From a virus: a stretch of DNA of 64,000 bases. This document shows, piece after piece, positions 1 through 64,000 of this stretch. The stretch lies in the IMG/VR virus record IMGVR_UViG_3300045988_132388. One strand, written 5' to 3'. A program made the translations under genes and the position numbers. The notes beneath the pieces are model-generated. The model was not told where the DNA came from, ran no database searches, and was given only the letters and a program-made list of their open reading frames with translations. Within the stretch, counting starts at the first letter, position 1, and each line of letters starts with the position of its first letter.

Positions 1-831
1 GTACATACGGTCGCCTACGCCAAAGTCAGAAACAGGACAGATTGTAACCTTTGACATTCCAGGCAAAACGAAATTGCCACCTGCGTCATAATCAACCTTG
101 TAGTTGCCGTGATACTTGTTAGCATAGCCGGCTGCGATGTTATGAGCAGTGATTTCGTTCATATACACAAGAGTCTTCTGCTTGCGCAGACGAGCGTCCC
201 ACTTCAGATACCAGTTGTAGAAGTTGTCGTAAGGTGTAGAGTCGTTGTTGTCAGCTGGAGCGCCGATAGCCTCGCAAGGAATGAGGTTGCCATTAGCCTC
301 AGAAATAATGCCAGCCTCGATGTCATGCTTGATGCAGGTGTGAATACCGTCATAGAGAGCCAATGCCTGGTCGTGGGCAGGAACGTTTTCCTTGCCATCA
401 TCGAGCGAGATGTCGCCAAACCAGAAGTTAGCAGCAAGGTTGTCGGCGTAATTGCGAAGGATTGCTTCTACCGCTGCTGTTGACATCGGGTACTGCCCCT
501 GAGCGTCCGTACCGAATACTGTTTCACAATATGCGTCAATAGAATCAGTAAAGTGATCCCAAGCAAGACGGGCGACAAGGGTACGCTCAGTCAAAAATCC
601 CGCCTGACTGTTTACTACTGAGTGAACGTCTTTACGACGTGTTGTACCACCCTTGCGGAGAAGAATGTGGAAGGTACGCTTAAACTGCATACCGCTGATA
701 ATGTCGATACCAAGACGGTCGGTTTCTGCGGGATCGGTATAACCAATACCCATGAGAATTTCCTTAGAAACCTGCTCGGCTACATGCTGAAGCGCATCCT
801 TTCCGATAAAGTTGTTTGGAAGTGTTGCCAT
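1..831 (-). CDS. major capsid protein, N-terminal 277 codons (3' end lies beyond the window start)
   Basis: Absent from the ORF track because it runs off the window edge. A reverse-strand ATG at 831-829 opens a stop-free frame down to base 1 (MATLPNNFIGKDALQHVAEQVSKEILMGIGYTDPAETDRLGID...). It lies directly downstream of the protease-scaffold gene and behind the CA-rich leader shared by late genes. The product call is positional plus general resemblance. Confidence 0.6.
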   Translation of the reverse strand, partial: MATLPNNFIGKDALQHVAEQVSKEILMGIGYTDPAETDRLGIDIISGMQFKRTFHILLRKGGTTRRKDVHSVVNSQAGFLTERTLVARLAWDHFTDSIDAYCETVFGTDAQGQYPMSTAAVEAILRNYADNLAANFWFGDISLDDGKENVPAHDQALALYDGIHTCIKHDIEAGIISEANGNLIPCEAIGAPADNNDSTPYDNFYNWYLKWDARLRKQKTLVYMNEITAHNIAAGYANKYHGNYKVDYDAGGNFVLPGMSKVTICPVSDFGVGDRMY

Positions 832-903
832 AATTGTGTTTGAGTTTTGTGTTGTTGTTAATGTGTTGTTTTGTGTTGGTTGAGAACTTTGATTTAGCAA
901 GGA

Positions 904-2589
904 TTAATCCTCACCACGCTTGAAACGCTCAAAAGCTGCCTTACGCTCGACATTGGTCTTGTAAGGTGAAGGGTCAAACTCACGGAGAGTCTGCGTCTTC
1001 ACTCCCTCACCATTACTTTCGGGAGCTGCACCAATCTCCTGCTCCTCGCTCGGCTCGTTGGTGAGCGAAACAATCTGAGCATCCTTGTCAGAAAGGTTCT
1101 GCTCGGCTGTAGCAAGTGCATTCTTGGTGTTCTTCAACTCCTCGTCAGCCTTTGCCTTGCCGTCGTTGAGTGTAGCGATTTCCGCGTTTTTGTTAGCAAT
1201 AGCCTCGGCATGTGTAGCATTGAGAGTTTCGATTTCTTTACTGTGAGCCTCCTTAGCCTCGGCAAGTGCGGTCTCCGCGACTTCCTTTGCTTCGTTGGCT
1301 GCGTCTACCTGTGCGGAGAGTTCGTCGAACTTGCCCTGCAATTCTGCGAGAGCGTTCTCCGCTGTAGTGACTTTCTGCTCGGCATCAGTCACCTTCTGCT
1401 CAGCTTCCTTCATGTGGGCTTCAAGATTGTCAAGAAGCGAGGCGTTCATATACGCGCCCTCTTCCGTAACGGCAATCTCGCCAGCCTGCAATCCGCAAGC
1501 GTTGCAAATAAGAGGATATTTCTCCATATTTATATTGGTGTTTGTGTTTGTTGCTTCCGGTTTCTCTGGCTCCGGCTCGTTCTCAGGCTCGTTCTGTGGA
1601 TCGTCCTCTGGTTCATCTTCCGGCTCGTTCTGTGGCTCAATCGTCTGCTCACGGTTGATAAGTTCAGCTCTACCATCATAAAGGGCAAAAGTGTGTTGAA
1701 CCACCTCCTTAAACGACGACTGACCATCCATAAGAATACCCTTCACGTCCTCGGCATTGAACACCTTGCCATGCAGATGCTCATCGGTGGCGTTAGGGCA
1801 AGCTTTTTTAACGTCGGCACGGAACTCAACGCCAAGTTCGGCAAGCTCCTTGATAAGCTCCTTGTCATCATCCTTGTTAGCAAGGTCGCGGTAAGCCTTA
1901 TTCTTGTCGAACGACTTAGGATCGTAAAGTTCATGATAGGTCTCGTCGGTATACTTGTCTTTAGCTCCATCGGGCAAAGTGTAGAACGCTGCCATCACGC
2001 CGATACAACCTACAATATCTTTCGGATTCATATAATAGCGTTCGTCGCAAAGAGAGGCAAGATACATTCCTGCTGAAGCACACATACCATCAACCAGGGC
2101 TATAACCTTCTGCCCCTTAGAGTGGGCATAGTCGATGGCAAGTGCATAGTCATTCTTTGCCCATGCCGAGCCGCCAGGAGTGTTGATGATGAAAACGTGT
2201 CCACGACAAAGAGGATGATCGGCTACCCGCATCATCATGTCGCGATGGTCTATTGAACCATACGAACAATAGCCACCGTTGCGAGTGATAGGGCCGTCAA
2301 CAGACAATACCGAAACGAACGGGAAGTTCTGTGCCAGCTCGTCGTCGGCGGGAAGATCCAAAGTCCAGTTGCCTCTCACCTGCTTGCCATCCTCTGAAAT
2401 CTGATATTCCTCGGGATAGTAAGTCTTGCCGTCGGCATCCTCCGCGGTAACATATCCACAAGTCTTCTCCGGCTTGCTGAAAGCCGCATGAGTATTCAGA
2501 TTGTGCTCAAGCGACTGACGGATGCCATGCACGAAGTCCGGACTGACCATCCACTTCTTTTCAGTTAGAATTTCGTAAAGTCCTTTCAT
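904..2589 (-). CDS. prohead protease (S49/SppA-ClpP-like) fused to a coiled-coil scaffolding domain
   Basis: 561 aa. The N-terminal half carries serine-protease signatures (VFIINTPGGSAW, ALVDGMCASAGMYLASLCD). An acidic linker (EPQNEPEDEPEDDPQNEPENEPEPEKPE) follows, then a long Ala/Glu/Lys coiled-coil C-terminal half. The gene is immediately upstream of the capsid gene. Confidence 0.85.
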   Translation of the reverse strand: MKGLYEILTEKKWMVSPDFVHGIRQSLEHNLNTHAAFSKPEKTCGYVTAEDADGKTYYPEEYQISEDGKQVRGNWTLDLPADDELAQNFPFVSVLSVDGPITRNGGYCSYGSIDHRDMMMRVADHPLCRGHVFIINTPGGSAWAKNDYALAIDYAHSKGQKVIALVDGMCASAGMYLASLCDERYYMNPKDIVGCIGVMAAFYTLPDGAKDKYTDETYHELYDPKSFDKNKAYRDLANKDDDKELIKELAELGVEFRADVKKACPNATDEHLHGKVFNAEDVKGILMDGQSSFKEVVQHTFALYDGRAELINREQTIEPQNEPEDEPEDDPQNEPENEPEPEKPEATNTNTNINMEKYPLICNACGLQAGEIAVTEEGAYMNASLLDNLEAHMKEAEQKVTDAEQKVTTAENALAELQGKFDELSAQVDAANEAKEVAETALAEAKEAHSKEIETLNATHAEAIANKNAEIATLNDGKAKADEELKNTKNALATAEQNLSDKDAQIVSLTNEPSEEQEIGAAPESNGEGVKTQTLREFDPSPYKTNVERKAAFERFKRGED

Positions 2590-2651
2590 TTAAAATTTTG
2601 TGTTTGTGTTGTTGTTATCCTGAATACAACCTTTTTACCAGTTGCTAAAGT

Positions 2652-2723
2652 TGCGGAGGAGGGACTCGAACCCTCGACCTCCTGGTTATGAGCCAAGCGA
2701 GCTGCCAGCTGCTACTACTCCGC
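2652..2723 (-). tRNA. tRNA-Met-like (anticodon CAT), imperfect
   Basis: The minus strand reads GCGGAGTAGTAGCAGCTGGCAGCTCGCTTGGCTCATAACCAGGAGGTCGAGGGTTCGAGTCCCTCCTCCGCA. The anticodon arm is CTTGG-CTCATAA-CCAGG and the T arm is GAGGG-TTCGAGT-CCCTC. The D loop contains GG. Only 6 clean acceptor base pairs form, the D stem has a T-C mismatch, and no CCA is encoded. Confidence 0.7.
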
Positions 2724-2841
2724 TGTGTTATCCGAATGCAAAAGTAAAAAACATCCTATTAAGGCTTTGGACGAAAAATGCCGTCATCCTCACAGACAAC
2801 GGCACCGGTAGATAAAAAAAAATCAAAAAAAGAAATCAGCT

Positions 2842-3333
2842 TCATCTTACTGTAATCGGAATAAAATCCGACAGCGACTTGCATGAAGTAGTTAGCGACA
2901 TCTGCTCTTCAGTCTGCGAAACATTTGTAGTCGCATTGAAGGAAAAGGTGTTTGGTAACGTGTAACAAAGGTACAACTGCCCGTCTTCACGACGAATCAC
3001 AATATAGCAATCCTCCTCTTCGATAGCTATTTTTCTCTGTGTTTCGCGCACATTTTCCTTTCCGTCAGTGATTGTTGCACTTATTTCTAAAGAAAACAGC
3101 GTTTGGGAACCCATTTTACTGATAGTGGATTTAGCGGTCAAGGTTTCGGCAACCACCAGTGATTTATCCTGTGTGGCTATATGTAGAAGAGCATCGGTAA
3201 AACTACAGTTGTTGATATTCAGTATCTGTGCCACACTGAATGGCACAGGAATACTACTGCTTTTAGTAGGGTAGATGTAAACATCTGTTATTCCTGCAAG
3301 AAAAATCTCTTTGCAATTATCGGGTAAAACCAT
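2842..3333 (-). CDS. hypothetical protein
   Basis: 163-aa ORF co-oriented with its neighbours. No motif recognised. Confidence 0.6.
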   Translation of the reverse strand: MVLPDNCKEIFLAGITDVYIYPTKSSSIPVPFSVAQILNINNCSFTDALLHIATQDKSLVVAETLTAKSTISKMGSQTLFSLEISATITDGKENVRETQRKIAIEEEDCYIVIRREDGQLYLCYTLPNTFSFNATTNVSQTEEQMSLTTSCKSLSDFIPITVR

Positions 3334-3398
3334 ACGTATTATAATTTTGCTTGTTTTTTAATATTATTTTACATTCAATTTAACAATCATAAAGACTT

Positions 3399-4133
3399 TT
3401 AGTCCAACCATTGAAATTCATCAATATGATGACTACGTTCGGAGTCATCCCCATATTTCATGTCAAGACAGGAATACGACCGGAAGAAGTAGTGCTCCGC
3501 CTTGAGCCATCTTTCCACAATCCGGCGCATATTATCCTTCTCTTCCTTCGTGGGGTCTATGCCATAACGCATCAGAAAACGCTCAAGCATGGCAGCTTTG
3601 CTACGGGCTACGATTCTGCCGTTTGCCGTGCAATAGTCAAAGGTGGCAAGCACCCATTCCACTACGCTGCGCTTGAAGTCGTTGTTCAATGATTCAAGGA
3701 GCTTGTACACCCCATGCTTATCAAGATTCCACGTAGGAGTAACCACGCGAACGGTATCTATAACTTCAATCTCGTTGGGCAATTTTATACAGAGAAAGTC
3801 TTCATTGTCGCTCCTGCTGTAATCCTTATACCCATTGAGCTGCTGCACCTCTGCAAAGGTAAGATATTCCGAACTGTCACGCTTTACAACGACATTGCCT
3901 CCGAGAGGGTGTCTACCGTTCATCATGTTGCGCCACTGCTGATGGGAGAAGCACTGTGCGTTCACTTGTTGTGTAACGGCATCCGCATTGGACAGGGAGT
4001 TGCGCATCAGGAAGTGCTCAGGCATGTACATGTTGAATACTACAGGCTCGTTCTTGGCAAGAGTTTTGTTCGGGTCACGGTGGCGAAAATACTGACACCG
4101 GCTCGTAGGTAGACGAAGATAGATGTTAGGCAT
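3399..4133 (-). CDS. hypothetical protein
   Basis: 244-aa ORF ending 12 nt from the next gene. No motif recognised. Confidence 0.65.
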   Translation of the reverse strand: MPNIYLRLPTSRCQYFRHRDPNKTLAKNEPVVFNMYMPEHFLMRNSLSNADAVTQQVNAQCFSHQQWRNMMNGRHPLGGNVVVKRDSSEYLTFAEVQQLNGYKDYSRSDNEDFLCIKLPNEIEVIDTVRVVTPTWNLDKHGVYKLLESLNNDFKRSVVEWVLATFDYCTANGRIVARSKAAMLERFLMRYGIDPTKEEKDNMRRIVERWLKAEHYFFRSYSCLDMKYGDDSERSHHIDEFQWLD

Positions 4134-4144
4134 GAATGAAAAAA

Positions 4145-5101
4145 TTAATGCTTTGTTTCAAAATATGTTTTCATTATCGCCGTAGTTACGGTAAAGGAGT
4201 AGTTAAGGGCATCACGGGCTTCAACCTTGCCTGTTATGCGGTCGATTTTCTTGGCTTTCTCTTCATCGACATTCATGGCAAGAGACATGGTGTCAATATA
4301 TCTGCCGCCAGACTCGGTATGCTTGATAAACGTCTTGGCGATTTTCTTGTCAACATCAAAAATCTTGTGTATGGCTTCCACCATATCCTCTTCCGTGCAG
4401 AAGCGAGACAACGGATGCAGCTTGCGATATTTCGCAGAGTAGGTCTTCAACCGTTTAGTCATATATTCATTGATGGAATCGGAGTAGTCAAGATACAACT
4501 GTGTTTCCGGTCTACAGACATCATCGGGGCGAGAAGACTTGAAGAAACCGCGCAGTTGGGTAAGAACCTGCTGTACGGCATCAAACTGGTTGAACTCTAT
4601 TGCATTACCGAACACGTTGTACATATTCTGCTTTGCGTCTACGAGCAGACCTTCAAGCATATCGGCAAGAAAAACAATCTTGTCAAGGCTACTCACTAAA
4701 GTTTCAACCTTTTCCATAATTCCATCCTTGGAATAATCGACATAATACCTCAGCACATTGCCGAAAGGCAGAAAATCATAGGTTACGTCAGACTGGATAT
4801 TTGACTGCACTAAGACAGAATATATCAAATCAGCCAACCTGCGGTCGCGCTGCTGAATGGCGTTGACAATGGCTGCCATTTGCGTAGTATTCTTTGGTAT
4901 ACGTACCGTTGACCTTACCAGGGCGTTGCGCTTTTCCACGGCTTCAGTAAAATCAGGGTTGGCAAACAGTATTTTTAGTGCCTCGGTATACTTCTGGGCA
5001 GGCACGTCTTTCATATCAAACGTATATAACGTAGGCTGCGCCTTTATTTTCTTTTCTCGAAGCTCGTTGGTCGTCGAGGTAGATTTATTCTTCTTGCTCA
5101 T
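4145..5101 (-). CDS. hypothetical protein
   Basis: 318-aa ORF, tightly packed on the minus strand. No motif recognised. Confidence 0.7.
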   Translation of the reverse strand: MSKKNKSTSTTNELREKKIKAQPTLYTFDMKDVPAQKYTEALKILFANPDFTEAVEKRNALVRSTVRIPKNTTQMAAIVNAIQQRDRRLADLIYSVLVQSNIQSDVTYDFLPFGNVLRYYVDYSKDGIMEKVETLVSSLDKIVFLADMLEGLLVDAKQNMYNVFGNAIEFNQFDAVQQVLTQLRGFFKSSRPDDVCRPETQLYLDYSDSINEYMTKRLKTYSAKYRKLHPLSRFCTEEDMVEAIHKIFDVDKKIAKTFIKHTESGGRYIDTMSLAMNVDEEKAKKIDRITGKVEARDALNYSFTVTTAIMKTYFETKH

Positions 5102-5148
5102 GGTCTATTTTACATAATATGCGTTATTCATAAAACGGACAGCCGCTT

Positions 5149-5541
5149 TTAACGGTTGTCTCCGTTACCGTCAATCAAGCCATGCTGCTGACGCGACTGA
5201 AGCTTTTCGAGGTTCTGCCGGCAGACATCTTCAAGACTGAAACCAAGCACAGAACATACTCCGGCTATCTGCCACATCACGTCGCCACATTTTTTCTCGA
5301 TGTCCTTGATTTCTTCCTCAGTCATGCCATGGAAGGTCTGTGTCAAGATGCGCTCTCCGTTCTTGTCACGATCGCTCGTGCCGATAAACAACTTGCCCTT
5401 GCGGATTGCTTTTGCAAGTTTGGAGTGTAGTTCACCCACCTCTCCGCAGAGATTCATTGTCATGTAGGCGATATTGTTACAAGTAGGCATGCAGGTAGTC
5501 ATTGCCTTCTGCTGATATTCATTCAAAGTAAGATTATCCAT
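5149..5541 (-). CDS. MazG-like nucleoside triphosphate pyrophosphohydrolase
   Basis: 130 aa. It shows the all-alpha MazG pattern: LNEYQQKAMTT, GEVGELHSKLAKAIR, CGDVMWQIAGV and NLEKLQSRQQHG..GNGD. Confidence 0.8.
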   Translation of the reverse strand: MDNLTLNEYQQKAMTTCMPTCNNIAYMTMNLCGEVGELHSKLAKAIRKGKLFIGTSDRDKNGERILTQTFHGMTEEEIKDIEKKCGDVMWQIAGVCSVLGFSLEDVCRQNLEKLQSRQQHGLIDGNGDNR

Positions 5542-5572
5542 AAACTAATTTGCGTTTTATTCAACTTTATGG

Positions 5573-6472
5573 TTATATATCAAAGTCGGGAATATATTCT
5601 CGCATTCTTCCTATTATAATTCCGCGTATCACACCGCACACGTATTTTGCGTTGGGATGTGCCTTGCCGGTAGTCTCATTGAAGCGTAGGTCAATGATAT
5701 GTTTCCACTCATTGAGGTTATAGGTGTAGGCAACCACGGTGTAAGTGTCGAGAGGTAAAATGCCACGTGCGTCCTGCGGTTGCAGTCCGGCTCTCAGCAG
5801 ACGGGTATATATCCATGAGCTGAAGCGGCAAGCTGTCCGGTAGAGGAATCGCTGACGGCGTGTACCAGCATGATACCATTCGGGCTCGGCTATCTGTACT
5901 CCTCCTTTCTTCTCCAGGTTACAGTAACGGGTACTTTGCTCGGCAATAGCGTTGGGGGATGTACGGTTGAGCTCTCGCGAGGTGCTTATCTGTGTGGTGA
6001 CAACGAACGTCATACGCAAGAGCCACAAAGCTGCATTGCATTTGGCTTTCACAGCCCGACGAATAAACTCTTCCTCGTCTATCTGGAACGGCATAAGCAT
6101 GTTCTTCAACTGCTCTTGCTCGCACAAAAACTGCAGATTGGTACTAATCCATACCTTGCTGCCCTTTACGGCATAGGATATATAAGGCGAGGCAACCATC
6201 AAAGACCATACCAGGGTAGTATGCAATTGCTTCTCGTTAGGCACGAAGAAATATGCGGTAGCATGGCGAAACATGGAGCGGTGTCCGCTTTCCCAGAAAC
6301 TCTTGCTACGCAACATGTCGCGCTCATGCAAGAAAGCCTTGCGTTCTTCGCCATCAAGACCTGGATCGGGCAGCTTGCCCTCACTCTTGTAACATATCCT
6401 GCCTACATCGGCGATATGTTGTGCAAAATCTTTCATTGGCCACCAAGCCACAGAGGGATCTATAAATTTCAT
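5573..6472 (-). CDS. ThyX-like (flavin-dependent thymidylate synthase fold) protein with a divergent active-site motif
   Basis: 299 aa. SGHRSMFRH aligns to the ThyX GHETPFEH motif. SRELNRTSPNAIAEQSTRY aligns to RQWFRHRIASYNELSGRY, so RHR is replaced by R-T-S. ARGILPLDTYT...NLNEWKHIIDLR aligns to AR.vLPL....N.R.l..f..LR. Confidence 0.75.
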   Translation of the reverse strand: MKFIDPSVAWWPMKDFAQHIADVGRICYKSEGKLPDPGLDGEERKAFLHERDMLRSKSFWESGHRSMFRHATAYFFVPNEKQLHTTLVWSLMVASPYISYAVKGSKVWISTNLQFLCEQEQLKNMLMPFQIDEEEFIRRAVKAKCNAALWLLRMTFVVTTQISTSRELNRTSPNAIAEQSTRYCNLEKKGGVQIAEPEWYHAGTRRQRFLYRTACRFSSWIYTRLLRAGLQPQDARGILPLDTYTVVAYTYNLNEWKHIIDLRFNETTGKAHPNAKYVCGVIRGIIIGRMREYIPDFDI

Positions 6473-6498
6473 ATATATATGTATCTTTAAGTTTTTTA

Positions 6499-7080
6499 TT
6501 AATCAGTAAAAGTAGACGAGGTTTCGCCAAAGGGACTGAGCTTATCCATGACAAATGGTATAGTACAGACATATTGCGCTACTTTATAGCGTAGGTCTTC
6601 TTTCGACATACCTCCATTGTTAAATATTCTGCGGTCGAATTTAATCCCCATAGCTGCATTCAGACGCTCCACGTCCCGCAATATACGTGAGAGCTTGACA
6701 CCTCTTGCCAAACGTGTTACTGTAGAACTTTTGATATAAAAGGAATATATCTGAATTTCGGGATGACGATCTTTCATGTCTATCAATCCGACTTCATCCA
6801 CAATATAGATAGCTATATCTTTCACCTGATCTACAGTAGCCCAATATTCATAGCCACCATACTGTGTATATGCTAACACCTCATCAGGATCCACATTAAA
6901 CTCTTTTACAAAATGATGCTCTCTGCCTTCCTGTTCTCCTTCACGCATAGGACGTGTGGTATAGGAACAGATAATAGGCCAGTCTGTCATTTCTGACATT
7001 ATCCGAGCTACAGTGTCCTTTCCTGCACCGCTCAGACCGGTAATTGTTATTAGTTTCATATCAATCTTCTTTATATTCAC
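6499..7080 (-). CDS. guanylate-kinase-like dNMP kinase
   Basis: 193 aa. It has the P-loop ITGLSGAGKDT and YTTRPMREGEQEGREHHFV, a GMP-kinase-type motif. The start could instead be the internal Met at 7059, which would remove the 20-nt overlap with the upstream gene. Confidence 0.8.
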   Translation of the reverse strand: MNIKKIDMKLITITGLSGAGKDTVARIMSEMTDWPIICSYTTRPMREGEQEGREHHFVKEFNVDPDEVLAYTQYGGYEYWATVDQVKDIAIYIVDEVGLIDMKDRHPEIQIYSFYIKSSTVTRLARGVKLSRILRDVERLNAAMGIKFDRRIFNNGGMSKEDLRYKVAQYVCTIPFVMDKLSPFGETSSTFTD

Positions 7081-8167
7081 TCAAAAGAGCGTTGCCGCAG
7101 GTTATTCTATCCTCGTCCTCTTCCACAGAAGGAACAAAAACAATCACATCCCAACCTGCCTTGACAAGCGGTTGTTCAAACTGTTTGTAAACATCGTATG
7201 TGTAATATCCCTCCTCAGTCTGAATGCCATTACTTATAGCCTCTTTTGTCTCGTGAATAGGAGTTATCTTTACAATGAACTTTTCCTTATCAAAGAGTTT
7301 GTCCAAAACGGCAGGGTCTAATATCGTGTCTTTAGTGACAGGAAAATTCAACGTGTACTTTCTGCCGACCGGCATAGGTAAATCACGGCAAATCTCTGAG
7401 ATTTCCTGCAAAGTCAAGGATCGACCACGGAACAAATCATTACGCTGCTCTTCATCTGTAGAGTTTATAGACAACTGCAATCCGGCTTCACCTCTAAACT
7501 CGTAGTTCTTGAGTTGACAGAACTCACCAAGAATACGTTTCAGAGTTTTGCTTCCCAAAGAACCCGGAAGCATGGTCGTAAATACAGGATGGATAACATC
7601 TGCATCCATGAATACGTTGACATCATCCCTGAGATAGCACAGCAAATATATCTTGATGTTATTCCAGTTGAATGACGGTTCGCCCATACGAGCCAGATGA
7701 AGGTTGAAACGCTTGGTGTGCTGACACTCCGAACGAACGATAGCCGATATTACTTCTTCTCGCAGATCGCTAACCTTAGCATTACCGTGGAAACCGACTT
7801 TAGGGCAGTCACAGAACTTACATTTCATCGGACATCCTTTTTGAGTGGAAATAGTAACAACCATCTTATCCTCAAGATCTACCTTCTTATGGGTTACACC
7901 ATTAATTTCCTTAGTCAATCCAAGGAAGTCCGCCTTTATGTTGGCTTCCTTGCCATAGTCGCCAACATATAAATATTCAAGACATTTTTTAGTATCACTA
8001 AAAATTGCTCCAGTACGAGTCTTAGATTCTTTAATCATAATAGAAATACATATCGTTTTATTGATATTTTCAATCTTTAATTCAAATGGACGAGAAGTTA
8101 TAAAACGAGGTGAGCCACATTCTTTATACGGCACTTCTGTGATAGTGATGGCGATAGTGATAGCCAC
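7061..8167 (-). CDS. RlmN/Cfr-like radical SAM RNA methyltransferase homologue
   Basis: [36 protein letters not shown] parallels the E. coli RlmN stretch [47 protein letters not shown] parallels MGMGEPLLNLNNV. The C-terminal ITCGNAL parallels AACGQL. The annotated start is GTG at 8167; an ATG at 8038 is an alternative. Confidence 0.75.
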   Translation of the reverse strand: [368 protein letters not shown]

Positions 8168-8190
8168 CGCAGTCGGGTGATAGTGATAGC
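8141..8190. repeat. three copies of GATAGTGAT(G/A)GC
   Basis: Copies lie at 8141-8152, 8153-8164 (in tandem with the first) and 8179-8190. They sit between the tRNA-like RNA and the radical SAM gene. If the GTG start is real they encode AITIAITI; otherwise they lie in the leader. Confidence 0.6.
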
Positions 8191-8204
8191 GAAATAAAAG
8201 ATGT

Positions 8205-8350
8205 TGACTGCGGAGTGATTTTCGCGCAATACTTGCTCTAACCAGCTGAGCTACTTTTCTTCCGAAAAGAAAAGATAGGATTCGAACCTATGACCTCGTG
8301 AGACACGTTTCGGAAAAACGTATGATTCACTAAAAAGAAAACTCCGTATG
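8205..8350 (-). ncRNA. circularly permuted tRNA-like RNA (YrlA/Y-RNA-like topology)
   Basis: The minus strand from 8300 to 8231 reads AGGTC ATAGG-TTCGAAT-CCTAT CTTTTCTT-TTCGG-AAGAAAAG TA GCTC-AGCTGGTTA-GAGC A. In order this gives variable loop, T arm, both acceptor strands closed by a loop, U8-A9, D arm and A26. There is no anticodon arm. The flanks (8337-8346 and 8211-8223) are complementary. Outer boundaries are approximate. Confidence 0.6.
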
Positions 8351-8426
8351 CTATCAGTGTGAGGGTCAGTTTCACGGTACAAAACCTTCAGTCTGACCTT
8401 ACCCACCTCGTATTATATTTTATGTT

Positions 8427-9350
8427 TTACAAACCGTTGACCTCCGCATATATTCCCTGGAGATTATTAGGGATGATAATGCGCAGAGACGTTATCTCTT
8501 TGATTTCTTCCTGTTGCCACTCAACGAACATCGTCTGTAATCTCGACATTTCGGTATCGAAATTGTTTCTCTTTTCTTGATGTTCTGCATACTTCTTCTT
8601 GTATTCAGCCAATCGCTTGCTGTACTCCTTCTCGGCTTCAATGCGGAAACGATGCTCAATACCATTAAACTCAGCTTGCAATGCTCGATATTCGCCCTGA
8701 AGCTGAAAGAAGGTCCTGTTCAGTCGGTCGATGGTACCGGGTTCAACATTATAAGAGAACACGACCATATCGCGGCCTTCACCTTCTATCTCCGTAGGAT
8801 TAGCCAGACGGTGTGACACTCTCTTCAAGGCCAGAGGCAACAGTCCGTCGGGATGAATATACTTACCATACACCGCCATCTTGGTTTTCAACTCAATATA
8901 GCGGTTGCGATCCTTTACGTTCAGAATCTCGTTGCCCACCTTGTCAATATCGGAAACGGGGTCAGGAGCAACCGGCTTTTCAGGAAGAGTAATATTGTGA
9001 TCGTCAGCCCACACCATGAAGTTGCAGTCTTGCACTGACTTCAAACCTTTCTCACGTTCATTGATAGCCTCACGCAGCCAACCGATAAGGGCATTGCACT
9101 GAGCTACGCGACGTATAACATCGGGAATAGCATCAAGGGTGTCAAGAGGGGCTTCCACAATCGACGGCTGTGTATCCCCAAGCAGACGTGCGCTCTTGGT
9201 GTAAAGACGTAAGGTATCAGCCTGCGCTAAGATGCGCTGCGCATACTCTTTAGCCATGTTTGCAACATGGTTAGCAGATGTGGCTGTCAAACCTTCTTTC
9301 GCAAAAAATACTTTGTTCATATATATCGTTTTTTGTTCGTATTTTAACAT
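8427..9350 (-). CDS. hypothetical protein
   Basis: 307-aa ORF. An alternative start exists at the Met 10 codons downstream. No motif recognised. Confidence 0.7.
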   Translation of the reverse strand: MLKYEQKTIYMNKVFFAKEGLTATSANHVANMAKEYAQRILAQADTLRLYTKSARLLGDTQPSIVEAPLDTLDAIPDVIRRVAQCNALIGWLREAINEREKGLKSVQDCNFMVWADDHNITLPEKPVAPDPVSDIDKVGNEILNVKDRNRYIELKTKMAVYGKYIHPDGLLPLALKRVSHRLANPTEIEGEGRDMVVFSYNVEPGTIDRLNRTFFQLQGEYRALQAEFNGIEHRFRIEAEKEYSKRLAEYKKKYAEHQEKRNNFDTEMSRLQTMFVEWQQEEIKEITSLRIIIPNNLQGIYAEVNGL

Positions 9351-9380
9351 TTTAGCAATCAGTAGAGAATCATAAGACCA

Positions 9381-9409
9381 CCGTAAGACATCCGTAAGCT
9401 ATCCGTAAA
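9381..9409 (-). promoter_or_regulatory. three CCGTAA(G/A) boxes at 11-bp spacing upstream of the 8427..9350 gene
   Basis: Boxes lie at 9381-9387, 9392-9398 and 9403-9409. On the coding (minus) strand they read TTACGG(A/T), which shares TACGGAT with the iteron core at 49.2 kb. Confidence 0.4.
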
Positions 9410-9514
9410 GGACGCATAGAAGGTGTTTTTAGTTAAAAATCCTTCCGATTTACTGTGTCTGCAACTGTTCTAAAAAGAAACATCTTACTACATATCTTAA
9501 TCAATTTCGTCACT

Positions 9515-10618
9515 TCAATTCGTTCTTCCATATATTTCCCGCAGTTCTTCACGTGTAAGGAAAATATCACTCTTATGACACATTTTTATGAAAGTGTTTT
9601 CTGTTACTTTCGGATAATTGGCAAACTGCGGCCACATTCTTCTTAACTCCGACTCACGACGAGCATTAGAATCTGGTGGACGGAAACGTGATATACGTCT
9701 CCACATATCCAGTCCTGCCACATGGTCAATGCTATATAAAGAAATGCCACACTTCACCCACTCTTCATAATTACCCATAATGTCAATACCTTTTGCTTCT
9801 ATCTTGCTCACCAAACGCTGAGCCTTGAGGTAAACAATATCGGGAGTATCATCCTCCCAAGAAAATTTGCGGTATCCAGGATTACAACCCGAAGCACCAT
9901 TCGACACGTGCGAAAAGGTTCGATGATAACATGGCGCTGGTGTCAGTTCCACTTCGCTTACATTAAGCCCCTTGTACGCCACGGCACCTTTATTTATATA
10001 TATATGCCCAGGATCATCCCACGAGGCAAAGCGTACACGACCAATATTGCCACACTGTCTGTCGAGCATAATACCGAAAGCAGCATACTCTTTTAGTAGG
10101 GCTTTAAATTGTTCCTTATGTCGGTCCGGATAAGCAAGACGTACTAAGCCGAAACATCCCATACCACTACACGAACGCATCAATAAGGCTATCTCAGGGC
10201 GGAACTGGCAGACCATGCGGATATTCTCGAAATTGCTCAGTTGAGCATTATCTGCCAAGTCAATGTCTATGGCGAGCCATCCGGTATGCTGCTTCAGATG
10301 GGTTTCACGGCGCGACACAGGGGCGATATATTTGCTTCCGTCACGACGAGTACATTCGTCGTTGCGTATCTCAAAGAGTCCGCTCAATGTAGCACCAGGT
10401 AATCGCTTCTTGGTTTTAATATACTCAGGCATTTTCTTTGCCTTGGCTCCATACTCCTGGCGCAGGGCGCGAAGATGCTCCACATACGGCTTCCACCTTT
10501 CCGTCAGACAAAACTCACGGATAGACATCTGCTGAATACACTCCCCTGTCTCTTGGTCTACATATCGACCTACATTGTCAAGTGCGTCAGAATATATGGA
10601 ACATATCTCGTCGAACAT
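9515..10618 (-). CDS. VirE-N/BT4734-like primase-type domain protein
   Basis: 367 aa. TGWLAIDIDL, MRSCSGMGCFGLVRL and GRVRFASWDD resemble the primase-polymerase-like domain common in Bacteroidota mobile elements. The family call is from memory. Confidence 0.55.
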   Translation of the reverse strand: MFDEICSIYSDALDNVGRYVDQETGECIQQMSIREFCLTERWKPYVEHLRALRQEYGAKAKKMPEYIKTKKRLPGATLSGLFEIRNDECTRRDGSKYIAPVSRRETHLKQHTGWLAIDIDLADNAQLSNFENIRMVCQFRPEIALLMRSCSGMGCFGLVRLAYPDRHKEQFKALLKEYAAFGIMLDRQCGNIGRVRFASWDDPGHIYINKGAVAYKGLNVSEVELTPAPCYHRTFSHVSNGASGCNPGYRKFSWEDDTPDIVYLKAQRLVSKIEAKGIDIMGNYEEWVKCGISLYSIDHVAGLDMWRRISRFRPPDSNARRESELRRMWPQFANYPKVTENTFIKMCHKSDIFLTREELREIYGRTN

Positions 10619-10807
10619 ATCTTTTACACTCCTTATTGTTTTCGGTTACAAAATTAAAAAATACATTTCACTCCAACAAACATTTTGTCTTTTTATTTGA
10701 GTGTCACATACTTTTTAACTTTTATAGTTCTATTAGTTAAGGGTTATACCTAATATTAAGCCAAGTAATATTCATAAACATCAGTTTCGCCCCAACCTTT
10801 ATATATA

Positions 10808-10815
10808 TACCTTTG
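10808..10815 (+). promoter_or_regulatory. Bacteroidota-type -7 promoter box TACCTTTG
   Basis: Matches the TAnnTTTG consensus and lies 43 nt upstream of the ATG at 10858, at the head of the plus-strand block. Confidence 0.5.
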
Positions 10816-10857
10816 CCACAAGTCCGATAATGGACGAAACTAAACAACACAAACACT

Positions 10858-11367
10858 ATGCAGATTAAAACGCAAAACGGCGACTATGACGTTGCCAGCA
10901 AGGGACTGGGCAATACAGCTCTCGGTCTCGGCATCGCAGGATTGGCTACCAGTCTGTTAGGCGGTGGTGCAATGCTCGGTGGTCTTGGAAATGGCAAACA
11001 AATGACTGCCAACCCTAACGACCCCGACGCAAGGTTCGTAACCAAGAGCGAGACTAACCTGATCCAGGAGAACTCTACTCTCAAAACGGAACTTGCTATC
11101 CAGAAGAGTGAAAACTACACAGACAAGAAGCTTGTAGAGGTGACACAGTATATCGACACGAAGCTGCGCCGTGTGGAAGACAAGGTTGATGCCAACAAGG
11201 ACGCACAGCAAGCCGTGAACGCACAGCAGATGGCTTACAATGCCGCTGCAAATGCAAACATCGACGTGCTGAAGTCACAGGTGGCAGCACTGAACGGTGT
11301 CACTAAACTCTTTGTACCGTCATCTAATGTCTGTCAGACGGGATGCGGTTGTGGTTGCAACGCATAA
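10858..11367 (+). CDS. hypothetical Gly-rich membrane / coiled-coil protein with a C-terminal CQTGCGCGCNA tail
   Basis: 169 aa. It has a hydrophobic Gly-rich N-terminus (GLGIAGLATSLLGGGAMLGGLG), a coiled-coil middle and a Cys-Gly tail. Confidence 0.7.
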   Translation: MQIKTQNGDYDVASKGLGNTALGLGIAGLATSLLGGGAMLGGLGNGKQMTANPNDPDARFVTKSETNLIQENSTLKTELAIQKSENYTDKKLVEVTQYIDTKLRRVEDKVDANKDAQQAVNAQQMAYNAAANANIDVLKSQVAALNGVTKLFVPSSNVCQTGCGCGCNA

Positions 11368-11380
11368 AACGTGAAGTGAT

Positions 11381-11803
11381 ATGGAATATTCTAATTCACA
11401 AATCTTGGCAGCAGTCGTGTCCGAATGGGCGCGACCTGCCATTTCACAGATTGCCGCAGGTAACATCATGCGTCTGCCTATGCTCCAATCGCTGCAAGCT
11501 ACTATCGGCTCGCTCGGACTGGTAAGCGGAACGTATAACCTACAGAAGGATATAGAACCGCTCATCCAACCTGTAGTCAACTCACTGGTTACTCCAATGC
11601 TCACGCGCTACTTCAGACAGATACCGGAAGAAAGTATTCCGCAGATGGCGCACGACATTGTGGAGAAGATTCGCTACAACGGACCGCTATCCGTTCTCGA
11701 AGGCGTGATAACGTTTGACGAGGAAGACCTGGATGAACTTGCTGACCTCTTGCAGAAAAACCTGCCGGTGGAAAGTGTAGACCATTACCAGGTTAAGAGA
11801 TAA
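11381..11803 (+). CDS. hypothetical protein
   Basis: 140-aa ORF starting 13 nt after the previous stop. Confidence 0.65.
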   Translation: MEYSNSQILAAVVSEWARPAISQIAAGNIMRLPMLQSLQATIGSLGLVSGTYNLQKDIEPLIQPVVNSLVTPMLTRYFRQIPEESIPQMAHDIVEKIRYNGPLSVLEGVITFDEEDLDELADLLQKNLPVESVDHYQVKR

Positions 11804-11860
11804 GTTTACTAACATAAGCGTCGGCTCGCATCGTCGCTATATTAAAACACAAATAAGAAT

Positions 11861-12283
11861 ATGAACAAACGTACTATTCCGGCTATTATTACAGCCACGC
11901 TTGCAGTAGGCGCAACAGCCACTGCTCCCTATTATGACGTGAATATCACACAGCAGCTCTGTACTCCGGCTTGTGTGGACGAGACACCCGTGTTTACTCC
12001 CTCATTCTCGGTAAAGAGTATTGCAAAAGTGGGTACATCGCAATACCTTGTAGTACTCCATGTGGAAGGTGTTATCAACTATGTTCCGTGTAACTGTGGC
12101 ACATGCTGCACTCGCTCGCAGATGGTAAGTCAAGATTTCACCATTCCGGTATTCAGTGCTACCGACATCAATAGCGTCACACCTACCATCGGCGCGGTAC
12201 AGAACGGTATCGCCAGGATTGCCTGCTGCTCATGCAGCAAGACTTTCGTATCGGATGCACCCCTCACCTTAACCATCGCATAG
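11861..12283 (+). CDS. hypothetical secreted Cys-rich protein
   Basis: 140 aa. It has a signal-peptide-like N-terminus (MNKRTIPAIITATLAVGATATA) and clustered Cys (CNCGTCCT, CCSCS). Confidence 0.7.
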   Translation: MNKRTIPAIITATLAVGATATAPYYDVNITQQLCTPACVDETPVFTPSFSVKSIAKVGTSQYLVVLHVEGVINYVPCNCGTCCTRSQMVSQDFTIPVFSATDINSVTPTIGAVQNGIARIACCSCSKTFVSDAPLTLTIA

Positions 12284-12284
12284 C

Positions 12285-12581
12285 ATGCCTATGTTCCTGT
12301 TGACAAGCATGATCCTGATGGTATCCGTGAATCTCATTCACCATCTCGGACTGGCTCAGGCTGTTGCCGAGGTGGTGGATAAGATACTGGGATGCAGCCA
12401 ATGCTTGACGTTCTGGAGCGTTATTGCCGGACTGACATATCTCGGTCAGGACATTATTACGGCGGTATTCCTTGCTATCACGATGGCTTACCTATCTAAT
12501 TGGTTTGGACTGATATTATTGTATCTCCAAAGAAAATTCACTACATTGTATGAAAGAGAAAAAGATAAAAAAGCAAGATGA
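12285..12581 (+). CDS. small integral membrane protein (possible holin-like)
   Basis: 98 aa with three hydrophobic segments and a basic C-terminus (REKDKKAR). It starts 1 nt after the previous stop. Confidence 0.65.
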   Translation: MPMFLLTSMILMVSVNLIHHLGLAQAVAEVVDKILGCSQCLTFWSVIAGLTYLGQDIITAVFLAITMAYLSNWFGLILLYLQRKFTTLYEREKDKKAR

Positions 12582-12696
12582 AAGTAAGCCAATGGAGAAA
12601 TCTTCCGGCTTTCAACGGCATACAACATTCGCTACTTTGGTGCCGATAATTCCCAAATTCAAGGGCATCTGCCCTAATTGTTAAAACAAAAAGAAA

Positions 12697-13194
12697 ATGA
12701 AATACATTCAATTAATAGAACAGGCTCGCGCCACTGGAGTGGCGAACGAGAGTAAAATGAACGCGGCCATCGCGCAGATGTCGTGCGACCTTGAAAGCGT
12801 AAAGAACGAGAAACCAAACTTGTTTTGGCGTATTATGCGTCATCAGCATGCTGTACTCTATGACCGCCACTACAGCGAGAAGTTTGCCAATCATGACGTG
12901 AATTGTCTGGAGTATGGTGAACCGGATGAAGAGGGTATGCCCACCCTGCATGGCGCACATTGGACACGTTCGCAGGTTATGGAAGCTACACGCGACCTTG
13001 AGTTTCATCCAAAGGTGAACAACTGGGACAAATATGTAGCCTTCAATGCCATGTACGCCGACCTCTGCACCGACATGAAAGAGGAAGAGATAATCACGGC
13101 AGCATACCTGTTTTACTTCCGTGATGCCGACTGGCAGACGGATGATGATTGCACTAAGATATGGGATTACATGTCCTTACATGCAACAATGTAA
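12697..13194 (+). CDS. hypothetical protein
   Basis: 165-aa ORF, last gene of the plus block, followed by a hairpin. Confidence 0.7.
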   Translation: MKYIQLIEQARATGVANESKMNAAIAQMSCDLESVKNEKPNLFWRIMRHQHAVLYDRHYSEKFANHDVNCLEYGEPDEEGMPTLHGAHWTRSQVMEATRDLEFHPKVNNWDKYVAFNAMYADLCTDMKEEEIITAAYLFYFRDADWQTDDDCTKIWDYMSLHATM

Positions 13195-13227
13195 AATGAC
13201 TTTTTGCTAAAAAGAATAAAGCATCAA

Positions 13228-13272
13228 AAAAGTCCCTCGCGCCATTCATTATGCCGCAAAGGGACTTTCATT
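13228..13272 (+). terminator. stem-loop terminator candidate
   Basis: AAAGTCCCT (13228-13236) pairs with AGGGACTTT (13260-13268) and a T-rich tail follows. Confidence 0.5.
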
Positions 13273-13348
13273 ATGCAACAAAAAACTTATTTTATCTTTC
13301 TATTAGTATTTCTTTTTACTAATAAGTCTAACATAAGCGGAATTTATC

Positions 13349-13356
13349 TACCTTTG
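13349..13356 (+). promoter_or_regulatory. Bacteroidota-type -7 promoter box TACCTTTG
   Basis: TAnnTTTG match 42 nt upstream of the LysR-family gene ATG. Confidence 0.5.
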
Positions 13357-13397
13357 TATTCATAAAACTTACATTCTTTCATTTAAAAACAATAACT

Positions 13398-14303
13398 ATG
13401 GAACTACGACATCTACGATCTTTTGTTTATGTGGCGGAAACTCTTTCATTTTCTGTCGCCGCCGACCGATGTTGCGTCACGCAATCGGCAATCAGTCAAC
13501 ACATCAAAACCCTGGAGGAAGAGCTGGGATGCAAACTACTAATTCGTACCTCGCACGACATTACGCTTACAGAATACGGCGAAGCTCTTTTGCCTCGCGC
13601 AAAGGACATACTAAAGCAGACCGCCGACTGTAAAGAACATATACATGCACTAAACAACTGCATGACCGGTGAGTTGCGTATTGGTGTTGGTTCGTTTATC
13701 GCTCCATATATCCGCGAGGCTGCAATCATTTTTATGGAGCGTTACCCTAACGTAAGGCTTAATGCTGAAATGACAAAAGCCACCAGCCTGAACCATCTGT
13801 TACGCAACCACGAACTCGACATAGCGTTCACGATGAACACAGCATATAAGAATGAGGGTATTGAATCTATACCGTGCATACCCTTCCATATCTACGCCAT
13901 AATGCGCAACACCCATCCATTGGCAAAACTGCCGGAGGTGTCATATAAGGATATGCTCTGCCACAGCGTTATTATGCCGGCTGTGGGGGAACGTGTGTTC
14001 AATACCTTTCAGCAATATATGCGACACGACCTTACGAAGCTCAACATCAAGTGTATAGTAAGTGATCCTGACGAAGACCTTGCTATCGTGGAGGAAAAAC
14101 AAAGCATAACTTTTATGCCTAAGCTTTATCTGAAGAACCACCCTACCCTCGTTGCCAAACCTATTGCTGAACTAAAGACAGCCCTTATGAGTAATGCTCA
14201 CTATATGCAGGACGTGCCTCTCAAACGCTCCGCACAGATATTCCTTGACATTATAAGACAAGAAGCAATACCATATATCCAGGAATTGGAGAAAACCTAT
14301 TGA
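13398..14303 (+). CDS. LysR-family transcriptional regulator
   Basis: 301 aa. The N-terminal wHTH signature is MELRHLRSFVYVAETLSFSVAADRCCVTQSAISQHIKTLEEELGCKLLIRT, and a C-terminal effector-binding-size domain follows. Confidence 0.9.
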   Translation: MELRHLRSFVYVAETLSFSVAADRCCVTQSAISQHIKTLEEELGCKLLIRTSHDITLTEYGEALLPRAKDILKQTADCKEHIHALNNCMTGELRIGVGSFIAPYIREAAIIFMERYPNVRLNAEMTKATSLNHLLRNHELDIAFTMNTAYKNEGIESIPCIPFHIYAIMRNTHPLAKLPEVSYKDMLCHSVIMPAVGERVFNTFQQYMRHDLTKLNIKCIVSDPDEDLAIVEEKQSITFMPKLYLKNHPTLVAKPIAELKTALMSNAHYMQDVPLKRSAQIFLDIIRQEAIPYIQELEKTY

Positions 14304-14847
14304 AGATGCGAGAAACGGCAGAGAAAAATGAACTTTACCGCTTCTCGTGAACATTTTTGCCCTCAAAAGTTCAAAAATGATTTCTACCCTATTGTTAATT
14401 TTCCTTTTATTGTTCAAAAACGCTCTATGGAGTTCACGTCGTGACCCCCATTTGACCGCTATTTGAATACTCTCAAAAAGGTTTTTTTTGCCTAATTTTC
14501 AACTACTTATTATATATAAAGTTCAAAAAATAAATTATTTTCTTGGTTTTCAGGAGCGTAAAGACAACAAAAAAATATAAAAATATAGAAATATATGGCG
14601 AAAAAACCTCTTTTTCGAGCCGTTTGCCTTTCCTCTTAACTATCGAAAACGATTTGATTATCAGATGTTTACGGCATAGCCGTGAATGCTACTCACTTAT
14701 TGTTTGAGGTCGGGGGATTTTGAAAAGGGCAAAATAAAAATGGTCGGAAAATTTTAAAGTCAGTAGTGAAACGGGGAGATTTTTGGACTTTTGGACTTCT
14801 GTGGGCGAAAAAAGACGCGTTTTCGACGATGGAAGTCCACTAAAATA

Positions 14848-14886
14848 AAAGACCGTCACGTCATCACGACGGGGCGGTCTTTTTTA
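14848..14886. terminator. bidirectional stem-loop terminator
   Basis: AAAGACCG (14848-14855) pairs with CGGTCTTT (14875-14882). T/A runs flank both sides. It sits at the convergence of the LysR unit and the tape measure gene. Confidence 0.6.
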
Positions 14887-14928
14887 ATGTTTGCTATATG
14901 AAAACTATCGAAATGTTCTTTTTGCGTT

Positions 14929-17900
14929 TTATGCCTTACCTTTCATAAACTGATAGGCTTTTGTCATGCTGTCATAGAGTTTACCACGGCCATACATATC
15001 TATTCTTGCCTCTATTGGCTCGTCGAGACGCACGAGGAGGGCTCGTACGGCTTGCAGGAGGGCTGCATTGCTGGCGACGCTTGCTGTCAACAGGTCGTCT
15101 GCCGCTGACGCGCCAGACGGGAGATTACCTATGGTCTCGCCAACGTTGCCATTATCAAATGCCCGGCGGGACGCGCTGCGTCCCGAATAGTTGCGGTCGT
15201 AATTGACGAGAGCCTTCAGAAGTTGCGGATTGTTCATCATCATGGCTTGTGTGGTCTCGCGTCCGATTACCAATTCTGGGCCATTCTCGGCTACTAAGGA
15301 TGGTTGGCCGTTGATGGTGGTGGCGGTAGGCTGTGTGAGGAGCGATACGCCATCGTGGGGCTTGTTGTCCTCTGTTGCCCAATAGAGACTGCCATCGTTG
15401 CCAACGAACGGTTTCAGGTCTTGCACGTTACCGGAATCGTAAGTAAGCATGCCGGAGACGATTTTGGTGTTTTTGCCGGAAGAAGATGTGTTTGCCTTAT
15501 CACCTCCTCCAATCTTACTGATAGCAAAGTTGAGCAAGCCCATAAGGGTAGCCATCATTGCACTAAAGGCGATTGGTCCGGCGATAGGTCCGAGAGTGCT
15601 GACACACCAGCCGAAGATACCTGCTGAACGAAGGGCTGCCATTACTTGCTGATGAATACCTTCAAGTTGCTGTTCGGTCAAATGCGTTGCTTCATCCGCA
15701 GCTATCATTGCTTCCCCATTAGCTACCTGTCCTTGAACTTGTGCCGTACCGAACGCCTGCTGCATAAGGAGCAACTGCGTATAGTGAGCCGTGGTCTGCG
15801 CACGGTCTATTTGCTGTTGGCTTATCATCTGAAGGGTGTTGGTGGCAAACGCTTTTATCATCTGCTTTAAGGCTGTCTTCAATGCCTTGCGTCCTTCAGA
15901 AGCGTTTTCGGTCATAGTGGCAAAAGCATCGCCCACCGACTCGCCGAAGGTTTGCAACGGTCCCATGAAGGTAAGAAGTGAATTATACTGCTCAAACATA
16001 TCTCCCGTGAGCTTCTTGGCATAGTTAGCCTGTTCTGCCATGATTGACTTTCGGGCATCAGCAAGATGTAGCTCACTGGCGTTGTGCTCTTCGAGGAACC
16101 TATAATATCGCTCGGCAAACTCCATGCGAGCCTTCATTAGTTCAAGTTCAGGATCGGAAGCCTGTACCGACTCCATACCCATACGCTGACCGGCATTACG
16201 GTAGCCACCCTTGACTGCCACCTCTTGCTCTGCACCAGGTAGAGCTTTCTGATATTCCTTATAATAATCAGTCTTAGACCATCCGTAATCATTCAGTCTC
16301 TTGCGCTCGTCGTCGCCCTTCTTGCTTGCCGACTCGTATTCGTTGTTATACTTTATCAGTTCGAGATAAAGAGCCTTGAGATTTTGCGCCGAGAGTTTTG
16401 AAAAATCGAAGCCCTCATTTGCTACAGACAGGAACTGAAGGAACTGATTCTGAAATTCCTCGCTTTCCGGATTGAGACTATATAATACAGTAATAGACTC
16501 GCGTGCCTTAGTAGTCAGCTTGTCAAAAGCAACATTCATCTTTTCAAGACCTTCGGGAGAGTCGGTACGAATACCCGCGGCTGGCTGCAGGAAACCTAAG
16601 CGATCGAAATTGCTACGGGTGTTGCGGTCAACAGCACCTGTATAGTCATGTTCGTTCAAGATCTTCTGTATCTCGCGCTGACGGGCAAGCAACTTCTCTG
16701 CTGCCTCGCGCAATTCCTTAGAGCCATTGGCAAATATCTGGTCGAGCAATGCGCCGAGGTTTTCTGCGAGAGTCTTATTGTTTTCGCGAGAGAGGTCGCC
16801 GGACAGTTTGGTGAACAATTTATGAAGTTCGCCCACATCCGCTTTGCCAATCAAATCGAGCAGTTGCTTAGAAGTTTCCTCATCGTAAACCATCACATCC
16901 TCGTCCATGTGGGAATAGAACTCTTTCCAGCCATCGCCAAGATTAGTGATAGACTGGCGAGCCGTACCAAGAGCACGATCCATTTGCGATTGTAGATAAT
17001 CCAACTGTTCCTTCTGCTGACCTTCACTAATCTTCTCCCCATCGGCATTCATCTGAACCACCCATTCCAGGTATTTGCGCATTTGTTCCTCATAGAAAGC
17101 CTTGATATTAGCGATAAGCGCATTGGCACGGTCTTTTGCTATGTTCTTTTCATCACGGTTAGGATTACCACCGGAACCAGTGTTTCCCCCACCTTTACCA
17201 CCACCAACAATTTTTTCCTTTTTCTTGTCTTTCTTGTCATCAACAACAAGTTTTGCTCCAAATTCTTTATACAACGCATCCTCTTGTGCAACAATATCTT
17301 TATATTCGCGTAGAGCTTTATTACGCGCCCACTCTGCTGCATACTTTTGCATCCGTTGTCCGATAGCACCGGATGCCTGTCCACCCATCGCAGCACCACC
17401 CGAAGTGACCGGTGTTGCTCCAAAATATTTTTTAGAAGACTTCGCAAGTTTTTTCGAGTCAAGAGAATATGTAGGGTTAGGTGTACCGGAAAAGGTATTC
17501 ACATTAGTATTGGCATACGCTTCTGTCTTCTGCTGAAGTTTAAGGAAAGCATCCACTTTTTTACGTCCAAGTTCGGCAAGTTTAGAGCGAGCACCTTCCA
17601 GTTCATAGTAACTCTGCAAACGCGTGAAGTTTTTATCCCAAGCCTTAGTGTTCTCTTTAACAGCTCCTGTCTCTGAGTTAATCTTTGCGTTAAGGTTAGG
17701 AATAGCGCTATTCAACTTTTCCATAGCTTGACGACGAAGAGCCATAGAGGCTGTAGTATCGTGCATCACGTTGTGCAAACTCTTCAAGGATTCTTGCTCC
17801 TCCATAGCTCTGCGCTTACCTTCCTCTTGAACCTCATTGAGCACTCGCTGTCCTGCTGACACCTGATAAAGCGAAGCCGTCCACTGGGCAAGTTTCACAA

Positions 17901-20397
17901 CAAGAACTCCAGCAAGACCAATAAGACCGCCCATCACACTCATCTGTCCCACAAAAGATAACTTCTTGAAAGACGAAAACATCACATTCCAAGCGTTCGC
18001 AAGAGACATTGTTTTGCCAGTCAACCCAGTTGTAAGTTCTGCTAACTTAGCAAACGCACCGGCTACTCCTGCCGTACCCAACATAGTAACGAGCGTCGGC
18101 AACATACTAAGGAACAGCTTCATTGCGGTCATAAGCAGCATAATAAGCATACGCACCTCGGTCATAAACGTAATGTTATGAACGAGAGCATCCACCATTT
18201 CATACCATGCCTTAGCCAAATCGCGCACCGGACCACTTGCAGCATCTGCCGAAACGAACTGCTTCTCAAAAAGGTTAGCGGCTCGTTCCATATATGCAGC
18301 AGCGGTCTCCTGCTGCATTTCATACTCCGTAGTAACAGCCGTACCCTCATTGAAAGCCTTGTTAGATTCAGTAACGGCCTTGTCGAGCATACCTACTTTT
18401 TCTGCCATCGTAACCATGACCTTAGTAAGACGAGCACCGTCCTCAGAACCAAGATCCTTGAAGAGAGAGTTTAGCGCAAACACGTTCTTGCTTTCGTGCA
18501 TCTTATGGAATATAGTTTGAATGGCTTCCATACCTTTGCCTTCCTCAACCATCTTCTTCAACGATCCTTGCGCAATGCCAAGGTCTTTTTCTATTGAAGA
18601 AGTTCCCTTGCGCAACTCTACCACAAGTTTACCAAACGCAGTAGCTGCCACTTCGGGCTCAAGGGCCATGGAGTCTACAGCAGAACCGATAGCGAGAATG
18701 TCAGGTGTCGTAAGGGATGCTGCATCACCAAGCGCAAGCAAACGGTTGGAGAAGTCAACGATTTTGCCCGAACTGGCCGTAGATGTAGATGCCAATCGGA
18801 AAATGGCAGAGCCAGTTCTCAGCATAGCATCTTCCACGCCATACTTATCTATAAGGCCCGACACCTCAGTAATCTTAGCAAGAGCCGTTAACGCTTCAGC
18901 GCCCAAATCCTCTTTCAATGCGACGTTTACCTGGTCGGCGGCACGAACGAAACCTGCTAAATCTTTAGTTGTAACGCCAAGCTTAGCTCCCGCATAGGCC
19001 AAGTTGTTTAGCTCTTCTATGCTTGTACGGGTCTCAATTTTAGAAAGTTCCTTAGACAACTGAGCCACGTCTTCTTGTGAACTTAGCGCAACCTTGCGGA
19101 TATTGGTAAGCTGTTCTGCAAACTTGGCGTTCAGACGAAATATATCAAAGAGATATGTCTTGAGCATATTGAACGCTGAAAACAATCCGACGTATGCCGT
19201 GAGGTTCTTCAGGGCTGTCTGCCATGCCCCGCCCTGCTTGTGTGCTGCGCCCGTCGCCTCGTCGATATTCTTCTTCAGCTCCTTCATCGACTTCTGTCTG
19301 TCAGCAAACTCCTTACTCTTGGTATTAATTTGGTTCAGTTCCTCTTCGAGTTGCTTGTAAGCACGACGCAGTTCGTCGAGAGAAGCCTTGCCTTGCTTGC
19401 TACGAGTGAGAATGTCGTTAAGAGCCATCTGCGACATGCGGGTACCCTTGAGGGTCTGTTCGAGCATGGAGTATTGGCGACGGAGGTCGGCTACATACTT
19501 GCTACCAGCGGGGAGTTGTTGTATCTTCTGTGCGATTACTTCCATCGTGCGCTTGATGTCTTCACCCGAAGCCTTGTTAGGTTCAGCCAATACCTGCTTC
19601 ATCTGCTTCCAGCTCATTGATGCTTTCTGAGTCTTACCCGACACAGCCTCTAATCGCTTCTCTATCTCCTGGAGCTCGCTGTTGTATTTTGCAATATCAG
19701 CCGAATTGCCTGTAGGTGTATTGTCGCGAGCCTCAGTAAGCGTAGACTTGGCTCGGCGCAAATCAGATGCCGAAGCGTTTTGACTGGTTACGGTCTGACG
19801 AGCCTCAGTTACGCTCATCTTACCCTTGCGTCTGTCCTCCTCGGCTTCAAGCTGCTTCAATGTGGCGAGATTCTGCTGATAGGACGCATCCGATTTTTGC
19901 AGCGAACCTACGAGGTCACGCTGTTGCTTGATGGCCTTGTCGAGCCATTGATCTGACTGGTTGGAGACATTCTTCAGACCATCAGCAATCTTGACGTACT
20001 GACCCTCTATAAGGCGTATCTCATCACCCACCTGCTTCATCTCGCTTCGTATCTGCTCTGCCCTTTTCAGGTCGGCATCCGAGCCGGTAAGTTTAGCGAG
20101 AGCCGACTTGCCAGAACCCATAGCGCGGCGCAGATCGCGGAGCTTAGTATTGGTGAGGTCTTGCACCACCTCGCCCAATCGTTTCGTGTCCTCGATATTG
20201 TCGCGCTGCACTTGCGAGAGAGCCTTTAGCGTGCGTTCAGCCTGCTTACACTCAGCCGTATTAGCCTGACCTGCGGCTGTCATCCTCTGAATGTCGGCAG
20301 TATATTTTTGCACAAGATTGTCAATCTCTTCCAACACCTTCTTGGCTGTAGAGGCATTGGCCGTGATTACTACTTTTGCTAATCTTTGTGTTGCCAT
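14929..20397 (-). CDS. tail tape measure protein
   Basis: 1822 aa. The sequence is Ala/Gln/Lys/Glu-rich and coiled-coil-like with central hydrophobic segments. It has a tape-measure-core-like stretch (AKLGVTTKDLAGFVRAADQVNVALKEDLGAEALTALAKITEVSGLIDKYGV). Confidence 0.9.
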   Translation of the reverse strand: MATQRLAKVVITANASTAKKVLEEIDNLVQKYTADIQRMTAAGQANTAECKQAERTLKALSQVQRDNIEDTKRLGEVVQDLTNTKLRDLRRAMGSGKSALAKLTGSDADLKRAEQIRSEMKQVGDEIRLIEGQYVKIADGLKNVSNQSDQWLDKAIKQQRDLVGSLQKSDASYQQNLATLKQLEAEEDRRKGKMSVTEARQTVTSQNASASDLRRAKSTLTEARDNTPTGNSADIAKYNSELQEIEKRLEAVSGKTQKASMSWKQMKQVLAEPNKASGEDIKRTMEVIAQKIQQLPAGSKYVADLRRQYSMLEQTLKGTRMSQMALNDILTRSKQGKASLDELRRAYKQLEEELNQINTKSKEFADRQKSMKELKKNIDEATGAAHKQGGAWQTALKNLTAYVGLFSAFNMLKTYLFDIFRLNAKFAEQLTNIRKVALSSQEDVAQLSKELSKIETRTSIEELNNLAYAGAKLGVTTKDLAGFVRAADQVNVALKEDLGAEALTALAKITEVSGLIDKYGVEDAMLRTGSAIFRLASTSTASSGKIVDFSNRLLALGDAASLTTPDILAIGSAVDSMALEPEVAATAFGKLVVELRKGTSSIEKDLGIAQGSLKKMVEEGKGMEAIQTIFHKMHESKNVFALNSLFKDLGSEDGARLTKVMVTMAEKVGMLDKAVTESNKAFNEGTAVTTEYEMQQETAAAYMERAANLFEKQFVSADAASGPVRDLAKAWYEMVDALVHNITFMTEVRMLIMLLMTAMKLFLSMLPTLVTMLGTAGVAGAFAKLAELTTGLTGKTMSLANAWNVMFSSFKKLSFVGQMSVMGGLIGLAGVLVVKLAQWTASLYQVSAGQRVLNEVQEEGKRRAMEEQESLKSLHNVMHDTTASMALRRQAMEKLNSAIPNLNAKINSETGAVKENTKAWDKNFTRLQSYYELEGARSKLAELGRKKVDAFLKLQQKTEAYANTNVNTFSGTPNPTYSLDSKKLAKSSKKYFGATPVTSGGAAMGGQASGAIGQRMQKYAAEWARNKALREYKDIVAQEDALYKEFGAKLVVDDKKDKKKEKIVGGGKGGGNTGSGGNPNRDEKNIAKDRANALIANIKAFYEEQMRKYLEWVVQMNADGEKISEGQQKEQLDYLQSQMDRALGTARQSITNLGDGWKEFYSHMDEDVMVYDEETSKQLLDLIGKADVGELHKLFTKLSGDLSRENNKTLAENLGALLDQIFANGSKELREAAEKLLARQREIQKILNEHDYTGAVDRNTRSNFDRLGFLQPAAGIRTDSPEGLEKMNVAFDKLTTKARESITVLYSLNPESEEFQNQFLQFLSVANEGFDFSKLSAQNLKALYLELIKYNNEYESASKKGDDERKRLNDYGWSKTDYYKEYQKALPGAEQEVAVKGGYRNAGQRMGMESVQASDPELELMKARMEFAERYYRFLEEHNASELHLADARKSIMAEQANYAKKLTGDMFEQYNSLLTFMGPLQTFGESVGDAFATMTENASEGRKALKTALKQMIKAFATNTLQMISQQQIDRAQTTAHYTQLLLMQQAFGTAQVQGQVANGEAMIAADEATHLTEQQLEGIHQQVMAALRSAGIFGWCVSTLGPIAGPIAFSAMMATLMGLLNFAISKIGGGDKANTSSSGKNTKIVSGMLTYDSGNVQDLKPFVGNDGSLYWATEDNKPHDGVSLLTQPTATTINGQPSLVAENGPELVIGRETTQAMMMNNPQLLKALVNYDRNYSGRSASRRAFDNGNVGETIGNLPSGASAADDLLTASVASNAALLQAVRALLVRLDEPIEARIDMYGRGKLYDSMTKAYQFMKGKA

Positions 20398-20419
20398 TGT
20401 TATTATTGTTTTTGTGTTG

Positions 20420-20947
20420 TTAGAGTGTGATATGAATATCCGAATTCTCGAAAGCCTTAATTATCTGTGCTTCGCCTTGGTAGCCGTAGAAATCAACGAG
20501 ATAGTTTTGCATACGTGTCTGCAGGTGTCGAAGCTCCATCATAATGGCAGGACGCTGTGACCGACCCGCTCCATAGCGTTTCCATGAACGGACGTAGCGT
20601 CTTGCGTAGTTGGCCTTTCGTGCGCTATCCACATCGTTGTACTTAGTACCGAGACCTACACCCATATCTACAAAGCGCATATAGTCGTTGTAGGTAAACT
20701 CGTAGGTCCAGCCTTCGGGAGTGTCGTTCACAATCCTGCCTTGGAAAGAGTTTACGCCCACTCCTTCGGCGTGCCATTGACCGCGTGCCGCACGAGCCGC
20801 ATTGACTGCTCTGAATCCGCTATAGATTTCCTTCGGATAGATACATTGCGTCTCGGTGTTAATCTTGAGCTGACGCAGAACGTCGCCAAGATACCAACGT
20901 GCGGTGTCTTGAAGGTCGAAGGCGGGAGATTGAATAGCTTTAGCCAT
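20420..20947 (-). CDS. hypothetical protein (tail-assembly position)
   Basis: 175-aa ORF directly upstream of the tape measure gene. No motif recognised. Confidence 0.65.
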   Translation of the reverse strand: MAKAIQSPAFDLQDTARWYLGDVLRQLKINTETQCIYPKEIYSGFRAVNAARAARGQWHAEGVGVNSFQGRIVNDTPEGWTYEFTYNDYMRFVDMGVGLGTKYNDVDSARKANYARRYVRSWKRYGAGRSQRPAIMMELRHLQTRMQNYLVDFYGYQGEAQIIKAFENSDIHITL

Positions 20948-20958
20948 ACCCTACCCTC

Positions 20959-21549
20959 CTATCCTTTCGTGTTGTCCTTTGGCACGATATACTTGCCGTT
21001 GCTGCCACACGCGAAGTTGTAGAGCGGTTGCAGGCTCTTCCAATCCATGCCCACTACGAGCCATTGTCCGGCATAGATGTCGCCCACCAAACCGAAGGAG
21101 ATGGAACTGGTGTCGATGCTTTGCAACTCTGCCATCACCACGGCATCGTCGGCAAAACTGCGCTTTGTGACGGGGCAGCGGCCTGTGCGTTTCACCTCAA
21201 GAAGCCACGACACGAGGTCTTTACAATAGTCCTTCAGACTTTCGGCTGTCTGTTCTATCTTGCGACCGTCGTAACGGCCAAGGGTCTGCGGTGTGTCTTT
21301 TACTTTAGCGAGAAACCACACCTGCTGAGAGACAGATGCCTTCTTTGCGTCAACGAGTTCGCCAGTGGTAATGATACTGTATAGCATGCAGGGCGAGTGT
21401 ATGATGTTGGCGTTACGGGAAAAGATGTTCTCAAGGTCGATGTAGCGGATGCGGAAGAAACTCTGGTCTTCGAGGCGTTCGCTTTCGGGTTTATGAGAAA
21501 GGGGCTTGTAAATGGAAGCCCAATGCTCAAGAATGTTGCTTATTGTCAT
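20959..21549 (-). CDS. hypothetical protein (tail module)
   Basis: 196-aa ORF, 11 nt from the next gene. Confidence 0.65.
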   Translation of the reverse strand: MTISNILEHWASIYKPLSHKPESERLEDQSFFRIRYIDLENIFSRNANIIHSPCMLYSIITTGELVDAKKASVSQQVWFLAKVKDTPQTLGRYDGRKIEQTAESLKDYCKDLVSWLLEVKRTGRCPVTKRSFADDAVVMAELQSIDTSSISFGLVGDIYAGQWLVVGMDWKSLQPLYNFACGSNGKYIVPKDNTKG

Positions 21550-21589
21550 AGTGCTATATATTTATTAACCGCAGAATACGCAGAAACTC

Positions 21590-22120
21590 TTATTTTGCTG
21601 ACTCATCCGATGTTTCCGATGCTTCAGCTTCCTCCTTATCCTTCATCAGCTCTTTCAGCTTCACGTTGAAGTGTCGCTCGGTCTTGTCTGCCACAATCTT
21701 TTGCAGCACTCTTGCCCAAGCCGCTCCGTTGCAGGTGCTCTCGTTCTCAAGTATGCTGACGAACTGTACGAGGCAGTACATGGCGGTGAGCTGGTTGGCG
21801 AGGTGGGTGTTCATATAGCCCAACACGTTGCGGTCGAGATACGAGGCGAGGCAAATGCACATGATGAGCACAGAAAAGGTCCACACCATCTTTGCCATCT
21901 TCTTGGAGCGCAGCTTACCATCCATCTTGCACTTTGGGTTGCGCTTGATGGCTTCGCGGTATCTTTGGTAGATGCGTCGGTTGCACCGCCACGCCGTGTA
22001 GCAGTCGATGATGAGAGCGAAGAAGCACACGGTGATAAAATTGATCGAGGGCTCTATGTGAACCCACAGCAAGCCGAGCACTGCGGCAATGGCTCGCGAG
22101 ATGTAGAAGGGGTTGTTCAT
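21590..22120 (-). CDS. holin-like membrane protein
   Basis: 176 aa with several TM helices. QFVSILENES resembles the Phage_holin_4-type motif. The C-terminus is charged. Confidence 0.55.
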   Translation of the reverse strand: MNNPFYISRAIAAVLGLLWVHIEPSINFITVCFFALIIDCYTAWRCNRRIYQRYREAIKRNPKCKMDGKLRSKKMAKMVWTFSVLIMCICLASYLDRNVLGYMNTHLANQLTAMYCLVQFVSILENESTCNGAAWARVLQKIVADKTERHFNVKLKELMKDKEEAEASETSDESAK

Positions 22121-22278
22121 TTTTGTGTTGTGTTTTATGTGTTGTTGTTCTGAATTTTATACACAAAGTTACTGATAAACTGCTACGCACAGCGGACATG
22201 GTGGGGTGCGTGGAGATGGGGTATGTCCGTATGGGGAAGAAAGAATATCGTAACTTTGGCTACATAAAACACAACACT

Positions 22279-23082
22279 ATGTCAGGAATTACGCAAAATA
22301 CATTGGCTCGCATCGACAAGTGGCTCTCATACGGCACGAGCATACAGACGGCTTTTCCGAAGCTGGAGCAACGCTACCGTATGGAGGTGTGCTCGGAGTT
22401 CTACAAACGATGGGTGCGAAACAAGGACATCGACCCTCGGACCACCTGCTGCAATATTGCCCGACGCGACTATGAGATGTTCTTCAACCGTGCGGCGCAG
22501 GGCCACAAGGATGCGCAGGAAATGGTGCTTGCGCTGAAGATTACACTCGACGACGAGGGTAATATCCGTCCGCGCACCATTACGGAGCTCAACAACGACG
22601 TGATGGTGTGCAACCACCTGATACGTTTCTTTCAGACCGACGAGAGTCCACGCCACAGGGCTATGTATCTGAGCAGTGCCGAGTGGTTGATACGCACGGG
22701 TAAGCAGCAGAACAACGATCGTGCGGTGGATAAGGGTATGCAAGCCTTAGCTAATGTGTATGGCAACTTCCAGGAGGAGAAGGACGCTACGGACGAGATG
22801 CCGGACATGAGTCGCATTGCCATCACGCAGGACGTGAGTATCGTGAAGCGCGACCGCATCAACTACACCGAGGAGGAGAAGCTGCGCATGGCTCGCAAGT
22901 ATGGTCTCACCACCAAAGACCTGCAGGAGATAGAGGACGACGAGATGTTCGGCGACAAGCGCGAGGAGGAGCCGGACTATTTCGAGTATATGGAAGAGAA
23001 GGACGAGGAGGATGTGATTAGACACGGGTACATGAAAGAAAGCAAATTGACGAATCCTGAGCCAACGAATGATGCGGAATAA
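22279..23082 (+). CDS. hypothetical protein with an acidic C-terminus
   Basis: The ORF-track ORF starts at 22123. The ATG at 22279 (MSGITQNT...) is preceded by the CA-rich leader AAAACACAACACT seen before other genes, so it is the preferred start. Confidence 0.6.
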   Translation: MSGITQNTLARIDKWLSYGTSIQTAFPKLEQRYRMEVCSEFYKRWVRNKDIDPRTTCCNIARRDYEMFFNRAAQGHKDAQEMVLALKITLDDEGNIRPRTITELNNDVMVCNHLIRFFQTDESPRHRAMYLSSAEWLIRTGKQQNNDRAVDKGMQALANVYGNFQEEKDATDEMPDMSRIAITQDVSIVKRDRINYTEEEKLRMARKYGLTTKDLQEIEDDEMFGDKREEEPDYFEYMEEKDEEDVIRHGYMKESKLTNPEPTNDAE

Positions 23083-23105
23083 ACAGAAGATATAAAAGAA
23101 TAGAG

Positions 23106-24161
23106 ATGAAAATAGGACTCATAGACGTGGACGGACGACACGGCAAAAAGAAATGGGGAGCTACGATATACCCTAACGTGGCTCTCGGCAAGATTGCACG
23201 TTGGCACACGAAGTGGGGCGACAAGGTTGAATGGGCTCAGCCTACCAACCTTTTCGACAGGCATCATTACGACATACTGTATGCCAGCAAGGTGTTCAAC
23301 TTTTCGCCCGACATCGACTTTCGACAGTTCTCATTCGGCCGACTGGAGAAGGGTGGCACTGGCTATGACATCTATAAGCGCCTGCCTGACGAGATAGACC
23401 GACTGCAACCGCTATATGAGTTGTTCCCATGGGTACCAAAGAACCATGCTTACGGCAAACTGACCGAAGGCTGTCCCAACAAGTGTTTCTGGTGTGTAGT
23501 GCCAAAGAAGGAAGGACTCATACGCCCGTACATGGATATAGAGGAGATAGCCATCGAGGGCAGAACGCACGTTGTGCTGATGGACAACAACATTCTTGCG
23601 GCGGGCGACTATGCCAAGAAGCAGCTTCAGAAGATAATCGACCTCGGTCTGCATATCGACTTCAATCAGGCGATGGACGCACGGCTTGTCACTCCCGAAT
23701 ATGCCGAGCTGTTAGGCAAGGTGAAATGGATAGACTCCCGCATCCGCTTTGGTTGCGACACCACCGCACAGATTGCAGAATGTGAGCGAGCCATGCAACT
23801 TATCAATGCGGCAGGATTCCGTGGCGAATATTTCCTATATACCATGATAGGCGGAAAGAACGACTTTCGAGAATGTTTCCACCGTCTGCACTACTGGTGG
23901 GAGCGACTGCAACGCTTCCGCAAGAACCATGAAGGCAGAGCCGTGTATGCCTACGCACAACCATACCGCGACCCTACAAATCCCAATCACGCCATCCCCG
24001 AATGGCAGAAGGATATGGCCCGATGGTGCAACAAGCGAATGATATTCTACGCCACCGATTTCAAGGACTTCATGCCAAGAAAAGGATTCAGGTGCGAGGA
24101 ATATCTGAGGGAATACGAAGTGAACGGAAACGGAATCGAGGCATCTACTGCCTGTAGGTGA
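23106..24161 (+). CDS. radical SAM protein with a B12-binding-like N-terminal domain
   Basis: 351 aa. The CxxxCxxC motif GCPNKCFWC follows a Rossmann-like N-terminus (MKIGLIDVDG...). Confidence 0.75.
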   Translation: MKIGLIDVDGRHGKKKWGATIYPNVALGKIARWHTKWGDKVEWAQPTNLFDRHHYDILYASKVFNFSPDIDFRQFSFGRLEKGGTGYDIYKRLPDEIDRLQPLYELFPWVPKNHAYGKLTEGCPNKCFWCVVPKKEGLIRPYMDIEEIAIEGRTHVVLMDNNILAAGDYAKKQLQKIIDLGLHIDFNQAMDARLVTPEYAELLGKVKWIDSRIRFGCDTTAQIAECERAMQLINAAGFRGEYFLYTMIGGKNDFRECFHRLHYWWERLQRFRKNHEGRAVYAYAQPYRDPTNPNHAIPEWQKDMARWCNKRMIFYATDFKDFMPRKGFRCEEYLREYEVNGNGIEASTACR

Positions 24162-24287
24162 TAGGCATCACTTGATGAAGGTAATAGCATTGTTTACATA
24201 CAACAATGGGTATCGCTTTGTATGCAACTTTATAAAGTTACTCCTTGTGAGCTATGGGGCAAGTTTTCATAAAGAAAGGAATGAATT

Positions 24288-24650
24288 ATGATAGAAAAAG
24301 AAAATATCAAGGTTGGGTTGGATTTTGTTTTGCCATATAGAGAGTTCTATGACAAGGCAGAAGAGGAGAAATATCACAATCGTTTGATAAGTGGCAATAG
24401 AGAATGGCGTGGTCAGAGATACTATACAGATATACGACTTGCTGGGGTAGATGATACAGTAATAACGGCATACCAGCCGATTTTTAGAGTTGTTGAAATA
24501 ACAACAGTGGCTAACATAACTGGCGTGTATGATGTAGTTAGTATTAAAAATATAAAGAGTGCCAACGGGGATTTTGAGCAGATTGATTTCTCTTTTATAG
24601 AAGAATATGGTGAGGTTGTAATGGACAAGAAAAAAATGAAGATATTATAA
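24288..24650 (+). CDS. hypothetical protein
   Basis: 120-aa AT-rich ORF between the radical SAM and PAPS-reductase-like genes. Confidence 0.55.
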   Translation: MIEKENIKVGLDFVLPYREFYDKAEEEKYHNRLISGNREWRGQRYYTDIRLAGVDDTVITAYQPIFRVVEITTVANITGVYDVVSIKNIKSANGDFEQIDFSFIEEYGEVVMDKKKMKIL

Positions 24651-24655
24651 AAAAT

Positions 24656-25687
24656 ATGGAGTTAAACATTACGCTTTCTGAAGCATTGGAGCGAGCTTCG
24701 GAAGGACTGCGAAAGAAGATGCTTCACTCAGTGGAGCTACTGCAAAAAGCAGAGAGGATTGCTCTGAACTATGATGCCGAGAATGGATATTACTTAGCGT
24801 TTAGTGGTGGAAAGGACTCTCAAACTCTTTTCCACATAACTCAGTTAGCTGGAGTTAAATTCCACGGTCACATGAGTCTAACAAGCATTGATCCACCCGA
24901 AGTGATACGTTTCGCAAAGAAGAACTATCCCGAAGTGGAACTGCTAAAGCCTGGCAAATCAATCTTCCAGCACGCTGTAGAAAATCAAATTCTGCCCACT
25001 ATGCGTGTGCGTTGGTGTTGCGCTGAATACAAGGAGACGGCAGGTGCTGGCAAGGTTACGCTAATCGGCATCCGCAAGGCAGAGAGCACACGCCGAGCCA
25101 AGCGAAATGAGGTGGAAATAAACAACCGAAAGTTTAGCGGCGATCTTGACGGTCTCGACGAATACCGACAGGAGCAGAAGGCTAAACGTGCTCGTCGCAA
25201 ATCTAAAGAGCAAGGTGTGAACATCACAAATGCTGATGAAGAAAAGACGTTAGGTTGCATCCACGGCAAAGAGAGTCTGCTGATCTCGCCCATCATCTAT
25301 TGGACGGAAAAGGACGTATGGGAGTTCCTCAACGATGTAGTGAGGGTTCCACATTGCTCGCTTTACGATGAGGGTTGGCATCGCATAGGTTGCATAGGCT
25401 GCCCAATGTCGTCTGCAAAGCAGAAGCGCATCGAGAACGAACGTTATCCGCACGTAAAACGAAACTGGATTAAGGCGATTAAAGCCATCCGAAACGGGGG
25501 GGGTATTCAAAAAAGAATATATCTGGTGGAACATCCGGAAGGACTGGATGCCTCTCAGAAATGTCAGAGGATTGCTCAGGACGCAGGCGGCTACATCAAG
25601 CATTCAGACCCAAAACACTGGATGGGGAGGAAGAATACGAGGAGCAGCTATGCCAACACCAGGGGTTTCATCCAGCTCCTCTTCTGA
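24656..25687 (+). CDS. PAPS-reductase / PP-loop ATPase family protein
   Basis: It has the PP-loop YLAFSGGKDSQTLFHI and the C-terminal Cys pair GCIGCPM. The 3' end is uncertain because of a G8 tract at 25496-25503. Confidence 0.8.
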   Translation: MELNITLSEALERASEGLRKKMLHSVELLQKAERIALNYDAENGYYLAFSGGKDSQTLFHITQLAGVKFHGHMSLTSIDPPEVIRFAKKNYPEVELLKPGKSIFQHAVENQILPTMRVRWCCAEYKETAGAGKVTLIGIRKAESTRRAKRNEVEINNRKFSGDLDGLDEYRQEQKAKRARRKSKEQGVNITNADEEKTLGCIHGKESLLISPIIYWTEKDVWEFLNDVVRVPHCSLYDEGWHRIGCIGCPMSSAKQKRIENERYPHVKRNWIKAIKAIRNGGGIQKRIYLVEHPEGLDASQKCQRIAQDAGGYIKHSDPKHWMGRKNTRSSYANTRGFIQLLF

Positions 25688-25820
25688 CCGCTTGACAGAG
25701 GAGCAAGAGAACGAAATAGCGGAGAATATCTACGATTGGTGGATTTCGGGCAAATCATACAAACAATGGTATGCCGAGAAATTCCAACAGATGAAATTTG
25801 ACTTTGGGGAGGAATTATAA
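25548..25820 (+). CDS. possible alternative 3' extension of the PAPS-reductase-like gene (frame +1)
   Basis: 90-aa ORF overlapping the 3' end of 24656..25687. Its frame is open all the way back to the G8 tract. The ending ...EQENEIAENIYDWWISGKSYKQWYAEKF looks protein-like. Confidence 0.3.
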   Translation: MPLRNVRGLLRTQAATSSIQTQNTGWGGRIRGAAMPTPGVSSSSSSDRLTEEQENEIAENIYDWWISGKSYKQWYAEKFQQMKFDFGEEL

Positions 25821-25876
25821 ACAACACAAAACAACACACAATATGAACAACAAACTAAACGGAAAGGAGGTCCACA

Positions 25877-26470
25877 ATGGCTAAGGACTGGGTGGGCGGC
25901 TCGGCTGCTGTATTCAAGACATTAGGCGCAAGCAACCATACGGATGCGGATCGGCAGCGGGAGGATTACTATGCCACTGAGCCGAAAGCGACGGAATGGC
26001 TGTGCAAGCTGGAGCGATTTGAGGGAAGGATATTGGAACCTTCGTGTGGCGAGGGTCACATGAGCGAGGTGCTGAAAGCAGCAGGGTATGAGGTGGTGAG
26101 CCGCGACCTTGTGGATAGAGGTTACGGTGAGGTGGCCGACTTCCTCGCAATAGACAACTTGGCGTGGAACGGAAACATCGTCACCAATCCGCCCTACAAA
26201 TTCGCGCAGCAGTTTGTGGAGAAGGCCCTAAGCATCATCCCCGAAGGAAAGAAGGTGGCGATGTTCCTGAAACTGACTTTCCTTGAAGGCAAGGCGCGAC
26301 GCGCTCTCTTCCGTTCTACTCCCCCCATTCGTGTTTGGGTAAGTTCGTCACGACTGAAATGTGCTCCCAACGGAGATTTCAATGCTATTGTTGGCAGCGC
26401 AGCGGCATACGCATGGTTCGTATGGGAGAAAGGATATAAAGGCGAGACAACTGTGAAATGGTTTAACTGA
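25877..26470 (+). CDS. DNA N6-adenine methyltransferase (small, NPPY type)
   Basis: 197 aa with AdoMet motif EPSCGEGHM and catalytic motif IVTNPPY. Confidence 0.75.
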   Translation: MAKDWVGGSAAVFKTLGASNHTDADRQREDYYATEPKATEWLCKLERFEGRILEPSCGEGHMSEVLKAAGYEVVSRDLVDRGYGEVADFLAIDNLAWNGNIVTNPPYKFAQQFVEKALSIIPEGKKVAMFLKLTFLEGKARRALFRSTPPIRVWVSSSRLKCAPNGDFNAIVGSAAAYAWFVWEKGYKGETTVKWFN

Positions 26471-26492
26471 TAGAATTACAAAACGACAAAGC

Positions 26493-27263
26493 ATGATAGA
26501 ACTGAATAAGATATATAATGAGGACTGCCTGGAAGGGATGAAACGGATTCCTGACGGGAGCGTGGATTGCATTGTGTGCGATTTGCCGTATGAAGTTCTG
26601 AACAAAGGCAATGAAAAAGTACGATGGGATAACATTATCCCGATAAAGCCTCTATTCAAGGAGTACTGGCGAATAGCGAAAACTAACGCTCCCATTATTC
26701 TCTTCGGTCAAGGAATGTTTACGGCACAGCTAATGATGGCAGAGCCAGACACATGGCGATATAATCTAATTTGGCAAAAAGACAGACCAACAGGCTTTCT
26801 TAATGCGAAGCGTATGCCTATGCGAAGCCATGAGGATATTGCTGTGTTCTACCGTGCGTTACCTACATACAATCCACAAATGAGACAGGGTTCCCCCTCT
26901 CATTCACGAGGACATAAACAAGGAAAAGCAAGGGGTAATGCTTGTTATGGCAACTATAATATTGAGACCTACTCAAAAGAAGCAACAACAGAGAAATATC
27001 CTATATCTGTATTGTTATTCGACAAAGAAAAGAATCTTGATATGCACCCCACCCAAAAACCTGTCGCTCTTATTCAGTATCTCATCCGTACCTACTCCAA
27101 CGAGGGCGACACCATCTTGGACAACTGTATGGGCAGCGGCACCACCGCCATTGCTTGTATAAAAGAGAAGCGCAACTTCATCGGCTTCGAGCTCAACAAG
27201 GAGTATTACGACAAAGCTTGCAAGCGCATCAAACTGGAGCTGGCGCAACCCACTCTCTTCTGA
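26493..27263 (+). CDS. DNA methyltransferase, beta-class (N6A/N4C)
   Basis: 256 aa. The catalytic CDLPYEV motif is N-terminal and the AdoMet motif DNCMGSGTTAIAC is C-terminal. FIGFELNKEYY is also present. Confidence 0.85.
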   Translation: MIELNKIYNEDCLEGMKRIPDGSVDCIVCDLPYEVLNKGNEKVRWDNIIPIKPLFKEYWRIAKTNAPIILFGQGMFTAQLMMAEPDTWRYNLIWQKDRPTGFLNAKRMPMRSHEDIAVFYRALPTYNPQMRQGSPSHSRGHKQGKARGNACYGNYNIETYSKEATTEKYPISVLLFDKEKNLDMHPTQKPVALIQYLIRTYSNEGDTILDNCMGSGTTAIACIKEKRNFIGFELNKEYYDKACKRIKLELAQPTLF

Positions 27264-27293
27264 CAACACAAAAAACAACACACAAAACAACAC

Positions 27294-27524
27294 ATGAGTA
27301 ACAAACGGCACAAATACTTCAACAAGATTCCGCCATTCAAGCCAGATCCCGAGCACTACACTCGCAAGCAGCGCTCATGGAAGGCGAAGGAAGCTTACAA
27401 GACCGAGGATGATGCTTGGGAATATCTCAATCAGAACCCGAAGCTAAGGGCGCAGGGCATGACGGTGTATAGATGCAGGACGTGCAACAAATGGCACATA
27501 GGGCATAAGACGCACAGCGAATAA
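27294..27524 (+). CDS. small basic protein with a Cys/His motif
   Basis: 76 aa containing YRCRTCNKWHIGHKTH. It lies behind a CA-rich leader. Confidence 0.6.
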   Translation: MSNKRHKYFNKIPPFKPDPEHYTRKQRSWKAKEAYKTEDDAWEYLNQNPKLRAQGMTVYRCRTCNKWHIGHKTHSE

Positions 27525-27551
27525 GGAACACAACACAAAATCAGGATAACA

Positions 27552-29546
27552 ATGCAGCAAGCACACAACATTTACTTAACTAAATTCCAGCAGCAGTCGC
27601 TTTATATGGGGGCCAAGGACGAACGAGTGATTGCTGCCCGCCGTGTGGGTAAGACCGACGGATTGGTGGCTCCTTACGTCTGGACGGCATCAAACTCCAT
27701 GCCTGGTATGCTCGGTGCATGGGTGGCAGTGTCGCGTCAGCAGGGCTTCGGCAAGACCATACCAAGTACGATGGCGGCCATGGAACGCATGTTCGGATTT
27801 ACGCAGGGCATCCATTTCGGCTGGGGGCGACCGCCGAAGCACGCGCGAGAGAGCATCTTCAAGCCTAAGAACTACGATAATTACATCTGGTTTGCCAATG
27901 GTGCCGGATGGGTGCTTATATCACTCTCGCAGACTGCCAGTGCCAACAGCTACACGTTTAGCGCGCTTGTGGGGGACGAAGCGAGGTTCTTTCCGCTAAA
28001 AAAGGTAACTGACGAGTTGCTGCCGGCTCTTTCAGGCCAGACGCATCCGTTGGGCGACATCAACTTTACGGAGTATAATCCGATGTATAAGAGCACGCGC
28101 TTTCTCTCTGATGCTGCCCTTACAGCCAAAGGGTCGTGGCTCGAAAGAGAGGAGGAGAAGTTGGACTTGACCGTTGAGACAGGTCCATTCAAGGGCAAGA
28201 CTTACCGATGGGTACAAGAGCAGTTGGAGGATTACGCCAACAAGGTGATACGCTACAACGACCTGCTGTATAACGCCAAGAAGACCAATCACTCGGTTCA
28301 TGTGGTGCCGAAGGAGCTGTGCACGATGATCCGTGCCGTGGCTCTGAAGATGATGAAACATGAAGGGCAGTTCAAGATTATGCCCAACCACGGGCAACAT
28401 GTCACAAAGGGCATGGTGGAAATGGCCGTCAACTATAAGCTCATTTCGCAGGACGATGCCGAACTGATTTACGATTACGAATATCTGATTACACCGGAAG
28501 AGGATTTTGAGATGCAGATGTTCCTGCGCTCAAAGAAATTCTCTGAAGACTATCTGCGTGAGCTGCGCCGTGTGGCTTTCTGTGTGCGACGTGCGTCATC
28601 GCTCGACAATGTAGATATTTTAGGTGAAGACTATATCCGTCAGATGAAGCGAGATCTTCCGCCATACACTTTCGCGGTCTCAATTCTCAACATAAAAGTG
28701 CAGAAGTCGAACGATGGCTTCTACTCCAACCTCGACATTGATCATGTCCACGGATATATCCCCGACGAAATAAACCCTTTATCGTCTGCCAACTTTACCA
28801 CGCAAAAAGTGTCGGGCATCATCGGCGGACGGAAAGTTACAAGCGAGAGCTATCAACCCGACTTCAAGGAGTTGGGCGAGCGCAACGACTCGCGCCAGGA
28901 TTCCGACTGCATCAACTCACTCCCTTTATATATAGCCCTCGACTACAATGCCAACATCAATACGTTGGTAGTGGGACAAATATACGAGCGTGACGGCATG
29001 GAGTGTCTGAATGTCATCAAGAGTTTCTATGTAAAGAACGAGCGCAAGCTGCGTGAGTTGATTGCCGATTTCTCTGCCTATTACGCACCCAAGCGAGCCA
29101 TCAACCGCGACGTGACGTATTTCTATGATGCTACGGCAAAGCAGGGCGCGTCATACGCCACCACCGACGAACGTTTCTACATGACCGTGATTGCCGAACT
29201 GGAGAAGCACGGCTGGAACGTGACGGCCATTGACATGGGCGTGCCGGAGAAGCATGAGGTTAAACATAAGGTAATCAACGATGCCTTGGCGGGTATCGAA
29301 TATCCTGCCATCCGCATAAACCAGGTGAACAACCCTGACCTTATCATTGCCATGCAGCTGTGCGAGGTACAGATTTCATATAAAGGTTTCCGCAAGAACA
29401 AATCAGGAGAAAAGGAACCCGAGGCGGAAGACAACCTGCCTCTCCAGCAGCGTACCGATTTTACGGACGCTTTCGACCCCCTGTTTCTCGGCTGCAAATA
29501 CTTCAGAGGAAGCCTCGGATGGTTCTGTCTGCCGAGCGGAAGATGA
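27552..29546 (+). CDS. terminase large subunit
   Basis: 664 aa with a Walker A-like AARRVGKTDG and a Walker B-like SALVGDEARFF. Its size fits an ATPase plus nuclease, and a terminator follows. Confidence 0.8.
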   Translation: MQQAHNIYLTKFQQQSLYMGAKDERVIAARRVGKTDGLVAPYVWTASNSMPGMLGAWVAVSRQQGFGKTIPSTMAAMERMFGFTQGIHFGWGRPPKHARESIFKPKNYDNYIWFANGAGWVLISLSQTASANSYTFSALVGDEARFFPLKKVTDELLPALSGQTHPLGDINFTEYNPMYKSTRFLSDAALTAKGSWLEREEEKLDLTVETGPFKGKTYRWVQEQLEDYANKVIRYNDLLYNAKKTNHSVHVVPKELCTMIRAVALKMMKHEGQFKIMPNHGQHVTKGMVEMAVNYKLISQDDAELIYDYEYLITPEEDFEMQMFLRSKKFSEDYLRELRRVAFCVRRASSLDNVDILGEDYIRQMKRDLPPYTFAVSILNIKVQKSNDGFYSNLDIDHVHGYIPDEINPLSSANFTTQKVSGIIGGRKVTSESYQPDFKELGERNDSRQDSDCINSLPLYIALDYNANINTLVVGQIYERDGMECLNVIKSFYVKNERKLRELIADFSAYYAPKRAINRDVTYFYDATAKQGASYATTDERFYMTVIAELEKHGWNVTAIDMGVPEKHEVKHKVINDALAGIEYPAIRINQVNNPDLIIAMQLCEVQISYKGFRKNKSGEKEPEAEDNLPLQQRTDFTDAFDPLFLGCKYFRGSLGWFCLPSGR

Positions 29547-29557
29547 AAAACAACAGA

Positions 29558-29590
29558 AAAGGCAGACGTTTCGCAACGGCTGCCTTTTTT
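29558..29590 (+). terminator. rho-independent terminator
   Basis: AAAGGCAG...CTGCCTTTTTT. A GC-containing stem is followed by a T6 run just after the terminase stop. Confidence 0.7.
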
Positions 29591-29668
29591 GTCCCCTTCA
29601 CTAAGGGAACTCAACTATATTTTATTAAACATACCAGGTCAAACATTCTCTTTTTCTTTGCTCATTGC

Positions 29669-30031
29669 TTATCTTATTTTAAACTGCTTTGATAAAAATG
29701 AATCATTCTTTATCAAGTTGATAATTTCTTCTTCCGTATGAATGCCTTTCCAAAATAGTTCTGTATGATCGCCAACTCGTTCTTCATCTACAGAGTATGG
29801 AACACCATAATTTGTATAAAACTCTCCATGATGTTTGATGAGATGGCGACCAGGATTCTTCCGAATATTATTTATCCAAGCATCACAGTCGCACTCACAC
29901 CATATCTCATATTCTGCATTTGTCAGTGTTTTGTCAATGCCGATTGGATAATGTCCGGAACACCCATTTGTTCCAAAGTAAATAATCTCTGCCATATTCT
30001 CTTCTTTTAATCCTCTCCCTGCTGTCACCAA
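29669..30031 (-). CDS. hypothetical protein
   Basis: 120-aa ORF. The likely start is the internal Met (MAEIIYFG...) at 29995. Confidence 0.6.
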   Translation of the reverse strand: MVTAGRGLKEENMAEIIYFGTNGCSGHYPIGIDKTLTNAEYEIWCECDCDAWINNIRKNPGRHLIKHHGEFYTNYGVPYSVDEERVGDHTELFWKGIHTEEEIINLIKNDSFLSKQFKIR

Positions 30032-30046
30032 GGAGAGGAGGGTTAG

Positions 30047-30202
30047 TTACTCTACTTCTGCAGTCTTCCAGTCTGGGTAGCCGCCCAAGTCCTTCTCTTC
30101 ACCACAATTCATTTCAAGCCACTCTTGCAGACAATCCTTAACTTCTTCTCTGTCTTCTGTGTCGTCATACGATTCAATGACAACTGTAAATTTGTATTTC
30201 AT
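30047..30202 (-). CDS. small acidic hypothetical protein (51 aa)
   Basis: Hand-translated: MKYKFTVVIESYDDTEDREEVKDCLQEWLEMNCGEEKDLGGYPDWKTAEVE. It is below the ORF-track size cut-off. Confidence 0.4.
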   Translation of the reverse strand: MKYKFTVVIESYDDTEDREEVKDCLQEWLEMNCGEEKDLGGYPDWKTAEVE

Positions 30203-30238
30203 ATTATTACTATTTATATCCTTTGCAGGATGGGTTAA

Positions 30239-30376
30239 TTAATCTTCTACAATAAATCCATTTTCTGTGCAAGTATCAATAGCTCTAATTGCTACCCAAA
30301 TAGCTTGCCTCTGTTCATCGTCTGTAAGACTACTCCTAATCTCACACAACTTTCTCTTTGCTTCTGTTGCTTTCAT
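30239..30376 (-). CDS. small hypothetical protein (45 aa)
   Basis: Hand-translated: MKATEAKRKLCEIRSSLTDDEQRQAIWVAIRAIDTCTENGFIVED. Confidence 0.35.
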   Translation of the reverse strand: MKATEAKRKLCEIRSSLTDDEQRQAIWVAIRAIDTCTENGFIVED

Positions 30377-30402
30377 ATTATTATTTTTTTGCCCGAAGGC
30401 GG

Positions 30403-30801
30403 TTAAACGCCCAACATTCTATCAATAAATTTATGCACAACTTCTACAGCCTTGTATTCTTCTACCCTTATTTTTTTTTCATATCTGTTGCAAAGTAAGG
30501 TCAATGCGCCTCTAAGATTAATTAATTCATCTTCCGCAAGCATCTCTTTACTTACCAAACCTTTAATAGAAGTCGAGTTGAGTTTTAAAACTTTGCTATT
30601 TACAACTTGTCTGTCTAATCCACAAAAACGTATTGCTTTATCTATTGCATCAAACGTTGCTTCATGACAAATACAAGCATCATCATCATCCAGATATGCC
30701 ATTGTATGCCACCGACATGGTATTCCACAAAAGGTATTTTTCTGAACCGAGTAACGTATTTCTCCATTAGCAAGAGTTTCTTCAACTATTCTCTTAGCCA
30801 T
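30403..30801 (-). CDS. hypothetical protein
   Basis: 132-aa ORF. Confidence 0.6.
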   Translation of the reverse strand: MAKRIVEETLANGEIRYSVQKNTFCGIPCRWHTMAYLDDDDACICHEATFDAIDKAIRFCGLDRQVVNSKVLKLNSTSIKGLVSKEMLAEDELINLRGALTLLCNRYEKKIRVEEYKAVEVVHKFIDRMLGV

Positions 30802-30803
30802 AT

Positions 30804-30980
30804 CTACACCTCCATTTCGTGATTAATTCCAAATCCAAAGAGAAGATGCTGTAATTGGTGGACGTATCGTAACTTTAGACGGAGACCATCAACTATAAAA
30901 TAATTCGATTCGGGATATATTGCTATTGGTGCTGTCCCGAAAGTCAGTTCTTCTATTTTCTTGTTGTCAGTCATACTCAT
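30804..30980 (-). CDS. small hypothetical protein (58 aa)
   Basis: Hand-translated MSMTDNKKIEELTFGTAPIAIYPESNYF... It fills the gap between two ORF-track genes. Confidence 0.35.
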   Translation of the reverse strand: MSMTDNKKIEELTFGTAPIAIYPESNYFIVDGLRLKLRYVHQLQHLLFGFGINHEMEV

Positions 30981-30982
30981 AA

Positions 30983-31678
30983 TTATTTTGTTTGCTTTTC
31001 TTTATCTTCGTCTGCAAGTATGCTCTCGACATACCTCACAACTCTTTCATATTCTCTGCCCGACTTCTCGCCATCGGCATAAGCTTTTTTTATCAGTTCT
31101 TCGCCTGTGCCATAGAAACAGCCTACTTTCCATTTTTTATTAGAACGAGTCCATGTGAAATACCGTCCACTGCTCCAGAAATTCTTAAAGACGATGTAGT
31201 CTGTATCGTTATAGACCGTCGCATAGCCACAGACCACCGCATTGCCATATACCTCTGCATTGCCACAGATTCTTACATTGCCATGTACCTCTGCAATGCC
31301 ATAGATCATTGCGTTGCCATAGACCTCTGCATTGCCATGTACCTCTGCAATGCCATAGATCCTTGCGTTGCCATAGACCTTTGCATAGTTATAGACATTT
31401 GCGTTACCATAGACACATGCGTTGCCATAGACCTCTGCATTGCCATAGACCTCTGCATTGCCATAGATCCCTGCGTTGCCATAGACCTTTGCATGGATAT
31501 AGACCTTTGCGTTACCATAGACCCATGCGCTGCCAACGTGTGAAAGGTTTTCCTCCTTCTCTATCCAACCGCCAAGTTCTCCGGCTTTAACAGAGCCAAA
31601 ATCCTTTAATGCTTTAATTCTATACAATCTGTGACCTACATGTACAATAAATTCAGAGGTTAATTCGTACTTTTTCAT
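30983..31678 (-). CDS. hexapeptide-repeat (xVYGNA) beta-helix-like protein
   Basis: 231 aa with about 17 consecutive six-residue repeats (AKVYGN AGIYGN AEVYGN AEVYGN ACVYGN ...). Unique N- and C-terminal domains flank the repeats. Confidence 0.8.
   Translation of the reverse strand: MKKYELTSEFIVHVGHRLYRIKALKDFGSVKAGELGGWIEKEENLSHVGSAWVYGNAKVYIHAKVYGNAGIYGNAEVYGNAEVYGNACVYGNANVYNYAKVYGNARIYGIAEVHGNAEVYGNAMIYGIAEVHGNVRICGNAEVYGNAVVCGYATVYNDTDYIVFKNFWSSGRYFTWTRSNKKWKVGCFYGTGEELIKKAYADGEKSGREYERVVRYVESILADEDKEKQTK
31214..31525. repeat. 18-bp tandem coding repeat
   Basis: This is the DNA periodicity underlying the hexapeptide repeats. It keeps several shadow frames open on both strands. Confidence 0.8.
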
Positions 31679-31887
31679 AATTCACTGTTGTTTTCTATAT
31701 TTACTAATTACCGTCTTTATTTGTTCATTCCTGCCCCCCAAAGCCTTGGATACCATTTAGGAGAGACGGTCAATCGGTGTAGTAGTTATCTTCTTTGCAA
31801 GTCTTGCTTTCATGATCTTTTTAAATTCTTCCAAATTACCACAACTCATCGACTATATTTTTGAGTGTAGCCATTACGGTTTTCTTA

Positions 31888-32121
31888 TCAGGATAAAGGC
31901 GGGTTTTTTTGCCGGACTATCCTAATTATATTAGAACGAGAAAGAAGAGATCCTTCTTCTTTGTTCCCACTTATAACCAAATAGCCTTGCTCTTCCAAAT
32001 AATCTTTTATATCGTCGTTATCGAGACGAGCGAGAATATCATCCGTGTTAATTCCGTCGTCCAATATCATATCTATAAGGTCGGCAACTTCGATTTCTCT
32101 TTGGATTGTTACTGTACTCAT
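31888..32121 (-). CDS. small acidic hypothetical protein
   Basis: The internal Met (MSTVTIQREIEVADLIDMILDDG...) is the preferred start. The longer ORF-track version overlaps the upstream gene. Confidence 0.55.
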   Translation of the reverse strand: MSTVTIQREIEVADLIDMILDDGINTDDILARLDNDDIKDYLEEQGYLVISGNKEEGSLLSRSNIIRIVRQKNPPLS

Positions 32122-32200
32122 AATTCTTTGTCTTTGTTCCCTCCCGACAGCACACAGAAGATGAACGCTGCGAGGAGAAAGATGGTTAGTATTAGGATTG

Positions 32201-33385
32201 TCATGGCTGCACCTCCTCAAATTTTCCGTCGATTAACTGATACCATGTGTCAGACTTGATTCTCTCTCCGTCCACGAACTCGGTTTTAACACAGATTGGG
32301 ATATTATATCTCTTAGTTTCATCCCATCTCCATTCGGAGAGCGTTATCCATGAGCCAACCTTTGCTTTTGCTATAGAATTATTGCCAGCACACATAATAA
32401 CAGAATCTTCTCCTGTGCTATCAATCTTAGCAGAGTCGCCTGATGAGCCAATCTTAGCAGAGTCGCCTGATGAGCCAATCTGAGCAAAGTCGCCTGATGA
32501 GCCAATCTGAGCAGAGTCGCCCGATGAGCCAATCTGAGCAGAGTCGCCCGATGAACCAATCTTAGCATAGTCGCCCGATGAGCCAATCTGAGCAGAGTAG
32601 CCCGATGAGCTAATCTGAGCAGAGTCGCCCGATGAACCAATCTTAGCATAGTCGCCCGATGAACCAATCTTAGCATAGTCGCCTGATGAGCCAATCTTAG
32701 CAGAGTAGCCCGATGAGCCAATCTGAGCAGAGTAACCTGATGAACCAATCTGAGCAGAGTCGCCCGATGAGCCAATCTTAGCAAAGGTGCCTGATGAACC
32801 TATCTGAGCAGAGTCGCCCGATGAGTCAATCTGAGCATAGTAACCTGATGAACCTATCTGAGCAGAGTCGCCCGATGAGTCAATCTGAGCATAGTAACCT
32901 GATGAACCTATCTGAGCAGAGTCGCCCGATGAGTCAATCTGAGCATAGTAACCCGATGAACCAATCTTAGCAGAGTTGCCTGATGAGCCAATCTTAACAG
33001 AGGCGTCTGATGAGCCAATCTGAGCATAGTCGCCTGATGAGCCAATCTGTTTTCTTCTTTCTTTGTTGTCGTTCAACGCACCATCTGCCTTAATTTTAGA
33101 TGGTGATGTAATATCTTTCAGCCACTCGATACCTATATTAATGATGTCAGTCAGCTTCAACTCAGCCTTAATCTTGATACAAGAAGAGCATACCTTTGTT
33201 GAATCTTCTTCTTCTTCAATCTTACCAGACTGTTCTACCTCTGCAAAGCGAGAGTTGAGCATATCGTAGTAGTCCCATATTTCCATTGGAAACTTGCAAG
33301 CATAGAAACCTCGTTTACAACACTCGATTTCCCCGTTCATTTCGTATTCTTTTCCGACTTCGTATTGAAAGTCTCGACATTTCAA
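32201..33385 (-). CDS. nonapeptide-repeat (IGSSGxxAx) solenoid-like protein
   Basis: 394 aa. A Cys-containing N-terminal domain is followed by about 23 nine-residue repeats (QIGSSGDYA, KIGSSGNSA, QIDSSGDSA ...) and a unique C-terminal domain. Confidence 0.8.
   Translation of the reverse strand: MKCRDFQYEVGKEYEMNGEIECCKRGFYACKFPMEIWDYYDMLNSRFAEVEQSGKIEEEEDSTKVCSSCIKIKAELKLTDIINIGIEWLKDITSPSKIKADGALNDNKERRKQIGSSGDYAQIGSSDASVKIGSSGNSAKIGSSGYYAQIDSSGDSAQIGSSGYYAQIDSSGDSAQIGSSGYYAQIDSSGDSAQIGSSGTFAKIGSSGDSAQIGSSGYSAQIGSSGYSAKIGSSGDYAKIGSSGDYAKIGSSGDSAQISSSGYSAQIGSSGDYAKIGSSGDSAQIGSSGDSAQIGSSGDFAQIGSSGDSAKIGSSGDSAKIDSTGEDSVIMCAGNNSIAKAKVGSWITLSEWRWDETKRYNIPICVKTEFVDGERIKSDTWYQLIDGKFEEVQP
32411..33049. 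repeat. 27-bp tandem coding repeat
   Basis: This is the DNA periodicity underlying the nonapeptide repeats. All frames stay open across it. Confidence 0.8.
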
Positions 33386-33435
33386 GTTTCTGTCGAAGCC
33401 TTTATAGGCTATTATTTTGTTCTATTCTGCCATAA

Positions 33436-34170
33436 TCAATCCTCCTTATATGGTTCGGTTGTACCGAGAAGATGTTTGGTCTCCTCGTTGTAGGGAATAC
33501 ATTGAGCATAGCAACAGGATAATGTTGCGTAAGGGTAATCATCATCTTCTTCCTTGCTCTTGAATCCGAAAAGATTCGGCTTCCAATAATCCTGTTCACT
33601 ATCCCTTACAAGGACCTTGTCGAAGGGCTGCAGCATGTGGTCGGAGGAATTAGCGGCCTCTTTTCCCCTGAGAAGTTCGTCGATTTTCTCTTTTACCTCA
33701 CGAACACGGGATTCATTTTCCACCTTGGTGTACAACAAGGTGTCCTGAAAACAGTGTGTTATAAGTTTTTCAGAGGTGGTAATGCCTCTGGATGCCTCAA
33801 ATTTCATGTACCCGTCATCCAAAAACCTCTCAAACATAAGGAATTTCGGGAATAAGCTATCTGAGGCATCTTCGAGAATATCACCTTTCTTCCATGCGAA
33901 TTTAGACCAGTCCTGCATTTCCTTTGAAGGAAAGAGGGTTGTTTCCGCGCCATCATCTTCATAACCGGTATTATATTTACCCTCTTTCGTAAAATAATGA
34001 ACGTTTTGTTTTCTTACCGCAATAAGACTTCCCGAGACACAAGGAACGGTTACTTCCACCAGTGATAAGCTACCAAAGACTGGAGACCACAATTTAGTTT
34101 CATAAGGTTTCCCCTCAAGTATTTTTGCGATATTCAAATTATCTGTTTCCATATTCTTATTGTTTTTCAA
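33436..34170 (-). CDS. hypothetical protein
   Basis: 244-aa ORF. Confidence 0.65.
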   Translation of the reverse strand: MKNNKNMETDNLNIAKILEGKPYETKLWSPVFGSLSLVEVTVPCVSGSLIAVRKQNVHYFTKEGKYNTGYEDDGAETTLFPSKEMQDWSKFAWKKGDILEDASDSLFPKFLMFERFLDDGYMKFEASRGITTSEKLITHCFQDTLLYTKVENESRVREVKEKIDELLRGKEAANSSDHMLQPFDKVLVRDSEQDYWKPNLFGFKSKEEDDDYPYATLSCCYAQCIPYNEETKHLLGTTEPYKED

Positions 34171-34192
34171 AAGTTAATTGTTCAATATACAT

Positions 34193-34567
34193 CTATACGG
34201 ACAGCGAAGGATTGCCTATCTTGTCGGGCAGTATATTATGTCTGCAACCGTTTATCCAGGAATACAGGTTGATATAACCCTTACGCTCCATATTGTCAAC
34301 GTTAGCGTCGCGCCATTCAGCATACTGTTCATAAGATAATCCCGACCGAAGGATAAGCACCATTTCTTCAGGAGTAAGAAAATCGCTATCCGCGAAATCG
34401 CAAGTGCCACCCGGCTCGTCGCCTATCCAGTACCAGTTGTCACGACCGCCATTAAACAGTACCTTATTGGTAATCCGTGCAAGGTCGTTACACGCATCGT
34501 TGAAACGCTGGATAACCGAAACGACATCGGCTGTAAGTTTATCATTCTTTTTGTTCATAGTTGTCAC
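34193..34567 (-). CDS. hypothetical protein
   Basis: 124-aa ORF. Confidence 0.6.
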   Translation of the reverse strand: MTTMNKKNDKLTADVVSVIQRFNDACNDLARITNKVLFNGGRDNWYWIGDEPGGTCDFADSDFLTPEEMVLILRSGLSYEQYAEWRDANVDNMERKGYINLYSWINGCRHNILPDKIGNPSLSV

Positions 34568-34678
34568 ATTCGTTTTCAGTTCTATATTCTACATATTGTT
34601 TCTTAGACAGGCAATACCCGCCGTTTATCATGTTGCGGACATGCCTGCATACCGGACAGAGATTGTTTCGCATAACGC

Positions 34679-35227
34679 TCACTCTCTATTCAGTAAATTC
34701 TGCTTTATATCCTCATACATTGCCATTTCAACCTTCTTTCCGTCATAATGTCCCACGGCAAGCAGCTGTCCGTTCTCCTCGGTAGCATGCTTCGCCGATG
34801 GCGCATTAGAGCGGATGATGAAGATGTCGAACTCGTGGATGCAGTCAAGTTGCTCAGGGGGAATCGGCTTCATGTTTGTACGTGCCTCCTGCCGTATGCG
34901 GCGAATGTCGTTTTTGTCGATGTCGGGATATTTCTTCTGTGCCTCACGCACCACCTTTGTTTCGGTGTCGATACGCCGACGTTCATAGTCCTCACTGATA
35001 AGATTGAAATTCTGCCATTCCACCAGAATATCGAGAAAGTTTCTGAAGCCTTTCTCGCCTTGAGTCATTTGTGCAACGGCAAGGCTCTCCTCGATAAGCA
35101 GTATTTTCTCCTTTACCTGCCAATGAACCATCCCCCGGCGGTTAAGCATCGTGACGAGAGCGAGAGCCTTTGAAAGCCTACGCAAGTTACGCTGCTCTTT
35201 CTTTTGTTTACTAAAAGGATTCCACAT
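34679..35227 (-). CDS. hypothetical protein
   Basis: 182-aa ORF. Confidence 0.65.
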   Translation of the reverse strand: MWNPFSKQKKEQRNLRRLSKALALVTMLNRRGMVHWQVKEKILLIEESLAVAQMTQGEKGFRNFLDILVEWQNFNLISEDYERRRIDTETKVVREAQKKYPDIDKNDIRRIRQEARTNMKPIPPEQLDCIHEFDIFIIRSNAPSAKHATEENGQLLAVGHYDGKKVEMAMYEDIKQNLLNRE

Positions 35228-35239
35228 GATATTTATATT

Positions 35240-35554
35240 TTAATGAGTTATAAACCGTGTTCCGTCTACCTCCAATACCAGGATGTCGTTCACCACACGT
35301 ATCTCTCCCGATGGAATGAACTGCACCTTACGTTGGTGGGTCAATGTGTTTACCGAGAGGCACACACATTGACCCTCATCGACATGCCCTGTCTTTGTGA
35401 CAAACTTGATATAGAACGGATGCCGCGCCACCTGGGTGGCGGTCTGAGGATGCACATAGCCCGTGACGAGCTGCTTGCTGCGCGGGTCTATCCACTGCCA
35501 TTTCTCTGTGTATGCCCGCAGATTGGTATATGACTGTTTTGGATTCTCTCTCAT
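35240..35554 (-). CDS. hypothetical protein
   Basis: 104-aa ORF. Confidence 0.6.
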   Translation of the reverse strand: MRENPKQSYTNLRAYTEKWQWIDPRSKQLVTGYVHPQTATQVARHPFYIKFVTKTGHVDEGQCVCLSVNTLTHQRKVQFIPSGEIRVVNDILVLEVDGTRFITH

Positions 35555-35559
35555 AAGGC

Positions 35560-36234
35560 TTAGATGTTAGTAAATGAATAATGATCGTGTGGTCCGTCAG
35601 ACTCTCCCTCCTCCTTATAGGGTGGAAACCGGCAGTCGAGAAAGAGACGAAGGTGAGTATTCGTCACCTTGCGCTTATCCTTATTCACTTGCTGTCGATG
35701 GCGCAGTACGTCGGGCAGGAGAATGTTACGGAGAGGATTACCCCAATCAAGCGTTTGCGACGCAAGGCGATAGTTGGGGTAGAACATCAACACGTAACGC
35801 TCAAGGGCAGGACAGGGGCGGTCGGACATGACTCCGCTTATCGTGAGTGCTCTATCCTTATTATATAGCACCAGGTGAGCGGTGGTGTCCGACACGTCCT
35901 TTGTTCGGGTGTACAGAATCCTGTCCGAGTATTCTGCCAAACACTTCTTGATTATATCGTCGCACTTCCTCGCCGTGGAGAGCACGAGAGTAGTTATCCA
36001 TTTTCGTTCAAAGCACTGCTGAAGAAAAACGCAGGTGTCGGTGTTCATTGTAGGCATGGCGAGCACCATTACGTGCGGATCGATAAGCAGATAACTCACG
36101 GCGCGATAGAACTTCTCCATCGTCACGTCGCCGTGGGTATAGAACGTTAGCATGCGCTGCGGAGCCTGCATCACAGCCTTGGGGAGTTTCTTGTCTACAC
36201 AGCAGGGGGGAATGAAAAGAAGAGTATCGTCCAT
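35560..36234 (-). CDS. hypothetical protein
   Basis: 224-aa ORF downstream of the clamp gene. Confidence 0.65.
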   Translation of the reverse strand: MDDTLLFIPPCCVDKKLPKAVMQAPQRMLTFYTHGDVTMEKFYRAVSYLLIDPHVMVLAMPTMNTDTCVFLQQCFERKWITTLVLSTARKCDDIIKKCLAEYSDRILYTRTKDVSDTTAHLVLYNKDRALTISGVMSDRPCPALERYVLMFYPNYRLASQTLDWGNPLRNILLPDVLRHRQQVNKDKRKVTNTHLRLFLDCRFPPYKEEGESDGPHDHYSFTNI

Positions 36235-36272
36235 GAGATTTTACTATTTATTAGTTATTAATTATTAATTGA

Positions 36273-37454
36273 TTAGTCGTTAATTACGACGGGCATTATG
36301 AGCGCAAGCACTGATGGCGATGGCTCATCGGCGGTAAGCACGGCAGCACGGGTCTTGTCGGAGAGCTCCATGCGGATGGCGTCTCCCGGCACCGCACTTA
36401 TCGTTGAGCGGAGGTGAACACCGTTGAAGGCTATATAGAAGCCATCCTCGCATTGGGAGTTATGAAGCAGCACCTGGTCGGATGCCGAAAGTGAAAAGTC
36501 TGCATTGTCGGCAGAGATATTGAAGAACATACCGTCCTTGCGCAAGATGACGCTATTGTCCGCTTCAGAAGCAAACAGTCCTACTCTCTTCAGGATAGCA
36601 AGCATTTCCCTTTTGTCGAAGACGACAAAGAACGGATTGCCACGCGGAATTACAGCGTTATAGTTGGGGTATCTGCTCTCCAACGCCTTGCAGATATACT
36701 CTATGTTGCCGGAAGTAAAGCGGATAATGTGGTTGTCGCTCTCAACGGTTATCTCCTCGCAATTCTGGAAGGCCGCAAAAGGTTTGAAATAACTCATGTG
36801 GAGGATTATCTTCTCCGGCTTGCCACTACGGAAGAAGTCGTAACCGTTCTTTGCGGGGTCGTTGCTAAGAGTTTGTTTGAAGAGCCTATGACCGTCGGAA
36901 CCCACGAAATATACAGAAGAAAGATCGTCGGAAACATCAATACACAGACTGCTCAATGCCGGACGGATTTCGTCGTTTGCCAAGAAGTCCGTCACTTTTG
37001 ACAGGACGTCGCCGAACAATGCCATCGGCAGGACTATCTTTATGGCATCTTCGCCTGGTGTAGTAATCTGTGGAAACTCGTCGGCATCCAGCCATGTGAG
37101 CTGTGCTTTACCGGTCTTCACGTTGTCGTCAGCACCATGACAATACTCTACCGCGAGCGAATGGTCGTCGTTGAAGGTGAAGTTTACGGTGCAGTCCGGC
37201 AATGTGGCGAGGAACGGCATGATGAACTTGATAGGCAGCACGACGGACTTGAATGTGCCTTCCACGATACTCAGAGGGGCAGGGATGGTAAGACGTGAGT
37301 CCGATGTTGCCGAGGTGAAATAGAACCCACCGTCAGCATGCTGCGTCAGAAGCACATTGTCAAGAATGGCAATGGTATTTTTGCTTGCGATACAACGTGC
37401 TGACTTCTGAAAAGCGATGTTGAGCTCGCATGATGATTTAGCTTGAAGTTTCAT
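36273..37454 (-). CDS. dnaN: DNA polymerase III beta sliding clamp homologue
   Basis: 393 aa. The N-terminus (MKLQAKSSCELNIAFQKSARCIASKNTIAILDNVLLTQ) follows the beta-clamp pattern, and the length fits three domains. Confidence 0.75.
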   Translation of the reverse strand: MKLQAKSSCELNIAFQKSARCIASKNTIAILDNVLLTQHADGGFYFTSATSDSRLTIPAPLSIVEGTFKSVVLPIKFIMPFLATLPDCTVNFTFNDDHSLAVEYCHGADDNVKTGKAQLTWLDADEFPQITTPGEDAIKIVLPMALFGDVLSKVTDFLANDEIRPALSSLCIDVSDDLSSVYFVGSDGHRLFKQTLSNDPAKNGYDFFRSGKPEKIILHMSYFKPFAAFQNCEEITVESDNHIIRFTSGNIEYICKALESRYPNYNAVIPRGNPFFVVFDKREMLAILKRVGLFASEADNSVILRKDGMFFNISADNADFSLSASDQVLLHNSQCEDGFYIAFNGVHLRSTISAVPGDAIRMELSDKTRAAVLTADEPSPSVLALIMPVVIND

Positions 37455-37483
37455 ATTTGTTTATTCTTATCGTTTATAATGTT

Positions 37484-38092
37484 TTAGAACGGCAGGTCGT
37501 CTTCGCCATATCCGTCTCCGTCAAACGGAGTGTTCTGCTGTCCGTCAGCCGGTGCCACATACGCCGTAGCACTACCTGCAGTCTGATAAGCCTGCTGCGG
37601 ATAAGGAGTCTGCTGTGCGGTTGGCTGTGGTTGATAGAGCATTGCTAACCGTTTGTTCATCCTGTTGCGGATAGCCTTGAAGAGATGGGTGTTCTCGTCG
37701 GTAGGGTCCTGGTTGACAATATCCGCATCGCGCTCCTTGTTTGCCTCCTTCACCTGCTCCACAAGTTTAGGGAATCTTGCTACTATTGCCTTGATATAGT
37801 CTGCGGAGAACGACAGCTGCATTTCGTGTGTCGGCACTGTCACGTCGCTGTCGCCACGCTCCTGTGCCGAACGGCGTACAGCGTTTTTGTACTGTTCATT
37901 GAGAGGCCAAATGCTTACACGCATCTTAGCTAACGTACGGTCCGGATTCTTAGGATGCTGCTCCACTTTGATTTCATTCAGGTCTGCCGGAATGCAGACG
38001 TACACTCTCTTAGGGTTGTTCTTGTCGATACCCTTGAACACCTGCGCTCCGTTTAGCGAGAGCAGGTCGATGTTGCCATTGTAACTTGCCAT
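37484..38092 (-). CDS. single-stranded DNA-binding protein with an acidic DDLPF C-terminal tip
   Basis: 202 aa. A Gln/Pro-rich linker precedes the terminal GDGYGEDDLPF, which mirrors the bacterial SSB tip DDDIPF. The N-terminal domain is not an obvious canonical OB-SSB sequence. Confidence 0.6.
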   Translation of the reverse strand: MASYNGNIDLLSLNGAQVFKGIDKNNPKRVYVCIPADLNEIKVEQHPKNPDRTLAKMRVSIWPLNEQYKNAVRRSAQERGDSDVTVPTHEMQLSFSADYIKAIVARFPKLVEQVKEANKERDADIVNQDPTDENTHLFKAIRNRMNKRLAMLYQPQPTAQQTPYPQQAYQTAGSATAYVAPADGQQNTPFDGDGYGEDDLPF

Positions 38093-38110
38093 TTTTTAGT
38101 TATTAATTAT

Positions 38111-38161
38111 TAGTGATTAATGATTAGCTATTGGTGATTATTGATTAATTGTTGGTGATTA
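38111..38161. repeat. about 2.5 copies of a 21-bp unit carrying GTGATTA / TGATTA boxes
   Basis: GTGATTA occurs at 38113, 38134 and 38155. TGATTA occurs at 38121 and 38142. The array is directly upstream (minus sense: TAATCAC) of the SSB start. Confidence 0.6.
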
Positions 38162-38165
38162 TTTA

Positions 38166-38400
38166 CTAAAATAATCTTGCTCTGCTGTCTTCCATATCAT
38201 CCATCGTGCGCACCTTGTGCCATTTCTTGATTCTGTTTTTCGGTGCATACACCGTTGACAGACTGAGATATTTACCGCAAGCGAGGTGCAGCGGACTGAT
38301 ATTGCCGCCGTACAGCGGAGAACTCTGCTCCCTACAACTGCAATTTATCTGGTCGTAGGAAAGGCAAAATTCACATTTAGGGGGGGGTGAATGTTCGCAT
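38166..38400 (-). pseudogene. Cys-rich small ORF interrupted at a C8/G8 homopolymer
   Basis: The ATG at 38400 runs into TAA right after the 8-nt tract (38380-38387). With one base fewer, the frame continues for 77 codons in all (MRTFTPPKCEFCLSYDQINCSCREQ...RARLF) to the stop at 38166. Confidence 0.5.
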
Positions 38401-38411
38401 AATAGAAATCT

Positions 38412-38837
38412 TTATCTGAAATTAACAATAAAAGGAGGTAGAGGATTTCTCTCCAATGCCTCAATCCGTTCTATATCGTCAAGAGAATAACTCTCAGCAC
38501 AATATTCATCGAAGAACCTGTTCGGCGTCTCTCTCGGATAATCCGCAACAGTCTTTCCTTCTGCATCAATTTTGTCATAATCGGTATAACGACCTTTACA
38601 AGGCGTAAACTTCTTTATGTCTTTAGGCGTAAAAACAACCAGAATCTCGGTATTGACGATACCTCTCAATCGACGTATATCTTTTTCTGCCTGTTTTTCA
38701 TCACCTATTCCGAAGCAGAAGCCTTTTGCCGTAGTTGCCGAACCTCGCTTTATTCTATGGTCGGTGGTATTCAATAAGGTCCAACCTTTGGCTAACTGGG
38801 AAAACTCCCCATAAGACATATATCGGTATAATTTCAT
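38412..38837 (-). CDS. hypothetical protein
   Basis: 141-aa ORF. Confidence 0.65.
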   Translation of the reverse strand: MKLYRYMSYGEFSQLAKGWTLLNTTDHRIKRGSATTAKGFCFGIGDEKQAEKDIRRLRGIVNTEILVVFTPKDIKKFTPCKGRYTDYDKIDAEGKTVADYPRETPNRFFDEYCAESYSLDDIERIEALERNPLPPFIVNFR

Positions 38838-38993
38838 ACTCTAAAATATTTTAAGTTAAACAGTTCTTTCGGTTGTCGAAACGGCAACAAGAAATCACCC
38901 TTTATCTGTTTTATCATCTATTTTCAGTTTCATTCTTTCGTCCTCAATATACTCATTACAGTATTCTGCCGGAACATAGGTGTGGGCGAAGAA

Positions 38994-39755
38994 CTATGAC
39001 GCTCCTACCACACGCAATGTTTCACGCTCATTGAGCACTGTATGGAACTTTTTCTTTATGAATCCAAAGATAATGTCTTTTGCCGTTACCACATCATAAG
39101 CCCACACAACAAAAATGTCGCCTTTGTGGATTCCCGACGGGTGCTTGTCGGTAGGTTCGTAATGGTCGGCGTCAATAAAGGTAGCCTTCACCTTAAACGG
39201 CTCCTTCTTAGGCGCATCGGAATCTTCAGCAAGAGCTTTTTCCTCTTTTTCAATATCCTCGTTCGTCCTTCCAATAAAACGGATGTTATTCAATACTTCA
39301 ACCTTGGTAATATAGAAGTAATTCGTTAAATCACTATCGTTAAACACCTGCTCAAACGCTCCTTCGGCATAATCTGCGGCAAGATCTACGGCGCGACGCA
39401 AAGAGTTGGAGCGAACAATCAGTACAGCGTTACGTCCATTGGTGCAATGCAGCGTAACCTTAACATGGCGAACGATGTGCCACTCGGTAAATTCTTTGGC
39501 TCTGAGAAGTCCGTCCGTAACGGTCACTTCCTTTACGCCTGCGGCTTGCAGGTCTTTCACGTTCTCCTCGTCGAGTATTTTTCCTCGCTCAAAGATAACC
39601 TCACTACGCTCAATATCTACCTTCTCTTCGGTGTCCTCGTCAATAAAGGTCTCCATCTGGGTGTTGCATGCTCTCTCCACGAGGGTTTTACCAACAGCCT
39701 TTTCTACAGGCAGTGTCTCCACCACGTAATCCTTACGCAAAATAATCTTCTCCAT
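38994..39755 (-). CDS. hypothetical protein
   Basis: 253-aa ORF immediately downstream of the primase-helicase gene. Confidence 0.7.
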   Translation of the reverse strand: MEKIILRKDYVVETLPVEKAVGKTLVERACNTQMETFIDEDTEEKVDIERSEVIFERGKILDEENVKDLQAAGVKEVTVTDGLLRAKEFTEWHIVRHVKVTLHCTNGRNAVLIVRSNSLRRAVDLAADYAEGAFEQVFNDSDLTNYFYITKVEVLNNIRFIGRTNEDIEKEEKALAEDSDAPKKEPFKVKATFIDADHYEPTDKHPSGIHKGDIFVVWAYDVVTAKDIIFGFIKKKFHTVLNERETLRVVGAS

Positions 39756-39780
39756 AAATCATTTTCTTTTAATGTTAATA

Positions 39781-42700
39781 TTAGAATGGCAAATCCTTGT
39801 CTTTTATCTGACTGACGGTATTTGCCGCATTATTAATCTCACTGCTTCCGCCATAACGTTTCCCCTGCTTGCGCGACATAAAGTTCTCCCAACGGGTTTG
39901 TTCTTCGTCGGTAAGGGAAACTATATTACCATTGTCATCACGATATGGCAGTGGATCGGGTTGCTCCGCGTAAGCACGGGCAATGCGCTTCAGCTCTTTA
40001 TAGTCTTTCGGTATTTCGTCCTTGCCGGGGCGGTAGAAGAAGAACACATGCTTAGAGGTCTGAAGATAACGAATACATTTCATTTCTACCGTCTTGTCAT
40101 TCTCCCACTCTCGACCTGAGAAGTACTCCTGTGTAACCCACGCCTGTAACTTGAAACACTTGCGGTGCTTGTCAGCATCGTTCTCGAAAAGATGCTTAGG
40201 GTTGCAGGTGATACCCATATTCTCGCAATAGTCGTATATCTTCTTCTTGAAGGTGGCTCGGCTATACTCCTTCGATTTACCCTCGGAGGCATCAGCCCAC
40301 TCACGCATAAACTCGTTAAACATATCGTCGGTACAGATAGGCACTCCATAAACCTCGTTGCGAGAAAAGAAAAACTCGAAATAGTTCACGATAGTCTCGG
40401 TGAGCTTCTGTACCATCTGACGGCGACGCACATTCTCCTGTGGTGCAATGGCAAAGGTATGGTAGCGCATGAGGAACTGAACTGCCAAGGCACAGATATA
40501 GATAATCTGATTGCGGTCAGCATCGGACAGGTCTTCGGGGTTCTTGCTAAAGCCTTTCAGTATATCGCTCATCATGCGTGCCGGTTGTCGTTTTTGCGGA
40601 TTCTCACGTGCAAAACGGTTTGAGAAACTAACCAGCGGAAAACGACCTATCGTAGACGAAGCATCATTAGACAATGGATAGTTTGATGTAATAACGTGTA
40701 GAGGCGAATCCTTCATCTTAAAGGAGATAGCATCACTATTCTTCCGCTCGGCATTCGTTCCACCAGTTATCTGAACATAGAAGTAATCCAACGGAAAACT
40801 TCTCGGTTTGTCTTCCCAATGAACCACTCTGAACTTGCCCGGATATTTTATAATGTCCGTCAAAACAAAACGAGCATCACCAATATCCTTAAAGTGTCGC
40901 ATATCGACTCTGAACACATTGACGGCAGTACCGACGAAAGTATTTATAACCCATGACTTGCCGGAGCCACCTGTTGCCTGTTTCTCGTCAGGAATAGAGT
41001 CTTCCAACAAGTAAGGACAGACATTCTCCATTTTATCCCAAGTGCGGAAACACACACGACCGATACCCGAAATCATATTCACAAAATGGCTGTTGATAAC
41101 CGTCATATCGTCCACAGACATCTTTTGCTTGTTGCGAATAACATCCTGCTCCTGTTCCCACAAAGTGTTGGCGCAACCACGAATGATACGCAATACCGGC
41201 CATAGGTCCTGCTCACGCTTACCGTTCCAATCCACTTGCCAACGATATGTCTGCGCCCACTCAGCCAGTTCTGCTTTCATCTGTCCTATCTCTATGATAG
41301 AGAACACCGGCAAACCGTCCTCGTTGCGCATAGCCTCCTTGGCTTCAATAGACTTCTTCTTGTCAATATATTCCTGACTCTCCCTTATGGAGAATGGAGG
41401 GCTGAACACGCGCATCGTGAAGTCGTATGGCTTACGAGCCAAAGCCGGAATAAAAAAGTTGATATTGTCGTAATCGACAGGCAAAATCATATCGGGAGTA
41501 ATCTTCAGAGCTACATTACGGAAATAGAAATATTCCGTCTTGGCATCAAAAGCGTCGGCAAAATCAATCACCATAGATAGCAAACCGCCCGCGCTCTTTT
41601 CAGAAAAAGTCTTGTCTACCATATTGGCACAATCCGACATAAGGCGTCGCTCGGTGTCACTGTGTCGCCAACACTGCTCGATAAAGTCAAGTAACAAATC
41701 TTTCATTGCCTGAATAATGCTACTACTGACGATATACTCAACAAAGCAACGGTCGAGGTGTATATACTGTCCTACGAGGTCGGTACTCTCCGGATCCACC
41801 ATGCGGTAATATCCGTGCGCACTCATAAAAAGCCACACCTTAGAGGGCGACACCTTACATGTAGGCGGTTTCGGTTTTCCACTACGAGGGTCGCGTGGAT
41901 ATTCTATCTCGAATGGGTTAGTATTCTTGGCTCCACGCAAACGGCTATATAACGGTATGCGAATGTCATGGTCGAACTTAAAGTTATCCTCGTCAGTCAT
42001 GTGGTAGGCAATCATATAGTCACGCACACTACGAGGCGAACAACCATATAGCCATTGCCACCGTTGGTTATAACGTGAGCGGAACGCTTCGGGTAGCATT
42101 GCATAACAGAGATCACCGAACTTAGTGGCTATCGCTCCACAATCTCGCTGCGAGGCGATATCATTCGGATAGAGCATTACAATACGCTCGGCAAAGCGAT
42201 TCATTTTTTGATACTGGATAGGCTTAAAATCGATAGGGTCCAACTTCCACTTTCCATGGTCGATATACCAGAAATTGTTTCGCCCTATAGAGAATGCCAC
42301 ATGATACCAACAGTTGTATTGAAAATGCTGGTCTTCTGCCTTGTCGATACGCAAGGAGCGCATAGCATAATACACGCTCAATGCGTCTTCGGGTGTGCGA
42401 CAAAACACGATATTACGAGCCTTTATCTCGTTAACGGGTATCTTGACTTCTATTCTCCTAAACGTGCCTTTCGGTTCTCCATCCTTTGTCTCGTTTTCTC
42501 TCCAGTCCTCATAGGTCTGTGTGTATCTTTCTTCTGGTTCAAACTTTTCAATGGCTGCATGAACGGCAGTCGTTGAGCTATCACGATGATCCATAGCATA
42601 AGTGAACACCCTGTCGCCCATAAGCCAACGGCTCACCTTGCGTACACTGTGCTCTTCGCAAGTAGAGAACACTATCGGTTCGCCTTTCATTGCCGGACGG

Positions 42701-43470
42701 AACAGGCAGCCGCAAGAACCTTGTGGTGCTATCACGTCGGTGGCGAAACATACAAATAAAGGATTCCATGGTGTGCCGTAGATTATCTCGCTCACCTGTT
42801 TACCCTCACGCACCACATGGGGCAGCGTTACGCTATCTACAGCATAGATGCGGAAATCCCTGTTGAGCATGTCCGTAGTAAAGTCCTTGCCGAAACCAAA
42901 GGTAGGCAGACCTTTTACCAGTGTCACCTCACAGCCCAACGCAGCAAGTTCCTGTGGGTTGAAGTCCATCTTCGGCATGAACGAGAAGGTATCTATAGTC
43001 TGTGGCGCAATAGTACGATAATCCATCTTGCCAAAGAGCATAGGGAAAGCAGCTCTCGTATCTTCCTTGTCGCCATAAACCCTTACCGCCAAATCCCGGC
43101 AAAGACGCAACAGACTGGCTCCGTGCATCGGCAAGTTGCGCATGGCTGCATAAAGTTCCAATGCGCCATACCCCTGCTTGCCAGTCTTCGTACACTTCCA
43201 ATGTACCGCACCATGCTTTGCCTGGGTATCATCATCAACCCCTACCCCATTATACAGGCCACCACGCTCATCATTATAAATGATGAAATGTGGCGTTTGT
43301 CCAGCATTCGCACTGCCATCAAACTGTAGGGCGTCATCCTCCGCACCCTTCTTCTGGCAGAAGGGACAGAAGCACGCTGTCTGACCTTGGAAGTGTTGCT
43401 CGTCGGCTGGCTTCACAAGGAAAGTCAGGTCGATATTGGCAAGACGGTTTATAATTGGATGGAATTGCAT
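39781..43470 (-). CDS. primase-helicase (zinc-finger N-terminus, C-terminal P-loop NTPase)
   Basis: 1229 aa. The N-terminal Cys motif is CFCPFCQKKG...HWKC and the C-terminal Walker A is QATGGSGKSWV. Size and architecture match phage/plasmid primase plus SF3-type helicase fusions. Confidence 0.7.
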   Translation of the reverse strand: MQFHPIINRLANIDLTFLVKPADEQHFQGQTACFCPFCQKKGAEDDALQFDGSANAGQTPHFIIYNDERGGLYNGVGVDDDTQAKHGAVHWKCTKTGKQGYGALELYAAMRNLPMHGASLLRLCRDLAVRVYGDKEDTRAAFPMLFGKMDYRTIAPQTIDTFSFMPKMDFNPQELAALGCEVTLVKGLPTFGFGKDFTTDMLNRDFRIYAVDSVTLPHVVREGKQVSEIIYGTPWNPLFVCFATDVIAPQGSCGCLFRPAMKGEPIVFSTCEEHSVRKVSRWLMGDRVFTYAMDHRDSSTTAVHAAIEKFEPEERYTQTYEDWRENETKDGEPKGTFRRIEVKIPVNEIKARNIVFCRTPEDALSVYYAMRSLRIDKAEDQHFQYNCWYHVAFSIGRNNFWYIDHGKWKLDPIDFKPIQYQKMNRFAERIVMLYPNDIASQRDCGAIATKFGDLCYAMLPEAFRSRYNQRWQWLYGCSPRSVRDYMIAYHMTDEDNFKFDHDIRIPLYSRLRGAKNTNPFEIEYPRDPRSGKPKPPTCKVSPSKVWLFMSAHGYYRMVDPESTDLVGQYIHLDRCFVEYIVSSSIIQAMKDLLLDFIEQCWRHSDTERRLMSDCANMVDKTFSEKSAGGLLSMVIDFADAFDAKTEYFYFRNVALKITPDMILPVDYDNINFFIPALARKPYDFTMRVFSPPFSIRESQEYIDKKKSIEAKEAMRNEDGLPVFSIIEIGQMKAELAEWAQTYRWQVDWNGKREQDLWPVLRIIRGCANTLWEQEQDVIRNKQKMSVDDMTVINSHFVNMISGIGRVCFRTWDKMENVCPYLLEDSIPDEKQATGGSGKSWVINTFVGTAVNVFRVDMRHFKDIGDARFVLTDIIKYPGKFRVVHWEDKPRSFPLDYFYVQITGGTNAERKNSDAISFKMKDSPLHVITSNYPLSNDASSTIGRFPLVSFSNRFARENPQKRQPARMMSDILKGFSKNPEDLSDADRNQIIYICALAVQFLMRYHTFAIAPQENVRRRQMVQKLTETIVNYFEFFFSRNEVYGVPICTDDMFNEFMREWADASEGKSKEYSRATFKKKIYDYCENMGITCNPKHLFENDADKHRKCFKLQAWVTQEYFSGREWENDKTVEMKCIRYLQTSKHVFFFYRPGKDEIPKDYKELKRIARAYAEQPDPLPYRDDNGNIVSLTDEEQTRWENFMSRKQGKRYGGSSEINNAANTVSQIKDKDLPF

Positions 43471-43610
43471 ATAGTTCTTTTTATATATAAAAGGACTGTC
43501 GGCAATGTGTCTGTATCAGACATAAACGCCCCGAAGCCTTTAATCCTTAGCGAAATATAAGATACGTGATATATTATCACCCACACTGCCTTCAGTCCTC
43601 TTTTTTTAGT

Positions 43611-44039
43611 TTATAGATTTACGAAAGTATTGAGCTTATAGTATCTAACCTTGCAGTTGCAGATTCTCTTTATGTGAGCTACCAGCAATACAGTAAGCTC
43701 ACTGAAGGAGATAAACTGCTCGTTGATGCCGATAATTCGTACCGCCACCCTCCAGTAACATTTTCCATTGCGTCGGCGACAGGAATGTTCGTTGCTGATA
43801 ATCATATCCTGGACACTGCCGTTCATCACGTTAAAGATAAACTGACAAGCATCTCTTATCAACTCAAACGGCGCTTGAAAAAGTAATACCCGCTCGTCGT
43901 AATTGTCCCCACGCAAAGCCTCGGTATAGGCAATACGATGGATAAGAGCATAGGGCGAGGTACGTCCGTCCCGTTTTATATTTTCACGGTTAGGAGTGTA
44001 GGGCTTTGAGAAGATGTGACTATAGACCCGCTTTCCCAT
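43611..44039 (-). CDS. hypothetical protein
   Basis: 142-aa ORF starting 1 nt after the upstream stop. Confidence 0.6.
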   Translation of the reverse strand: MGKRVYSHIFSKPYTPNRENIKRDGRTSPYALIHRIAYTEALRGDNYDERVLLFQAPFELIRDACQFIFNVMNGSVQDMIISNEHSCRRRNGKCYWRVAVRIIGINEQFISFSELTVLLVAHIKRICNCKVRYYKLNTFVNL

Positions 44040-44040
44040 T

Positions 44041-44700
44041 TTATGCTTTTTCAGAAATGTTCAAACTGCTCAGATATTTCATTATTTGCCACGTTGAATA
44101 GATACTACGTTTGCAATCATAGACAGGATTGTGCGGCTCGCCAGGTCCGTCGTATTCATCAACCAACCTGCAAGCCCTGCTGCAATCAAACTCCCCACCT
44201 GCCTTGTCGCAGACAATTTTCGCACCTTCCATAAAGAATGTGCGGTGGTCGCGGAAATTCTTGTAGCTGACAGGACTCTCGATACCATATTTGCTGCATA
44301 TATTCTTTAATATGGCAATATCAAAATCAGAACCTTGTGACCACAACTTTACTTCTTTGGTAGAAGTTTCGTCTTGCACATACGCGATAAAACTAAAAAA
44401 ATCCTCTATGACGCTATCTATCGACTGTAGAGGTTTTTCGTCGTAATCCAACAATGACTTTTTTACATCATCGCCCTGTGTTGCCCACCATTCCGATGTC
44501 TTTCTATCAAAGGTTAGTCCATCAATAAATGATGATCGCAGGTCAACGTGACGATAAAAAAAGTAACCGTCGGAAAGACCGTCCGTAAAAGGATCGTCTT
44601 CCGCCGCGGCATTCCATGCCACAGCTCCGATGCTCATCACGGCAGCCGTGGGGCACAAGGCACAGGTTTCTAAGTCAAAGGTTATATTCAATTCACCCAT
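44041..44700 (-). CDS. DEDD-family 3'-5' exonuclease
   Basis: 219 aa. It has the Exo I motif ITFDLETCAL near the N-terminus, later acidic motifs (WSQGSDFDIAIL) and a C-terminal H..YD. Confidence 0.7.
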   Translation of the reverse strand: MGELNITFDLETCALCPTAAVMSIGAVAWNAAAEDDPFTDGLSDGYFFYRHVDLRSSFIDGLTFDRKTSEWWATQGDDVKKSLLDYDEKPLQSIDSVIEDFFSFIAYVQDETSTKEVKLWSQGSDFDIAILKNICSKYGIESPVSYKNFRDHRTFFMEGAKIVCDKAGGEFDCSRACRLVDEYDGPGEPHNPVYDCKRSIYSTWQIMKYLSSLNISEKA

Positions 44701-44715
44701 AAAATACTCTATTTT

Positions 44716-45186
44716 TTAATTAACAAATTCTTCGATAATGGCTTTCACGCCCTTTAATTCCCAAGGTTTCCAGTCATCCGCCTTGAAACGGGTACGGACT
44801 GTCATCTGGGAAGACATGCCCAGTTCCGACATCCTATCACAAAGAACCTTTCCCATCTTTAGGTTTGTGACAAGTTCGTAAAACTTTCTGTCGTTATATT
44901 CTGAAGAGAGTGCAAGCACAGCACCATATCCTCTGCTGCCTTCCTCTCCTTCCGGTATATTATCGGTATTACTCTTCTCTTTTACAAGAAAAGAGTCTTT
45001 TATATGCGACACTCCCATAATCTCCCACTTGCAGAATCCTTTGTTGAAGAACCTGTTATAGCAGGTTGATTTAGGCATGCCATACCCCTCAAACAAGACG
45101 TATAGCCTTTTTTTCTCTTCGGGGGTAAGTTCTGTAGCAGATAATATACCGCCGTCAAATATTTTCTTCCAAATATTCTTGGTCAT
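44716..45186 (-). CDS. hypothetical protein
   Basis: 156-aa ORF, divergent from the plus-strand HTH gene. Confidence 0.65.
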   Translation of the reverse strand: MTKNIWKKIFDGGILSATELTPEEKKRLYVLFEGYGMPKSTCYNRFFNKGFCKWEIMGVSHIKDSFLVKEKSNTDNIPEGEEGSRGYGAVLALSSEYNDRKFYELVTNLKMGKVLCDRMSELGMSSQMTVRTRFKADDWKPWELKGVKAIIEEFVN

Positions 45187-45201
45187 TCAAATGATAAATT
45201 T

Positions 45202-45209
45202 TATATTTG
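45202..45209 (+). promoter_or_regulatory. Bacteroidota-type -7 promoter box TATATTTG
   Basis: TAnnTTTG match about 100 nt upstream of the ATG at 45307, within the divergent intergenic region. Confidence 0.4.
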
Positions 45210-45306
45210 TATGCAAAGATAGCGCATATTACACGACTATCCAATAATATTACCATTTTTAACATAAAAAATTATTCGAATATCATACAATTTAAAATTT
45301 AACAAA

Positions 45307-45909
45307 ATGAAAGAGCATAACATCGTGTACAATTATGGGTTTCTCGCCGACTGGATGCAGGCTAACCCATCTATTAAGAGAAACGAGATTCTTCAAAGCA
45401 TGGAGATGAGTGACTACAACACCTTGCGCAACTGGGTGGATGGTATAACAATGCTCCCGCTTACACAGCTGATGAAATTCTGCAACCGCTTCAATATTCC
45501 CATTACTGCATTCTTTCTGGATGAGAAAGCCGACGACACATCAATCATAGCACCTATCACACCAAGCTCTATGATTGAACCTGCCAGAGGATGGCCCGAC
45601 TCCAACCGGAAGGCAGGTATCAAGGTGTGCGACCCACGCTCTAACGTCCACATGATTACGAACATGCCTGACTATATAAGAGAAAGGGACACTACGGATA
45701 TTTGCGAACAGACCTCAGATAATATTAGTAGTGTGCCAGAGAAAGAACGAATGCGTTACATTGATATAATAGAGAAGCTCAACGACCGGTTAATGGCTCT
45801 GTCCGAAGAGAATATCAAACTGAATAAACAGATAAACAAGATGAAAAAAGAAAGGAAGGGAAATATTTACGGCTACGGCATGGTTGCAGAAACCGACCCT
45901 CATATATAA
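45307..45909 (+). CDS. putative HTH regulator (repressor-position gene)
   Basis: 200 aa and the only plus-strand gene within about 34 kb of minus-strand genes. It has an N-terminal HTH-like segment (NEILQSMEMSDYNTLRNWVDG) and a C-terminal coiled coil. Confidence 0.5.
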   Translation: MKEHNIVYNYGFLADWMQANPSIKRNEILQSMEMSDYNTLRNWVDGITMLPLTQLMKFCNRFNIPITAFFLDEKADDTSIIAPITPSSMIEPARGWPDSNRKAGIKVCDPRSNVHMITNMPDYIRERDTTDICEQTSDNISSVPEKERMRYIDIIEKLNDRLMALSEENIKLNKQINKMKKERKGNIYGYGMVAETDPHI

Positions 45910-45914
45910 CAAAA

Positions 45915-45946
45915 GCATCCGCCTATCTTCGCAGACTGGCGGATGC
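45915..45946 (-). terminator. stem-loop terminator (minus sense)
   Basis: GCATCCGCC (45915-45923) pairs with GGCGGATGC (45938-45946). On the minus strand TTTTGTT follows. The position would stop read-through into the antisense of the HTH gene. Confidence 0.6.
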
Positions 45947-46006
45947 AACAAAAACAAAAAACTAAAAACGTCTTTTTAAATAAACCTATGATTAACTAAC
46001 TTAAAC

Positions 46007-46528
46007 CTATGTCTCGTTTATAGCCGCCATACGACGGTGGTAAAACTCCTTTTTTTCTATCGGAGTAACTGATATGTCTGCTGTCAGATACGGAACACTA
46101 ATGTACCAATATCCGTGATGTAGGAATACCATTGGTGTCTCATTGCCGAAAGAGAACGGCAAGGAAAGTCCGTCTTTATTCTTCTGTGGGATGAAATTCA
46201 GTATACCTATCAGTTCTGACTCGCTTACCACCGGCAATGAATACATTTCTTTTTCCAACTCGGAGCCTTCCTCTGGTAAAAAGAACGTGCGACCATCCGG
46301 TGTGGCTATCTTCTCCCATCCGTCTTTAATGACGGTATTGTCAAACTCCACGGCGCCTACTCCTCCTGCCATTCCTTCAGCAGACTCGTAATAGTGGCTT
46401 GCGCCTACTTTCTCTGCCCACTGTCGAGCGGTTTCTTCTGCTTCGGCGCAACGCTTCATAAATTCCTGTAGTTTCATGCCTACCTGACTTTCGCCGGATG
46501 TCTTGTAATAATAATGTGGCTTACTCAT
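46007..46528 (-). CDS. hypothetical protein
   Basis: 173-aa ORF. Confidence 0.65.
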   Translation of the reverse strand: MSKPHYYYKTSGESQVGMKLQEFMKRCAEAEETARQWAEKVGASHYYESAEGMAGGVGAVEFDNTVIKDGWEKIATPDGRTFFLPEEGSELEKEMYSLPVVSESELIGILNFIPQKNKDGLSLPFSFGNETPMVFLHHGYWYISVPYLTADISVTPIEKKEFYHRRMAAINET

Positions 46529-46590
46529 AATCTTATAGTAATTATTTATTAATGATTATTTATTAGGGATTAATTGCTGGTGATTAGTGG

Positions 46591-46884
46591 TTATCTCAGT
46601 CTGCAATAGATGACGGGTTCGCCGCATTCATCATTCCGCATTTTAAAGCCTCGCAACTCCAATTCTTTGAGATACAATGCTAACGGATCACCCAGGGGAC
46701 AAACTACAGCCTTGAAGTATGTACGCAACTGATAGTCGGTATACATATCGCAATCCTCCGTCCAATGATCCTGCGGCTTGTACCGTTCACAGAACGCCTG
46801 TATCTTGGATGGTATAACGAAGTCCTGAAGTGTTACTTCCGGCTGCACGGAAATTGCTATTTCATCCTTTTTCTTTTGTCCCAT
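46591..46884 (-). CDS. hypothetical protein
   Basis: 97-aa ORF. Confidence 0.6.
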   Translation of the reverse strand: MGQKKKDEIAISVQPEVTLQDFVIPSKIQAFCERYKPQDHWTEDCDMYTDYQLRTYFKAVVCPLGDPLALYLKELELRGFKMRNDECGEPVIYCRLR

Positions 46885-46889
46885 AACAG

Positions 46890-47480
46890 TTACTCGTTTT
46901 TATGTTTCCTTGCGTCAGACCAAGCTATAAAGGCAACGATTGCCGTCACAAACAGGAAAAAGAGTGTTCTTAGCCACCACGGTACAACAGTTTCGTTCTT
47001 CGTGCTCTTCTCTTTCACTATATTCGTACTATCATTCTGCATCCAATGTGTCCAATAGGAATCGAAATAATGGTTTGCAACGCTATCCATGTAGTTTAGA
47101 AGTAATGCTGTCTGTTCCTCCTTGTGTCGCTGCAGCATCTGTGTGTCTGCCTGTTTGCTAAAGCTATTCTTGCGCTTAATGGTTCTGTCGGTTGTCGTGG
47201 TCTTGTTGCCGAACGAATCCTGACTTTCAACGATACGCTCGGTAATGGTTTCCTCGTAATCGCCGTTCTCCATTGTGGAGGTGAAAACGTGAGAGCTGTC
47301 TGACACTGCACCCGACACTACATTTAAATCCTTTCTGACTGAGGCTGTAGTGTCATACGCAGCAACCGTCACGCTATCTCTTACCTTTTTCGATATACCG
47401 ACCGCAGCCTTTTGTGAGGTGGCACATGCCGACAATAGCGTAAATGCTATCAATACCCATATAACTTTATAAATCTTCAT
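46890..47480 (-). CDS. lipoprotein with a C-terminal TM anchor
   Basis: 196 aa. It has a lipobox signal peptide (MKIYKVIWVLIAFTLLSAC) and a C-terminal hydrophobic helix (TLFFLFVTAIVAFIAW). Confidence 0.7.
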   Translation of the reverse strand: MKIYKVIWVLIAFTLLSACATSQKAAVGISKKVRDSVTVAAYDTTASVRKDLNVVSGAVSDSSHVFTSTMENGDYEETITERIVESQDSFGNKTTTTDRTIKRKNSFSKQADTQMLQRHKEEQTALLLNYMDSVANHYFDSYWTHWMQNDSTNIVKEKSTKNETVVPWWLRTLFFLFVTAIVAFIAWSDARKHKNE

Positions 47481-47546
47481 TGCCGTTATTTTTTATTTCC
47501 GTTACAAAGGTACGTAAAACTAAAATAACGAACAGGACATGCTAAA

Positions 47547-47580
47547 ACACCGCCCTACCCTATCCAAGGTAAGACGGTGT
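47547..47580 (-). terminator. stem-loop terminator after rep
   Basis: ACACCG (47547-47552) pairs with CGGTGT (47575-47580). On the minus sense TTTT follows. Confidence 0.5.
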
Positions 47581-47595
47581 GTAAAAAAATATGTA

Positions 47596-49191
47596 TTACT
47601 TGATTTTTCTATATTGCAATACAATTTTTTTTCGCTTGTCGTTCTTGAAACAATGTCCAAGAAGCTGACTTAACTTATTGAAAGAAATGTCATCTTTTAT
47701 GGCATTCTCCATACCTTCTATCTGCTCCTGTGTAACAACAAGCTGAACGGTGTTGCCATCGTATTGATCAAACGTCATCTTTCTCAACAAGCCTGACAAT
47801 TCACAACCCAACCACTCGCCTGTTTCGCCATCAAGCATGGCGATAAGCTGCTGCCATTCCTTTTCGCCCGGCTTAGGCTTTACATCTTCGGTACCAGCAA
47901 ACAGGAGGAGTTGCTGCTGCACCTCGGTTTTCTTACTATGCTGCTTTATCCATTGCTCCATAATATAAAAGATAAAGTTCTCTGTCGTGCCACTCCAACT
48001 GTGCGGCTGCTCCACCGCCTTTGGCACACCATTATAGGCATACGTCTTAAAATCGCTCCAGAGGTCTTCGGGAACATCGGCAACAAATGCTTTGAGCTGT
48101 TCTTTGTCGAGTGTGGGGTATAGCGACATCAACTTGGCGCATAAACGCTTTTCTGACGAACCGCGATGCAGCTCTATTTCTCGCGCTACGCCCAACGGTG
48201 TGCGCTTGATGTGAAACTTTATCTTCTCAGGATTGCCTCGTTTTGCACTGCCTCTATAAATCGGTTCGTAGCCTTTTTTGTCAGGATCGGTACATGCCAG
48301 CATTATCTCAATCTTGTTTTCCTCACAGAGTCGCTCCATGTCACCACGTGCTACGTCCAACACCTGTTTGCGAAACTGCGAGAACTTCTGATACTTCTCA
48401 GTAGTCACAACTTTTGCGGGCTGCATATCGTCACCTTTCTCAACATCAACTTTGAACATCCCCAATGCTTCCTTCAGTTCGCGATAATCAATAGAAGGGT
48501 GCATCTGGCCCTTGCTCGCATATTTCATCAGAAGAAGGTAAAGACGTGACGTATAAGCCGAATTGCAGAAGTAAGCTATACGTTCAAGATGGTTGAAATA
48601 TCCGTCTGCCATATCAAACACGGCTTTTGCCACCTCTATATTAATTGTTACCTCAATATACCCGTCACGACGAAACTTGCGCACTTCCAGTCCGTCCTCG
48701 TCTATCTTTGTATCGCCGTCTCTGGAATAGTTGAAGTCTCCTCCTTCTCGCGACGTGAAGTTTTTCGGAATAAATATCTTACTGAAGATAGGCATATAGT
48801 CCTCACCTTTTCTAAGTCCTGTCTCCGGATCGAAACGCGGCAGGTGAAACTCTATCTTCTTCATCTGGTTTATCACCTTTACCGATTCGTCATAATGGCT
48901 GCTGTCTATACCAAAATCAGCCAGGCGCAGACGTATGGGTCCCATCTTCAACAGGTCTTCTTTCGTGATTCCTCCGTTAGGACGTTCTTTGCTTAGATAT
49001 CGGTGTTCGTTCAAGAACTTGGCGAAATGGTCTTGCAGTCGTCCGCTTACCAGCAACATAACGTCCTGTTGTATGAGAGAATAACTTTTAGCGTATGACG
49101 CATAGTTGACAGGTGTGTTTATCCAACGCAATTCGTTCAGGGCTATTTGAAGTTTGCCTTCTTTGTCTTCTTTTTTTGCTTTCTTTGCCAT
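47596..49191 (-). CDS. rep: plasmid-type replication initiator protein
   Basis: 531 aa. The gene abuts the iteron array: its start is 3 nt from the first iteron. The N-terminal region resembles Rep_3/RepB-type initiators, but the family call is tentative. Confidence 0.6.
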   Translation of the reverse strand: MAKKAKKEDKEGKLQIALNELRWINTPVNYASYAKSYSLIQQDVMLLVSGRLQDHFAKFLNEHRYLSKERPNGGITKEDLLKMGPIRLRLADFGIDSSHYDESVKVINQMKKIEFHLPRFDPETGLRKGEDYMPIFSKIFIPKNFTSREGGDFNYSRDGDTKIDEDGLEVRKFRRDGYIEVTINIEVAKAVFDMADGYFNHLERIAYFCNSAYTSRLYLLLMKYASKGQMHPSIDYRELKEALGMFKVDVEKGDDMQPAKVVTTEKYQKFSQFRKQVLDVARGDMERLCEENKIEIMLACTDPDKKGYEPIYRGSAKRGNPEKIKFHIKRTPLGVAREIELHRGSSEKRLCAKLMSLYPTLDKEQLKAFVADVPEDLWSDFKTYAYNGVPKAVEQPHSWSGTTENFIFYIMEQWIKQHSKKTEVQQQLLLFAGTEDVKPKPGEKEWQQLIAMLDGETGEWLGCELSGLLRKMTFDQYDGNTVQLVVTQEQIEGMENAIKDDISFNKLSQLLGHCFKNDKRKKIVLQYRKIK

Positions 49192-49193
49192 AT

Positions 49194-49526
49194 CTACGGA
49201 TTTGTTTACTTAAACCTACGTTTTTATGTACCAAAACCTACGGATTTGTTTACTTAAACCTACGGATTTGTTTACTTCGTATGCTCTAACTCGTTGATTT
49301 TCAACTCCTCCAAATCTCCTTAATATAATTATAATATAAACTATTATTTTATTCCTTTTGAAAACGAATAAATCCATATCTTATAATTATATTATATTAA
49401 GAGGTTTTGGACATATTGATTATCAGTTAGTTATCTACGGCGAGGTAAACAAAAACGTAGGTTTTGGTAAACAAATCCGTAGGTTTAAGTAAACAAATCC
49501 GTAGGTTTTGGTAAACAAATCCGTAG
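49194..49526. repeat. iteron-type replication origin
   Basis: Four direct CTACGGATTTGTTTAC-type iterons start at 49194, 49216, 49238 and 49260. Four inverted copies start at 49445, 49467, 49489 and 49511. All are at 22-bp spacing and flank an AT-rich core with imperfect inverted repeats (49316-49404). Confidence 0.8.
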
Positions 49527-49592
49527 GTATTATAAGCCAAAAACAGCACACCTTTGTAGTGACTTGGTAAAAAACTTTAGTAGGATTTTACC

Positions 49593-50030
49593 TTACTTGT
49601 TTCTATCCAAGAACTCTATCACAGCCTGTAGCGCCAAATCCTTGATAGGTATACCCGTGCGCATTTTCATCAGGGCAATGCGCTCGTAATACTCCATAGG
49701 CACGTAAATAGTAATACCGTTCTCGGTCTTTCTGCCCTTCGGCTTGCGCATGTTCACAGCAATATCGTTACTAAACGATGTTGTTGCCGGCTGATCTGCT
49801 ACATTTGTCGGTATCTCTGTCTCAGTTGTTGTAGGAGCAGTCGGCTTGTCTGTACCCAGAGTGTCTGAGGATGGCGCTGGGGCGGTACCCGCCGCTTCCC
49901 TACTCTCCTTTTTCTCTCTGTTCTCCTTACGCTGTTGTCTTCCCGTCTCCAGTATGCGCTCGTTTTCGTCTATTGCGTCCGAATTCTCCAAATCGAAAGG
50001 TAAAACTCGCTTTTTCATTTCTCTTGCCAT
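49593..50030 (-). CDS. ribbon-helix-helix partition/centromere-binding protein (ParG-like)
   Basis: 145 aa. A disordered N-terminus is followed by a C-terminal RHH pattern (ITIYVPMEYYERIALMKMRTGIPIKDLALQAVIEFLDR). The gene is directly downstream of parA. Confidence 0.6.
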   Translation of the reverse strand: MAREMKKRVLPFDLENSDAIDENERILETGRQQRKENREKKESREAAGTAPAPSSDTLGTDKPTAPTTTETEIPTNVADQPATTSFSNDIAVNMRKPKGRKTENGITIYVPMEYYERIALMKMRTGIPIKDLALQAVIEFLDRNK

Positions 50031-50045
50031 ACCTTATATAATATA

Positions 50046-50921
50046 TTAAAACGTGAAACTGTTGATTATTTCCTTAGTAAAACGCTCATAGTCCTGCCCC
50101 ACCCTACAATATGGTGCATAAGAAAAAATATCCTCACGCATAGCCTGAGCTTCCACCATCTTCGTATCGCGACGTGTGTAAGCGTCAAACATATAGTCCT
50201 GGTACTTCTCACCCAGGTATGCTTTAAACTCCTTTGTGGCGTTCGTCTGGTCGTTACTCATAACCATCAGCAAGCCACGAATATCAAGGTCAGGATTCAA
50301 ATCCTCGCGCGTCTCCTCGATGGCATTGATAATCTCGGCAATACCTTTTGTCGCCAATACTTCGAGCTGCACGGGCAATACCACGCTTGTGGCTGCTGTC
50401 AGTGCGTTGTACGTGAGCAACGACATGGCAGGGGGACAGTCTATCAGCACGTAGTCGAAAGCTTCCGTAACGGTCGTTACGCCCTCGTCTGCCAGTTCTG
50501 TACCGCTCAACTCGTTCAGTGGTTTTGTGAGCAACTTATAAAGTGCCTTGCGGGGCATGGCTCTCTGGTTTAGGAAGGGTTCGATGGATATAAGTTGTGA
50601 AGCTGCCGGAGCGAGATAGATGCCATCGCGTACCTGATAGATGGGCAGATTGCTCTGCTGTACCAATGCGTCGTAGACGGTAGGCTTGCCAACGTTCTGA
50701 GTCTCGCTCCATCCGAAGAGGAACGATGCACATGCCTGGGGATCGAGGTCTATGATGAGCACACGCGGTAAACGCTTGTGTCCGTCGGCATCCGTGCCAA
50801 ATTTTCCCTTACCAAAGATGCGCAGTCCTGCTGCCAAGCTCTGTACTGTTGTTGTCTTACCTACTCCCCCCTTATGGTTTACGAAGGCAAGAACTTCTCT
50901 TAGTCTTTCCATATTCTTCAA
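50046..50921 (-). CDS. parA: ParA-family partition ATPase
   Basis: 291 aa with the deviant Walker A motif VNHKGGVGKTTT. VLIDCPP and other ParA/Soj-type motifs are also present. Confidence 0.9.
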   Translation of the reverse strand: MKNMERLREVLAFVNHKGGVGKTTTVQSLAAGLRIFGKGKFGTDADGHKRLPRVLIIDLDPQACASFLFGWSETQNVGKPTVYDALVQQSNLPIYQVRDGIYLAPAASQLISIEPFLNQRAMPRKALYKLLTKPLNELSGTELADEGVTTVTEAFDYVLIDCPPAMSLLTYNALTAATSVVLPVQLEVLATKGIAEIINAIEETREDLNPDLDIRGLLMVMSNDQTNATKEFKAYLGEKYQDYMFDAYTRRDTKMVEAQAMREDIFSYAPYCRVGQDYERFTKEIINSFTF

Positions 50922-51028
50922 GTTTTAAAATGTTTATATTGTCTATTCCAGTCTTCAGAAACACTATGCTTTCTGTAAGACGTTACAAATTTAAGAATTA
51001 TAATCCACATTCGCAAACATTCACGCAC

Positions 51029-51200
51029 ATTTATTTGTTTATTTGTTGATTTCTTCCTTTATTTGTGACTTTATTTGTTGATTTCTTTGTTTGTTAATGT
51101 ATGAATTTATGTGTTTGTGGATTTGTGTATTTATGTATGGATGTATTTGTGTCTATCCATAAATACACAAATGTGGTTTTATGGTTTTGTGGAAATGTGG
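51029..51200. repeat. TTATTTGT / ATTTGTG repeat field upstream of parA (candidate centromere/operator)
   Basis: TTATTTGTTGATTTCTT occurs twice (51040 and 51071), among many ATTTGT(G/T) repeats. A 14-bp inverted repeat pairs ATTTGTGTATTTAT (51121-51134) with ATAAATACACAAAT (51159-51172). Confidence 0.5.
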
Positions 51201-51227
51201 AAACACACAAAAACATTGTGCTCATTA

Positions 51228-51922
51228 TCAGTCCCATTCATCATTTACAGTAATATCCACGCCTTCCTTTTCTCTTATACGTTCCGACCGAAGGGGCAGG
51301 ACGCAATACTTCGTCTTCATTCCGGCGCGCGTCACGGTGGAGTGAGGCGTGAAGGTATAGTATTCGCCCGTGCCATACTGTGTGCCTCTTGCCTTGGCAT
51401 CTGCATCCGCAGGAGTATCGTAGCACAATATGCGCTGCTTGCTATACCAGTAGCCTTCGGGCAAGTCGGCATACTTCAACACCTGCGCAGCCTCCAATCT
51501 CGTAGGCAGTCTGTAGCGAGAGTCGGTAATCAGCACCGATGGGGTGGGGCAGTCTTCTACAGGCGTGAGCACGTTCGCCGTTACCGTCCATGGTGCTGAC
51601 GTAGCATCGAGTAGGGTAGGGTTGTCGCTCCTTGTTGCCACCACCTTCAGCACGTGCTCACCATAGTCGAGCGTCAGGTCAGGCTCGGCAAAGTCCGTTG
51701 CCGTGCTCGTCTGATGGAGCACCTGCAGCAGCTTACCCGTCGCCTTGTCGTAGTCCATGACATAGAGGTCTGTCAGCATGCTGCCGTTAGCAGAAAGTGC
51801 GGCACGGGTGCCTTGCCTGTCGGTTGTCCGCTCTCTACTAAATCTTCGTTGTCACCGTTGCATGATACAATCGTCATGCCTGCGGCTGCAATGGCAGCAA
51901 TCATCATCAAATTAGATTTCAT
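51228..51922 (-). pseudogene. lipoprotein gene split by a frame change (signal-peptide ORF 51773-51922 plus 183-aa body 51228-51779)
   Basis: The hand-translated upstream ORF is MKSNLMMIAAIAAAGMTIVSCNGDNEDLVESGQPTGK..., with a lipobox. It overlaps the start of the 183-aa ORF. The body frame is open back to about 51852, so a single indel would fuse the two. Confidence 0.45.
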
Positions 51923-52042
51923 AATCTTTAGATTTTAGTTAGTAAATTGATTTTGAAGCCAACAGAAAACACAAAATCCACAGAATATTTTAATAGACAA
52001 ATTCCGTTCATTCCGTACCTTCTGTTGGCTTATAACAGTGGC

Positions 52043-52273
52043 TTACCCTACAAGCGAACGGACAAGGTTTGATCCCTTCTCTGTCAGCTCATACACATCC
52101 TCATTGAACATTCGCTGATACCACTTTGTAAGATAACCTGCTTCAACAAGCTCCTCCAGCTCGGGGCACGCTGCCGTTCCGTCGCTTCTACGATGATACC
52201 CTGCGAAGCCTTTGTTCCGGATATGCTTCATTTCCATAATCTGCTCACTTGAAAATTTCTCTGTTTCTGCCAT
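52043..52273 (-). CDS. hypothetical protein
   Basis: 76-aa ORF. Confidence 0.55.
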   Translation of the reverse strand: MAETEKFSSEQIMEMKHIRNKGFAGYHRRSDGTAACPELEELVEAGYLTKWYQRMFNEDVYELTEKGSNLVRSLVG

Positions 52274-52340
52274 AATTATATAAAGTTAAAGTTTAAAATG
52301 TTATATTATGTCTATAAAAGAGGCAGTCCTTATAGTTGTT

Positions 52341-52655
52341 TCACCTCTTCTTTACCTTCTTCTCTGAAAGAGAGACTGCCTGTTTCTTCTTCAACCAGGG
52401 ATAGAGCCAATACCCCTCATAGGGCTGTTGAGCTCTAATGATAGCATATTCTTCGTTATGCTGAAACAAATCGCTTGGAATCTTCTCTATCACCTTCCCT
52501 TCCAGCTCGAAATAATGCGTCACCCTGCACTCCTTCAGGAGTTCATAAAACGGATCGTCGAAATAATCGGCGAAGATATGCTCCTGAGTGTCAAGATTCA
52601 GAAACTCAAACGAGCAAAAAGGGGCGTCAAAGAAGGCTTTTAGTATTTTGTACAT
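52341..52655 (-). CDS. hypothetical protein
   Basis: 104-aa ORF. Confidence 0.6.
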   Translation of the reverse strand: MYKILKAFFDAPFCSFEFLNLDTQEHIFADYFDDPFYELLKECRVTHYFELEGKVIEKIPSDLFQHNEEYAIIRAQQPYEGYWLYPWLKKKQAVSLSEKKVKKR

Positions 52656-52689
52656 TGCTCTTACATTAATGAAAATTATTATTCATTCC

Positions 52690-52713
52690 TCTGCGCATTC
52701 TGCGTATTCTGCG
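52690..52713. repeat. three TCTGCG boxes at 9-bp spacing
   Basis: Boxes lie at 52690-52695, 52699-52704 and 52708-52713, between the ligase stop and the next gene start. Confidence 0.5.
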
Positions 52714-52717
52714 GTTA

Positions 52718-54247
52718 TTATTTACTGAACGCACCTCCAAGAAGCGGTAGCAAGAAAACTCCTGCACCAAGCAGTGAGAACAGCAATACACATGCGGCTG
52801 CAATCAGCAGGGCTGCCAACGCATAGGTCAGAATTTTCTGGGCGCTGAAAGGAGAACTTTTCGACATCAACACGGTGCCATCGTTGTTTACTCGCAGCGT
52901 CGGCTCGCCTACCTGCGGATAGTTACGCTTGCGCTTCGGCTTCGGCTGGGGTATAGGTTCCGACTCTACTTCTAACTCTACATCCGACTTTGCTTCCGGC
53001 TCCTTACTCTGATTGAAATCCTGCTCTATAACGTGAGGCTCCGGATGATGAACAATACCCGATTCTTCCTCCACCTTACCATCCACACACACGATAACGT
53101 CGCCGTGCAAGCTGACCTCTATCTTGCAGCCCGGCACAAGGTCCTTTTGGTTGAAGGTCTTTTCGCTTCCGCAGTTGGCATGGGCAAAGCAGTGACCGTT
53201 CATCTCCACTTCGTCGAAGTCGGCTACATACGTCACCTTGCCAGTCTTCTCGCCTACCGTGGTATGATGGCCGCGATAAGTGGTAACAGCCTTGAATACG
53301 GGACGAAACTTAAACGCGCAGTTATATTTAGCGTCATGGTCGGTCTGTCCGATGCGGTCGTAATAGTCGTAGTTGTCAAACTTGAATACGAGTCCGTCGG
53401 TAGGGTAGGGCAGCTTCTCGCGCTTCACCTCGGCAGCACACACGACGTTCTCGATGTCCTGCTCCAGCTCGGCATCCGTCTTTTCGAGATTGAGAGCCGA
53501 CACGAAGCCCGAAGTCTTAAAGCCGTTACGCTCCAAGGCTTGCATCGCCGGCATGTGTCTTGTCACTCCATCCATGATAAGACGGAAGGGATGAAACTCC
53601 AGACGCTTGCACTCGTCCTTTACAGCCACCTTCTTGGACATGATGCCGTTGCTCGTAGAACGGGGTGATTTGCCAGCCTTGCTATAACGGACAAACTCCT
53701 CAAGCGAGATAATAACCTCACCTCTCACCTCCACTCGGTCGTACTGGCTCCATGTGTCCACATGGGCAGGGACACCCTGCACATGCTTTATATGGTCCAG
53801 GCAGTCGTTGCCAAACAGCTCCTTGCCATGCCCATAGGTGGCTTCTGCCAACACTCCCTGGCGATATACTAAGCTCACGGTCTCGCCGTCAAACTTCCAT
53901 TCTACAGCTACCTCCGTGCCCTTGCTGCTGATGTTTGCGGCTCTCTGCTGCGCTCTCAGGTATTTCACCACCGCCTTGGCATCATGCAACTTCTTCATGG
54001 AGAGGCATGCCGTGCGACGTGCCACGGTACGCTTGCCGTTGCCGTTCTCGCTGTAGCACTGCTGAGTAGGAGAGTCGGGCAATATCTCGTCCGCGTGCTG
54101 CTCTTCGTACTCCTGCAAGGCAAAGTACATCGCGTCGTATTCCTCGTCGCTGATGGTCGGACAGTTCAGCCCGAAGTATCTATAGTCGTGCATCTTCACC
54201 ACGTCCACCAACGCACGATAATCGTCAAAATCCTTAATCTTAGCCAT
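52718..54247 (-). CDS. ligA: NAD-dependent DNA ligase homologue, truncated, with a C-terminal hydrophobic tail
   Basis: 509 aa. It has the LigA Ia region (DYRYFGLNCPTISDEEYDAMY...LPDSPTQ) and adenylation motif VEWKFDGETV. No HhH or BRCT-length region is present. The protein ends ...ILTYALAALLIAAACVLLFSLLGAGVFLLPLLGGAFSK. Confidence 0.8.
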   Translation of the reverse strand: MAKIKDFDDYRALVDVVKMHDYRYFGLNCPTISDEEYDAMYFALQEYEEQHADEILPDSPTQQCYSENGNGKRTVARRTACLSMKKLHDAKAVVKYLRAQQRAANISSKGTEVAVEWKFDGETVSLVYRQGVLAEATYGHGKELFGNDCLDHIKHVQGVPAHVDTWSQYDRVEVRGEVIISLEEFVRYSKAGKSPRSTSNGIMSKKVAVKDECKRLEFHPFRLIMDGVTRHMPAMQALERNGFKTSGFVSALNLEKTDAELEQDIENVVCAAEVKREKLPYPTDGLVFKFDNYDYYDRIGQTDHDAKYNCAFKFRPVFKAVTTYRGHHTTVGEKTGKVTYVADFDEVEMNGHCFAHANCGSEKTFNQKDLVPGCKIEVSLHGDVIVCVDGKVEEESGIVHHPEPHVIEQDFNQSKEPEAKSDVELEVESEPIPQPKPKRKRNYPQVGEPTLRVNNDGTVLMSKSSPFSAQKILTYALAALLIAAACVLLFSLLGAGVFLLPLLGGAFSK

Positions 54248-54282
54248 ATTCTATAAAGTATTTAAAATGTTATTATTTATTT

Positions 54283-54843
54283 TCACTTCTCTACTTGCGC
54301 CAATACGCCTACGACCCGTGCTTTGTCGTCGATGTACCTATTAACCAGACAATAGTCGCCTGTCTTCACCTGCTCGTAAGTAATACGCTTATAATCCCCG
54401 AAGCTTCCCGACGGTCTGTAATAACGTCGCTTACTTTCGTCTTCAGGGCATTCTGACGGTGAACTAATAACAAGGGAGCCAATGTTATTGCGGAAAACGC
54501 CATCTTTCCACGTTCCTTCCTTGTAAACATGGTAAGTCTCAGGCTCTTTTACCTCCGACAATATCATGTCGCGAGCCTTCAATCCTAAGTCAGCATAAGG
54601 CTCGGTAAGGTCTACCTCAAAATCAAAGCAGGTTGCAGCGCGAAGAATGCACATCGCATAATCTGTCACAGCACCCTTGCCTCCGCTCGTAACGCGCACA
54701 CAGCGCATGGTCTCCGTGATATACTGGCCGCCTCCGTGCTGGATGATCCACTCATGCACATCGTCGGCTACGATATACCGCCGTGTCCTGCCCTCCATGG
54801 CAGGGCGACCGGCTCTTGTATTTTCAGTCTTTATAATTTCCAT
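54283..54843 (-). CDS. hypothetical protein
   Basis: 186-aa ORF. Confidence 0.65.
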   Translation of the reverse strand: MEIIKTENTRAGRPAMEGRTRRYIVADDVHEWIIQHGGGQYITETMRCVRVTSGGKGAVTDYAMCILRAATCFDFEVDLTEPYADLGLKARDMILSEVKEPETYHVYKEGTWKDGVFRNNIGSLVISSPSECPEDESKRRYYRPSGSFGDYKRITYEQVKTGDYCLVNRYIDDKARVVGVLAQVEK

Positions 54844-54855
54844 ATTTCCGTCGTT

Positions 54856-55506
54856 TTAATCCTCGTCTATAATACCGTTGTATGTAGCCTCTTTCACTTT
54901 CAGCTCCGCAGGCAGCCATGCAGGCCACCAGGTAACATCTAACGCCCATTGGTGCATATCGCAACCCTCTGTACGATAACTCCAAAACACGTGCAAGATA
55001 CTGAACACTTCCCAAGCCTCGCTGTCGGTCAGCTCCGACAACACGCCTCTCAGATTCTCCTCTTCGGCTTTCGTCATATCCACACTTTTCTCCATCTCCA
55101 ACCAGTCGCACACCTCGGCATACAACATACAAGCAGCGTGCACCGAGTCCACATCCGTCAACAGCAGACTGTTTGTAGCCGCAGCCATAGCGAGCCAGTA
55201 GTTTTCATTGCTCAACTTCCAAATAGCAGAGCGACGATCGTCCCAGTCATCACACAATGCTACCTCTGCATGATTCTCTGCCATCCAGTCGCCTATCTCT
55301 CGCATGATACATGCCATTCCCGACGCATCGGAAGGGTCGAAGTCGGCGGGGATTTTTACCTCCTGACTTTCATTAAACAAACCTTCGCGAAACTCAATCG
55401 CGATGCCACTCTCATTGTCCTTCACCGTCCACATCAGATTCTTGCCCGATGTCAACTCAAATCTTTCTTTTGCCATAATATTTCTTTTTATTTTTTTACT
55501 TTTCAA
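54856..55506 (-). CDS. hypothetical protein
   Basis: 216-aa ORF overlapping the upstream HTH gene by 11 nt. Confidence 0.65.
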   Translation of the reverse strand: MKSKKIKRNIMAKERFELTSGKNLMWTVKDNESGIAIEFREGLFNESQEVKIPADFDPSDASGMACIMREIGDWMAENHAEVALCDDWDDRRSAIWKLSNENYWLAMAAATNSLLLTDVDSVHAACMLYAEVCDWLEMEKSVDMTKAEEENLRGVLSELTDSEAWEVFSILHVFWSYRTEGCDMHQWALDVTWWPAWLPAELKVKEATYNGIIDED

Positions 55507-55720
55507 TCATTTTCAGTTCCGCGCCTAACGCTCCTGCAATCTTGTTGAGAACGTCGATATTAACGGCATACTTGCCGGCTTCCACACTGCGGACGTTGGC
55601 AGGAGTGATACCCGCGATCTGGGCGAGCTGCTCCTGCTCCCAACCCTGGGCGGTGCGCATCGCACGGATGCTCTCGCCCATGGCCTTACGCTTGTCATAA
55701 ATTATTTGGTCTTTTTCCAT
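55496..55720 (-). CDS. XRE/Cro-type HTH regulator
   Basis: 74 aa. IRAMRTAQGWEQEQLAQIAGITPANVRSVEAGKYAVNIDVLNKIAGALG is a classic HTH_3 pattern. Confidence 0.85.
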   Translation of the reverse strand: MEKDQIIYDKRKAMGESIRAMRTAQGWEQEQLAQIAGITPANVRSVEAGKYAVNIDVLNKIAGALGAELKMIEK

Positions 55721-55739
55721 ATTGTCTATAATAAATCAA

Positions 55740-56519
55740 TTATTTGTCGTTCTTTTCTGCCTCCTCCAGCTTCATGTATATCAGCGTGTACTTGTCGTAA
55801 TACTGACGCGGTGCAGCCGAAGAGTAATATGTGTTCCGGCTCTCCTTGATGCAGGGAGCTGCATCCACAATACGCTTGCCGAAGCCCTGAATGGCGTGAG
55901 TCTTGCCGATGATGGAGATACCAGACAGGTATGCTTCGCGCACCTTCACGGCAAAACGATGTAAAGCGGCTTTACTATTCTTCTCCTCCTTCATCACCTT
56001 TGCCAACACCTTCAGATGGTCGGTCGTTCGTGCTTTCGTGCGCAGCTCCACCGTGCCCTTCTTCTTATAGTTGATGCAAACGGCATACTCACCAGGCTTC
56101 AGTTGTTCCAGGTGCTCCTCCAGTTGGTCGTACCGCTGCAGCACTTCAATAGGCTTGACAATCACGCTGTCCTTTGTGCCGGCAAGTGCAGCCCTGATTT
56201 CCCGGGCTTCCTGTAAAGCCTTTGCTTTCGCTTCTGCTTCCGCTTTCAGGCGCTGCTCCTCACGCTCTCGCTGTGCTGTCTCCTCGGCTATCTCGCGATC
56301 CACGGAAGCGCGTATCTCAGCAACATCGTTGCCCATGTCCCTGCAAGCTGCCCAAAGACCGCCGCCGAACGTTTTATGGCTGTTGATTAGTCTTTTTTCA
56401 TTGTCACACCTACTGCCATCCATCCGAGTGACACGCAGCCTCCCCGTCTGCTCGTCTCGATATACAAGCAAATATGTGGAACGCAGTTTCTTCGACTTCC
56501 AAACTCTGATTTTTTCCAT
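55740..56519 (-). CDS. hypothetical protein with a central coiled coil
   Basis: 259-aa ORF. Confidence 0.65.
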   Translation of the reverse strand: MEKIRVWKSKKLRSTYLLVYRDEQTGRLRVTRMDGSRCDNEKRLINSHKTFGGGLWAACRDMGNDVAEIRASVDREIAEETAQREREEQRLKAEAEAKAKALQEAREIRAALAGTKDSVIVKPIEVLQRYDQLEEHLEQLKPGEYAVCINYKKKGTVELRTKARTTDHLKVLAKVMKEEKNSKAALHRFAVKVREAYLSGISIIGKTHAIQGFGKRIVDAAPCIKESRNTYYSSAAPRQYYDKYTLIYMKLEEAEKNDK

Positions 56520-56531
56520 AATTCTCTGTGA

Positions 56532-56891
56532 TTATAAATGCACACTATAATAAGGCAATGCTTCAAATACTTCGCGCTCTATAACGTGATAGTATTGCGA
56601 TTCATCCTCTGGCTCAATTCCGAGCAAATCGAAGCAGTCGCCAGACTCATTAGGTTCAGCCTTGATATACTGGCGTATGCTATACCATGATGATCCGTTT
56701 ATGTTGTCGAGCAACATCTGACGTGTAGCCTCGGTATCACCACCACCAAGGAAGTATTGTGCCTTCTTGCTCTTGAATACGAAATCGGCTGTAAGCTCTC
56801 TTGTCGCAAACAGGTAACGCTTGCCATTCTTGACGGAATAATTATCGTCTGTCAAATCGTGAGGATTTCTTTCTACTTCGTAAATTTTCAT
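56532..56891 (-). CDS. hypothetical protein
   Basis: 119-aa ORF. Confidence 0.6.
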   Translation of the reverse strand: MKIYEVERNPHDLTDDNYSVKNGKRYLFATRELTADFVFKSKKAQYFLGGGDTEATRQMLLDNINGSSWYSIRQYIKAEPNESGDCFDLLGIEPEDESQYYHVIEREVFEALPYYSVHL

Positions 56892-56911
56892 ATCGTTTCC
56901 GCTTTACAGAA

Positions 56912-57316
56912 TTACCTGTTCTCTTTATATATATTCGCCTGGTCTTCAATGGCCTTCTTCAATGTCCAGTCAGACTTCGGATAAACGCCATCACTAAGGC
57001 CGGCATTAAAATTCACGTAGAAGTCTTCTCTGTCCTCTCTTACTGTAATGGTCCTACCATCATACTCAATATCCTGTCCATCATTATCGCAGACTTCCCA
57101 TCCTTCAGAGGTATAAGACAAAATCTTATCGCCGTCAGTAACATAATCTTCGTCGTCATACTCTATGTCATCAGAATCATCCGTATAAAGCCAATACGTA
57201 CTATCCTCGCATATTTCACGCACAAGTCCGCAGCAATCGTCTTCAGGATTCTTCTCACAATATTCTGTCAAAAACTCTTTCAAGTCGTCTAATGTCTTAA
57301 TGTCTGATTTTTTCAT
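56912..57316 (-). CDS. highly acidic small protein
   Basis: 134 aa, very rich in Asp/Glu (DDSDDIEYDDEDYVTDGD...). Confidence 0.65.
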   Translation of the reverse strand: MKKSDIKTLDDLKEFLTEYCEKNPEDDCCGLVREICEDSTYWLYTDDSDDIEYDDEDYVTDGDKILSYTSEGWEVCDNDGQDIEYDGRTITVREDREDFYVNFNAGLSDGVYPKSDWTLKKAIEDQANIYKENR

Positions 57317-57348
57317 ATTGCTATACGTTTTTAGTTTTATATTTTAAT

Positions 57349-57831
57349 TTATCTCAATTCTTCGTCATAAATATACGACACATCATGCCACTCGCGGCAG
57401 AAATAGCCGCGCTTGCCGTATTCGTAGGCGAAGGAGAAGATACGAGACACGTCCCAGCAATCATCGTCAAGCTGTAATTTTTTCTTTGCTGCCATAAACT
57501 CCTCGCAGTCCGTGACTTCCTGGGCTGTACCGTTGTTGAATTTCGCTGCATAGCGCAGCGCGGTTTCCTCATCGTCAATCATCTCGCAATCTCCATCTGT
57601 CACCACCCAGGTAGTAGGCAGGGTGTACCAAGGGAACTGCTTCGCGTTCTCCTCTTCGATATAGGCAGCCATGCGGTCTGCCACTTCGTCTATGTCGCCG
57701 TAGAAGTCTCCACACGCCGAATCATCCAATACGACATAATCGCCGTATGTCAAAATAAAACAGTTAGAATCATCCAAACTTTCGCGAACTTCAAAATCTC
57801 TTCCGTTTAATGTGATTTCCTTGATTTTCAT
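57349..57831 (-). CDS. acidic small protein
   Basis: 160 aa. It is the first gene downstream of a TAnnTTTG box. Confidence 0.65.
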   Translation of the reverse strand: MKIKEITLNGRDFEVRESLDDSNCFILTYGDYVVLDDSACGDFYGDIDEVADRMAAYIEEENAKQFPWYTLPTTWVVTDGDCEMIDDEETALRYAAKFNNGTAQEVTDCEEFMAAKKKLQLDDDCWDVSRIFSFAYEYGKRGYFCREWHDVSYIYDEELR

Positions 57832-57899
57832 AATTTTTCTGCCGCTTATAGGTTGCCGCCCTGTTTAAGTTAGAAATAATGTTTTTTCTTTATCTGTTG

Positions 57900-57907
57900 C
57901 AAAGGTA
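57900..57907 (-). promoter_or_regulatory. Bacteroidota-type -7 promoter box (TACCTTTG on the minus strand)
   Basis: The plus strand reads CAAAGGTA. The box is about 70 nt upstream of the ATG at 57831. Confidence 0.45.
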
Positions 57908-58080
57908 GTGATAATTTTTGAAACTACCAAATAAAAAGCCGTTTTATTTCAAGTAAAATGTACTTTTATTGTTTTTCTACCTTTTTACACCGGATTCCCC
58001 ATATCTTCTGCGTCATCTGATGTTTTTTTAACAACAAATATCACATATTAGTGCGATTAGTGTCATTCGTTGTTTTCTCA

Positions 58081-58250
58081 TTGTCGCCCATCCAGGAGCT
58101 CGAACCTGGCGCCACGCCTTGCCGTGGTGGGCGTTGCGCTGTGGCTATCCTCACGGACCGCCAGCAGCTAAAAAAATACTCTGAGTATCATTATGCAAGA
58201 TCCCGCCGAAGGAGTCGAACCGTCGCAAAGGCCGTGCCGGACGCGGGATG
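58081..58250 (-). ncRNA. structured RNA element, copy 1 (two T-arm-like minihelices plus a GNRA hairpin)
   Basis: The minus sense reads ATCCCGC...GACGG-TTCGACT-CCTTC-G-GCGGGAT, then a U-run. Next comes the hairpin GCTGCTGGCGGTCC-GTGA-GGATAGCCACAGC. It ends with CGCCCA-CCACG-GCAAGG-CGTGG-CG-CCAGG-TTCGAGCT-CCTGG-A-TGGGCG. A second copy lies at 59591-59757. Confidence 0.55.
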
Positions 58251-58259
58251 GGGTGCGTT

Positions 58260-58439
58260 TTAGAACGTCTGACGGAGGCAAGAGAACAGTACATCAAGTC
58301 CTGAGTTGTACTCTATACGCTCCTTGCTGCTGAACTCGTCGAGGTTGGGAGGTGTCAGGGTGATGTACTCGATAATGCGTGTCATTGCCTCACGGAGGCT
58401 CTCTTTATCCATATCTATTGTTATAACTGTCTTTTCCAT
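58260..58439 (-). CDS. small hypothetical protein (59 aa)
   Basis: Hand-translated MEKTVITIDMDKESLREAMTRIIEYITLTPPNLDEFSSKERIEYNSGLDVLFSCLRQTF. The stop abuts RNA element copy 1. Confidence 0.45.
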   Translation of the reverse strand: MEKTVITIDMDKESLREAMTRIIEYITLTPPNLDEFSSKERIEYNSGLDVLFSCLRQTF

Positions 58440-58465
58440 TGTTGTTTTAATTTTTATTTATATCG

Positions 58466-58594
58466 TTATTTGTTCGTAAATGCTCCTCCCAACAGAGGGA
58501 GGAAGAAAACGGCTGCTCCTAACAAGGAAAACAGCACTACACACACGCTGGCTATCACCAAGGCTGCGATGATATAGGTTAACGCCTTCTTCAT
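58466..58594 (-). CDS. 42-aa membrane micropeptide paralogous to the ligase C-terminal tail
   Basis: Hand-translated MKKALTYIIAALVIASVCVVLFSLLGAAVFFLPLLGGAFTNK. Its ATG overlaps the upstream stop (ATGA). About three quarters of residues are identical to the last 37 residues of the ligase, while the DNA is clearly diverged. Confidence 0.55.
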   Translation of the reverse strand: MKKALTYIIAALVIASVCVVLFSLLGAAVFFLPLLGGAFTNK

Positions 58595-59220
58595 CTGAGG
58601 AAATGATTACCCTCCAGCTTCGCCATCGTCTCCAGATATACCATCTGCGAGGTATAGTAACAGAGATTTGTGTATGTAGTTATCCAGTTGTTATATTCTT
58701 TTTTCACTCGGTCGCTACGGTTTGAAAGGTCGAAGAGTCTCTTCCAACGCTGATAAATCTCGTCTGTATAGTCTCTCAGCGGTCTGAGAGACGTTTCCAA
58801 GTCGCAAGGCTTAGAGTATACGGGTGCCGGATAAGTAATCTCACCACTTGCCACCTTGTGAAATACTTGGCGGTAGACCTCGAACACTGCGCGAACCTTA
58901 CGAGCGATGAAAAACTCAAGGCAAGGGACGGAGAGCATGTAGATGTTAGTCGGGCGACCTCCTTGAGGTTTTGCGCATCTTTGCGGAAAACTATCAGAGT
59001 TTTCCGCATTTCTGCGTAAAACTTGATAATCAATGTCTTCGACAAACAATCTGTCGTTTTTCAAGGCTCTCACTGCCTCTTCTTTTCTGCCGAATACTAA
59101 CGGCCACACATCATCGAGATTAACGGGAAATTCCTCGCTGTCTCTTGTCAATCTTAATACTTCCTCGAAGTACGCCTTAATCTCTTGATCGGTACTTTGT
59201 TTTGTTAATTGTAAAATCAT
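58591..59220 (-). CDS. hypothetical protein (possible AntA/Bro-type DNA-binding N-terminus)
   Basis: 209-aa ORF. FPVNLDDVWPLVFGRKEEAVRAL...GGRPTNIYMLSVPCLEFFIARK is loosely antirepressor-like, with low certainty. Confidence 0.6.
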   Translation of the reverse strand: MILQLTKQSTDQEIKAYFEEVLRLTRDSEEFPVNLDDVWPLVFGRKEEAVRALKNDRLFVEDIDYQVLRRNAENSDSFPQRCAKPQGGRPTNIYMLSVPCLEFFIARKVRAVFEVYRQVFHKVASGEITYPAPVYSKPCDLETSLRPLRDYTDEIYQRWKRLFDLSNRSDRVKKEYNNWITTYTNLCYYTSQMVYLETMAKLEGNHFLR

Positions 59221-59278
59221 ATTGTTTTGATAAAAAAAATGAAATCCTCAATATTTTATACACTATATAAAGAGGCGT

Positions 59279-59560
59279 TTACCACTTGATAGAAACTATC
59301 ATTGCCACGAACATTACCACCACGCCGAAGCCGAGGTATTGCCACCCCGTCATTATTACGGGGTCTTCCTGGTCGGTGAAGTTGTGGCGACTGTTGAGCC
59401 ACTGGCATACGCTCAGGGCTGCACGCTGTGCAAATCCGAAAGCTTTCGCCATGCACTGCAAAAGGAACACAAGACAAAGCGTCAGGCACTTGCAAAAAGA
59501 TCGTGCTACGTCCGCTGCGCTCACCTGGGGCGCGGTCGGTGTTGTTGCTGTTGCTTTCAT
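59279..59560 (-). CDS. small membrane protein
   Basis: 93 aa with two hydrophobic segments. Confidence 0.55.
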   Translation of the reverse strand: MKATATTPTAPQVSAADVARSFCKCLTLCLVFLLQCMAKAFGFAQRAALSVCQWLNSRHNFTDQEDPVIMTGWQYLGFGVVVMFVAMIVSIKW

Positions 59561-59590
59561 ATCTTTCTAATTTTTATAGGGTTTATAATA

Positions 59591-59757
59591 TTGTCGCCCA
59601 CCCAGGAGCTCGAACCTGGTGCCACGCCTTGCCGTGGTGGGCGTTGCGCTGTGGCTATCTTCACAGACTGCCAGCAGCAAAAAAATACTCTGATTATGAT
59701 TATGCAAGATCCCGCCGATGGGGTCGAACCATCGTAGAGCCATGCCGGGCGCGGGAG
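59591..59757 (-). ncRNA. structured RNA element, copy 2
   Basis: It has the same architecture as copy 1. It shows a compensatory change in the hairpin (GTCT-GTGA-AGAT), a perfect T-like stem (GATGG-TTCGACC-CCATC) and a 7-bp closing stem (CGCCCAC/GTGGGCG). Confidence 0.55.
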
Positions 59758-59771
59758 AAGAAGAGGTGGGG

Positions 59772-59954
59772 TTATCGTTGTACACTCAATTCTACGGTTT
59801 CGCATTGACGAATACACTTCTTCCTGAACTTGCAGCGACTATGCTTCTTCAGGTATCTCAGCTCCTGGTCGGCTTCTTTTTCTGTATACTCTATTCCGTT
59901 GTACTCACGCCAATCACCTTCAATAAAGGCGTAAATGCTATAAAATTTTGTCAT
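59772..59954 (-). CDS. small hypothetical protein
   Basis: 60-aa ORF behind the cassette motif. The stop abuts RNA element copy 2. Confidence 0.5.
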   Translation of the reverse strand: MTKFYSIYAFIEGDWREYNGIEYTEKEADQELRYLKKHSRCKFRKKCIRQCETVELSVQR

Positions 59955-59976
59955 AATTCCGTCGTTTTTTAAAGGT

Positions 59977-59990
59977 TCTATAATATAGGG
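59977..59990 (-). promoter_or_regulatory. cassette motif TCTATAATATAGGG (minus sense CCCTATATTATAGA), copy 1
   Basis: 22 nt upstream of the ATG at 59954. Confidence 0.5.
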
Positions 59991-59996
59991 ATGCTT

Positions 59997-60269
59997 CTAA
60001 GATATTTCATACTTGCCAACCTTCACGGCATAGCCGATGTATGTCAGCTTTGTGCGCCCGAAGGCTCTCACGTCGCTATACCATGGCGTGTAAGTCAGGA
60101 ATATGCTGTCATCCTTCAAGGTACAGCCGTGTATGTCACAGCTTACACAATGACCTTGCTGCTTGTGCTTTATATAAGCGGCCTTCGCCTCTCGTAATGT
60201 TTTATAACATTCGCCGCCGAATTTATACGGTTCATAAACGCCAAACTTATAATAATCTATTCTTATCAT
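59997..60269 (-). CDS. hypothetical protein
   Basis: 90-aa ORF. Confidence 0.55.
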   Translation of the reverse strand: MIRIDYYKFGVYEPYKFGGECYKTLREAKAAYIKHKQQGHCVSCDIHGCTLKDDSIFLTYTPWYSDVRAFGRTKLTYIGYAVKVGKYEIS

Positions 60270-60285
60270 AAAATTCTAATAAAAG

Positions 60286-60299
60286 TCTATAATATACTA
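60286..60299 (-). promoter_or_regulatory. cassette motif variant TCTATAATATACTA, copy 2
   Basis: 16 nt upstream of the ATG at 60269. Confidence 0.4.
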
Positions 60300-60536
60300 T
60301 TCGACAATAATTTCAATCCGTGACAAATCATTGTCTACATTGATTGCATACCCCTTATAATTGATGCCGTAGCCTATGCAGCCATAACTACAAAATAAAG
60401 GTTCACAAATCATTCGGGAGCCATACCAAGTGAAGCCTCTTGGATCTCGATTATATCCATTAAGCCAATTTTCACAATCGCCTGAACGTTTCACAATAGC
60501 ATTGATTAAACGCCTCAATTCATTAGGTATTCTCAT
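60297..60536 (-). CDS. hypothetical protein
   Basis: 79-aa ORF. Confidence 0.55.
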   Translation of the reverse strand: MRIPNELRRLINAIVKRSGDCENWLNGYNRDPRGFTWYGSRMICEPLFCSYGCIGYGINYKGYAINVDNDLSRIEIIVE

Positions 60537-60558
60537 AATTTTCTAATATTTTACACGT

Positions 60559-60572
60559 TCTATAATATAGGG
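60559..60572 (-). promoter_or_regulatory. cassette motif TCTATAATATAGGG, copy 3
   Basis: 22 nt upstream of the ATG at 60536. The spacer CATAATTTTCTAATATTTT is identical to that of copy 4. Confidence 0.5.
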
Positions 60573-60574
60573 TG

Positions 60575-60922
60575 TTACTTGCTTTGTGTCCCAGCCGAGC
60601 GACGGTGCGCCATTCCCGACTTGACAAAAATTTGGGGGACGGAGAGGTGGCGGCCGGCAGAGGCAGGCGCGGCACACACGGCTGCGCCGTAGTATATAAG
60701 AAGGCGAGAAAGGTAATCAAGGGAGGAGCACCAGAGGGGCAGCGGGGTGGCGTGAGAAACAGATAGCGCGACATTCACGGCTTTAAAATCGGCATCGGCA
60801 GGGATAGTGTCGCAGTCTGCGGTGGGCGCGTTGTGGGCGATCCACTCGCGTATATTTTCGTTCAGACTGGCGGGGGCATTGTACCGCACGCCCAGAATTG
60901 AAAAAGTTCTTTTCTTATTCAT
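60575..60922 (-). CDS. hypothetical protein
   Basis: 115-aa ORF in GC-richer DNA. The frame choice is less certain because shadow ORFs are also open. Confidence 0.5.
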   Translation of the reverse strand: MNKKRTFSILGVRYNAPASLNENIREWIAHNAPTADCDTIPADADFKAVNVALSVSHATPLPLWCSSLDYLSRLLIYYGAAVCAAPASAGRHLSVPQIFVKSGMAHRRSAGTQSK

Positions 60923-60944
60923 AATTTTCTAATATTTTGAAAGG

Positions 60945-60958
60945 TCTATAATATAGGG
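60945..60958 (-). promoter_or_regulatory. cassette motif TCTATAATATAGGG, copy 4
   Basis: 22 nt upstream of the ATG at 60922. Confidence 0.5.
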
Positions 60959-60970
60959 GGTATCTCCTGA

Positions 60971-61003
60971 GCGTGTGCGGAATCCTTAATATTTCGCACA
61001 CGC
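60971..61003 (-). terminator. 9-bp-stem hairpin after the 805-aa gene
   Basis: GCGTGTGCG (60971-60979) pairs with CGCACACGC (60995-61003). There is no clear U-run. Cassette motifs 4 and 5 flank it. Confidence 0.4.
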
Positions 61004-61015
61004 TATAATATAGGA
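61002..61015 (-). promoter_or_regulatory. cassette motif variant GCTATAATATAGGA, copy 5
   Basis: Immediately downstream of the 805-aa gene stop and overlapping the hairpin arm. Confidence 0.35.
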
Positions 61016-61017
61016 GT

Positions 61018-63435
61018 TTATGCGGCGGTGTGCTGCTTTGGATGTGGCGTGCCGAACAGGTAGCGCCATTCTTCAGGCGTGAGCGCTTCGGCGGCTCTGC
61101 GGTCGGCGGTGCTGCTTAACCTCTGGATGGCCTCCAGTGCGCAAGATGTGGCCGACCGTTCGCCCACGCTTTCGGGCGATATGCTCGCGGCTAACGTCAT
61201 GAGGTCGTACACCTCCACGCCTAAAGCGTTGAGGGCATGCAGCCTGGCGCGTAATGCGTCCAGCGGGTTTTTATTCCTGCCGTTCTGGCGAAGGTCGGCG
61301 GCGACGTAACGCAATAGGGCGAGGCGTTCAGCGGGTGCCGTGATTTCATCGGCTGTGGAATCGGGCGGCGTGCTCTCGCCTTTCTCGGTGCTGTCTTCCG
61401 GCTGCTCCTCCTTGCTGAAGCCGTACAGCGTGCGGAACTCGTCAGCCGTGAGCACGGCGGCGGCACGCTGTCGGGCGCGTTGGTCGGCCTTATAGTCGGC
61501 ACGTTGCACGAGGTCGGCAACGTCCACGCCACACACAAAGAGGGCGGAAAGTCTCGCGTTTATGGCGGCTATGTGCTCCCCTGCTTGCGTCAATCGGTCG
61601 AAGTCTTCGGCGGCACTACGCAACAGCTCCAGGCGGTCAGATGCCAGCACGTCCGCGAAGTCTTCCGCGTTGTCGGTCGGTGCGGTTGCCGTGATTTCGG
61701 CGGCCTCGTATAACGTAGCATCTGCGCCCGTCTGGGCGGTTGTGCTGTCTTCTTCGGCGGTCTGGGCATCAGCTACCACGAACCACTCGCGCAGGCGTTC
61801 CACGGCCTCGGGTTCGCGTGCTTGCCACTGCTGGGCGGTTTTGTTCCAGGTCGCACCGTGTGCCTTGATTGCCTTACGGTTGCGGTAGGTGGTGCGGCTG
61901 TCGCCTACCACTGCCACGCCCTCGGCAGTCTCCAACAACTGCAGACCCTCGGCGGGTGCGTCGGTGTCGGTCTGTGCTGCATCCTGAGCGTGTGCGGCTT
62001 CGGTGTGCTTGGTCGGTGTCGGGTCGGTAGGCTCTGGCGTTGTGGTCTTGGTGTAGCTGCGCACATTCCAAGCACGGCGGGCGATGGTCTCGGCGTTCTC
62101 GGCGTAACCGTGTGCGAAGATGTCGCACACGTCCACGCCCAGGGCTGCGGCCACGGCCTCGGCCTCCTTGTTGGCGTATGTGTACGCGTCAGTATAACCG
62201 TATTTATTGCGATTGTCGGCGGCTGGCACGGCTGCGAAGATCTGCGCCAATATCTCGGCGCGTGCCTCGTCCGACATTTCGCGGCTTGTCTTAATATCGC
62301 CGCCGTTGCTGCCCATGGTCAGGCGTGCGAAGTCGGCAAACTCGGCGTAATCTACGCCCGTACTGTCGTCCCATCCGTTGAAGGTGTCACGGCAACGGCA
62401 GAACAACGAAAGATCGGTTTTTTCGTTGAACTCCTCAACGGTCGGGCCGTCGGTCCATGACAATTCAAAATCGGCGCCCCAGCCGTGGCGAACCTTCAAA
62501 GAGAATTTAACGCCGGGGAAGGCGGCGCGACACATTGCTAAAATATTAGCCTTCCGCGCGTTCATTAGCTGGCGGCTTGTGGTCTTCGGGTCAGCCTCTA
62601 ACGGGCGCACATCCTGCATCAGGTGCGCCCACTTGGCGCAACGTGCGCGATACTTTGCGCGGCGCTGCGCTCTCTTCTCTGCTGCCTGTCGCTCCTCTTC
62701 CGCCTTGCGGGCTTCTTCGGCTGCCTTAACGCTTGCCACCTCGTCGGCGAGCATTACGGGCCACTCTATAGGTACATATATATAACGGGCGTAATTGTAG
62801 CCCTCGGAATCTATAAGATAGTATTTGCCCGATGGTGACACGACGAGCGCGCCGACGGTATAAAAAGTACCCAATTTTTCAGGGTCGTTATAGTATGTAT
62901 CGCCTTCGTCCACGTCCTCAGAACGTGAAAAGCCCTGCAGGTTGTGACGTGTTACCAGTTCATCGGCAAGTCCCGGGCGTACAAAATCCGCCTCCGATAC
63001 ATTTATAATTTGCTCAACACAACATAAGCGGGCGGGCTTCTCGGCTGCGTGTGTGTAGTAGTTGAGGTTGTGCAGCTCCTCCATCAGGCCGCGGCCTCCG
63101 TCACACTTTAGGCCGCTATTATCAGCCCAGAAGAAGCCACCAACGGCGGGCACTCCTTCGAGGCGGTCGGCCTCCTGCGCGTGCTGTGCGTACTTGGTGC
63201 GCTGGTGTGCGGCCTTCTTCTCTGCGATGATCTCGCGGGCTTTTGCTTCTGCTTGCTCGGTCGTGTCCTTGCCGAAGGTTTTAATATATGCCGGACGTGA
63301 TACGGGCGACATGGTGCCGCACCATCCGCACAAGCAAATATATTGCTCGTTGTCGCTGTAATACTGTGCGCTCTCGGCCTTGTCGGCAAATACTTTTACT
63401 AAATTCTCGACTATCTCGTTAAATGTTGCTTTCAT
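61018..63435 (-). CDS. large GC-rich multidomain protein (polyvalent-protein-like)
   Basis: 805 aa. It has a Cys-containing N-terminus and a basic coiled coil. FSLKVRHGWGADFELSWTDGP...TFNGWDDSTG is a domain reminiscent of those in large polyvalent proteins of mobile elements. A small G.T.YRNRKAIKAHGATWNKTAQQW module and two ~90-aa C-terminal repeats follow. Confidence 0.7.
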   Translation of the reverse strand: MKATFNEIVENLVKVFADKAESAQYYSDNEQYICLCGWCGTMSPVSRPAYIKTFGKDTTEQAEAKAREIIAEKKAAHQRTKYAQHAQEADRLEGVPAVGGFFWADNSGLKCDGGRGLMEELHNLNYYTHAAEKPARLCCVEQIINVSEADFVRPGLADELVTRHNLQGFSRSEDVDEGDTYYNDPEKLGTFYTVGALVVSPSGKYYLIDSEGYNYARYIYVPIEWPVMLADEVASVKAAEEARKAEEERQAAEKRAQRRAKYRARCAKWAHLMQDVRPLEADPKTTSRQLMNARKANILAMCRAAFPGVKFSLKVRHGWGADFELSWTDGPTVEEFNEKTDLSLFCRCRDTFNGWDDSTGVDYAEFADFARLTMGSNGGDIKTSREMSDEARAEILAQIFAAVPAADNRNKYGYTDAYTYANKEAEAVAAALGVDVCDIFAHGYAENAETIARRAWNVRSYTKTTTPEPTDPTPTKHTEAAHAQDAAQTDTDAPAEGLQLLETAEGVAVVGDSRTTYRNRKAIKAHGATWNKTAQQWQAREPEAVERLREWFVVADAQTAEEDSTTAQTGADATLYEAAEITATAPTDNAEDFADVLASDRLELLRSAAEDFDRLTQAGEHIAAINARLSALFVCGVDVADLVQRADYKADQRARQRAAAVLTADEFRTLYGFSKEEQPEDSTEKGESTPPDSTADEITAPAERLALLRYVAADLRQNGRNKNPLDALRARLHALNALGVEVYDLMTLAASISPESVGERSATSCALEAIQRLSSTADRRAAEALTPEEWRYLFGTPHPKQHTAA

Positions 63436-63479
63436 AATCTTTGTATTTTTGTTACTAATTCAGTGAATAAAAAGGGGGT

Positions 63480-63493
63480 GCTATAATATAACG
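63480..63493 (-). promoter_or_regulatory. cassette motif variant GCTATAATATAACG, copy 6
   Basis: About 45 nt upstream of the ATG at 63435. Confidence 0.35.
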
Positions 63494-63623
63494 TTATAGT
63501 CTGTTTTCTGCCAGACACTCATTATATCCGTAGTCCTTTTGCTGATACATCAGGGCGGCTGTGATAGTCTGGGGGGTAGCGGTGATTGTCTTCATAATCT
63601 ATAGGGTGTTATATGGTTAGTAA

Positions 63624-64000
63624 TCAGGCGCGAAACATACGACGCCAAAAGCTGAAGATCTCGAACGGCATACAAACAGGGAAAGAGCCAGGGAACAGAC
63701 GGGCAACCACTGCCAAGGCGTTACATTCCACATTGATTCCAAGTTCAAGCGCAGGGCCAAACATGACGAGGAGAGAGAGAAAGAAGCGCACGCGCCCAGT
63801 GATGCCGAATGCGTCGAAGATCGCGAGCAAGCCCGCAACACAGCCGAACGCGGCAGAAAATGCAAGGATGAGAACGACGAGGAGCGAGAGGAGGAGAGCG
63901 GCACGCCTGGCGGCCTTGGCTGCGTATGTCTTGCCGCTTGCTGCTACCTTTGCGGCTGTCTGGGTGAAGCGTGACGGCTCGGCGGGTGTCTGGTTGCCCT
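63624..64000 (-). CDS. membrane protein, C-terminal part (5' end beyond the window)
   Basis: Hand translation of the frame containing ORF 63624..63830 stays open to base 64000. It gives ...AARRAALLLSLLVVLILAFSAAFGCVAGLLAIFDAFGITGRVRFFLSLLVMFGPALELG..., with several hydrophobic helices. Confidence 0.55.
   Translation of the reverse strand, partial: GNQTPAEPSRFTQTAAKVAASGKTYAAKAARRAALLLSLLVVLILAFSAAFGCVAGLLAIFDAFGITGRVRFFLSLLVMFGPALELGINVECNALAVVARLFPGSFPVCMPFEIFSFWRRMFRA

What the first reader, a model, noticed from the sequence alone, without database searches (positions are those of the whole stretch)
5149..7080. MazG-like, divergent ThyX-like and dNMP-kinase-like genes in a row: candidate pyrimidine hypermodification pathway built on a ThyX fold
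Three consecutive genes encode an NTP pyrophosphohydrolase, a ThyX-fold protein and a guanylate-kinase-like nucleotide kinase. In the ThyX-fold protein the RHR...S...SxRY nucleotide/flavin motif is altered (R-T-S...A...STRY).

Phages that replace a canonical base typically combine three activities. One destroys the canonical dNTP, one is a thymidylate-synthase-family enzyme that makes the modified dNMP, and one is a dedicated dNMP kinase. The characterised hydroxymethylases of this kind are ThyA homologues, so a ThyX-fold enzyme with a remodelled active site in that role would be new.

Two unknown genes (3399-5101) and the RlmN-like gene flank the trio and could add further steps.
Basis: partly seen in the sequence, partly recalled or inferred. 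Interest (0 to 1): 0.7.

Follow-up and report, generated by a model that had tools for sequence, protein, structure and literature searches.

The report
Phage thymidylate module with variant ThyX
Three neighbouring phage genes (a nucleotide pyrophosphatase, a ThyX-type thymidylate synthase and a nucleotide kinase) most likely just supply thymidine nucleotides, but the ThyX belongs to a large uncharacterised clade, shared with the prototype crAssphage, whose signature flavin-binding motif has been rebuilt.

Summary
Three consecutive minus-strand genes encode a MazG-like pyrophosphatase (5149-5541), a ThyX-fold protein (5573-6472) and a guanylate-kinase-fold kinase (6499-7080). The ThyX motif reads NRTSPNAIAEQSTRY instead of RHRxxSxxxxSxRY.

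The hypermodification reading is not favoured.
- The altered motif is not private to this phage. About 135 of the 150 closest 50%-identity cluster representatives carry R-x-S-P-N, as does gp28 of the prototype crAssphage.
- Every residue that contacts dUMP in solved ThyX/PolB structures is kept. Only flavin-phosphate contacts changed.
- The loss of the second Arg goes strictly with an E-to-R change at the position of T. maritima Glu58 (147 against 6, no mixed states). This looks like a relocated positive charge.
- In 80 related viral contigs the kinase-ThyX pair is fixed (79/80). The third slot holds MazG (44), an ordinary dUTPase (9) or nothing (26).
- The RlmN-like radical SAM gene is a rare accessory (3/80).
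- No known downstream base-modification enzyme was detected in the window.

Best reading: a dUTP to dUMP to dTMP to dTDP supply module built on an uncharacterised ThyX clade. A hydroxymethylating or otherwise non-canonical product cannot be excluded without biochemistry.

The parts
5149..5541 (-). MazG-like all-alpha nucleoside-triphosphate pyrophosphohydrolase (130 aa). Inferred role: hydrolysis of dUTP (possibly also dCTP or others) to the monophosphate.
   Evidence: Pfam PF03819 5.5e-9 and phrog_229 4.5e-24. Orthologue present at this slot in 44/80 related contigs, replaced by a PF00692 dUTPase in 9/80 and absent in 26/80. E37, E77 and D87 are conserved in relatives. Substrate not tested.
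5573..6472 (-). ThyX-fold protein (299 aa) of the 'R-x-S-P-N' clade. Inferred flavin- and folate-dependent dUMP C5 methylase (thymidylate synthase).
   Evidence: Pfam Thy1 4e-22. AlphaFold2 model pLDDT 94.6. Best solved-structure matches are PolB 4p5a and T. maritima ThyX 1o26 (E about 1e-7, TM 0.4-0.55). Best viral model is a crAss-like ThyX, TM 0.80. 39-40% identical to crAssphage gp28 and cr11_1 ThyX. Below the NCBIfam thyX equivalog cut-off (54.5 against 87.9 bits).
5924..5977 (-). Remodelled ThyX signature, residues 166-183: RELNRTSPNAIAEQSTRY (canonical R..xRHRxxSxxExSxRY).
   Evidence: Translation. Mapping to T. maritima by hhalign. Conserved as E[LF]NR[VTK]SPN.I.E.STRY in about 135 of 150 cluster representatives.
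6263..6286 (-). GHRSMFRH motif, residues 63-70. H64 corresponds to T. maritima His53, S66 to Thr55, and R69 replaces Glu58.
   Evidence: Translation. Alignment A4 with T. maritima, crAss001, DAC15 and DAC16. Position 69 is R whenever position 172 is S/A/G, and E whenever position 172 is R.
6022..6241 (-). Insertion of about 75 residues (roughly residues 78-150) relative to canonical ThyX, forming an extra helical and beta-hairpin subdomain.
   Evidence: The profile search against solved structures aligns the two flanks to adjacent positions of PBCV-1 ThyX. Secondary structure of the model. Shared with crAss001 and DAC15 long-form ThyX. Boundaries are approximate.
6499..7080 (-). Guanylate-kinase-fold P-loop nucleoside-monophosphate kinase (193 aa) with a re-specified base pocket. 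Inferred dTMP (or broad dNMP) kinase.
   Evidence: Pfam PF00625 1e-8, phrog_1815 3.2e-27. Far below the guanylate kinase equivalog cut-off (43.6 against 160 bits). Alignments to solved guanylate kinases show EYHF becoming EHHF and LEWAEF becoming LAYTQY. H55, A70 and W80 are invariant in 80 relatives. Adjacent to the ThyX gene in 79/80 related contigs.
7061..8167 (-). RlmN/Cfr-like radical SAM protein (368 aa). An accessory gene in a variable slot, not part of the conserved module.
   Evidence: phrog_24834 2.7e-98, function unknown. RlmN similarity limited to residues 96-178. Present in 3/80 related contigs and in L004. A 50.6% identical homologue in Bacteroides phage Versailles has no ThyX or kinase nearby.
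3399..5101 (-). Two conserved genes of unknown function (244 aa and 318 aa) between the nucleotide module and the head protease. No evidence of a role in nucleotide chemistry.
   Evidence: No family hits apart from a sub-threshold DUF5685 match. Present in 79/80 and 73/80 relatives regardless of MazG, dUTPase or an empty slot. The 318-aa protein is predicted all-helical but the model is poor (pLDDT 61).

Best explanation
This is a phage thymidine-nucleotide supply module, co-oriented and tightly packed downstream of the primase gene.

1. The MazG-like enzyme hydrolyses dUTP (possibly other dNTPs) to the monophosphate (inferred).
2. The ThyX-fold enzyme binds dUMP with the canonical residue set and transfers the methylene of CH2-tetrahydrofolate through a reduced flavin to C5, giving dTMP. 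The residue set is shown; the chemistry is inferred.
3. The guanylate-kinase-fold kinase has lost the guanine-reading residues (shown) and phosphorylates the product to the diphosphate (inferred).

The ThyX is not a canonical family member. It belongs to a large clade of Bacteroidales-phage enzymes, including gp28 of the prototype crAssphage. In this clade the His and second Arg of the RHR flavin-phosphate motif are replaced by x-S-P-N, and an Arg appears at the position of T. maritima Glu58. I read this as a relocated phosphate-binding arginine: a rebuilt cofactor-binding site, not a new reaction.
For: - **Identity of the genes.** Domain assignments all pass curated cut-offs.
- **Fold.** High-confidence ThyX fold.
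- **Nucleotide site intact.** Positions matching T. maritima R74, R78, E86, S88, R90, Y91, R147 and R174 are kept and are (nearly) invariant in the clade. PMC5003785 lists these positions as contacting the phosphate, the ribose O3' and uracil O2/O4.
- **Folate/flavin stacking residue.** His53, which to my knowledge stacks on the folate pterin, is invariant as H64.
- **What changed.** Only flavin ribityl/pyrophosphate contacts changed (PMC6514825).
- **Strict pairing.** Position 69 is R with 172 = S/A/G in 147 sequences. It is E with 172 = R in 6 sequences, and also in crAss001, DAC15, DAC16 and T. maritima. There are no mixed states.
- **Selection.** The new motif is strongly conserved in about 135 of the top 150 clusters at 50% identity, so it is under selection.
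- **Partners point to dUMP.** A canonical dUTPase replaces MazG at the same slot in L004 and in 9/80 viral contigs. A dUTPase also follows a 46%-identical variant ThyX in L096. crAssphage has a dNMP kinase, the variant ThyX and a dUTPase within about 5 kb.
- **Fixed pair.** Kinase-ThyX adjacency in 79/80 contigs.
- **Nothing downstream.** No other thymidylate synthase and no known downstream base-modification enzyme was recognised in the window.
Against: - No member of this clade has been assayed. I found no paper on it in the held library.
- The protein fails the NCBIfam thyX equivalog cut-off and lacks two of the three residues of the family's signature RHR motif.
- The equivalent of Arg165, another flavin-phosphate contact, is also absent, although it is already absent in RHR-type long-form relatives.
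- The 69/172 pairing may reflect a single ancestral event rather than repeated compensation. I could not measure the distance between the two residues because no model coordinates or tetramer model were available.
- The same gene set (dUTPase or dNTPase, C5-transferase, dedicated kinase) is what a 5-hydroxymethyl-dU phage would carry.
- The variant ThyX is paired with a dedicated kinase in two unrelated phage lineages, with kinases of different families. The RHR-type crAss001 ThyX is not so paired.
- The 80 contigs are close relatives (61-76% identity), so the counts are not independent.
Confidence: 0.6

Rival explanations
1. Base-replacement pathway. The variant ThyX-fold enzyme makes 5-hydroxymethyl-dUMP or another C5-substituted dUMP. 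It would do so by releasing the exocyclic-methylene intermediate to water or another nucleophile instead of reducing it. The dedicated kinase carries the product toward the triphosphate, and MazG removes competing dTTP/dUTP, so phage DNA carries a modified thymine.
For: - The family signature is altered in a conserved way and the protein is below the thyX equivalog cut-off.
- A dedicated kinase with a non-guanine pocket is fixed next to it.
- A non-homologous dNMP kinase sits beside the same ThyX variant in crAssphage.
- The variant is the only thymidylate-synthase-like gene recognised in the window.
- A Thy1-family hydroxymethylase has been hypothesised for SP-15 (PMC5977210).
- To my knowledge, 5-hydroxymethyl-dUMP has been trapped from ThyX reaction intermediates on acid quench.
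Against: - The changes lie at the flavin phosphate/ribityl site, far from flavin N5 and dUMP C5 where the outcome of the reaction is decided (inference).
- They are paired with a compensating Arg.
- The pyrophosphatase is missing in 26/80 relatives and is an ordinary dUTPase in 9/80.
- No glycosyltransferase, aGPT-Pplase, 5-hmdU DNA kinase or similar enzyme was detected in the window.
- The radical SAM and the unknown genes do not track with the module.
Confidence: 0.15
2. Still a thymidylate synthase, but with a different cofactor regime. Loss of His79, Arg80 and Arg165 removes the grip on the AMP half of FAD. The clade would then use FMN, or a loosely bound exchangeable flavin, or a different reductant suited to anaerobic gut hosts.
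For: - Three of the five residues reported to hydrogen-bond the FAD ribityl/pyrophosphate are gone.
- New invariant residues appear nearby: P173, N174, E255, W256, R69.
- An inserted subdomain of about 75 residues is specific to the long-form phage enzymes.
Against: There is no direct evidence for any cofactor. The Arg165 equivalent is already missing in RHR-type long-form relatives annotated as FAD-dependent. The relocated Arg could equally restore normal FAD binding.
Confidence: 0.18
3. The ThyX-like protein is catalytically dead, or has been recruited for a non-enzymatic role such as nucleotide sensing or regulation.
For: The signature motif is incomplete, and the score is below the equivalog cut-off.
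Against: The entire dUMP-binding set and His53 are invariant over hundreds of diverged sequences. The gene is fixed next to nucleotide-metabolism partners. This pattern is typical of an active enzyme.
Confidence: 0.04

Closest known systems
Flavin-dependent thymidylate synthase ThyX (Pfam Thy1 PF02511; T. maritima TM0449, PDB 1O26; M. tuberculosis, PBCV-1)
   Same: Same fold. Same dUMP-binding residues (R74, R78, E86, S88, R90, Y91, R147, R174) and the same His53.
   Different: - RHR becomes R-x-S, followed by an invariant P-N.
- Glu58 becomes Arg.
- The Arg165 equivalent is absent.
- About 75 residues are inserted after the first core strand.
- It scores below the NCBIfam thyX equivalog cut-off.
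Prototype crAssphage (Carjivirus communis) gp28 and related Crudevirinae 'flavin-dependent thymidylate synthase' annotations
   Same: Same variant motif (NRVSPNNIAEKSTRY), the same GHxSMFRH with Arg, the same long form, 39-40% identity. Neighbours include a dNMP kinase and a dUTPase.
   Different: The genomic backbone differs: the window carries a tape-measure gene and an S49 protease/scaffold gene and is not a crAss-like genome. The kinase is of another family. A zinc-finger gene sits between kinase and ThyX in crAssphage.
PolB, the ThyX-like UMP/dUMP C5-methylase of polyoxin biosynthesis (PDB 4P5A/4P5B)
   Same: Top structural match. It is a precedent for a ThyX-fold enzyme with a shifted function. 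The nucleotide contacts are the same.
   Different: PolB keeps RHR and binds FAD as ThyX does (PMC5003785). Its specificity change lies in two loops and Tyr99, not in the flavin-phosphate site.
T4- or SPO1-type base-replacement pathways (dCTPase or dUTPase/dTTPase, ThyA-family hydroxymethylase, dNMP kinase)
   Same: The same three classes of activity encoded together.
   Different: Those hydroxymethylases are ThyA homologues (PMC8989533). Here the pyrophosphatase is optional, no downstream modifying enzyme was detected, and nothing shows a modified base.
Bacillus phage SP-15 gp130 (Thy1-family, hypothesised hydroxymethyluridylate synthase)
   Same: A phage Thy1-family protein proposed to act as a hydroxymethylase (PMC5977210).
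   Different: Only a remote structural match to an SP-15 'thymidylate synthetase' entry (UniProt A0A127AWA5; which SP-15 gene was not checked) (E 0.02, TM about 0.3). SP-15 has two Thy1 genes and known hypermodified DNA; this window has one and no such evidence.

Membership tests
ThyX / flavin-dependent thymidylate synthase | Thy1 domain and ThyX fold | tested here: met
   PF02511 79.4 bits against a cut-off of 24.8. The AF2 model (pLDDT 94.6) matches only ThyX/PolB structures.
ThyX / flavin-dependent thymidylate synthase | Signature motif RHR(X)7S | tested here: not met
   R170-T171-S172 ... S180: the first Arg and the Ser are kept, the His and second Arg are replaced.
ThyX / flavin-dependent thymidylate synthase | NCBIfam TIGR02170 equivalog score | tested here: not met
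   54.5 bits against a cut-off of 87.9.
ThyX / flavin-dependent thymidylate synthase | dUMP-binding residues (T. maritima R74, R78, E86, S88, R90, Y91, R147, R174) | tested here: met
   All are present and invariant or nearly so in the clade. Their roles are taken from PMC5003785.
ThyX / flavin-dependent thymidylate synthase | Bound FAD, homotetramer, NAD(P)H- and CH2-THF-dependent dTMP formation, thyA complementation | not testable with these tools
   No ligand, multimer or coordinate output was available. No published assay of this clade was found.
Phage base-replacement pathway (T4/SPO1 type) | Obligatory enzyme that removes the canonical dNTP | tested here: inconclusive
   MazG is present here, but its slot holds MazG in 44, dUTPase in 9 and nothing in 26 of 80 relatives. 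Substrate unknown.
Phage base-replacement pathway (T4/SPO1 type) | Thymidylate-synthase-family enzyme that makes a modified dNMP | not testable with these tools
   The product cannot be inferred. The residue changes lie at the flavin-phosphate site, not at the reaction centre.
Phage base-replacement pathway (T4/SPO1 type) | Downstream modifying enzymes (glycosyltransferase, aGPT-Pplase, 5-hmdU DNA kinase and the like) | tested here: not met
   None was recognised among about 50 window ORFs scanned with Pfam, PHROGs and PADLOC. Many ORFs have no family at all, so an unknown enzyme is not excluded.
Phage base-replacement pathway (T4/SPO1 type) | Non-canonical base in virion DNA | not testable with these tools
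   Needs LC-MS or restriction analysis of phage DNA.
Guanylate kinase | Guanylate_kin fold with P-loop and the TTRxxRxGE motif | tested here: met
   PF00625 35.5 bits against 25.2. G20, K21, T41, T42, R43, R46 and E49 are invariant.
Guanylate kinase | Guanine-reading residues (yeast Glu69 and Ser80; roles from my own knowledge) and the equivalog score | tested here: not met
   Glu69 corresponds to A70 (invariant) and Tyr50 to H55 (invariant). Position 81, taken as the Ser80 equivalent by my own register (no alignment here reaches it), is Ala in the window and Thr in 78 of 80 relatives. TIGR03263 scores 43.6 against a cut-off of 160.
MazG all-alpha NTP pyrophosphohydrolase | MazG domain with conserved acidic residues | tested here: met
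   PF03819 36.6 bits against 22. E37, E77 and D87 are conserved in relatives. Specificity not testable.
RlmN/Cfr radical SAM methyltransferase (neighbouring gene 7061-8167) | CxxxCxxC cluster, the two mechanistic cysteines (E. coli C118 and C355), and the equivalog score | tested here: not met
   The cluster motif CPMKCKFC is present. Thr lies at the position aligned to C118. A C-terminal ITCGNA may match the C355 region, but this was judged by eye only. TIGR00048 scores 41.7 against a cut-off of 290.

The most novel reading that the evidence does not exclude
The R-x-S-P-N clade of ThyX-fold enzymes is carried by this phage group and by the prototype crAssphage. On this reading it is not a thymidylate synthase. 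It would be a flavin-dependent dUMP C5-transferase that releases 5-hydroxymethyl-dUMP or another C5-substituted product. The co-inherited dedicated kinase would channel that product into DNA. Some of the most abundant human-gut phages would then carry a non-canonical thymine made on a ThyX fold.
Probability: 0.12. Interest if true: 0.85.

Novelty: new variant of a known kind. Interest (0 to 1): 0.4.

Why it matters
RHR is treated as the defining, flavin-binding signature of ThyX and is a reference point for inhibitor design. Here a large, strongly conserved clade lacks two of its three residues and carries a paired Glu58-to-Arg change. It is the only thymidylate-synthase-like gene recognised in this phage group, and the only one annotated in the crAssphage stretch examined.

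If the clade is an ordinary thymidylate synthase, it shows an alternative solution for holding the flavin, and genome annotations can stand. If it is not, the DNA chemistry of very abundant gut phages would need revisiting.

Either way the question is cheap to settle: one expression construct, a flavin analysis and a product assay.

Tried and rejected
- **Near-identical DNA search.** Window 3000-10700 against the phage collection: no match. No cultured close relative could be used.
- **Literature.** No paper in the held library discusses the crAssphage ThyX motif, a flavin-dependent hydroxymethylase in phages, or the role of T. maritima Glu58. The only relevant hint was the SP-15 hypothesis.
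- **Cytosine substrate idea.** I considered that the Gln75-to-Glu change (E167) might switch the base from uracil to cytosine, by analogy with Asn-to-Asp in ThyA-family dCMP hydroxymethylases. I rejected it for three reasons:
  - The position contacts the phosphate in PolB.
  - The uracil O2/O4 arginines are kept.
  - RHR-type relatives also have Glu there.
- **Radical SAM as a pathway step.** First judged absent from all relatives from Pfam labels alone. This was corrected by tblastn: it is present in L004. It is still rare (3/80) and occurs without ThyX in phage Versailles.
- **318-aa unknown protein.** Structure prediction gave a poor model (pLDDT 61, pTM 0.32), so no fold search was run on it.
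- **Promoter and terminator scan** of 2500-10900: counts no higher than in shuffles, and sigma-70 consensus is not appropriate for Bacteroidota in any case.
- **PADLOC scan** of the module genes: nothing.
Full report
**1. What is there**

Positions 904-10618 carry a run of minus-strand genes:
- a primase-like gene (9515-10618; BT4734-like N domain plus PriCT_2);
- an unknown 307-aa gene;
- a radical SAM gene (7061-8167);
- a guanylate-kinase-fold gene (6499-7080);
- a Thy1/ThyX gene (5573-6472);
- a MazG gene (5149-5541);
- two unknown genes (4145-5101 and 3399-4133) and a 163-aa gene;
- a tRNA-Met (2650-2724);
- an S49 head protease/scaffold gene (904-2589).

The three genes of the finding pass Pfam's curated cut-offs and have matching PHROG families. 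They are separated by 31 and 26 bases. The kinase start overlaps the end of the radical SAM gene by 20 bases.

The window as a whole is a tailed-phage genome. It has a tape measure gene, a weak terminase-like match (27552-29546, E 2e-4), a holin, clamp, exonuclease, NAD ligase, ParA and DNA methyltransferases. Its relatives come from gut metagenomes, and one homologue is labelled Parabacteroides.

**2. The ThyX-fold protein**

- An AlphaFold2 model built on 66 homologues is confident (pLDDT 94.6, pTM 0.91).
- Against solved structures it matches only PolB and ThyX entries (E about 1e-7, TM 0.4-0.55).
- Against viral models the best match is a crAss-like ThyX (TM 0.80).
- It is about 75 residues longer than canonical ThyX, because of an insertion after the first core strand.

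I checked the T. maritima sequence that I used against PDB 1KQ4/1O26. I then aligned it to the family profile. The mapping is below.

| Window residue | T. maritima residue | State |
|---|---|---|
| R166 | R74 | kept |
| E167 | Q75 | changed |
| R170 | R78 | kept |
| T171 | H79 | changed |
| S172 | R80 | changed |
| E178 | E86 | kept |
| S180 | S88 | kept |
| R182 | R90 | kept |
| Y183 | Y91 | kept |
| R236 | R147 | kept |
| N254 | R165 | changed |
| R263 | R174 | kept |

The PolB paper (PMC5003785) assigns the equivalents of R74, R78, E86, S88, R90, R147 and R174 to the phosphate, the ribose O3' and uracil O2/O4. All of these are kept.

A review of FDTS structures (PMC6514825) assigns the RHR residues, a Ser/Thr (T. 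maritima Thr55) and Arg165 to hydrogen bonds with the FAD AMP-phosphate, ribityl and FMN-phosphate. Of these, His79, Arg80 and Arg165 are replaced. Arg78 and the Ser (S66) are kept.

So the nucleotide site is intact, and the change is confined to the grip on the flavin's phosphates.

**3. The change is clade-wide and paired**

- A full HMMER search of 1.84 billion cluster representatives gave 3243 hits at E up to 0.001.
- Among the best 150, about 135 carry E[LF]NR[VTK]SPN.I.E.STRY and only 6 carry RHR.
- The prototype crAssphage gp28 and cr11_1 have the same variant (NRVSPNNIAEKSTRY). crAss001 gp54 and DAC15 keep RHR.

In the upstream motif GHxSxF[E/R]H, the residue matching T. maritima Glu58 behaves as follows:
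- It is Arg in every sequence whose position 172 is Ser, Ala or Gly (145 + 1 + 1 by pattern matching).
- It is Glu in every sequence whose position 172 is Arg (6 sequences, plus crAss001, DAC15, DAC16 and T. maritima).
- No mixed state was seen.
- Intermediate forms (R-H-S, R-H-A, R-V-G) all have Arg69.

The Arg165 equivalent is already missing in the RHR-type long-form enzymes, so that loss is older and unrelated.

I interpret the pairing as a relocation of a phosphate-binding guanidinium within one site. That favours retained cofactor binding. Two caveats apply. The pairing could stem from one ancestral event, and I could not measure the 69-172 distance because no coordinates are returned.

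**4. Partners and context**

I searched IMG/VR with the family alignment and obtained 80 loci with ThyX 61-76% identical to the window's. I scored their neighbours by tblastn.

| Gene next to ThyX in the 80 loci | Count |
|---|---|
| Kinase immediately upstream | 79 |
| 244-aa unknown gene | 79 |
| 318-aa unknown gene | 73 |
| Head protease | 79 |
| Slot after ThyX: MazG | 44 |
| Slot after ThyX: PF00692 dUTPase | 9 |
| Slot after ThyX: no gene | 26 |
| Radical SAM | 3 |

Further context:
- Contig look-ups show the same picture.
- A 46%-identical variant ThyX in another contig is also followed by a dUTPase.
- crAssphage has a dNMP kinase two genes upstream and a dUTPase about 3 kb downstream.
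- The closest cultured homologue of the radical SAM protein (Bacteroides phage Versailles, 50.6%) sits among recombination and replication genes, with no ThyX, kinase or MazG.

The kinase keeps the P-loop and the TTRxxRxGE phosphate motif. It has invariant His, Ala and Trp where guanylate kinases have Tyr50, Glu69 and Gly79. It is therefore not a guanylate kinase by specificity. The roles of those yeast residues come from my own knowledge.

**5. Interpretation**

The interchange of MazG with a canonical dUTPase, and the frequent absence of either, identifies dUMP supply and dUTP sanitation as the likely role of the third gene. It also shows that this gene is not an obligatory dNTP-exclusion step.

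The ThyX-fold enzyme has everything needed to bind dUMP. It also keeps the His that, to my knowledge, stacks on the folate pterin. Its changes lie away from flavin N5 and dUMP C5, where methyl or hydroxymethyl would be decided (inference).

The most economical reading is a dUTP to dUMP to dTMP to dTDP module built on an uncharacterised ThyX clade (confidence about 0.6).

A modified-base pathway (about 0.15) stays open because:
- no member has been assayed;
- the gene set is what a 5-hm-dU phage would need;
- a dedicated kinase is co-inherited with this ThyX variant in two unrelated lineages.

A third possibility is the same product with a different flavin regime (about 0.18). A dead enzyme is unlikely given the conservation.

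**6. Flanking genes**

The two unknown genes are core genes of this phage group, independent of what sits in the third slot. They have no family hits. The 318-aa protein is predicted all-helical with low confidence. Nothing links them to nucleotide chemistry.

The radical SAM protein is RlmN-like only around the cluster motif. It has Thr at the position aligned to RlmN Cys118. It is a sporadic accessory gene.

**7. Novelty and score**

The gene trio is ordinary phage nucleotide metabolism. The finding of note is the ThyX clade itself. It is annotated everywhere as a flavin-dependent thymidylate synthase, yet it lacks two thirds of the family's signature motif and carries a strictly paired substitution. 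I found no discussion of this in the held literature.

It is a new variant of a known kind. The idea of a Thy1-family hydroxymethylase is not new (SP-15). Interest 0.4: a specialist would be mildly to moderately surprised, and the decisive experiments are simple.

Noticed in passing
window 22123-27263 (+), just upstream of the terminase-like gene 27552-29546 (weak match, E 2e-4): A block of an unknown 319-aa gene, a second radical SAM gene (23106-24161, phrog_9298, 4e-85), a 120-aa gene, a PAPS-reductase-like gene (24656-25687, PF01507 8e-17, with a BrxP-like stretch) and two DNA methyltransferases (25877-26470, 26493-27263). This is a more plausible place than the ThyX trio to look for unusual DNA modification in this phage.
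   Followed up: partly
window 7061-8167 (-): RlmN/Cfr-like radical SAM protein with the CPMKCKFC cluster motif. It has Thr where RlmN has the resolving Cys118, and a C-terminal ITCGNA that may correspond to the methyl-carrying Cys region. It occurs in 3/80 related contigs, in L004, and in Bacteroides phage Versailles in an unrelated context. Its target is unknown.
   Followed up: partly
slot between the primase and kinase genes: window 7061-9350; L007 2789-3373; L011 6213-7106: This slot is a variable region. It holds the radical SAM gene plus a 307-aa gene here, an N6/N4 methyltransferase-like gene in L007, and only the 307-aa gene in L011. L011 also has a 23-residue remnant of the radical SAM C-terminus just upstream of the kinase.
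   Followed up: partly
L001 5989-6858 (Carjivirus communis gp28) and L002 5989-6873 (cr11_1): The prototype crAssphage 'flavin-dependent thymidylate synthase' has the same non-RHR motif (NRVSPN...STRY) and the Glu58-to-Arg change. crAss001 gp54 and DAC15 keep RHR and Glu.
   Followed up: yes
L015 2965-3777 (Bacteroides phage DAC16): This ThyX homologue has R-N-R followed by a three-residue insertion (RNRGEEG) instead of RHR, and keeps Glu at the Glu58 position. It is another departure from the signature motif.
   Followed up: no
window 5149-5541 (-): At the position where I expect MazG proteins to have the second acidic motif (EExGD, from my own knowledge), this protein reads KKCGD. Position 82 is Leu in most relatives. 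E77 and D87 are conserved and may supply the metal ligands instead.
   Followed up: partly
window 13398-14303 (+) and 50046-50921 (-): A LysR-family regulator is conserved in relative L004, and a ParA-like partition protein lies inside the phage genome. This may indicate a plasmid-like prophage lifestyle.
   Followed up: no
window 39781-43470 (-): A 1229-aa ORF in the replication region has no Pfam hit and only a weak hit to a PHROG of unknown function. No DNA polymerase was recognised in the window, although a clamp, an exonuclease and a ligase are present.
   Followed up: no
window 2650-2724 (-): A tRNA-Met (CAT) gene lies between the head protease gene and the 163-aa gene.
   Followed up: no

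What the first reader, a model, noticed from the sequence alone, without database searches (positions are those of the whole stretch)
7061..8167. Phage RlmN/Cfr-like radical SAM enzyme apparently lacking the resolving cysteine
The protein aligns by eye with RlmN across four regions: the cluster region ([13 protein letters not shown] vs [13 protein letters not shown]), the MGEP motif, the LS(L/I).(A/S)..(D/E)E.R block, and the C-terminal methyl-carrying Cys (ITCGNAL vs AACGQL).

Seven residues before the first cluster Cys, RlmN has its second mechanistic Cys (LCVSSQ). The phage protein has Thr at that position (VVTISTQ). In RlmN, loss of that Cys traps a covalent enzyme-RNA adduct. An extra Cys in FCDCP might substitute for it.

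A phage-borne member of a family that methylates A2503 of 23S rRNA and A37 of tRNAs is unusual in itself, and this one sits next to a tRNA mimic. The function could be ribosome or tRNA reprogramming, antibiotic-type resistance (Cfr-like), or covalent capture of an RNA.
Basis: partly seen in the sequence, partly recalled or inferred. Interest (0 to 1): 0.75.

Follow-up and report, generated by a model that had tools for sequence, protein, structure and literature searches.

The report
Phage RlmN-like enzyme, one cysteine short
This gut-phage gene encodes an intact radical SAM enzyme from a large, unstudied sister branch of the RNA methylases RlmN and Cfr that keeps their methyl-carrying cysteine but has lost the second catalytic cysteine and the N-terminal domain, so it probably does related chemistry on a different, still unknown substrate.

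Summary
The ORF at 7061-8167(-) is real, although the true gene is probably 7061-8038, starting at M44 (325 aa). Sequence, profile and fold comparisons all place RlmN and Cfr as its closest known relatives. The alignment puts Thr62 at RlmN C118, C69/C73/C76 at the cluster cysteines and C314 at C355. In 537 family sequences the C118 position is never a conserved Cys (T407, I29, N12, M9, V6, A5 of 481 aligned), while C314 is Cys in 459 of 463. The extra "FCDC" Cys alternates with Val or Ala, so it is not an essential substitute.

The protein fails the RlmN and Cfr curated cut-offs (41.7 vs 290 bits) and has no counterpart of RlmN residues 1-108. It is acidic (pI 5.7, against 8.2 for the RlmN core).

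The adjacent tRNA-like RNA belongs to a movable cassette with gene 8427-9350, not to this gene. Relatives are fused to an ECF transporter component plus an MTA/SAH nucleosidase, to isochorismatase-type hydrolases, or to flavoprotein reductases. Some sit inside phage NAD-salvage operons.

My best reading is a class-A-type radical SAM enzyme acting on a small heterocyclic metabolite. The substrate is unknown.

The parts
7061..8038 (-). Radical SAM gene, most likely true CDS (325 aa plus stop; ATG at 8038-8036, TGA at 7063-7061)
   Evidence: Homologues are 318-330 aa and cover 87-88% of the long ORF. Coordinates checked by translation. PHROG 24834 E 3e-98. AF2 model pLDDT 91, pTM 0.90.
8039..8167 (-). 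In-frame upstream extension of the mechanical ORF (GTG start), probably not translated
   Evidence: Almost none of the listed homologues extends over this stretch. It lies in the cassette junction region that L097-L100 lack.
7811..7834 (-). CxxxCxxC motif (C69, C73, C76) that binds the [4Fe-4S]/SAM cluster
   Evidence: Invariant in the family. Aligned with RlmN C125/C129/C132.
7853..7855 (-). Thr62 codon at the position of the RlmN resolving Cys118
   Evidence: Gap-free alignment [11 protein letters not shown] / [11 protein letters not shown]. Family residues T407, I29, N12, M9, V6, A5, no conserved Cys.
7805..7807 (-). Cys78, the extra Cys of FCDCP; not conserved
   Evidence: C337/V86/A51 in 486 aligned sequences. 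Val in P0122, P0124, P0126, P0127 and P0128.
7676..7690 (-). R117-M-G-E-P121 motif (the RlmN GMGEP equivalent); R117 is specific to this family
   Evidence: Invariant or nearly so. Aligned with RlmN MGMGEP.
7094..7099 (-). Cys314-Gly315 in the C-terminal loop, equivalent to the RlmN methyl-carrier Cys355
   Evidence: RITCGNAL aligned with DAACGQLA. Cys in 459/463 and Gly in 463/463.
6499..7059 (-). Guanylate-kinase-like dNMP kinase. Its ATG lies 1 nt after the enzyme's stop codon, and it is the conserved downstream neighbour in this phage lineage.
   Evidence: Pfam Guanylate_kin and PHROG 1815. The order enzyme-kinase-ThyX-like-MazG is kept in L097-L100. Start position.
5149..6472 (-). ThyX-like gene (5573-6472) and MazG-like pyrophosphatase gene (5149-5541), same strand and the same conserved block in this lineage
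   Evidence: Pfam Thy1 4e-22 and MazG 5.5e-9. Synteny.

Best explanation
The gene encodes an intact, probably active member of an uncharacterised sister clade of the class A radical SAM methylases (RlmN/Cfr).

Shown here:
- It has the RlmN/Cfr fold.
- It has the cluster-binding CxxxCxxC and the SAM-region MGEP motif.
- It has the C-terminal loop cysteine (C314) that carries the methyl group in RlmN.
- It has no counterpart of RlmN residues 1-108, its N-terminal domain.
- It lacks the second catalytic cysteine (C118), and this holds across the whole family.

Inferred mechanism:
1. One SAM methylates C314.
2. A second SAM is cleaved at the cluster. Electrons come from NAD(P)H through a flavoprotein, which is encoded next door or fused in many relatives; in this phage the host would supply it.
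3. The 5'-deoxyadenosyl radical activates the S-methyl group.
4. The resulting radical attacks an sp2 carbon of a nitrogen heterocycle.
5. The enzyme-substrate thioether is resolved by something other than a second cysteine: another conserved base, or the chemistry of the substrate itself.
6. SAH and 5'-deoxyadenosine are the by-products.

Inferred substrate class: a small metabolite (a base, nucleoside, nucleotide or pyridine cofactor) rather than rRNA or tRNA. The strongest contextual lead is NAD/niacin salvage.

In phages the gene behaves as a self-sufficient single-gene accessory module. In this lineage it sits in the nucleotide-metabolism block primase - enzyme - dNMP kinase - ThyX-like - MazG.
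For: Classification:
- PDB phmmer.
- Profile against PDB: RlmN 4e-23, Cfr 6e-18.
- hhalign against E. coli RlmN: 98.8%, 5e-17.
- Foldseek: RlmN TM 0.57-0.64, Cfr 0.51, all other radical SAM enzymes 0.47 or less.
- NCBIfam best hits are always RlmN or Cfr, for the window protein and for 10 distant relatives.

Cysteine pattern.

Electron supply:
- An FMN_red flavoprotein lies 0-36 nt downstream in 15 loci from 4 lineages.
- A thioredoxin-reductase-like flavoprotein lies directly upstream in 28 bacterial and archaeal loci.
- The flavoprotein is fused in P0259 and L068.

By-product removal: P0135 carries a C-terminal domain that passes the curated MTA/SAH nucleosidase cut-off (224 vs 169 bits).

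Small-molecule lead:
- Relatives about 40% identical are fused to a QueT-family ECF transporter S component.
- Other relatives are fused to, or in an operon with, isochorismatase-family cysteine hydrolases.
- The operon NAPRT - PncA-like - enzyme - NadE - DUF5662 - NrtR-like has 6-12 nt gaps.
- Vibrio phage PS17B-2 has Prs - NAMPT - enzyme.
- NadE and an NMN transporter occur as immediate neighbours.
- The protein is acidic: pI 5.7 (family median 5.8) against 8.2 for the RlmN core.

Autonomy: 92 different flanking architectures in 129 phage-like loci from 59 lineages.
Against: - No substrate or product is identified, and no natural C-methylated pyridine or similar product is known that would fit.
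- Most phage lineages (about two thirds) show no informative neighbour, so the NAD link rests on 5 of 59 lineages plus the distant Vibrio phages.
- NAD-salvage genes, tRNA arrays, RtcB and RlaP all gather in phage accessory islands, so adjacency may reflect the island rather than a pathway.
- The nearest characterised relatives act on RNA.
- The enzyme gene abuts tRNA arrays in 5 lineages and RtcB in 5.
- C314 could serve as a hydrogen-atom donor in non-methylating chemistry.
- The window itself encodes no flavoprotein partner, isochorismatase or NAD gene.
- The fused nucleosidase fits any radical SAM enzyme, not only a methylase.
Confidence: 0.45

Rival explanations
1. It is an RNA methyltransferase after all. 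A trimmed RlmN/Cfr-type enzyme would put m2A or m8A on tRNA, rRNA or another structured RNA during infection, for example to protect or re-mark tRNAs in the conflict over anticodon nucleases. A non-cysteine base would resolve the adduct.
For: - The nearest characterised relatives are RlmN and Cfr.
- The gene lies within 300 nt of tRNA gene arrays in 5 of 59 phage lineages and within 8 kb in 16.
- RtcB lies within 3 kb in 5 lineages.
- RlaP appears among the immediate neighbours.
- Permuted tRNA-like RNAs lie within 8 kb in three lineages.
Against: - There is no counterpart of RlmN residues 1-108, its N-terminal domain.
- The protein is acidic.
- C118, which RlmN needs for turnover, is absent throughout the family.
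- Close relatives are fused to a membrane transporter component, and others to isochorismatase hydrolases. Both are odd partners for an RNA enzyme.
- The tRNA-like neighbour in the window belongs to another cassette.
- The host already has RlmN (general knowledge).
Confidence: 0.2
2. It is a 7-deazaguanine salvage enzyme of the QueL type. It would act on queuine or a related queuosine precursor taken from the gut to yield preQ1, with C314 as hydrogen donor rather than methyl carrier.
For: - Relatives about 40% identical have the architecture QueT-family ECF S component + this domain + nucleosidase.
- That architecture mirrors the C. difficile operon queK (nucleosidase) - qrtT (ECF S) - queL (radical SAM enzyme), as described in PMC11477304 and PMC11570991.
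- The family is extremely abundant in gut samples.
Against: - A supplementary table of PMC11130926 files QueL (Q186P0) under IPR006638, the Elp3/MiaB/NifB-type radical SAM domain, not under an RlmN-type entry.
- The fused nucleosidase of P0135 is a canonical MTA/SAH nucleosidase by the curated cut-off.
- No riboswitch of any kind was found in 14 loci, including the fusion loci L093 and L012.
- No TGT or DpdA-like ORF was found in the window or in the other fetched loci.
- The QueT Pfam scores are marginal: 30-40 bits against a cut-off of 33.7.
- The QueL sequence could not be obtained, so direct homology is untested.
Confidence: 0.1
3. It modifies a nucleotide or the phage DNA. In this lineage the enzyme, the dNMP kinase, the divergent ThyX-like protein and MazG would form a pathway that makes a non-canonical (C-methylated) deoxynucleotide for the phage genome.
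For: - The block primase - enzyme - kinase - ThyX-like - MazG is conserved in W and L097-L100, and in L101 with the cassette inserted between enzyme and kinase.
- The stop codon of the enzyme gene and the start codon of the kinase gene almost touch.
- The ThyX-like protein has RTS in place of the canonical RHR motif (read from the sequence; the canonical motif is from memory).
- The distant homologue in Moorella phage MTATph1 sits next to a thymidylate synthase.
Against: - The kinase, ThyX-like and MazG neighbours are confined to one of 59 lineages.
- The Moorella thymidylate synthase is not detectably related to the window's ThyX-like protein.
- No DNA-directed class A enzyme is known.
- Bacterial and archaeal relatives sit in metabolic-looking operons.
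Confidence: 0.1
4. It is a single-turnover suicide enzyme. Lacking the resolving Cys, it would stay covalently attached to its target (RNA or another molecule), as RlmN C118A does.
For: RlmN C118A is trapped on tRNA (PDB 5hr6 and 5hr7 descriptions), and this family has no Cys at that position.
Against: - Dedicated reductases and a by-product nucleosidase are fused or adjacent in relatives, which suggests multiple turnovers.
- The family is conserved in chromosomal operons of many bacterial and archaeal phyla.
- Crosslinking ribosomes or tRNAs would harm the phage.
Confidence: 0.03

Closest known systems
RlmN (dual-specificity 23S rRNA A2503 / tRNA A37 C2-methyltransferase; class A radical SAM methylase; PDB 3rfa, 5hr7, 6fz6)
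   Same: - Same fold (TM 0.57-0.64).
- Homologous over RlmN residues 109-366.
- Shares the S-x-Q-x-G-C-x3-C-x2-C motif, MGEP, the S...(T/N)D..R block, and the C-terminal CG(Q/N) loop cysteine aligned with C355.
   Different: - No Cys at the C118 position.
- No counterpart of residues 1-108; a roughly 55-residue beta-rich N-terminus instead.
- Only 14-16% identity in the structural alignment.
- 41.7 bits against a cut-off of 290.
- Acidic rather than basic core.
- Different gene partners.
Cfr (23S rRNA A2503 C8-methyltransferase, antibiotic resistance; PDB 9p0p)
   Same: Same class A fold and motifs. Profile E 6e-18 over Cfr residues 104-346, TM 0.51.
   Different: Scores of 16-18 bits against cut-offs of 468-550. 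It lacks the second catalytic Cys and the N-terminal domain. No resistance context.
QueL, the radical SAM queuine lyase of C. difficile (queK-qrtT-queL operon)
   Same: A radical SAM enzyme of gut organisms. The trio of transporter, nucleosidase and radical SAM enzyme is mirrored by the three-domain fusions among relatives.
   Different: - QueL is filed under a different InterPro domain.
- No riboswitch, TGT or queK-type hydrolase lies near family members.
- Homology could not be tested.
PHROG 24834 (phage protein family of unknown function) and COG0820-annotated phage proteins (for example the Pseudomonas phage 201phi2-1 radical SAM protein and the Bacteroides phage Versailles WAK79139.1)
   Same: The window protein is a full-length member (E 3e-98). 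The Versailles protein is 50% identical. The BFVD best matches have TM 0.62-0.68.
   Different: Nothing is known about their function. The only annotations are 'radical SAM domain-containing', 'hypothetical', or JGI's automatic '23S rRNA (adenine2503-C2)-methyltransferase'.

Membership tests
RlmN/Cfr (class A radical SAM methylases) | CxxxCxxC radical SAM cluster motif in an RlmN-type partial TIM barrel | tested here: met
   C69/C73/C76 align with C125/C129/C132. The best Foldseek matches are RlmN and Cfr.
RlmN/Cfr (class A radical SAM methylases) | C-terminal loop cysteine that carries the methyl group (RlmN C355) | tested here: met
   C314 in RITCGNAL aligns with AACGQL. It is Cys in 459/463 relatives. 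Actual methylation was not tested.
RlmN/Cfr (class A radical SAM methylases) | Second catalytic cysteine that resolves the enzyme-substrate adduct (RlmN C118) | tested here: not met
   Thr62 sits at this position. The family reads T, I, N, M, V or A there and has no other conserved Cys.
RlmN/Cfr (class A radical SAM methylases) | N-terminal accessory domain preceding the core (RlmN residues about 1-100) | tested here: not met
   hhalign and profile alignments start at RlmN residue 99-109. The model's N-terminus is made of short beta strands.
RlmN/Cfr (class A radical SAM methylases) | Score above the curated family cut-offs (TIGR00048, NF008396, TIGR04432, NF000424) | tested here: not met
   41.7 vs 290 bits, 30.4 vs 633, 16.4 vs 550 and 18.5 vs 530. 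The same holds for 10 distant relatives.
RlmN/Cfr (class A radical SAM methylases) | Methylation of A2503 in 23S rRNA and/or A37 in tRNA | not testable with these tools
   This needs expression followed by nucleoside mass spectrometry.
QueL queuine lyase | Sequence homology to C. difficile CD1684 (Q186P0 / YP_001088187.1) | not testable with these tools
   The sequence was not retrievable. The only lead is that QueL is listed under IPR006638.
QueL queuine lyase | Clustering with a queuosine hydrolase, a Q-precursor transporter, a preQ1 riboswitch or TGT | tested here: inconclusive
   Some relatives are fused to a QueT-family S component. However, there is no Rfam riboswitch in 14 loci and no TGT-like ORF in the window or loci, and the fused nucleosidase is of the MTA/SAH type.
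Functional pair with the adjacent Y-RNA-like / tRNA-like RNA | Conserved co-occurrence and fixed arrangement of enzyme gene and RNA | tested here: not met
   The RNA is absent in L097-L100 (92-93% identical enzyme). In L101 and L013 it lies on the other side of the gene and always follows the homologue of gene 8427-9350. It was found near the enzyme in only 6 of about 176 loci.

The most novel reading that the evidence does not exclude
This family would be a third, non-RNA branch of class A radical SAM enzymes. Gut and marine phages would use it on a pyridine or purine cofactor or signal in the contest over NAD+. For example, it could C-methylate nicotinamide, nicotinate or an ADP-ribose-derived molecule. 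That would feed, protect or disguise the NAD pool when host defences deplete it. Turnover would rely on a one-cysteine mechanism not seen in RlmN or Cfr.
Probability: 0.1. Interest if true: 0.9.

Novelty: new variant of a known kind. Interest (0 to 1): 0.6.

Why it matters
Class A radical SAM methylases are currently defined by two enzymes, RlmN and Cfr. Both act on RNA and both depend on two cysteines.

This family keeps only the methyl-carrier cysteine. It is very common: more than 6,600 database proteins, 500 IMG/VR viral contigs, and 479 sequences in the 90% cluster nearest the window protein. It also occurs in conserved operons in many bacterial and archaeal phyla.

If it is a methylase, it must complete the reaction in a way RlmN cannot, and probably on a non-RNA substrate. 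That would widen both the chemistry and the biology of the class, and would explain a frequent 'unknown' gene of gut phages.

There is also a practical point. Automatic pipelines already label these proteins '23S rRNA (adenine2503-C2)-methyltransferase', which this analysis does not support.

Tried and rejected
1. QueL identity. I followed the QueT + enzyme + nucleosidase fusions into the queuosine-salvage literature. The key paper (PMC6754566) and the review (PMC10966956) are not held, and the QueL sequence could not be obtained. Indirect evidence leans against identity.
2. Riboswitch search near relatives: no Rfam match in 14 loci.
3. TGT or DpdA partner for 7-deazaguanine DNA modification: none by jackhmmer with E. 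coli Tgt in the window or in the other fetched loci. None among the 10 mid-size window ORFs scanned with Pfam.
4. Anti-phage defence system: PADLOC gave nothing for the enzyme or its operon partners.
5. Annotated close phage relative of the window: megablast of 25 kb found none.
6. tRNA-mimic partnership: rejected by synteny.
7. C78 as a substitute for C118: rejected by conservation.
8. A covariance model for the tRNA-like element was abandoned, because MAFFT misaligned the variable acceptor hairpin. I used a structural descriptor scan with shuffled controls instead.
9. Homologues of the isochorismatase, thioredoxin-reductase-like, NadE, NAPRT and NrtR proteins in the window: none.
10. Literature on radical SAM genes in phage NAD-salvage or RNA-repair islands: none mentions such a gene.
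Full report
**1. The observation**

ORF 7061-8167 on the minus strand is present (368 aa, GTG start). Its homologues are 318-330 aa long and cover 87-88% of it. The real start is therefore most likely the ATG at 8038-8036 (M44 of the long ORF), which gives 325 aa with the stop at 7063-7061. I number residues from that Met.

Pfam sees only the generic Radical_SAM domain, below its threshold (24.9 vs 29.5 bits). The best NCBIfam hits are RlmN and Cfr, but far below their cut-offs (41.7 vs 290 bits for TIGR00048; 16-18 vs 468-550 for the Cfr models). PHROGs places the protein full-length in phrog_24834, function unknown (E 3e-98).

**2. Relationship to RlmN and Cfr**

- phmmer against PDB sequences finds only RlmN, over the cluster-to-MGEP region.
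- A profile of 29 diverse relatives (A2) matches RlmN 6fz6 at E 4e-23, E. coli RlmN at 2e-19 and Cfr 9p0p at 6e-18. The match runs over profile positions 41-316 and includes the C-terminal motif.
- hhalign of A2 against authentic E. coli RlmN, taken from MG1655, gives 98.8% probability and E 5e-17. Window residues 53-325 align with RlmN 109-366.
- An AlphaFold2 model (pLDDT 91, pTM 0.90) finds RlmN structures first (TM 0.57-0.64), then Cfr (0.51). All other radical SAM enzymes score 0.47 or less.
- In the viral structure library the best matches are a COG0820-annotated protein of an uncultured phage and a radical SAM protein of Pseudomonas phage 201phi2-1.

The correspondences are:

| Window protein | E. 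coli RlmN |
|---|---|
| T62 | C118 |
| C69 / C73 / C76 | C125 / C129 / C132 |
| R117-MGEP | GMGEP |
| C314 (RITCGNAL) | C355 (AACGQL) |

Nothing in the protein aligns with RlmN residues 1-108. The model's first 55 or so residues are short beta strands.

**3. The cysteine pattern across the family**

I aligned 537 distinct relatives to the family HMM.

| Position | Residues observed |
|---|---|
| 62 (RlmN C118 equivalent) | T407, I29, N12, M9, V6, A5 |
| Cluster cysteines | 478/479, 483/486, 486/486 |
| C314 | Cys 459/463 |
| G315 | Gly 463/463 |
| C78 (extra Cys of FCDC) | C337, V86, A51 |

C78 changes to Val in close relatives (P0122, P0124, P0126, P0127) and within the transporter-fused clade (P0128). 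It cannot be an obligatory substitute for C118.

Apart from the three cluster cysteines and C314, no other cysteine is conserved. Other invariant or nearly invariant residues are E21, K58, S64, Q66, R117, E120, N124, Q188, S190, T194, R199, K257, P260 and E307.

**4. Size and spread of the family**

- The word-indexed search gave 6,626 significant hits among 8,000 candidates.
- The exhaustive search of 50%-identity representatives gave 644 clusters.
- IMG/VR holds 500 viral contigs with a relative.
- The 90% cluster nearest the window protein has 479 members.
- Contigs of 300-410 kb that carry the gene look like jumbo phages. They encode IF3, a sigma factor, TyrRS and tRNA arrays.
- Cultured-phage relatives include Bacteroides phage Versailles (50% identity). 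Distant ones (22-28%) occur in Vibrio, Salmonella, Pectobacterium, Yersinia and Moorella phages and in a crAss-like Kehishuvirus.
- A more distant group (about 30% identity) is chromosomal in Elusimicrobia, Thermotogae, Myxococcota, Chloroflexi, Acidobacteria, Asgard archaea, Methanomassiliicoccales and others.

**5. Gene partners**

Bacterial and archaeal group:
- A three-gene operon is conserved: an isochorismatase-family hydrolase (about 210 aa), a thioredoxin-reductase-like flavoprotein (about 300 aa; 28 loci), then the enzyme.
- The same partners appear as fusions. P0259 and L068 fuse the flavoprotein to the enzyme. P0224, P0270 and L085 fuse the enzyme to the isochorismatase.

Clade about 40% identical to the window protein:
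- It shows the architecture QueT-family ECF S component + enzyme, with or without a PNP_UDP_1 domain (P0128, P0129, P0135, P0155, P0271).
- The C-terminal domain of P0135 passes the curated cut-offs for MTA/SAH nucleosidase (224 vs 169 bits). This enzyme clears SAH and 5'-deoxyadenosine (general knowledge).

Phage-like loci:
- The 129 loci fall into 59 lineages at 85% identity and show 92 different flanking architectures. The gene therefore behaves as a mobile single-gene module.
- An NADPH-dependent FMN reductase lies directly downstream in 4 lineages (15 loci).
- NAD-salvage genes lie within 3 kb in 5 lineages and are adjacent in 3. One is the tight operon NAPRT - PncA-like nicotinamidase - enzyme - NadE - DUF5662 - NrtR-like.
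- RtcB lies within 3 kb in 5 lineages.
- tRNA genes lie within 300 nt in 5 lineages.
- A Pfam census of 141 immediate-neighbour clusters adds RlaP (2 clusters), an NMN transporter and various DNA methylases.
- In Vibrio phage PS17B-2 the distant homologue follows Prs and NAMPT.
- None of these partners is encoded in the window.

**6. The window's own context and the tRNA mimic**

On the minus strand the order is:
1. primase-like gene (9515-10618)
2. gene 8427-9350 (no family match)
3. tRNA-like RNA
4. the enzyme
5. guanylate-kinase-like dNMP kinase (start at 7059, 1 nt after the enzyme's stop)
6. ThyX-like gene
7. MazG

The intergenic RNA at 8205-8316 matches Rfam YrlA (Y RNA-like) at 33.6 bits, below the gathering score of 69 (E 1e-5 in a 401-nt search). 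Its core is a permuted tRNA: a T arm, an acceptor stem closed by a loop, then a D arm.

In the closest relatives (L097-L100, enzyme 92-93% identical) the stretch 8060-9318 is missing altogether. The order there is primase - enzyme - kinase - ThyX-like - MazG. In L101 and L013 (75% identical) the same stretch, meaning the homologue of gene 8427-9350 followed by the tRNA-like element, lies downstream of the enzyme gene.

So the RNA travels with gene 8427-9350, and its adjacency to the enzyme in this window is incidental. A structural descriptor scan found such modules in only 6 of about 176 loci, and none in shuffled controls.

**7. What it most likely does**

The retained C314 loop, the class A fold, the dedicated NAD(P)H-flavoprotein partners and the fused SAH/5'-deoxyadenosine nucleosidase fit a class-A-type reaction. 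In that reaction C314 is methylated by one SAM, a second SAM is cleaved reductively, and the S-methyl-derived radical attacks an sp2 carbon. The family-wide absence of C118 means the adduct must be resolved differently from RlmN.

Several observations argue for a small heterocyclic metabolite rather than rRNA or tRNA:
- the missing N-terminal domain;
- the acidic pI (5.7; family median 5.8; RlmN core 8.2);
- the fusions to a membrane transporter component and to amidohydrolases;
- the insertion into NAD-salvage operons.

NAD/niacin salvage is the best, though weak, lead. These steps are inferred, not shown.

The rivals are:
- an RNA methylase, supported by the tRNA-array, RtcB and RlaP neighbourhoods;
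- a QueL-like 7-deazaguanine salvage enzyme, supported by the transporter/nucleosidase architecture but weakened;
- a nucleotide or DNA modification enzyme tied to the kinase - ThyX-like - MazG block, which is specific to this lineage;
- a suicide crosslinker, which is unlikely given the accessory proteins that support turnover.

**8. Comparison with the known, and novelty**

The protein works like, and descends from the same stock as, RlmN and Cfr. It fails three of their defining features: the second catalytic Cys, the N-terminal domain and the curated score. It should not be filed as RlmN or Cfr, so JGI's automatic name is not supported.

I found no paper that describes this clade or a radical SAM gene in phage NAD-salvage or RNA-repair islands. 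I rate it a new variant of a known kind. It is real, abundant and mechanistically puzzling, but its function is unresolved.

Noticed in passing
window 8205-8316 (-), core 8235-8291; also L013 5214-5268, L101 10090-10144, L002 18192-18261, L106 15816-15884, L022 8947-9001: Permuted tRNA-like RNA (T arm, acceptor stem closed by a loop, D arm). It matches Rfam YrlA (Y RNA-like) at 33.6 bits, below the gathering score. In the window lineage it always follows the homologue of gene 8427-9350 as a 1.26-kb movable cassette. In jumbo-phage loci it sits inside tRNA arrays. No Ro/TROVE gene was looked for.
   Followed up: partly
window 8427-9350 (-): A 307-aa protein with no Pfam or PHROG match that travels with the tRNA-like RNA (homologues in L013 and L101). 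It is a candidate protein partner of that RNA.
   Followed up: partly
window 5573-6472 (-): ThyX-like protein (Pfam Thy1 4e-22) with a roughly 130-residue N-terminal extension. Its sequence reads R-T-S...A where, from memory, canonical ThyX has R-H-R...S. It may not be an ordinary thymidylate synthase.
   Followed up: no
L052-L092 (for example L052 4891-7413, L060 6450-8939): Conserved three-gene operon (isochorismatase-family hydrolase, thioredoxin-reductase-like flavoprotein, RlmN-like radical SAM enzyme) in at least 25 bacterial and archaeal species from many phyla, with fused versions. It looks like an uncharacterised metabolic module.
   Followed up: partly
P0128, P0129, P0135, P0155, P0271 (L093 1277-2995): Multidomain proteins made of a QueT-family ECF transporter S component, the radical SAM domain and, in some, an MTA/SAH nucleosidase. 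This is an unusual fusion of a membrane vitamin-transporter component to a radical SAM enzyme.
   Followed up: partly
L023 1030-6123, L051, L028, L024; L103, L105, L128; L094 1149-4840: Phage-encoded Preiss-Handler-type NAD salvage operons (NAPRT, PncA-like nicotinamidase, NadE, NrtR-like Nudix, DUF5662) with the radical SAM gene in the middle. In Vibrio phage PS17B-2 the order is Prs - NAMPT - homologue.
   Followed up: partly
window 13398-14303 (+), 50046-50921 (-), 36273-37454 (-): A LysR-family regulator, a ParA-type ATPase and a DNA polymerase III beta clamp, in a window that otherwise looks like a phage (head maturation protease at 904-2589). This may be a phage-plasmid or temperate element.
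   Followed up: no
window 24656-27263 (+): A PAPS-reductase-domain protein (24656-25687) and an N6/N4 DNA methylase (26493-27263) lie close together. This may be a DNA-modification module. Similar proteins occur near the enzyme in L070, L005, L036 and L042.
   Followed up: no
window 2650-2724 (-): The only canonical tRNA gene in the window, tRNA-Met (CAT). It lies about 4.3 kb from the radical SAM gene, and the same spacing is seen in L097-L100.
   Followed up: no
L048 1127-3476; L114, L122, L127, L131: An RtcB RNA ligase gene directly next to the radical SAM gene in several unrelated phage-like contigs. RlaP nucleotidyltransferases also appear among the immediate neighbours.
   Followed up: partly

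What the first reader, a model, noticed from the sequence alone, without database searches (positions are those of the whole stretch)
8205..8350. Circularly permuted tRNA-like RNA: T arm, loop-closed acceptor stem, D arm, no anticodon arm
The minus strand from 8300 to 8231 reads, without gaps:
- AGGTC, the variable loop.
- ATAGG-TTCGAAT-CCTAT, the T arm.
- CTTTTCTT-TTCGG-AAGAAAAG, both acceptor strands joined by a 5-nt loop.
- TA, equivalent to U8 and A9.
- GCTC-AGCTGGTTA-GAGC, the D arm with G18 and G19.
- A, equivalent to A26.

Every junction length matches a canonical tRNA, but the order is 3' half then 5' half, and there is no anticodon arm. The flanks can instead close the domain. CGGAG (8346-8342) pairs with CTCCG (8215-8211). 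UUUUC (8341-8337) pairs with GAAAA (8223-8219), leaving a 3-nt bulge. An extra hairpin ACGUUU-UUCCG-AAACGU (8321-8305) lies in between.

This is the topology described for bacterial Y-RNA-like (YrlA) tRNA mimics. No Ro/Rsr (TROVE) gene is in the window, and the downstream neighbour is an RlmN/Cfr-like RNA methyltransferase homologue. The RNA could be a decoy, scaffold or dedicated substrate for a tRNA-recognising enzyme in a phage. This pairing is the best candidate in the window for an undescribed RNA-protein system.
Basis: partly seen in the sequence, partly recalled or inferred. Interest (0 to 1): 0.85.

Follow-up and report, generated by a model that had tools for sequence, protein, structure and literature searches.

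The report
tRNA mimic inside large phage RNA
The flagged tRNA-like piece is real, but it is one module of a conserved, roughly 310-base folded RNA that follows an unnamed 307-residue gene in Prevotella/Bacteroidales-type phages, resembles the tRNA-like domain of bacterial Y RNAs without any Ro60 gene nearby, and is not tied to the neighbouring radical SAM gene.

Summary
The minus strand 8296-8234 does read variable loop, T arm, loop-closed acceptor hairpin, U8-A9, D arm and A26. Rfam's YrlA model matches it at 33.6 bits, below the gathering score of 69.

The module is embedded in a larger structured RNA, about 8417 to 8099 on the minus strand. This RNA fills the gap after the 307-aa gene. A long-range helix (P1) closes it and runs into a U-tract.

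Across four clades, 62 predicted pairs are 98.6% paired and 14 show compensatory changes. Slid controls show 0-2. The tRNA 15:48 tertiary pair also switches between G:C and A:U.

The radical SAM gene is an insertion. The closest relatives carry the RNA directly upstream of the dNMP kinase gene.

No Ro60/TROVE gene was found in the window or in about 50 related loci. Control phage YrlA-like RNAs do sit beside Ro60 genes.

Distant relatives keep P1, a 5' hairpin (P2) and pyrimidine-rich hexamer repeats, but carry 0-2 permuted tRNA modules.

Function is inferred: a co-transcribed 3'-end RNA whose tRNA-elbow mimic engages host tRNA enzymes.

Verdict: real and undescribed, a new variant of a known kind of tRNA mimic.

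The parts
8099..8417 (-). Whole structured RNA (about 310-320 nt), from just after the stop codon of the 307-aa gene to the U-tract.
   Evidence: RNAalifold and pair counts on A3 and A6. Single-sequence fold z = -4.0. Inverted repeat I1.
8401..8417 (-). P1 5' strand: UAUAAUACGAGGUGGGU (core ACGAGGUGGGU at 8411-8401).
   Evidence: Pairs with 8115-8099. Four pairs show compensatory changes between clades. I1 is 14 nt and 93% complementary.
8099..8115 (-). P1 3' strand, GCUCACCUCGUUUUAUA, which includes the U-run 8105-8102.
   Evidence: The same closure followed by T-runs, with different sequences, occurs in L215, L221, L225 and L287.
8364..8398 (-). P2 hairpin: GGUCAG...CUGACC, with an internal UGAA/UGAA motif (ACUGAAGG / GUGAAA).
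   Evidence: Conserved in all clades. It covaries to GCCGCAG/CUGCGGC in L212-L215 and to GGUCGG/CCGACC in L225.
8357..8359 (-). P3 5' strand (CAC), pairing with 8118-8116.
   Evidence: Two of three pairs are compensatory.
8344..8350 (-). P4 5' strand (CAUACGG), pairing with CCGUAUA at 8131-8125.
   Evidence: Seven pairs, 99.1% paired, with no double changes.
8328..8332 (-). P5 5' strand (UAGUG), pairing with CACUA at 8147-8143. Alternative partners exist, so this is the least certain helix.
8305..8321 (-). V-type hairpin ACGUUU-UUCCG-AAACGU.
   Evidence: A hairpin is kept in the window, L006 and L216 clades with different stem sequences, and only weakly in L219. Loops include UUCCG, UCCG, UUCG and GCAA.
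8292..8296 (-). Variable-loop equivalent AGGUC (C48).
   Evidence: N15:N48 is G:C in 12 sequences, A:U in 10, and other in 3.
8275..8291 (-). T arm ATAGG-TTCGAAT-CCTAT.
   Evidence: Two pairs are compensatory.
8254..8274 (-). Acceptor-stem equivalent closed by a short variable loop.
   Evidence: Inverted repeat I4. Two pairs are compensatory and the loop varies in sequence and length.
8235..8253 (-). U8-A9 and the D arm GCTC-AGCTGGTTA-GAGC.
   Evidence: Rfam YrlA alignment.
8167..8213 (-). 3' hairpin (P9): CCGCAGUC (8213-8206) pairs with GACUGCGG (8174-8167). The loop carries repeat copies.
   Evidence: Inverted repeat I3. Two pairs are compensatory and one varies on one side only.
8138..8190 (-). 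Three copies of a 15-nt direct repeat GCUAUCACUAUCRCC, with hexamer periodicity.
   Evidence: Repeat family D1. Analogous pyrimidine-rich hexamer repeats occur in every clade.
8427..9350 (-). Upstream 307-aa gene of unknown function, the conserved genomic partner of the RNA.
   Evidence: Synteny is kept from 96% down to about 30% protein identity. The protein has no family name or fold match.

Best explanation
The flagged sequence is the tRNA-like module of a structured RNA of about 310 nt, at window 8417 to 8099 on the minus strand.

What is shown:
- The RNA lies immediately downstream of the 307-aa gene.
- No promoter was recognised: none of the four sigma-70-type scan hits is on the minus strand (a scan type that may not apply to this host), and reading by eye for Bacteroidetes-type motifs found none.
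- It is closed by a long-range helix (P1) whose 3' strand runs into a U-tract.
- It contains a conserved 5' hairpin (P2), a V hairpin, the module (T arm, loop-closed acceptor, D arm), a 3' hairpin and pyrimidine-rich repeats.
- The helices and the tRNA 15:48 tertiary pair covary, so the module folds like the tRNA elbow, as the tRNA-like domain of YrlA does.

What is inferred:
- The RNA is co-transcribed with the 307-aa gene, as its 3' end or as an intergenic RNA.
- The P1/U-tract gives a partial stop or a protected 3' end.
- The tRNA mimic works by engaging host enzymes that recognise tRNA shape. These include RNase P at the acceptor loop and TruB- or Dus-type modifiers, as shown experimentally for YrlA.
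- This would give a nuclease-resistant domain and/or a processing site between the replication gene and the nucleotide-metabolism genes.

The RNA does not depend on a Ro60 gene encoded beside it. It is not a partner of the radical SAM gene.

In the wider family the tRNA modules are exchangeable cargo, 0-2 per RNA, on a conserved P1-P2-repeat scaffold.
For: - Sequence anatomy and the YrlA model match.
- Conservation in 12 close contigs and in further clades.
- Structure on A3: 65 pairs, 99.3% paired, 9 compensatory.
- Structure on A6, four clades: 62 pairs, 98.6% paired, 14 compensatory, against 0-2 in slid controls.
- Distant clade A7: 89 pairs, 30 compensatory, same architecture.
- Invariant G-U pairs in P1 (columns 28:338 and 26:340) fit only this strand.
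- P1 was found independently as a 14-nt inverted repeat 291 nt apart.
- Fold z = -4.0 for the full RNA.
- Levitt-pair switching.
- The noncoding block is 65-75% identical between clades whose flanking protein is 57-78% identical.
- Indels of 1-2 nt rule out coding.
- Synteny with the 300-aa gene holds while the downstream gene varies.
- In relatives the kinase ATG follows the U-run by about 12 nt, so read-through must occur.
- RNase P, TruB and DusA acting on YrlA is from PMC4201824.
Against: - There is no expression data, so the transcript ends are inferred.
- The simple terminator scan finds nothing here, because P1 is not a compact hairpin.
- No double compensatory change supports P4 or P5, and P5 has alternative partners.
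- All covariation comes from a few clades, so it represents few independent events.
- Family members with no tRNA module (L226, L287, L222) show the module is not essential to the scaffold, so the scaffold's own function is unexplained.
- The direct repeats could be DNA-level protein sites.
Confidence: 0.55

Rival explanations
1. It is a true Y RNA (YrlA) that works in trans with a Ro60/Rsr protein supplied by the host or encoded elsewhere in the phage. It would tether Rsr to an exonuclease such as PNPase.
For: - Same T, acceptor stem-loop, D order with a V hairpin.
- Ends paired into a long stem, as in Y RNAs.
- Rfam YrlA match at 33.6 bits.
- Phage YrlA-like RNAs that do sit next to Ro60 genes score no better, at 34-46 bits.
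- Most of those controls also lack an exact GNCGAA motif.
Against: - Pfam finds no TROVE domain in any window ORF tested, covering all ORFs of 291 aa or more plus several of 130-259 aa.
- tblastn of 9 phage Ro60-like proteins against the window and about 50 family loci gives nothing at E <= 0.05.
- In contrast, 7 of 9 control loci have a Ro60-like gene within about 1 kb, most directly adjacent.
- GNCGAAN0-1G is absent from all 25 family sequences.
- At about 310 nt the RNA is well above the 80-130 nt of characterised Y RNAs (PMC4201824).
- Scaffold relatives exist without any tRNA module.
Confidence: 0.12
2. It is an anti-defence decoy or sponge. The tRNA mimic would titrate a host tRNA-targeting nuclease or tRNA-binding toxin during infection or conjugative entry.
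For: - The 300-aa gene family, with the P2/repeat scaffold, also occurs in integrative-element-like contexts next to ArdA, DUF4120, YAcAr and Macro genes.
- Other clades keep an anticodon-type hairpin with a conserved UUGCUAA loop.
- The modules vary in number and type, as expected under an arms race.
Against: - The window clade has lost the anticodon-type hairpin, and its acceptor end is closed. The usual nuclease targets (anticodon loop, CCA end) are therefore absent.
- No defence or anti-defence gene was identified next to it in the window.
- The idea is purely contextual.
Confidence: 0.13
3. The conserved block is mainly a DNA element. The 15-nt direct repeats would be binding sites, such as origin iterons or a partition site, for the 307-aa protein encoded next to a primase gene. 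The tRNA-like parts would be captured tRNA gene fragments.
For: - Three 15-nt direct repeats, with analogous hexamer repeats in every clade, including members without tRNA modules.
- The position is beside a PriCT_2 primase-like gene.
- The linkage is to the upstream protein gene rather than to any downstream gene.
Against: - Long-range compensatory pairing with strand-specific G-U pairs.
- Levitt-pair switching.
- Stable tetraloop-type loop replacements.
- These are RNA-level signals that a double-stranded DNA site does not explain. The two roles could coexist.
Confidence: 0.1
4. The RNA is a decaying remnant of tandem tRNA genes, or a dedicated substrate or decoy for the neighbouring RlmN/Cfr-like radical SAM enzyme.
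For: - The module sequences are tRNA-derived, and real tRNAs occur nearby in some relatives (L212).
- A radical SAM gene lies near the RNA in both the window and L006.
Against: - The two halves do not decay independently. The stems keep pairing through compensatory changes across clades.
- The rSAM gene is absent next to the RNA in the close relatives.
- It sits on the other side of the 300-aa gene in L006.
- It occurs without the RNA in L002-L005 and in phage Versailles.
- Its similarity to RlmN is limited to the radical SAM core.
Confidence: 0.04

Closest known systems
YrlA (Y RNA-like, Rfam RF02553; Chen et al. 2014, PMC4201824)
   Same: - Same order of elements: V hairpin, T arm, loop-closed acceptor stem-loop, D arm.
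- Conserved tRNA nucleotides: U8, A14, G18G19, the T-loop UUCGA.
- G15:C48 / A15:U48 switching.
- 5' and 3' flanks pair.
- It occurs in phages.
- Rfam gives a full-length match at 33.6 bits, similar to phage YrlA-like RNAs that lie beside Ro60 genes (34-46 bits).
   Different: - No Ro60/TROVE gene beside it, and no GNCGAAN0-1G motif.
- About 310 nt instead of 80-130 nt.
- Extra conserved parts: the P2 hairpin, the 3' hairpin and the hexamer repeats.
- Fixed position after an unrelated 300-aa gene.
- In relatives the module number varies from 0 to 2.
Circularly permuted tRNA genes (Cyanidioschyzon merolae type) and two-piece (permuted) tmRNA genes
   Same: The 3' half (T arm and 3' acceptor strand) precedes the 5' half (5' acceptor strand and D arm) in the gene.
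   Different: - The joining loop is only 3-7 nt, with no discriminator or CCA.
- There is no anticodon arm in the window clade.
- There is no tag reading frame or G3-U70.
- ARAGORN, which detects permuted tmRNA, finds nothing.
- In two-module relatives the acceptor strands of neighbouring hairpins cannot pair to give a normal tRNA (L221).
Large ornate phage-associated RNAs that lie near tRNAs (GOLLD RF02032, ROOL)
   Same: A structured RNA of several hundred nucleotides, carried by phages, of unknown function and associated with tRNA-type sequences. In locus L072 a GOLLD RNA lies next to a YrlA-like RNA and tRNAs.
   Different: No sequence or structure match to any Rfam 15 family other than sub-threshold YrlA and tRNA. 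The host group and the scaffold are different.
tRNA-like RNase P substrates in bacterial and phage transcripts
   Same: A tRNA-shaped acceptor/T-arm stack within a longer transcript could direct RNase P cleavage. This was reported for M. smegmatis YrlA (PMC4201824).
   Different: Cleavage was not tested here. Those elements are minimal, whereas this one keeps a full D arm and tertiary pairs and sits in a large conserved fold.

Membership tests
YrlA / bacterial Y RNA | tRNA-like domain in the order T stem-loop, acceptor-type stem-loop, D stem-loop. | tested here: met
   Direct reading. Rfam YrlA alignment over model positions 1-114. Covariation in the T and acceptor stems.
YrlA / bacterial Y RNA | Score at or above the Rfam gathering threshold (69 bits). 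| tested here: not met
   33.6 bits. However, phage RNAs next to Ro60 genes also score only 34-46 bits, so this has little discriminating power.
YrlA / bacterial Y RNA | GNCGAAN0-1G motif near the 5' end, the proposed Rsr contact. | tested here: not met
   0 of 25 family sequences carry it. The CCGAA in the V-hairpin loop is replaced by GCAA in L146 and is absent in L006. The exact GNCGAA motif is also absent from all 10 control phage RNAs (one has GACGAGG under a relaxed pattern), so this test is weak.
YrlA / bacterial Y RNA | Gene encoded adjacent to a Ro60/Rsr (TROVE) gene. | tested here: not met
   No TROVE domain in the window ORFs. tblastn with 9 phage Ro60-like proteins against the window and about 50 family loci is negative. 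Controls are positive in 7 of 9 loci. The rest of the phage genome and the host were not searchable.
YrlA / bacterial Y RNA | Binds Ro60; modified by TruB and DusA. | not testable with these tools
   Requires immunoprecipitation and modification mapping.
Canonical tRNA | Cloverleaf in the normal order, with an anticodon arm and a free acceptor end. | tested here: not met
   ARAGORN finds none. The Rfam tRNA model gives 17.3 bits on a partial match. The acceptor is closed by a loop and the window clade has no anticodon arm.
Permuted (two-piece) tmRNA | A permuted acceptor/T-arm piece plus a tag reading frame and pseudoknots. | tested here: not met
   ARAGORN reports no tmRNA. Rfam tmRNA gives no hit in 7900-8700.
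Intrinsic terminator | A compact G+C-rich hairpin directly followed by a U-run. | tested here: inconclusive
   The scan finds none. A U-run at 8105-8102 does follow the 3' strand of P1, but the partner strand of P1 lies about 290 nt upstream.
RlmN/Cfr family (neighbouring gene) | Whole-protein score above the NCBIfam cut-off. | tested here: not met
   TIGR00048 scores 41.9 bits against a cut-off of 290, matching residues 53-135 only. Pfam Radical_SAM scores 24.9 against 29.5. The PHROG family has unknown function.

The most novel reading that the evidence does not exclude
The P1-P2-hexamer-repeat scaffold is a new class of large modular RNA. It would be the dedicated partner of an uncharacterised 300-aa protein family in Bacteroidales phages and conjugative elements. 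It carries interchangeable circularly permuted tRNA modules (0-2 per RNA, of generic or Leu-like type, some with anticodon-type loops). It would act as a ribonucleoprotein during establishment of incoming mobile DNA, for example in anti-defence or in priming or replication control.
Probability: 0.3. Interest if true: 0.9.

Novelty: new variant of a known kind. Interest (0 to 1): 0.7.

Why it matters
YrlA-type tRNA mimics have so far been defined by their link to Ro60. This family shows the same permuted tRNA module maintained by selection without a Ro60 gene beside it. The module sits inside a 300-460 nt fold that matched no Rfam 15 family and that I found described in no paper searched.

The fold is widespread in gut and other host-associated Prevotella/Bacteroidales-type phages. 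A module-free form follows the same gene in integrative-element-like contexts.

This gives a natural series with 0, half, 1 or 2 modules for asking what a tRNA elbow mimic does on its own.

It also ties a conserved RNA to a large protein family with no annotation: 366 homologues, no Pfam, PHROG, NCBIfam or PDB match.

It also corrects annotation. The homologous region in GenBank record PQ006092 is called a hypothetical protein.

Tried and rejected
- Near and distant DNA searches of cultured and deposited phages with the region found nothing.
- Rfam at gathering threshold over the window and at permissive E-values over the locus found nothing beyond sub-threshold YrlA and tRNA. The same holds over six relatives.
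- An alternative closing helix, AGUGA (8331-8327) with UCACU (8218-8214), looked compensatory by eye but does not hold in fixed alignment columns.
- Complementarity between the V-loop and the acceptor loop (8308-8318 with 8257-8267) is specific to the window and L140, so it was not used.
- The rSAM link was rejected.
- The fold of the 307-aa protein gave no lead. The AlphaFold2 model has pLDDT 79.8. Foldseek against the PDB gives no hit at E < 0.001. BFVD gives only one uncharacterised phage protein.
- A profile search against PDB sequences found nothing.
- A scan of viral contigs for the P2 motif returned mostly chance matches. The only true hits among the new loci were four contigs already known from L212-L215, each with the 300-aa gene upstream; the remaining rows were window-clade loci already in hand.
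- By eye I found no Bacteroidetes-type promoter (TTTG ... TAnnTTTG) upstream of P1. The sigma-70-type scan gave only plus-strand hits.
- The literature searches found no description of such an RNA.
- The supplementary tables of Chen 2014, which list species with Ro60, are not held.
Full report
**1. The observation**

The minus strand of the window reads, without gaps:
- AGGTC (8296-8292)
- ATAGG-TTCGAAT-CCTAT (8291-8275)
- CTTTTCTT-TTCGG-AAGAAAAG (8274-8254)
- TA (8253-8252)
- GCTC-AGCTGGTTA-GAGC (8251-8235)
- A (8234)

The hairpin ACGTTT-TTCCG-AAACGT (8321-8305) lies upstream.

ARAGORN finds only tRNA-Met at 2650-2724. At gathering thresholds, Rfam finds only that tRNA.

A permissive Rfam search of 7900-8700 gives one meaningful hit. 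The YrlA model (RF02553) matches 8205-8316 on the minus strand over its full length, at 33.6 bits (gathering score 69) and E 2.1e-5. The score comes from the T arm, acceptor hairpin and D arm. The flanks align poorly.

The T-loop word GGTTCRANTCC occurs three times in the window, against 0.15 expected.

The tRNA-like core is therefore real and not a chance match.

**2. The setting**

The window is a tailed-phage genome. It encodes:
- a tape measure protein, a terminase-like protein, ParA, an NAD-dependent ligase and a beta clamp;
- ThyX, MazG and a dNMP kinase-like protein;
- a PriCT_2 primase-like protein and a DNA methylase.

No deposited phage is close at the DNA level. The nearest named relative of any neighbouring gene is Bacteroides phage Versailles.

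Copies of the RNA occur on contigs binned with a Prevotella sp. genome and with an uncultured Bacteroidales genome. The host is therefore probably Prevotella or another member of the Bacteroidales.

The genes around the RNA all lie on the minus strand, in this order:
- primase-like gene (9515-10618)
- 307-aa gene of unknown function (8427-9350)
- the RNA
- radical SAM gene (true start at 8038, end at 7061)
- dNMP kinase-like gene, then ThyX, then MazG

**3. The radical SAM link fails**

- Eighteen viral contigs encode relatives of the radical SAM protein. In the six I aligned, including four with a 92-93% identical protein, the upstream region is unrelated and lacks the RNA.
- Phage Versailles has no intergenic space at that position.
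- All 12 viral contigs found through the 307-aa protein carry the RNA at 89-99% identity. There it is followed directly by the kinase gene, which begins MKLITITGPSG.
- In the L006 clade the radical SAM gene lies upstream of the 300-aa gene.
- The protein resembles RlmN only around the radical SAM cluster: 41.9 bits against a cut-off of 290.

**4. The RNA is much larger than flagged**

The conserved noncoding block runs from the stop codon of the 307-aa gene to a U-run, about 320 nt in all.

I collected 21 distinct sequences from two clades (A3). I then built a 16-sequence set spanning four clades, whose flanking protein is 96-57% identical to the window's (A6). The sequences came from viral, metagenome, genome and Logan/ENA sources.

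RNAalifold gives one closed architecture on both alignments:

| Element | Window coordinates (minus strand) |
|---|---|
| P1 | 8411-8401 with 8115-8105, extending to 8417/8099 in the window |
| P2 hairpin | 8398-8364 |
| P3 | 8359-8357 with 8118-8116 |
| P4 | 8350-8344 with 8131-8125 |
| P5 | 8332-8328 with 8147-8143 |
| V hairpin | 8321-8305 (not in the RNAalifold consensus) |
| T arm | 8291-8275 |
| Acceptor hairpin | 8274-8254 |
| D arm | 8251-8235 |
| 3' hairpin (P9) | 8213-8206 with 8174-8167 |

Support for this structure:
- On A6, 62 pairs are 98.6% paired and 14 pairs show changes on both sides.
- Versions slid by 1-3 columns give 0-2 such pairs and 35-54% pairing. No shuffle of 500 reached the observed covariation score.
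- The repeat finder found P1 independently, as a 14-nt inverted repeat 291 nt apart. It also found P9 and the acceptor hairpin.
- The full 326 nt folds at -90.4 kcal/mol. Shuffles give -72.9 ± 4.4, so z = -4.0.
- G-U pairs that never vary in P1 would be A-C mismatches on the other strand. The fold therefore belongs to the minus-strand RNA.
- Length differences of 1-2 nt in T-runs and loops exclude the small ORFs listed here.

They break in two clades. CTCCG overlaps the covarying P9.

**5. The module behaves as a folded tRNA mimic**

- The V hairpin is kept in the window, L006 and L216 clades with different stem sequences (only weakly in L219). Its loops are UUCCG, UCCG, UUCG or GCAA.
- The acceptor hairpin changes U-A to C-G at one pair. 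At another pair it passes through U-A, U-U and G-U. Its loop varies freely.
- The bases at tRNA positions 15 and 48 are G:C in 12 sequences, A:U in 10 and other in 3. Chen et al. reported the same switch for YrlA (PMC4201824).
- Two clades (L006 and L216) keep a hairpin after the D arm, at the anticodon-arm position. It shows compensatory stem changes and a conserved UUGCUAA-type loop. The window and L219 clades have lost it.

This is not what is seen.

**6. The wider family**

Relatives whose 300-aa protein is only 30-53% identical still have a gap of 300-480 nt after that gene. Examples are L212-L215, L221, L225 and L227.

These gaps keep three features:
- P1 followed by a T-run, with an entirely different sequence. 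An example is GAGACACAGG...CCTGTGTCTC followed by TTTT in L215.
- P2, with its ACUGAAGG...GAAA motif and a covarying stem.
- Pyrimidine-rich hexamer repeats.

Their centres differ:
- Some have two permuted modules, in either order. One is of a Leu-like type with a TGGYGGAATYGGTAGAC D arm.
- L225 has one module with a CAA anticodon-type arm.
- L227 has only a T arm and a closed acceptor.

Folding five of them gives 89 pairs, 30 with compensatory changes, in the same layout.

Members at 34-39% protein identity keep a P2-like hairpin and the repeats but have no tRNA module. They lie in integrative-element-like contexts (ArdA, DUF4120, YAcAr, Macro), in another long contig (L226, neighbouring genes without Pfam hits), and in Bajarodcaudo virus 1.

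The scaffold is therefore the constant part, and the tRNA modules are variable cargo.

The linkage is to the upstream gene. The downstream gene differs from one context to another.

**7. Comparison with YrlA**

Chen et al. 2014 define YrlA by four features:
- the T, acceptor stem-loop, D domain;
- an optional V stem-loop;
- a 5' GNCGAAN0-1G motif;
- a position next to a Ro60 (rsr) gene.

As a control I scanned viral contigs for a T-loop word followed by a D-arm word. About a dozen of 133 matches have a closed acceptor hairpin. In seven of nine loci tested, the neighbouring large ORF has a Ro60-type domain: TROVE or vWA_Ro60 in six, and the DUF2828/DUF7788 pair in one. These RNAs score only 34-46 bits on the Rfam model, so a sub-threshold score does not exclude membership.

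For the window family, none of the other features is present:
- Pfam finds no TROVE domain in any window ORF tested, covering all ORFs of 291 aa or more plus several of 130-259 aa.
- tblastn of nine phage Ro60-like proteins finds nothing in the window or in about 50 related loci.
- The GNCGAA motif is absent from all 25 sequences. It is also absent from all ten controls, so that test is weak.

I therefore file the module as working like the YrlA tRNA-like domain, but not as a demonstrated member of the Ro60-linked family. The rest of the phage genome and the host genomes could not be searched.

**8. How it most likely works**

Shown:
- It is a conserved, strand-specific RNA fold.
- It is closed by P1, which is followed by a U-tract.
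- It lies directly after the 307-aa gene.
- It contains an L-shape-competent tRNA mimic.

Inferred:
- It is co-transcribed with that gene. I recognised no promoter: the sigma-70-type scan gave only plus-strand hits and reading by eye found no Bacteroidetes-type motif. In relatives the next gene starts about 12 nt after the U-run, so read-through must occur.
- The P1/U-tract gives a partial stop or a protected 3' end.
- The module recruits enzymes that recognise tRNA shape. [quoted passage not shown] This would give a stable domain or a processing site.

I put about 0.9 on "structured RNA with a YrlA-type tRNA mimic". I put about 0.3 on the specific processing and stability role.

Rivals:
- a true Y RNA using a host Ro60 (0.12);
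- a decoy for tRNA-targeting defence systems (0.13);
- a DNA-level repeat site for the 307-aa protein with which the RNA fold coexists (0.10);
- a tRNA remnant or a radical SAM substrate (0.04).

**9. The partner protein**

The 307-aa protein has 366 homologues but no Pfam, PHROG, NCBIfam or PDB-sequence match.

An AlphaFold2 model (pLDDT 79.8) shows long helices and a small sheet. It has no significant PDB neighbour. Its only BFVD neighbour is an uncharacterised phage protein. Its role is unknown.

**10. Verdict**

The finding is real and is more extensive than described. The YrlA-like reading of the module holds. The closing stems and the radical SAM pairing do not.

No Rfam 15 family covers it, no deposited phage carries it, and no paper I could find describes it.

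Noticed in passing
window 58060-58265 (-): A second noncoding stretch follows a gene stop. It has two T-arm-like hairpins: GACGG-TTCGACT-CCTTC around 58211-58221, and CCAGG-TTCGAGCT-CCTGG near 58090-58110. There is no Rfam hit and no ARAGORN call.
   Followed up: partly
window 8138-8190 (-); also L212-L215, L221, L222, L225, L226, L287: Pyrimidine-rich repeats with hexamer periodicity sit in the 3' part of the element in every clade, including members with no tRNA module. Examples are GCUAUCACUAUC here and GCUCUUGCUCUUG or GUUCUUGUUCUUG elsewhere. It is unknown whether RNA or DNA is the relevant form.
   Followed up: partly
window 7061-8038 (-) and 23106-24161 (+): The window has two different radical SAM genes. 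The one next to the RNA is a mobile insertion. It lies downstream of the RNA here, upstream of the 300-aa gene in L006, and is absent in the closest relatives.
   Followed up: yes
window 8427-9350 (-); L222-L224: The 300-aa protein family has 366 homologues and no annotation in any library. It occurs in phages next to a PriCT_2 primase gene. It also occurs in Bacteroidales integrative-element-like regions next to ArdA, DUF4120, YAcAr and Macro genes.
   Followed up: partly
L006 6119-6135, L216 about 3590-3607, L225 about 3025-3045: A hairpin with a conserved UUGCUAA (GCU anticodon-like) loop recurs in three clades. It follows the D arm in L006 and L216 and precedes the T arm in L225. The window clade lacks it.
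   Followed up: partly
L221 about 3300-3330: The Leu-like module of this two-module relative has an anticodon-type hairpin, CGAAU-CUCUAAA-AUUCG. Its loop would read as a CUA (amber-reading) anticodon. The acceptor is closed, so decoding is unlikely.
   Followed up: no
L072 5852-6267 and 6459-6576: In an unrelated viral contig a GOLLD RNA (207.5 bits) lies about 190 nt upstream of a YrlA-like permuted tRNA mimic and a run of tRNAs.
   Followed up: no
L101 84-522, 4480-4704: Another viral contig combines a phage tmRNA, a long tRNA array and two or three YrlA-like matches.
   Followed up: no
L287 2418-2594 (PQ006092.1, 88046-88222): In Bajarodcaudo virus 1 the region homologous to the scaffold (P1, a P2-like hairpin, hexamer repeats, a T9 run) is annotated as a 58-aa hypothetical protein. 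This is probably a spurious call.
   Followed up: partly
window 8257-8267 and 8308-8318 (-): The loop region of the V hairpin (UUUUUCCGAAA) is 91% complementary to the acceptor-loop region (UUUCGGAAGAA). This is seen only in the window and L140, not in other clade members, so it is probably fortuitous.
   Followed up: yes
window 13398-14303 (+): A full-length LysR-type transcriptional regulator (HTH_1 plus LysR_substrate) is encoded within the phage genome.
   Followed up: no
L038 1-1713 and L099 1989-3653: Two phage loci carry YrlA-like RNAs inside tRNA arrays. Each has a neighbouring ORF of about 560 aa with no TROVE hit. These could be very divergent Ro60 proteins or further Ro60-independent cases.
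   Followed up: partly
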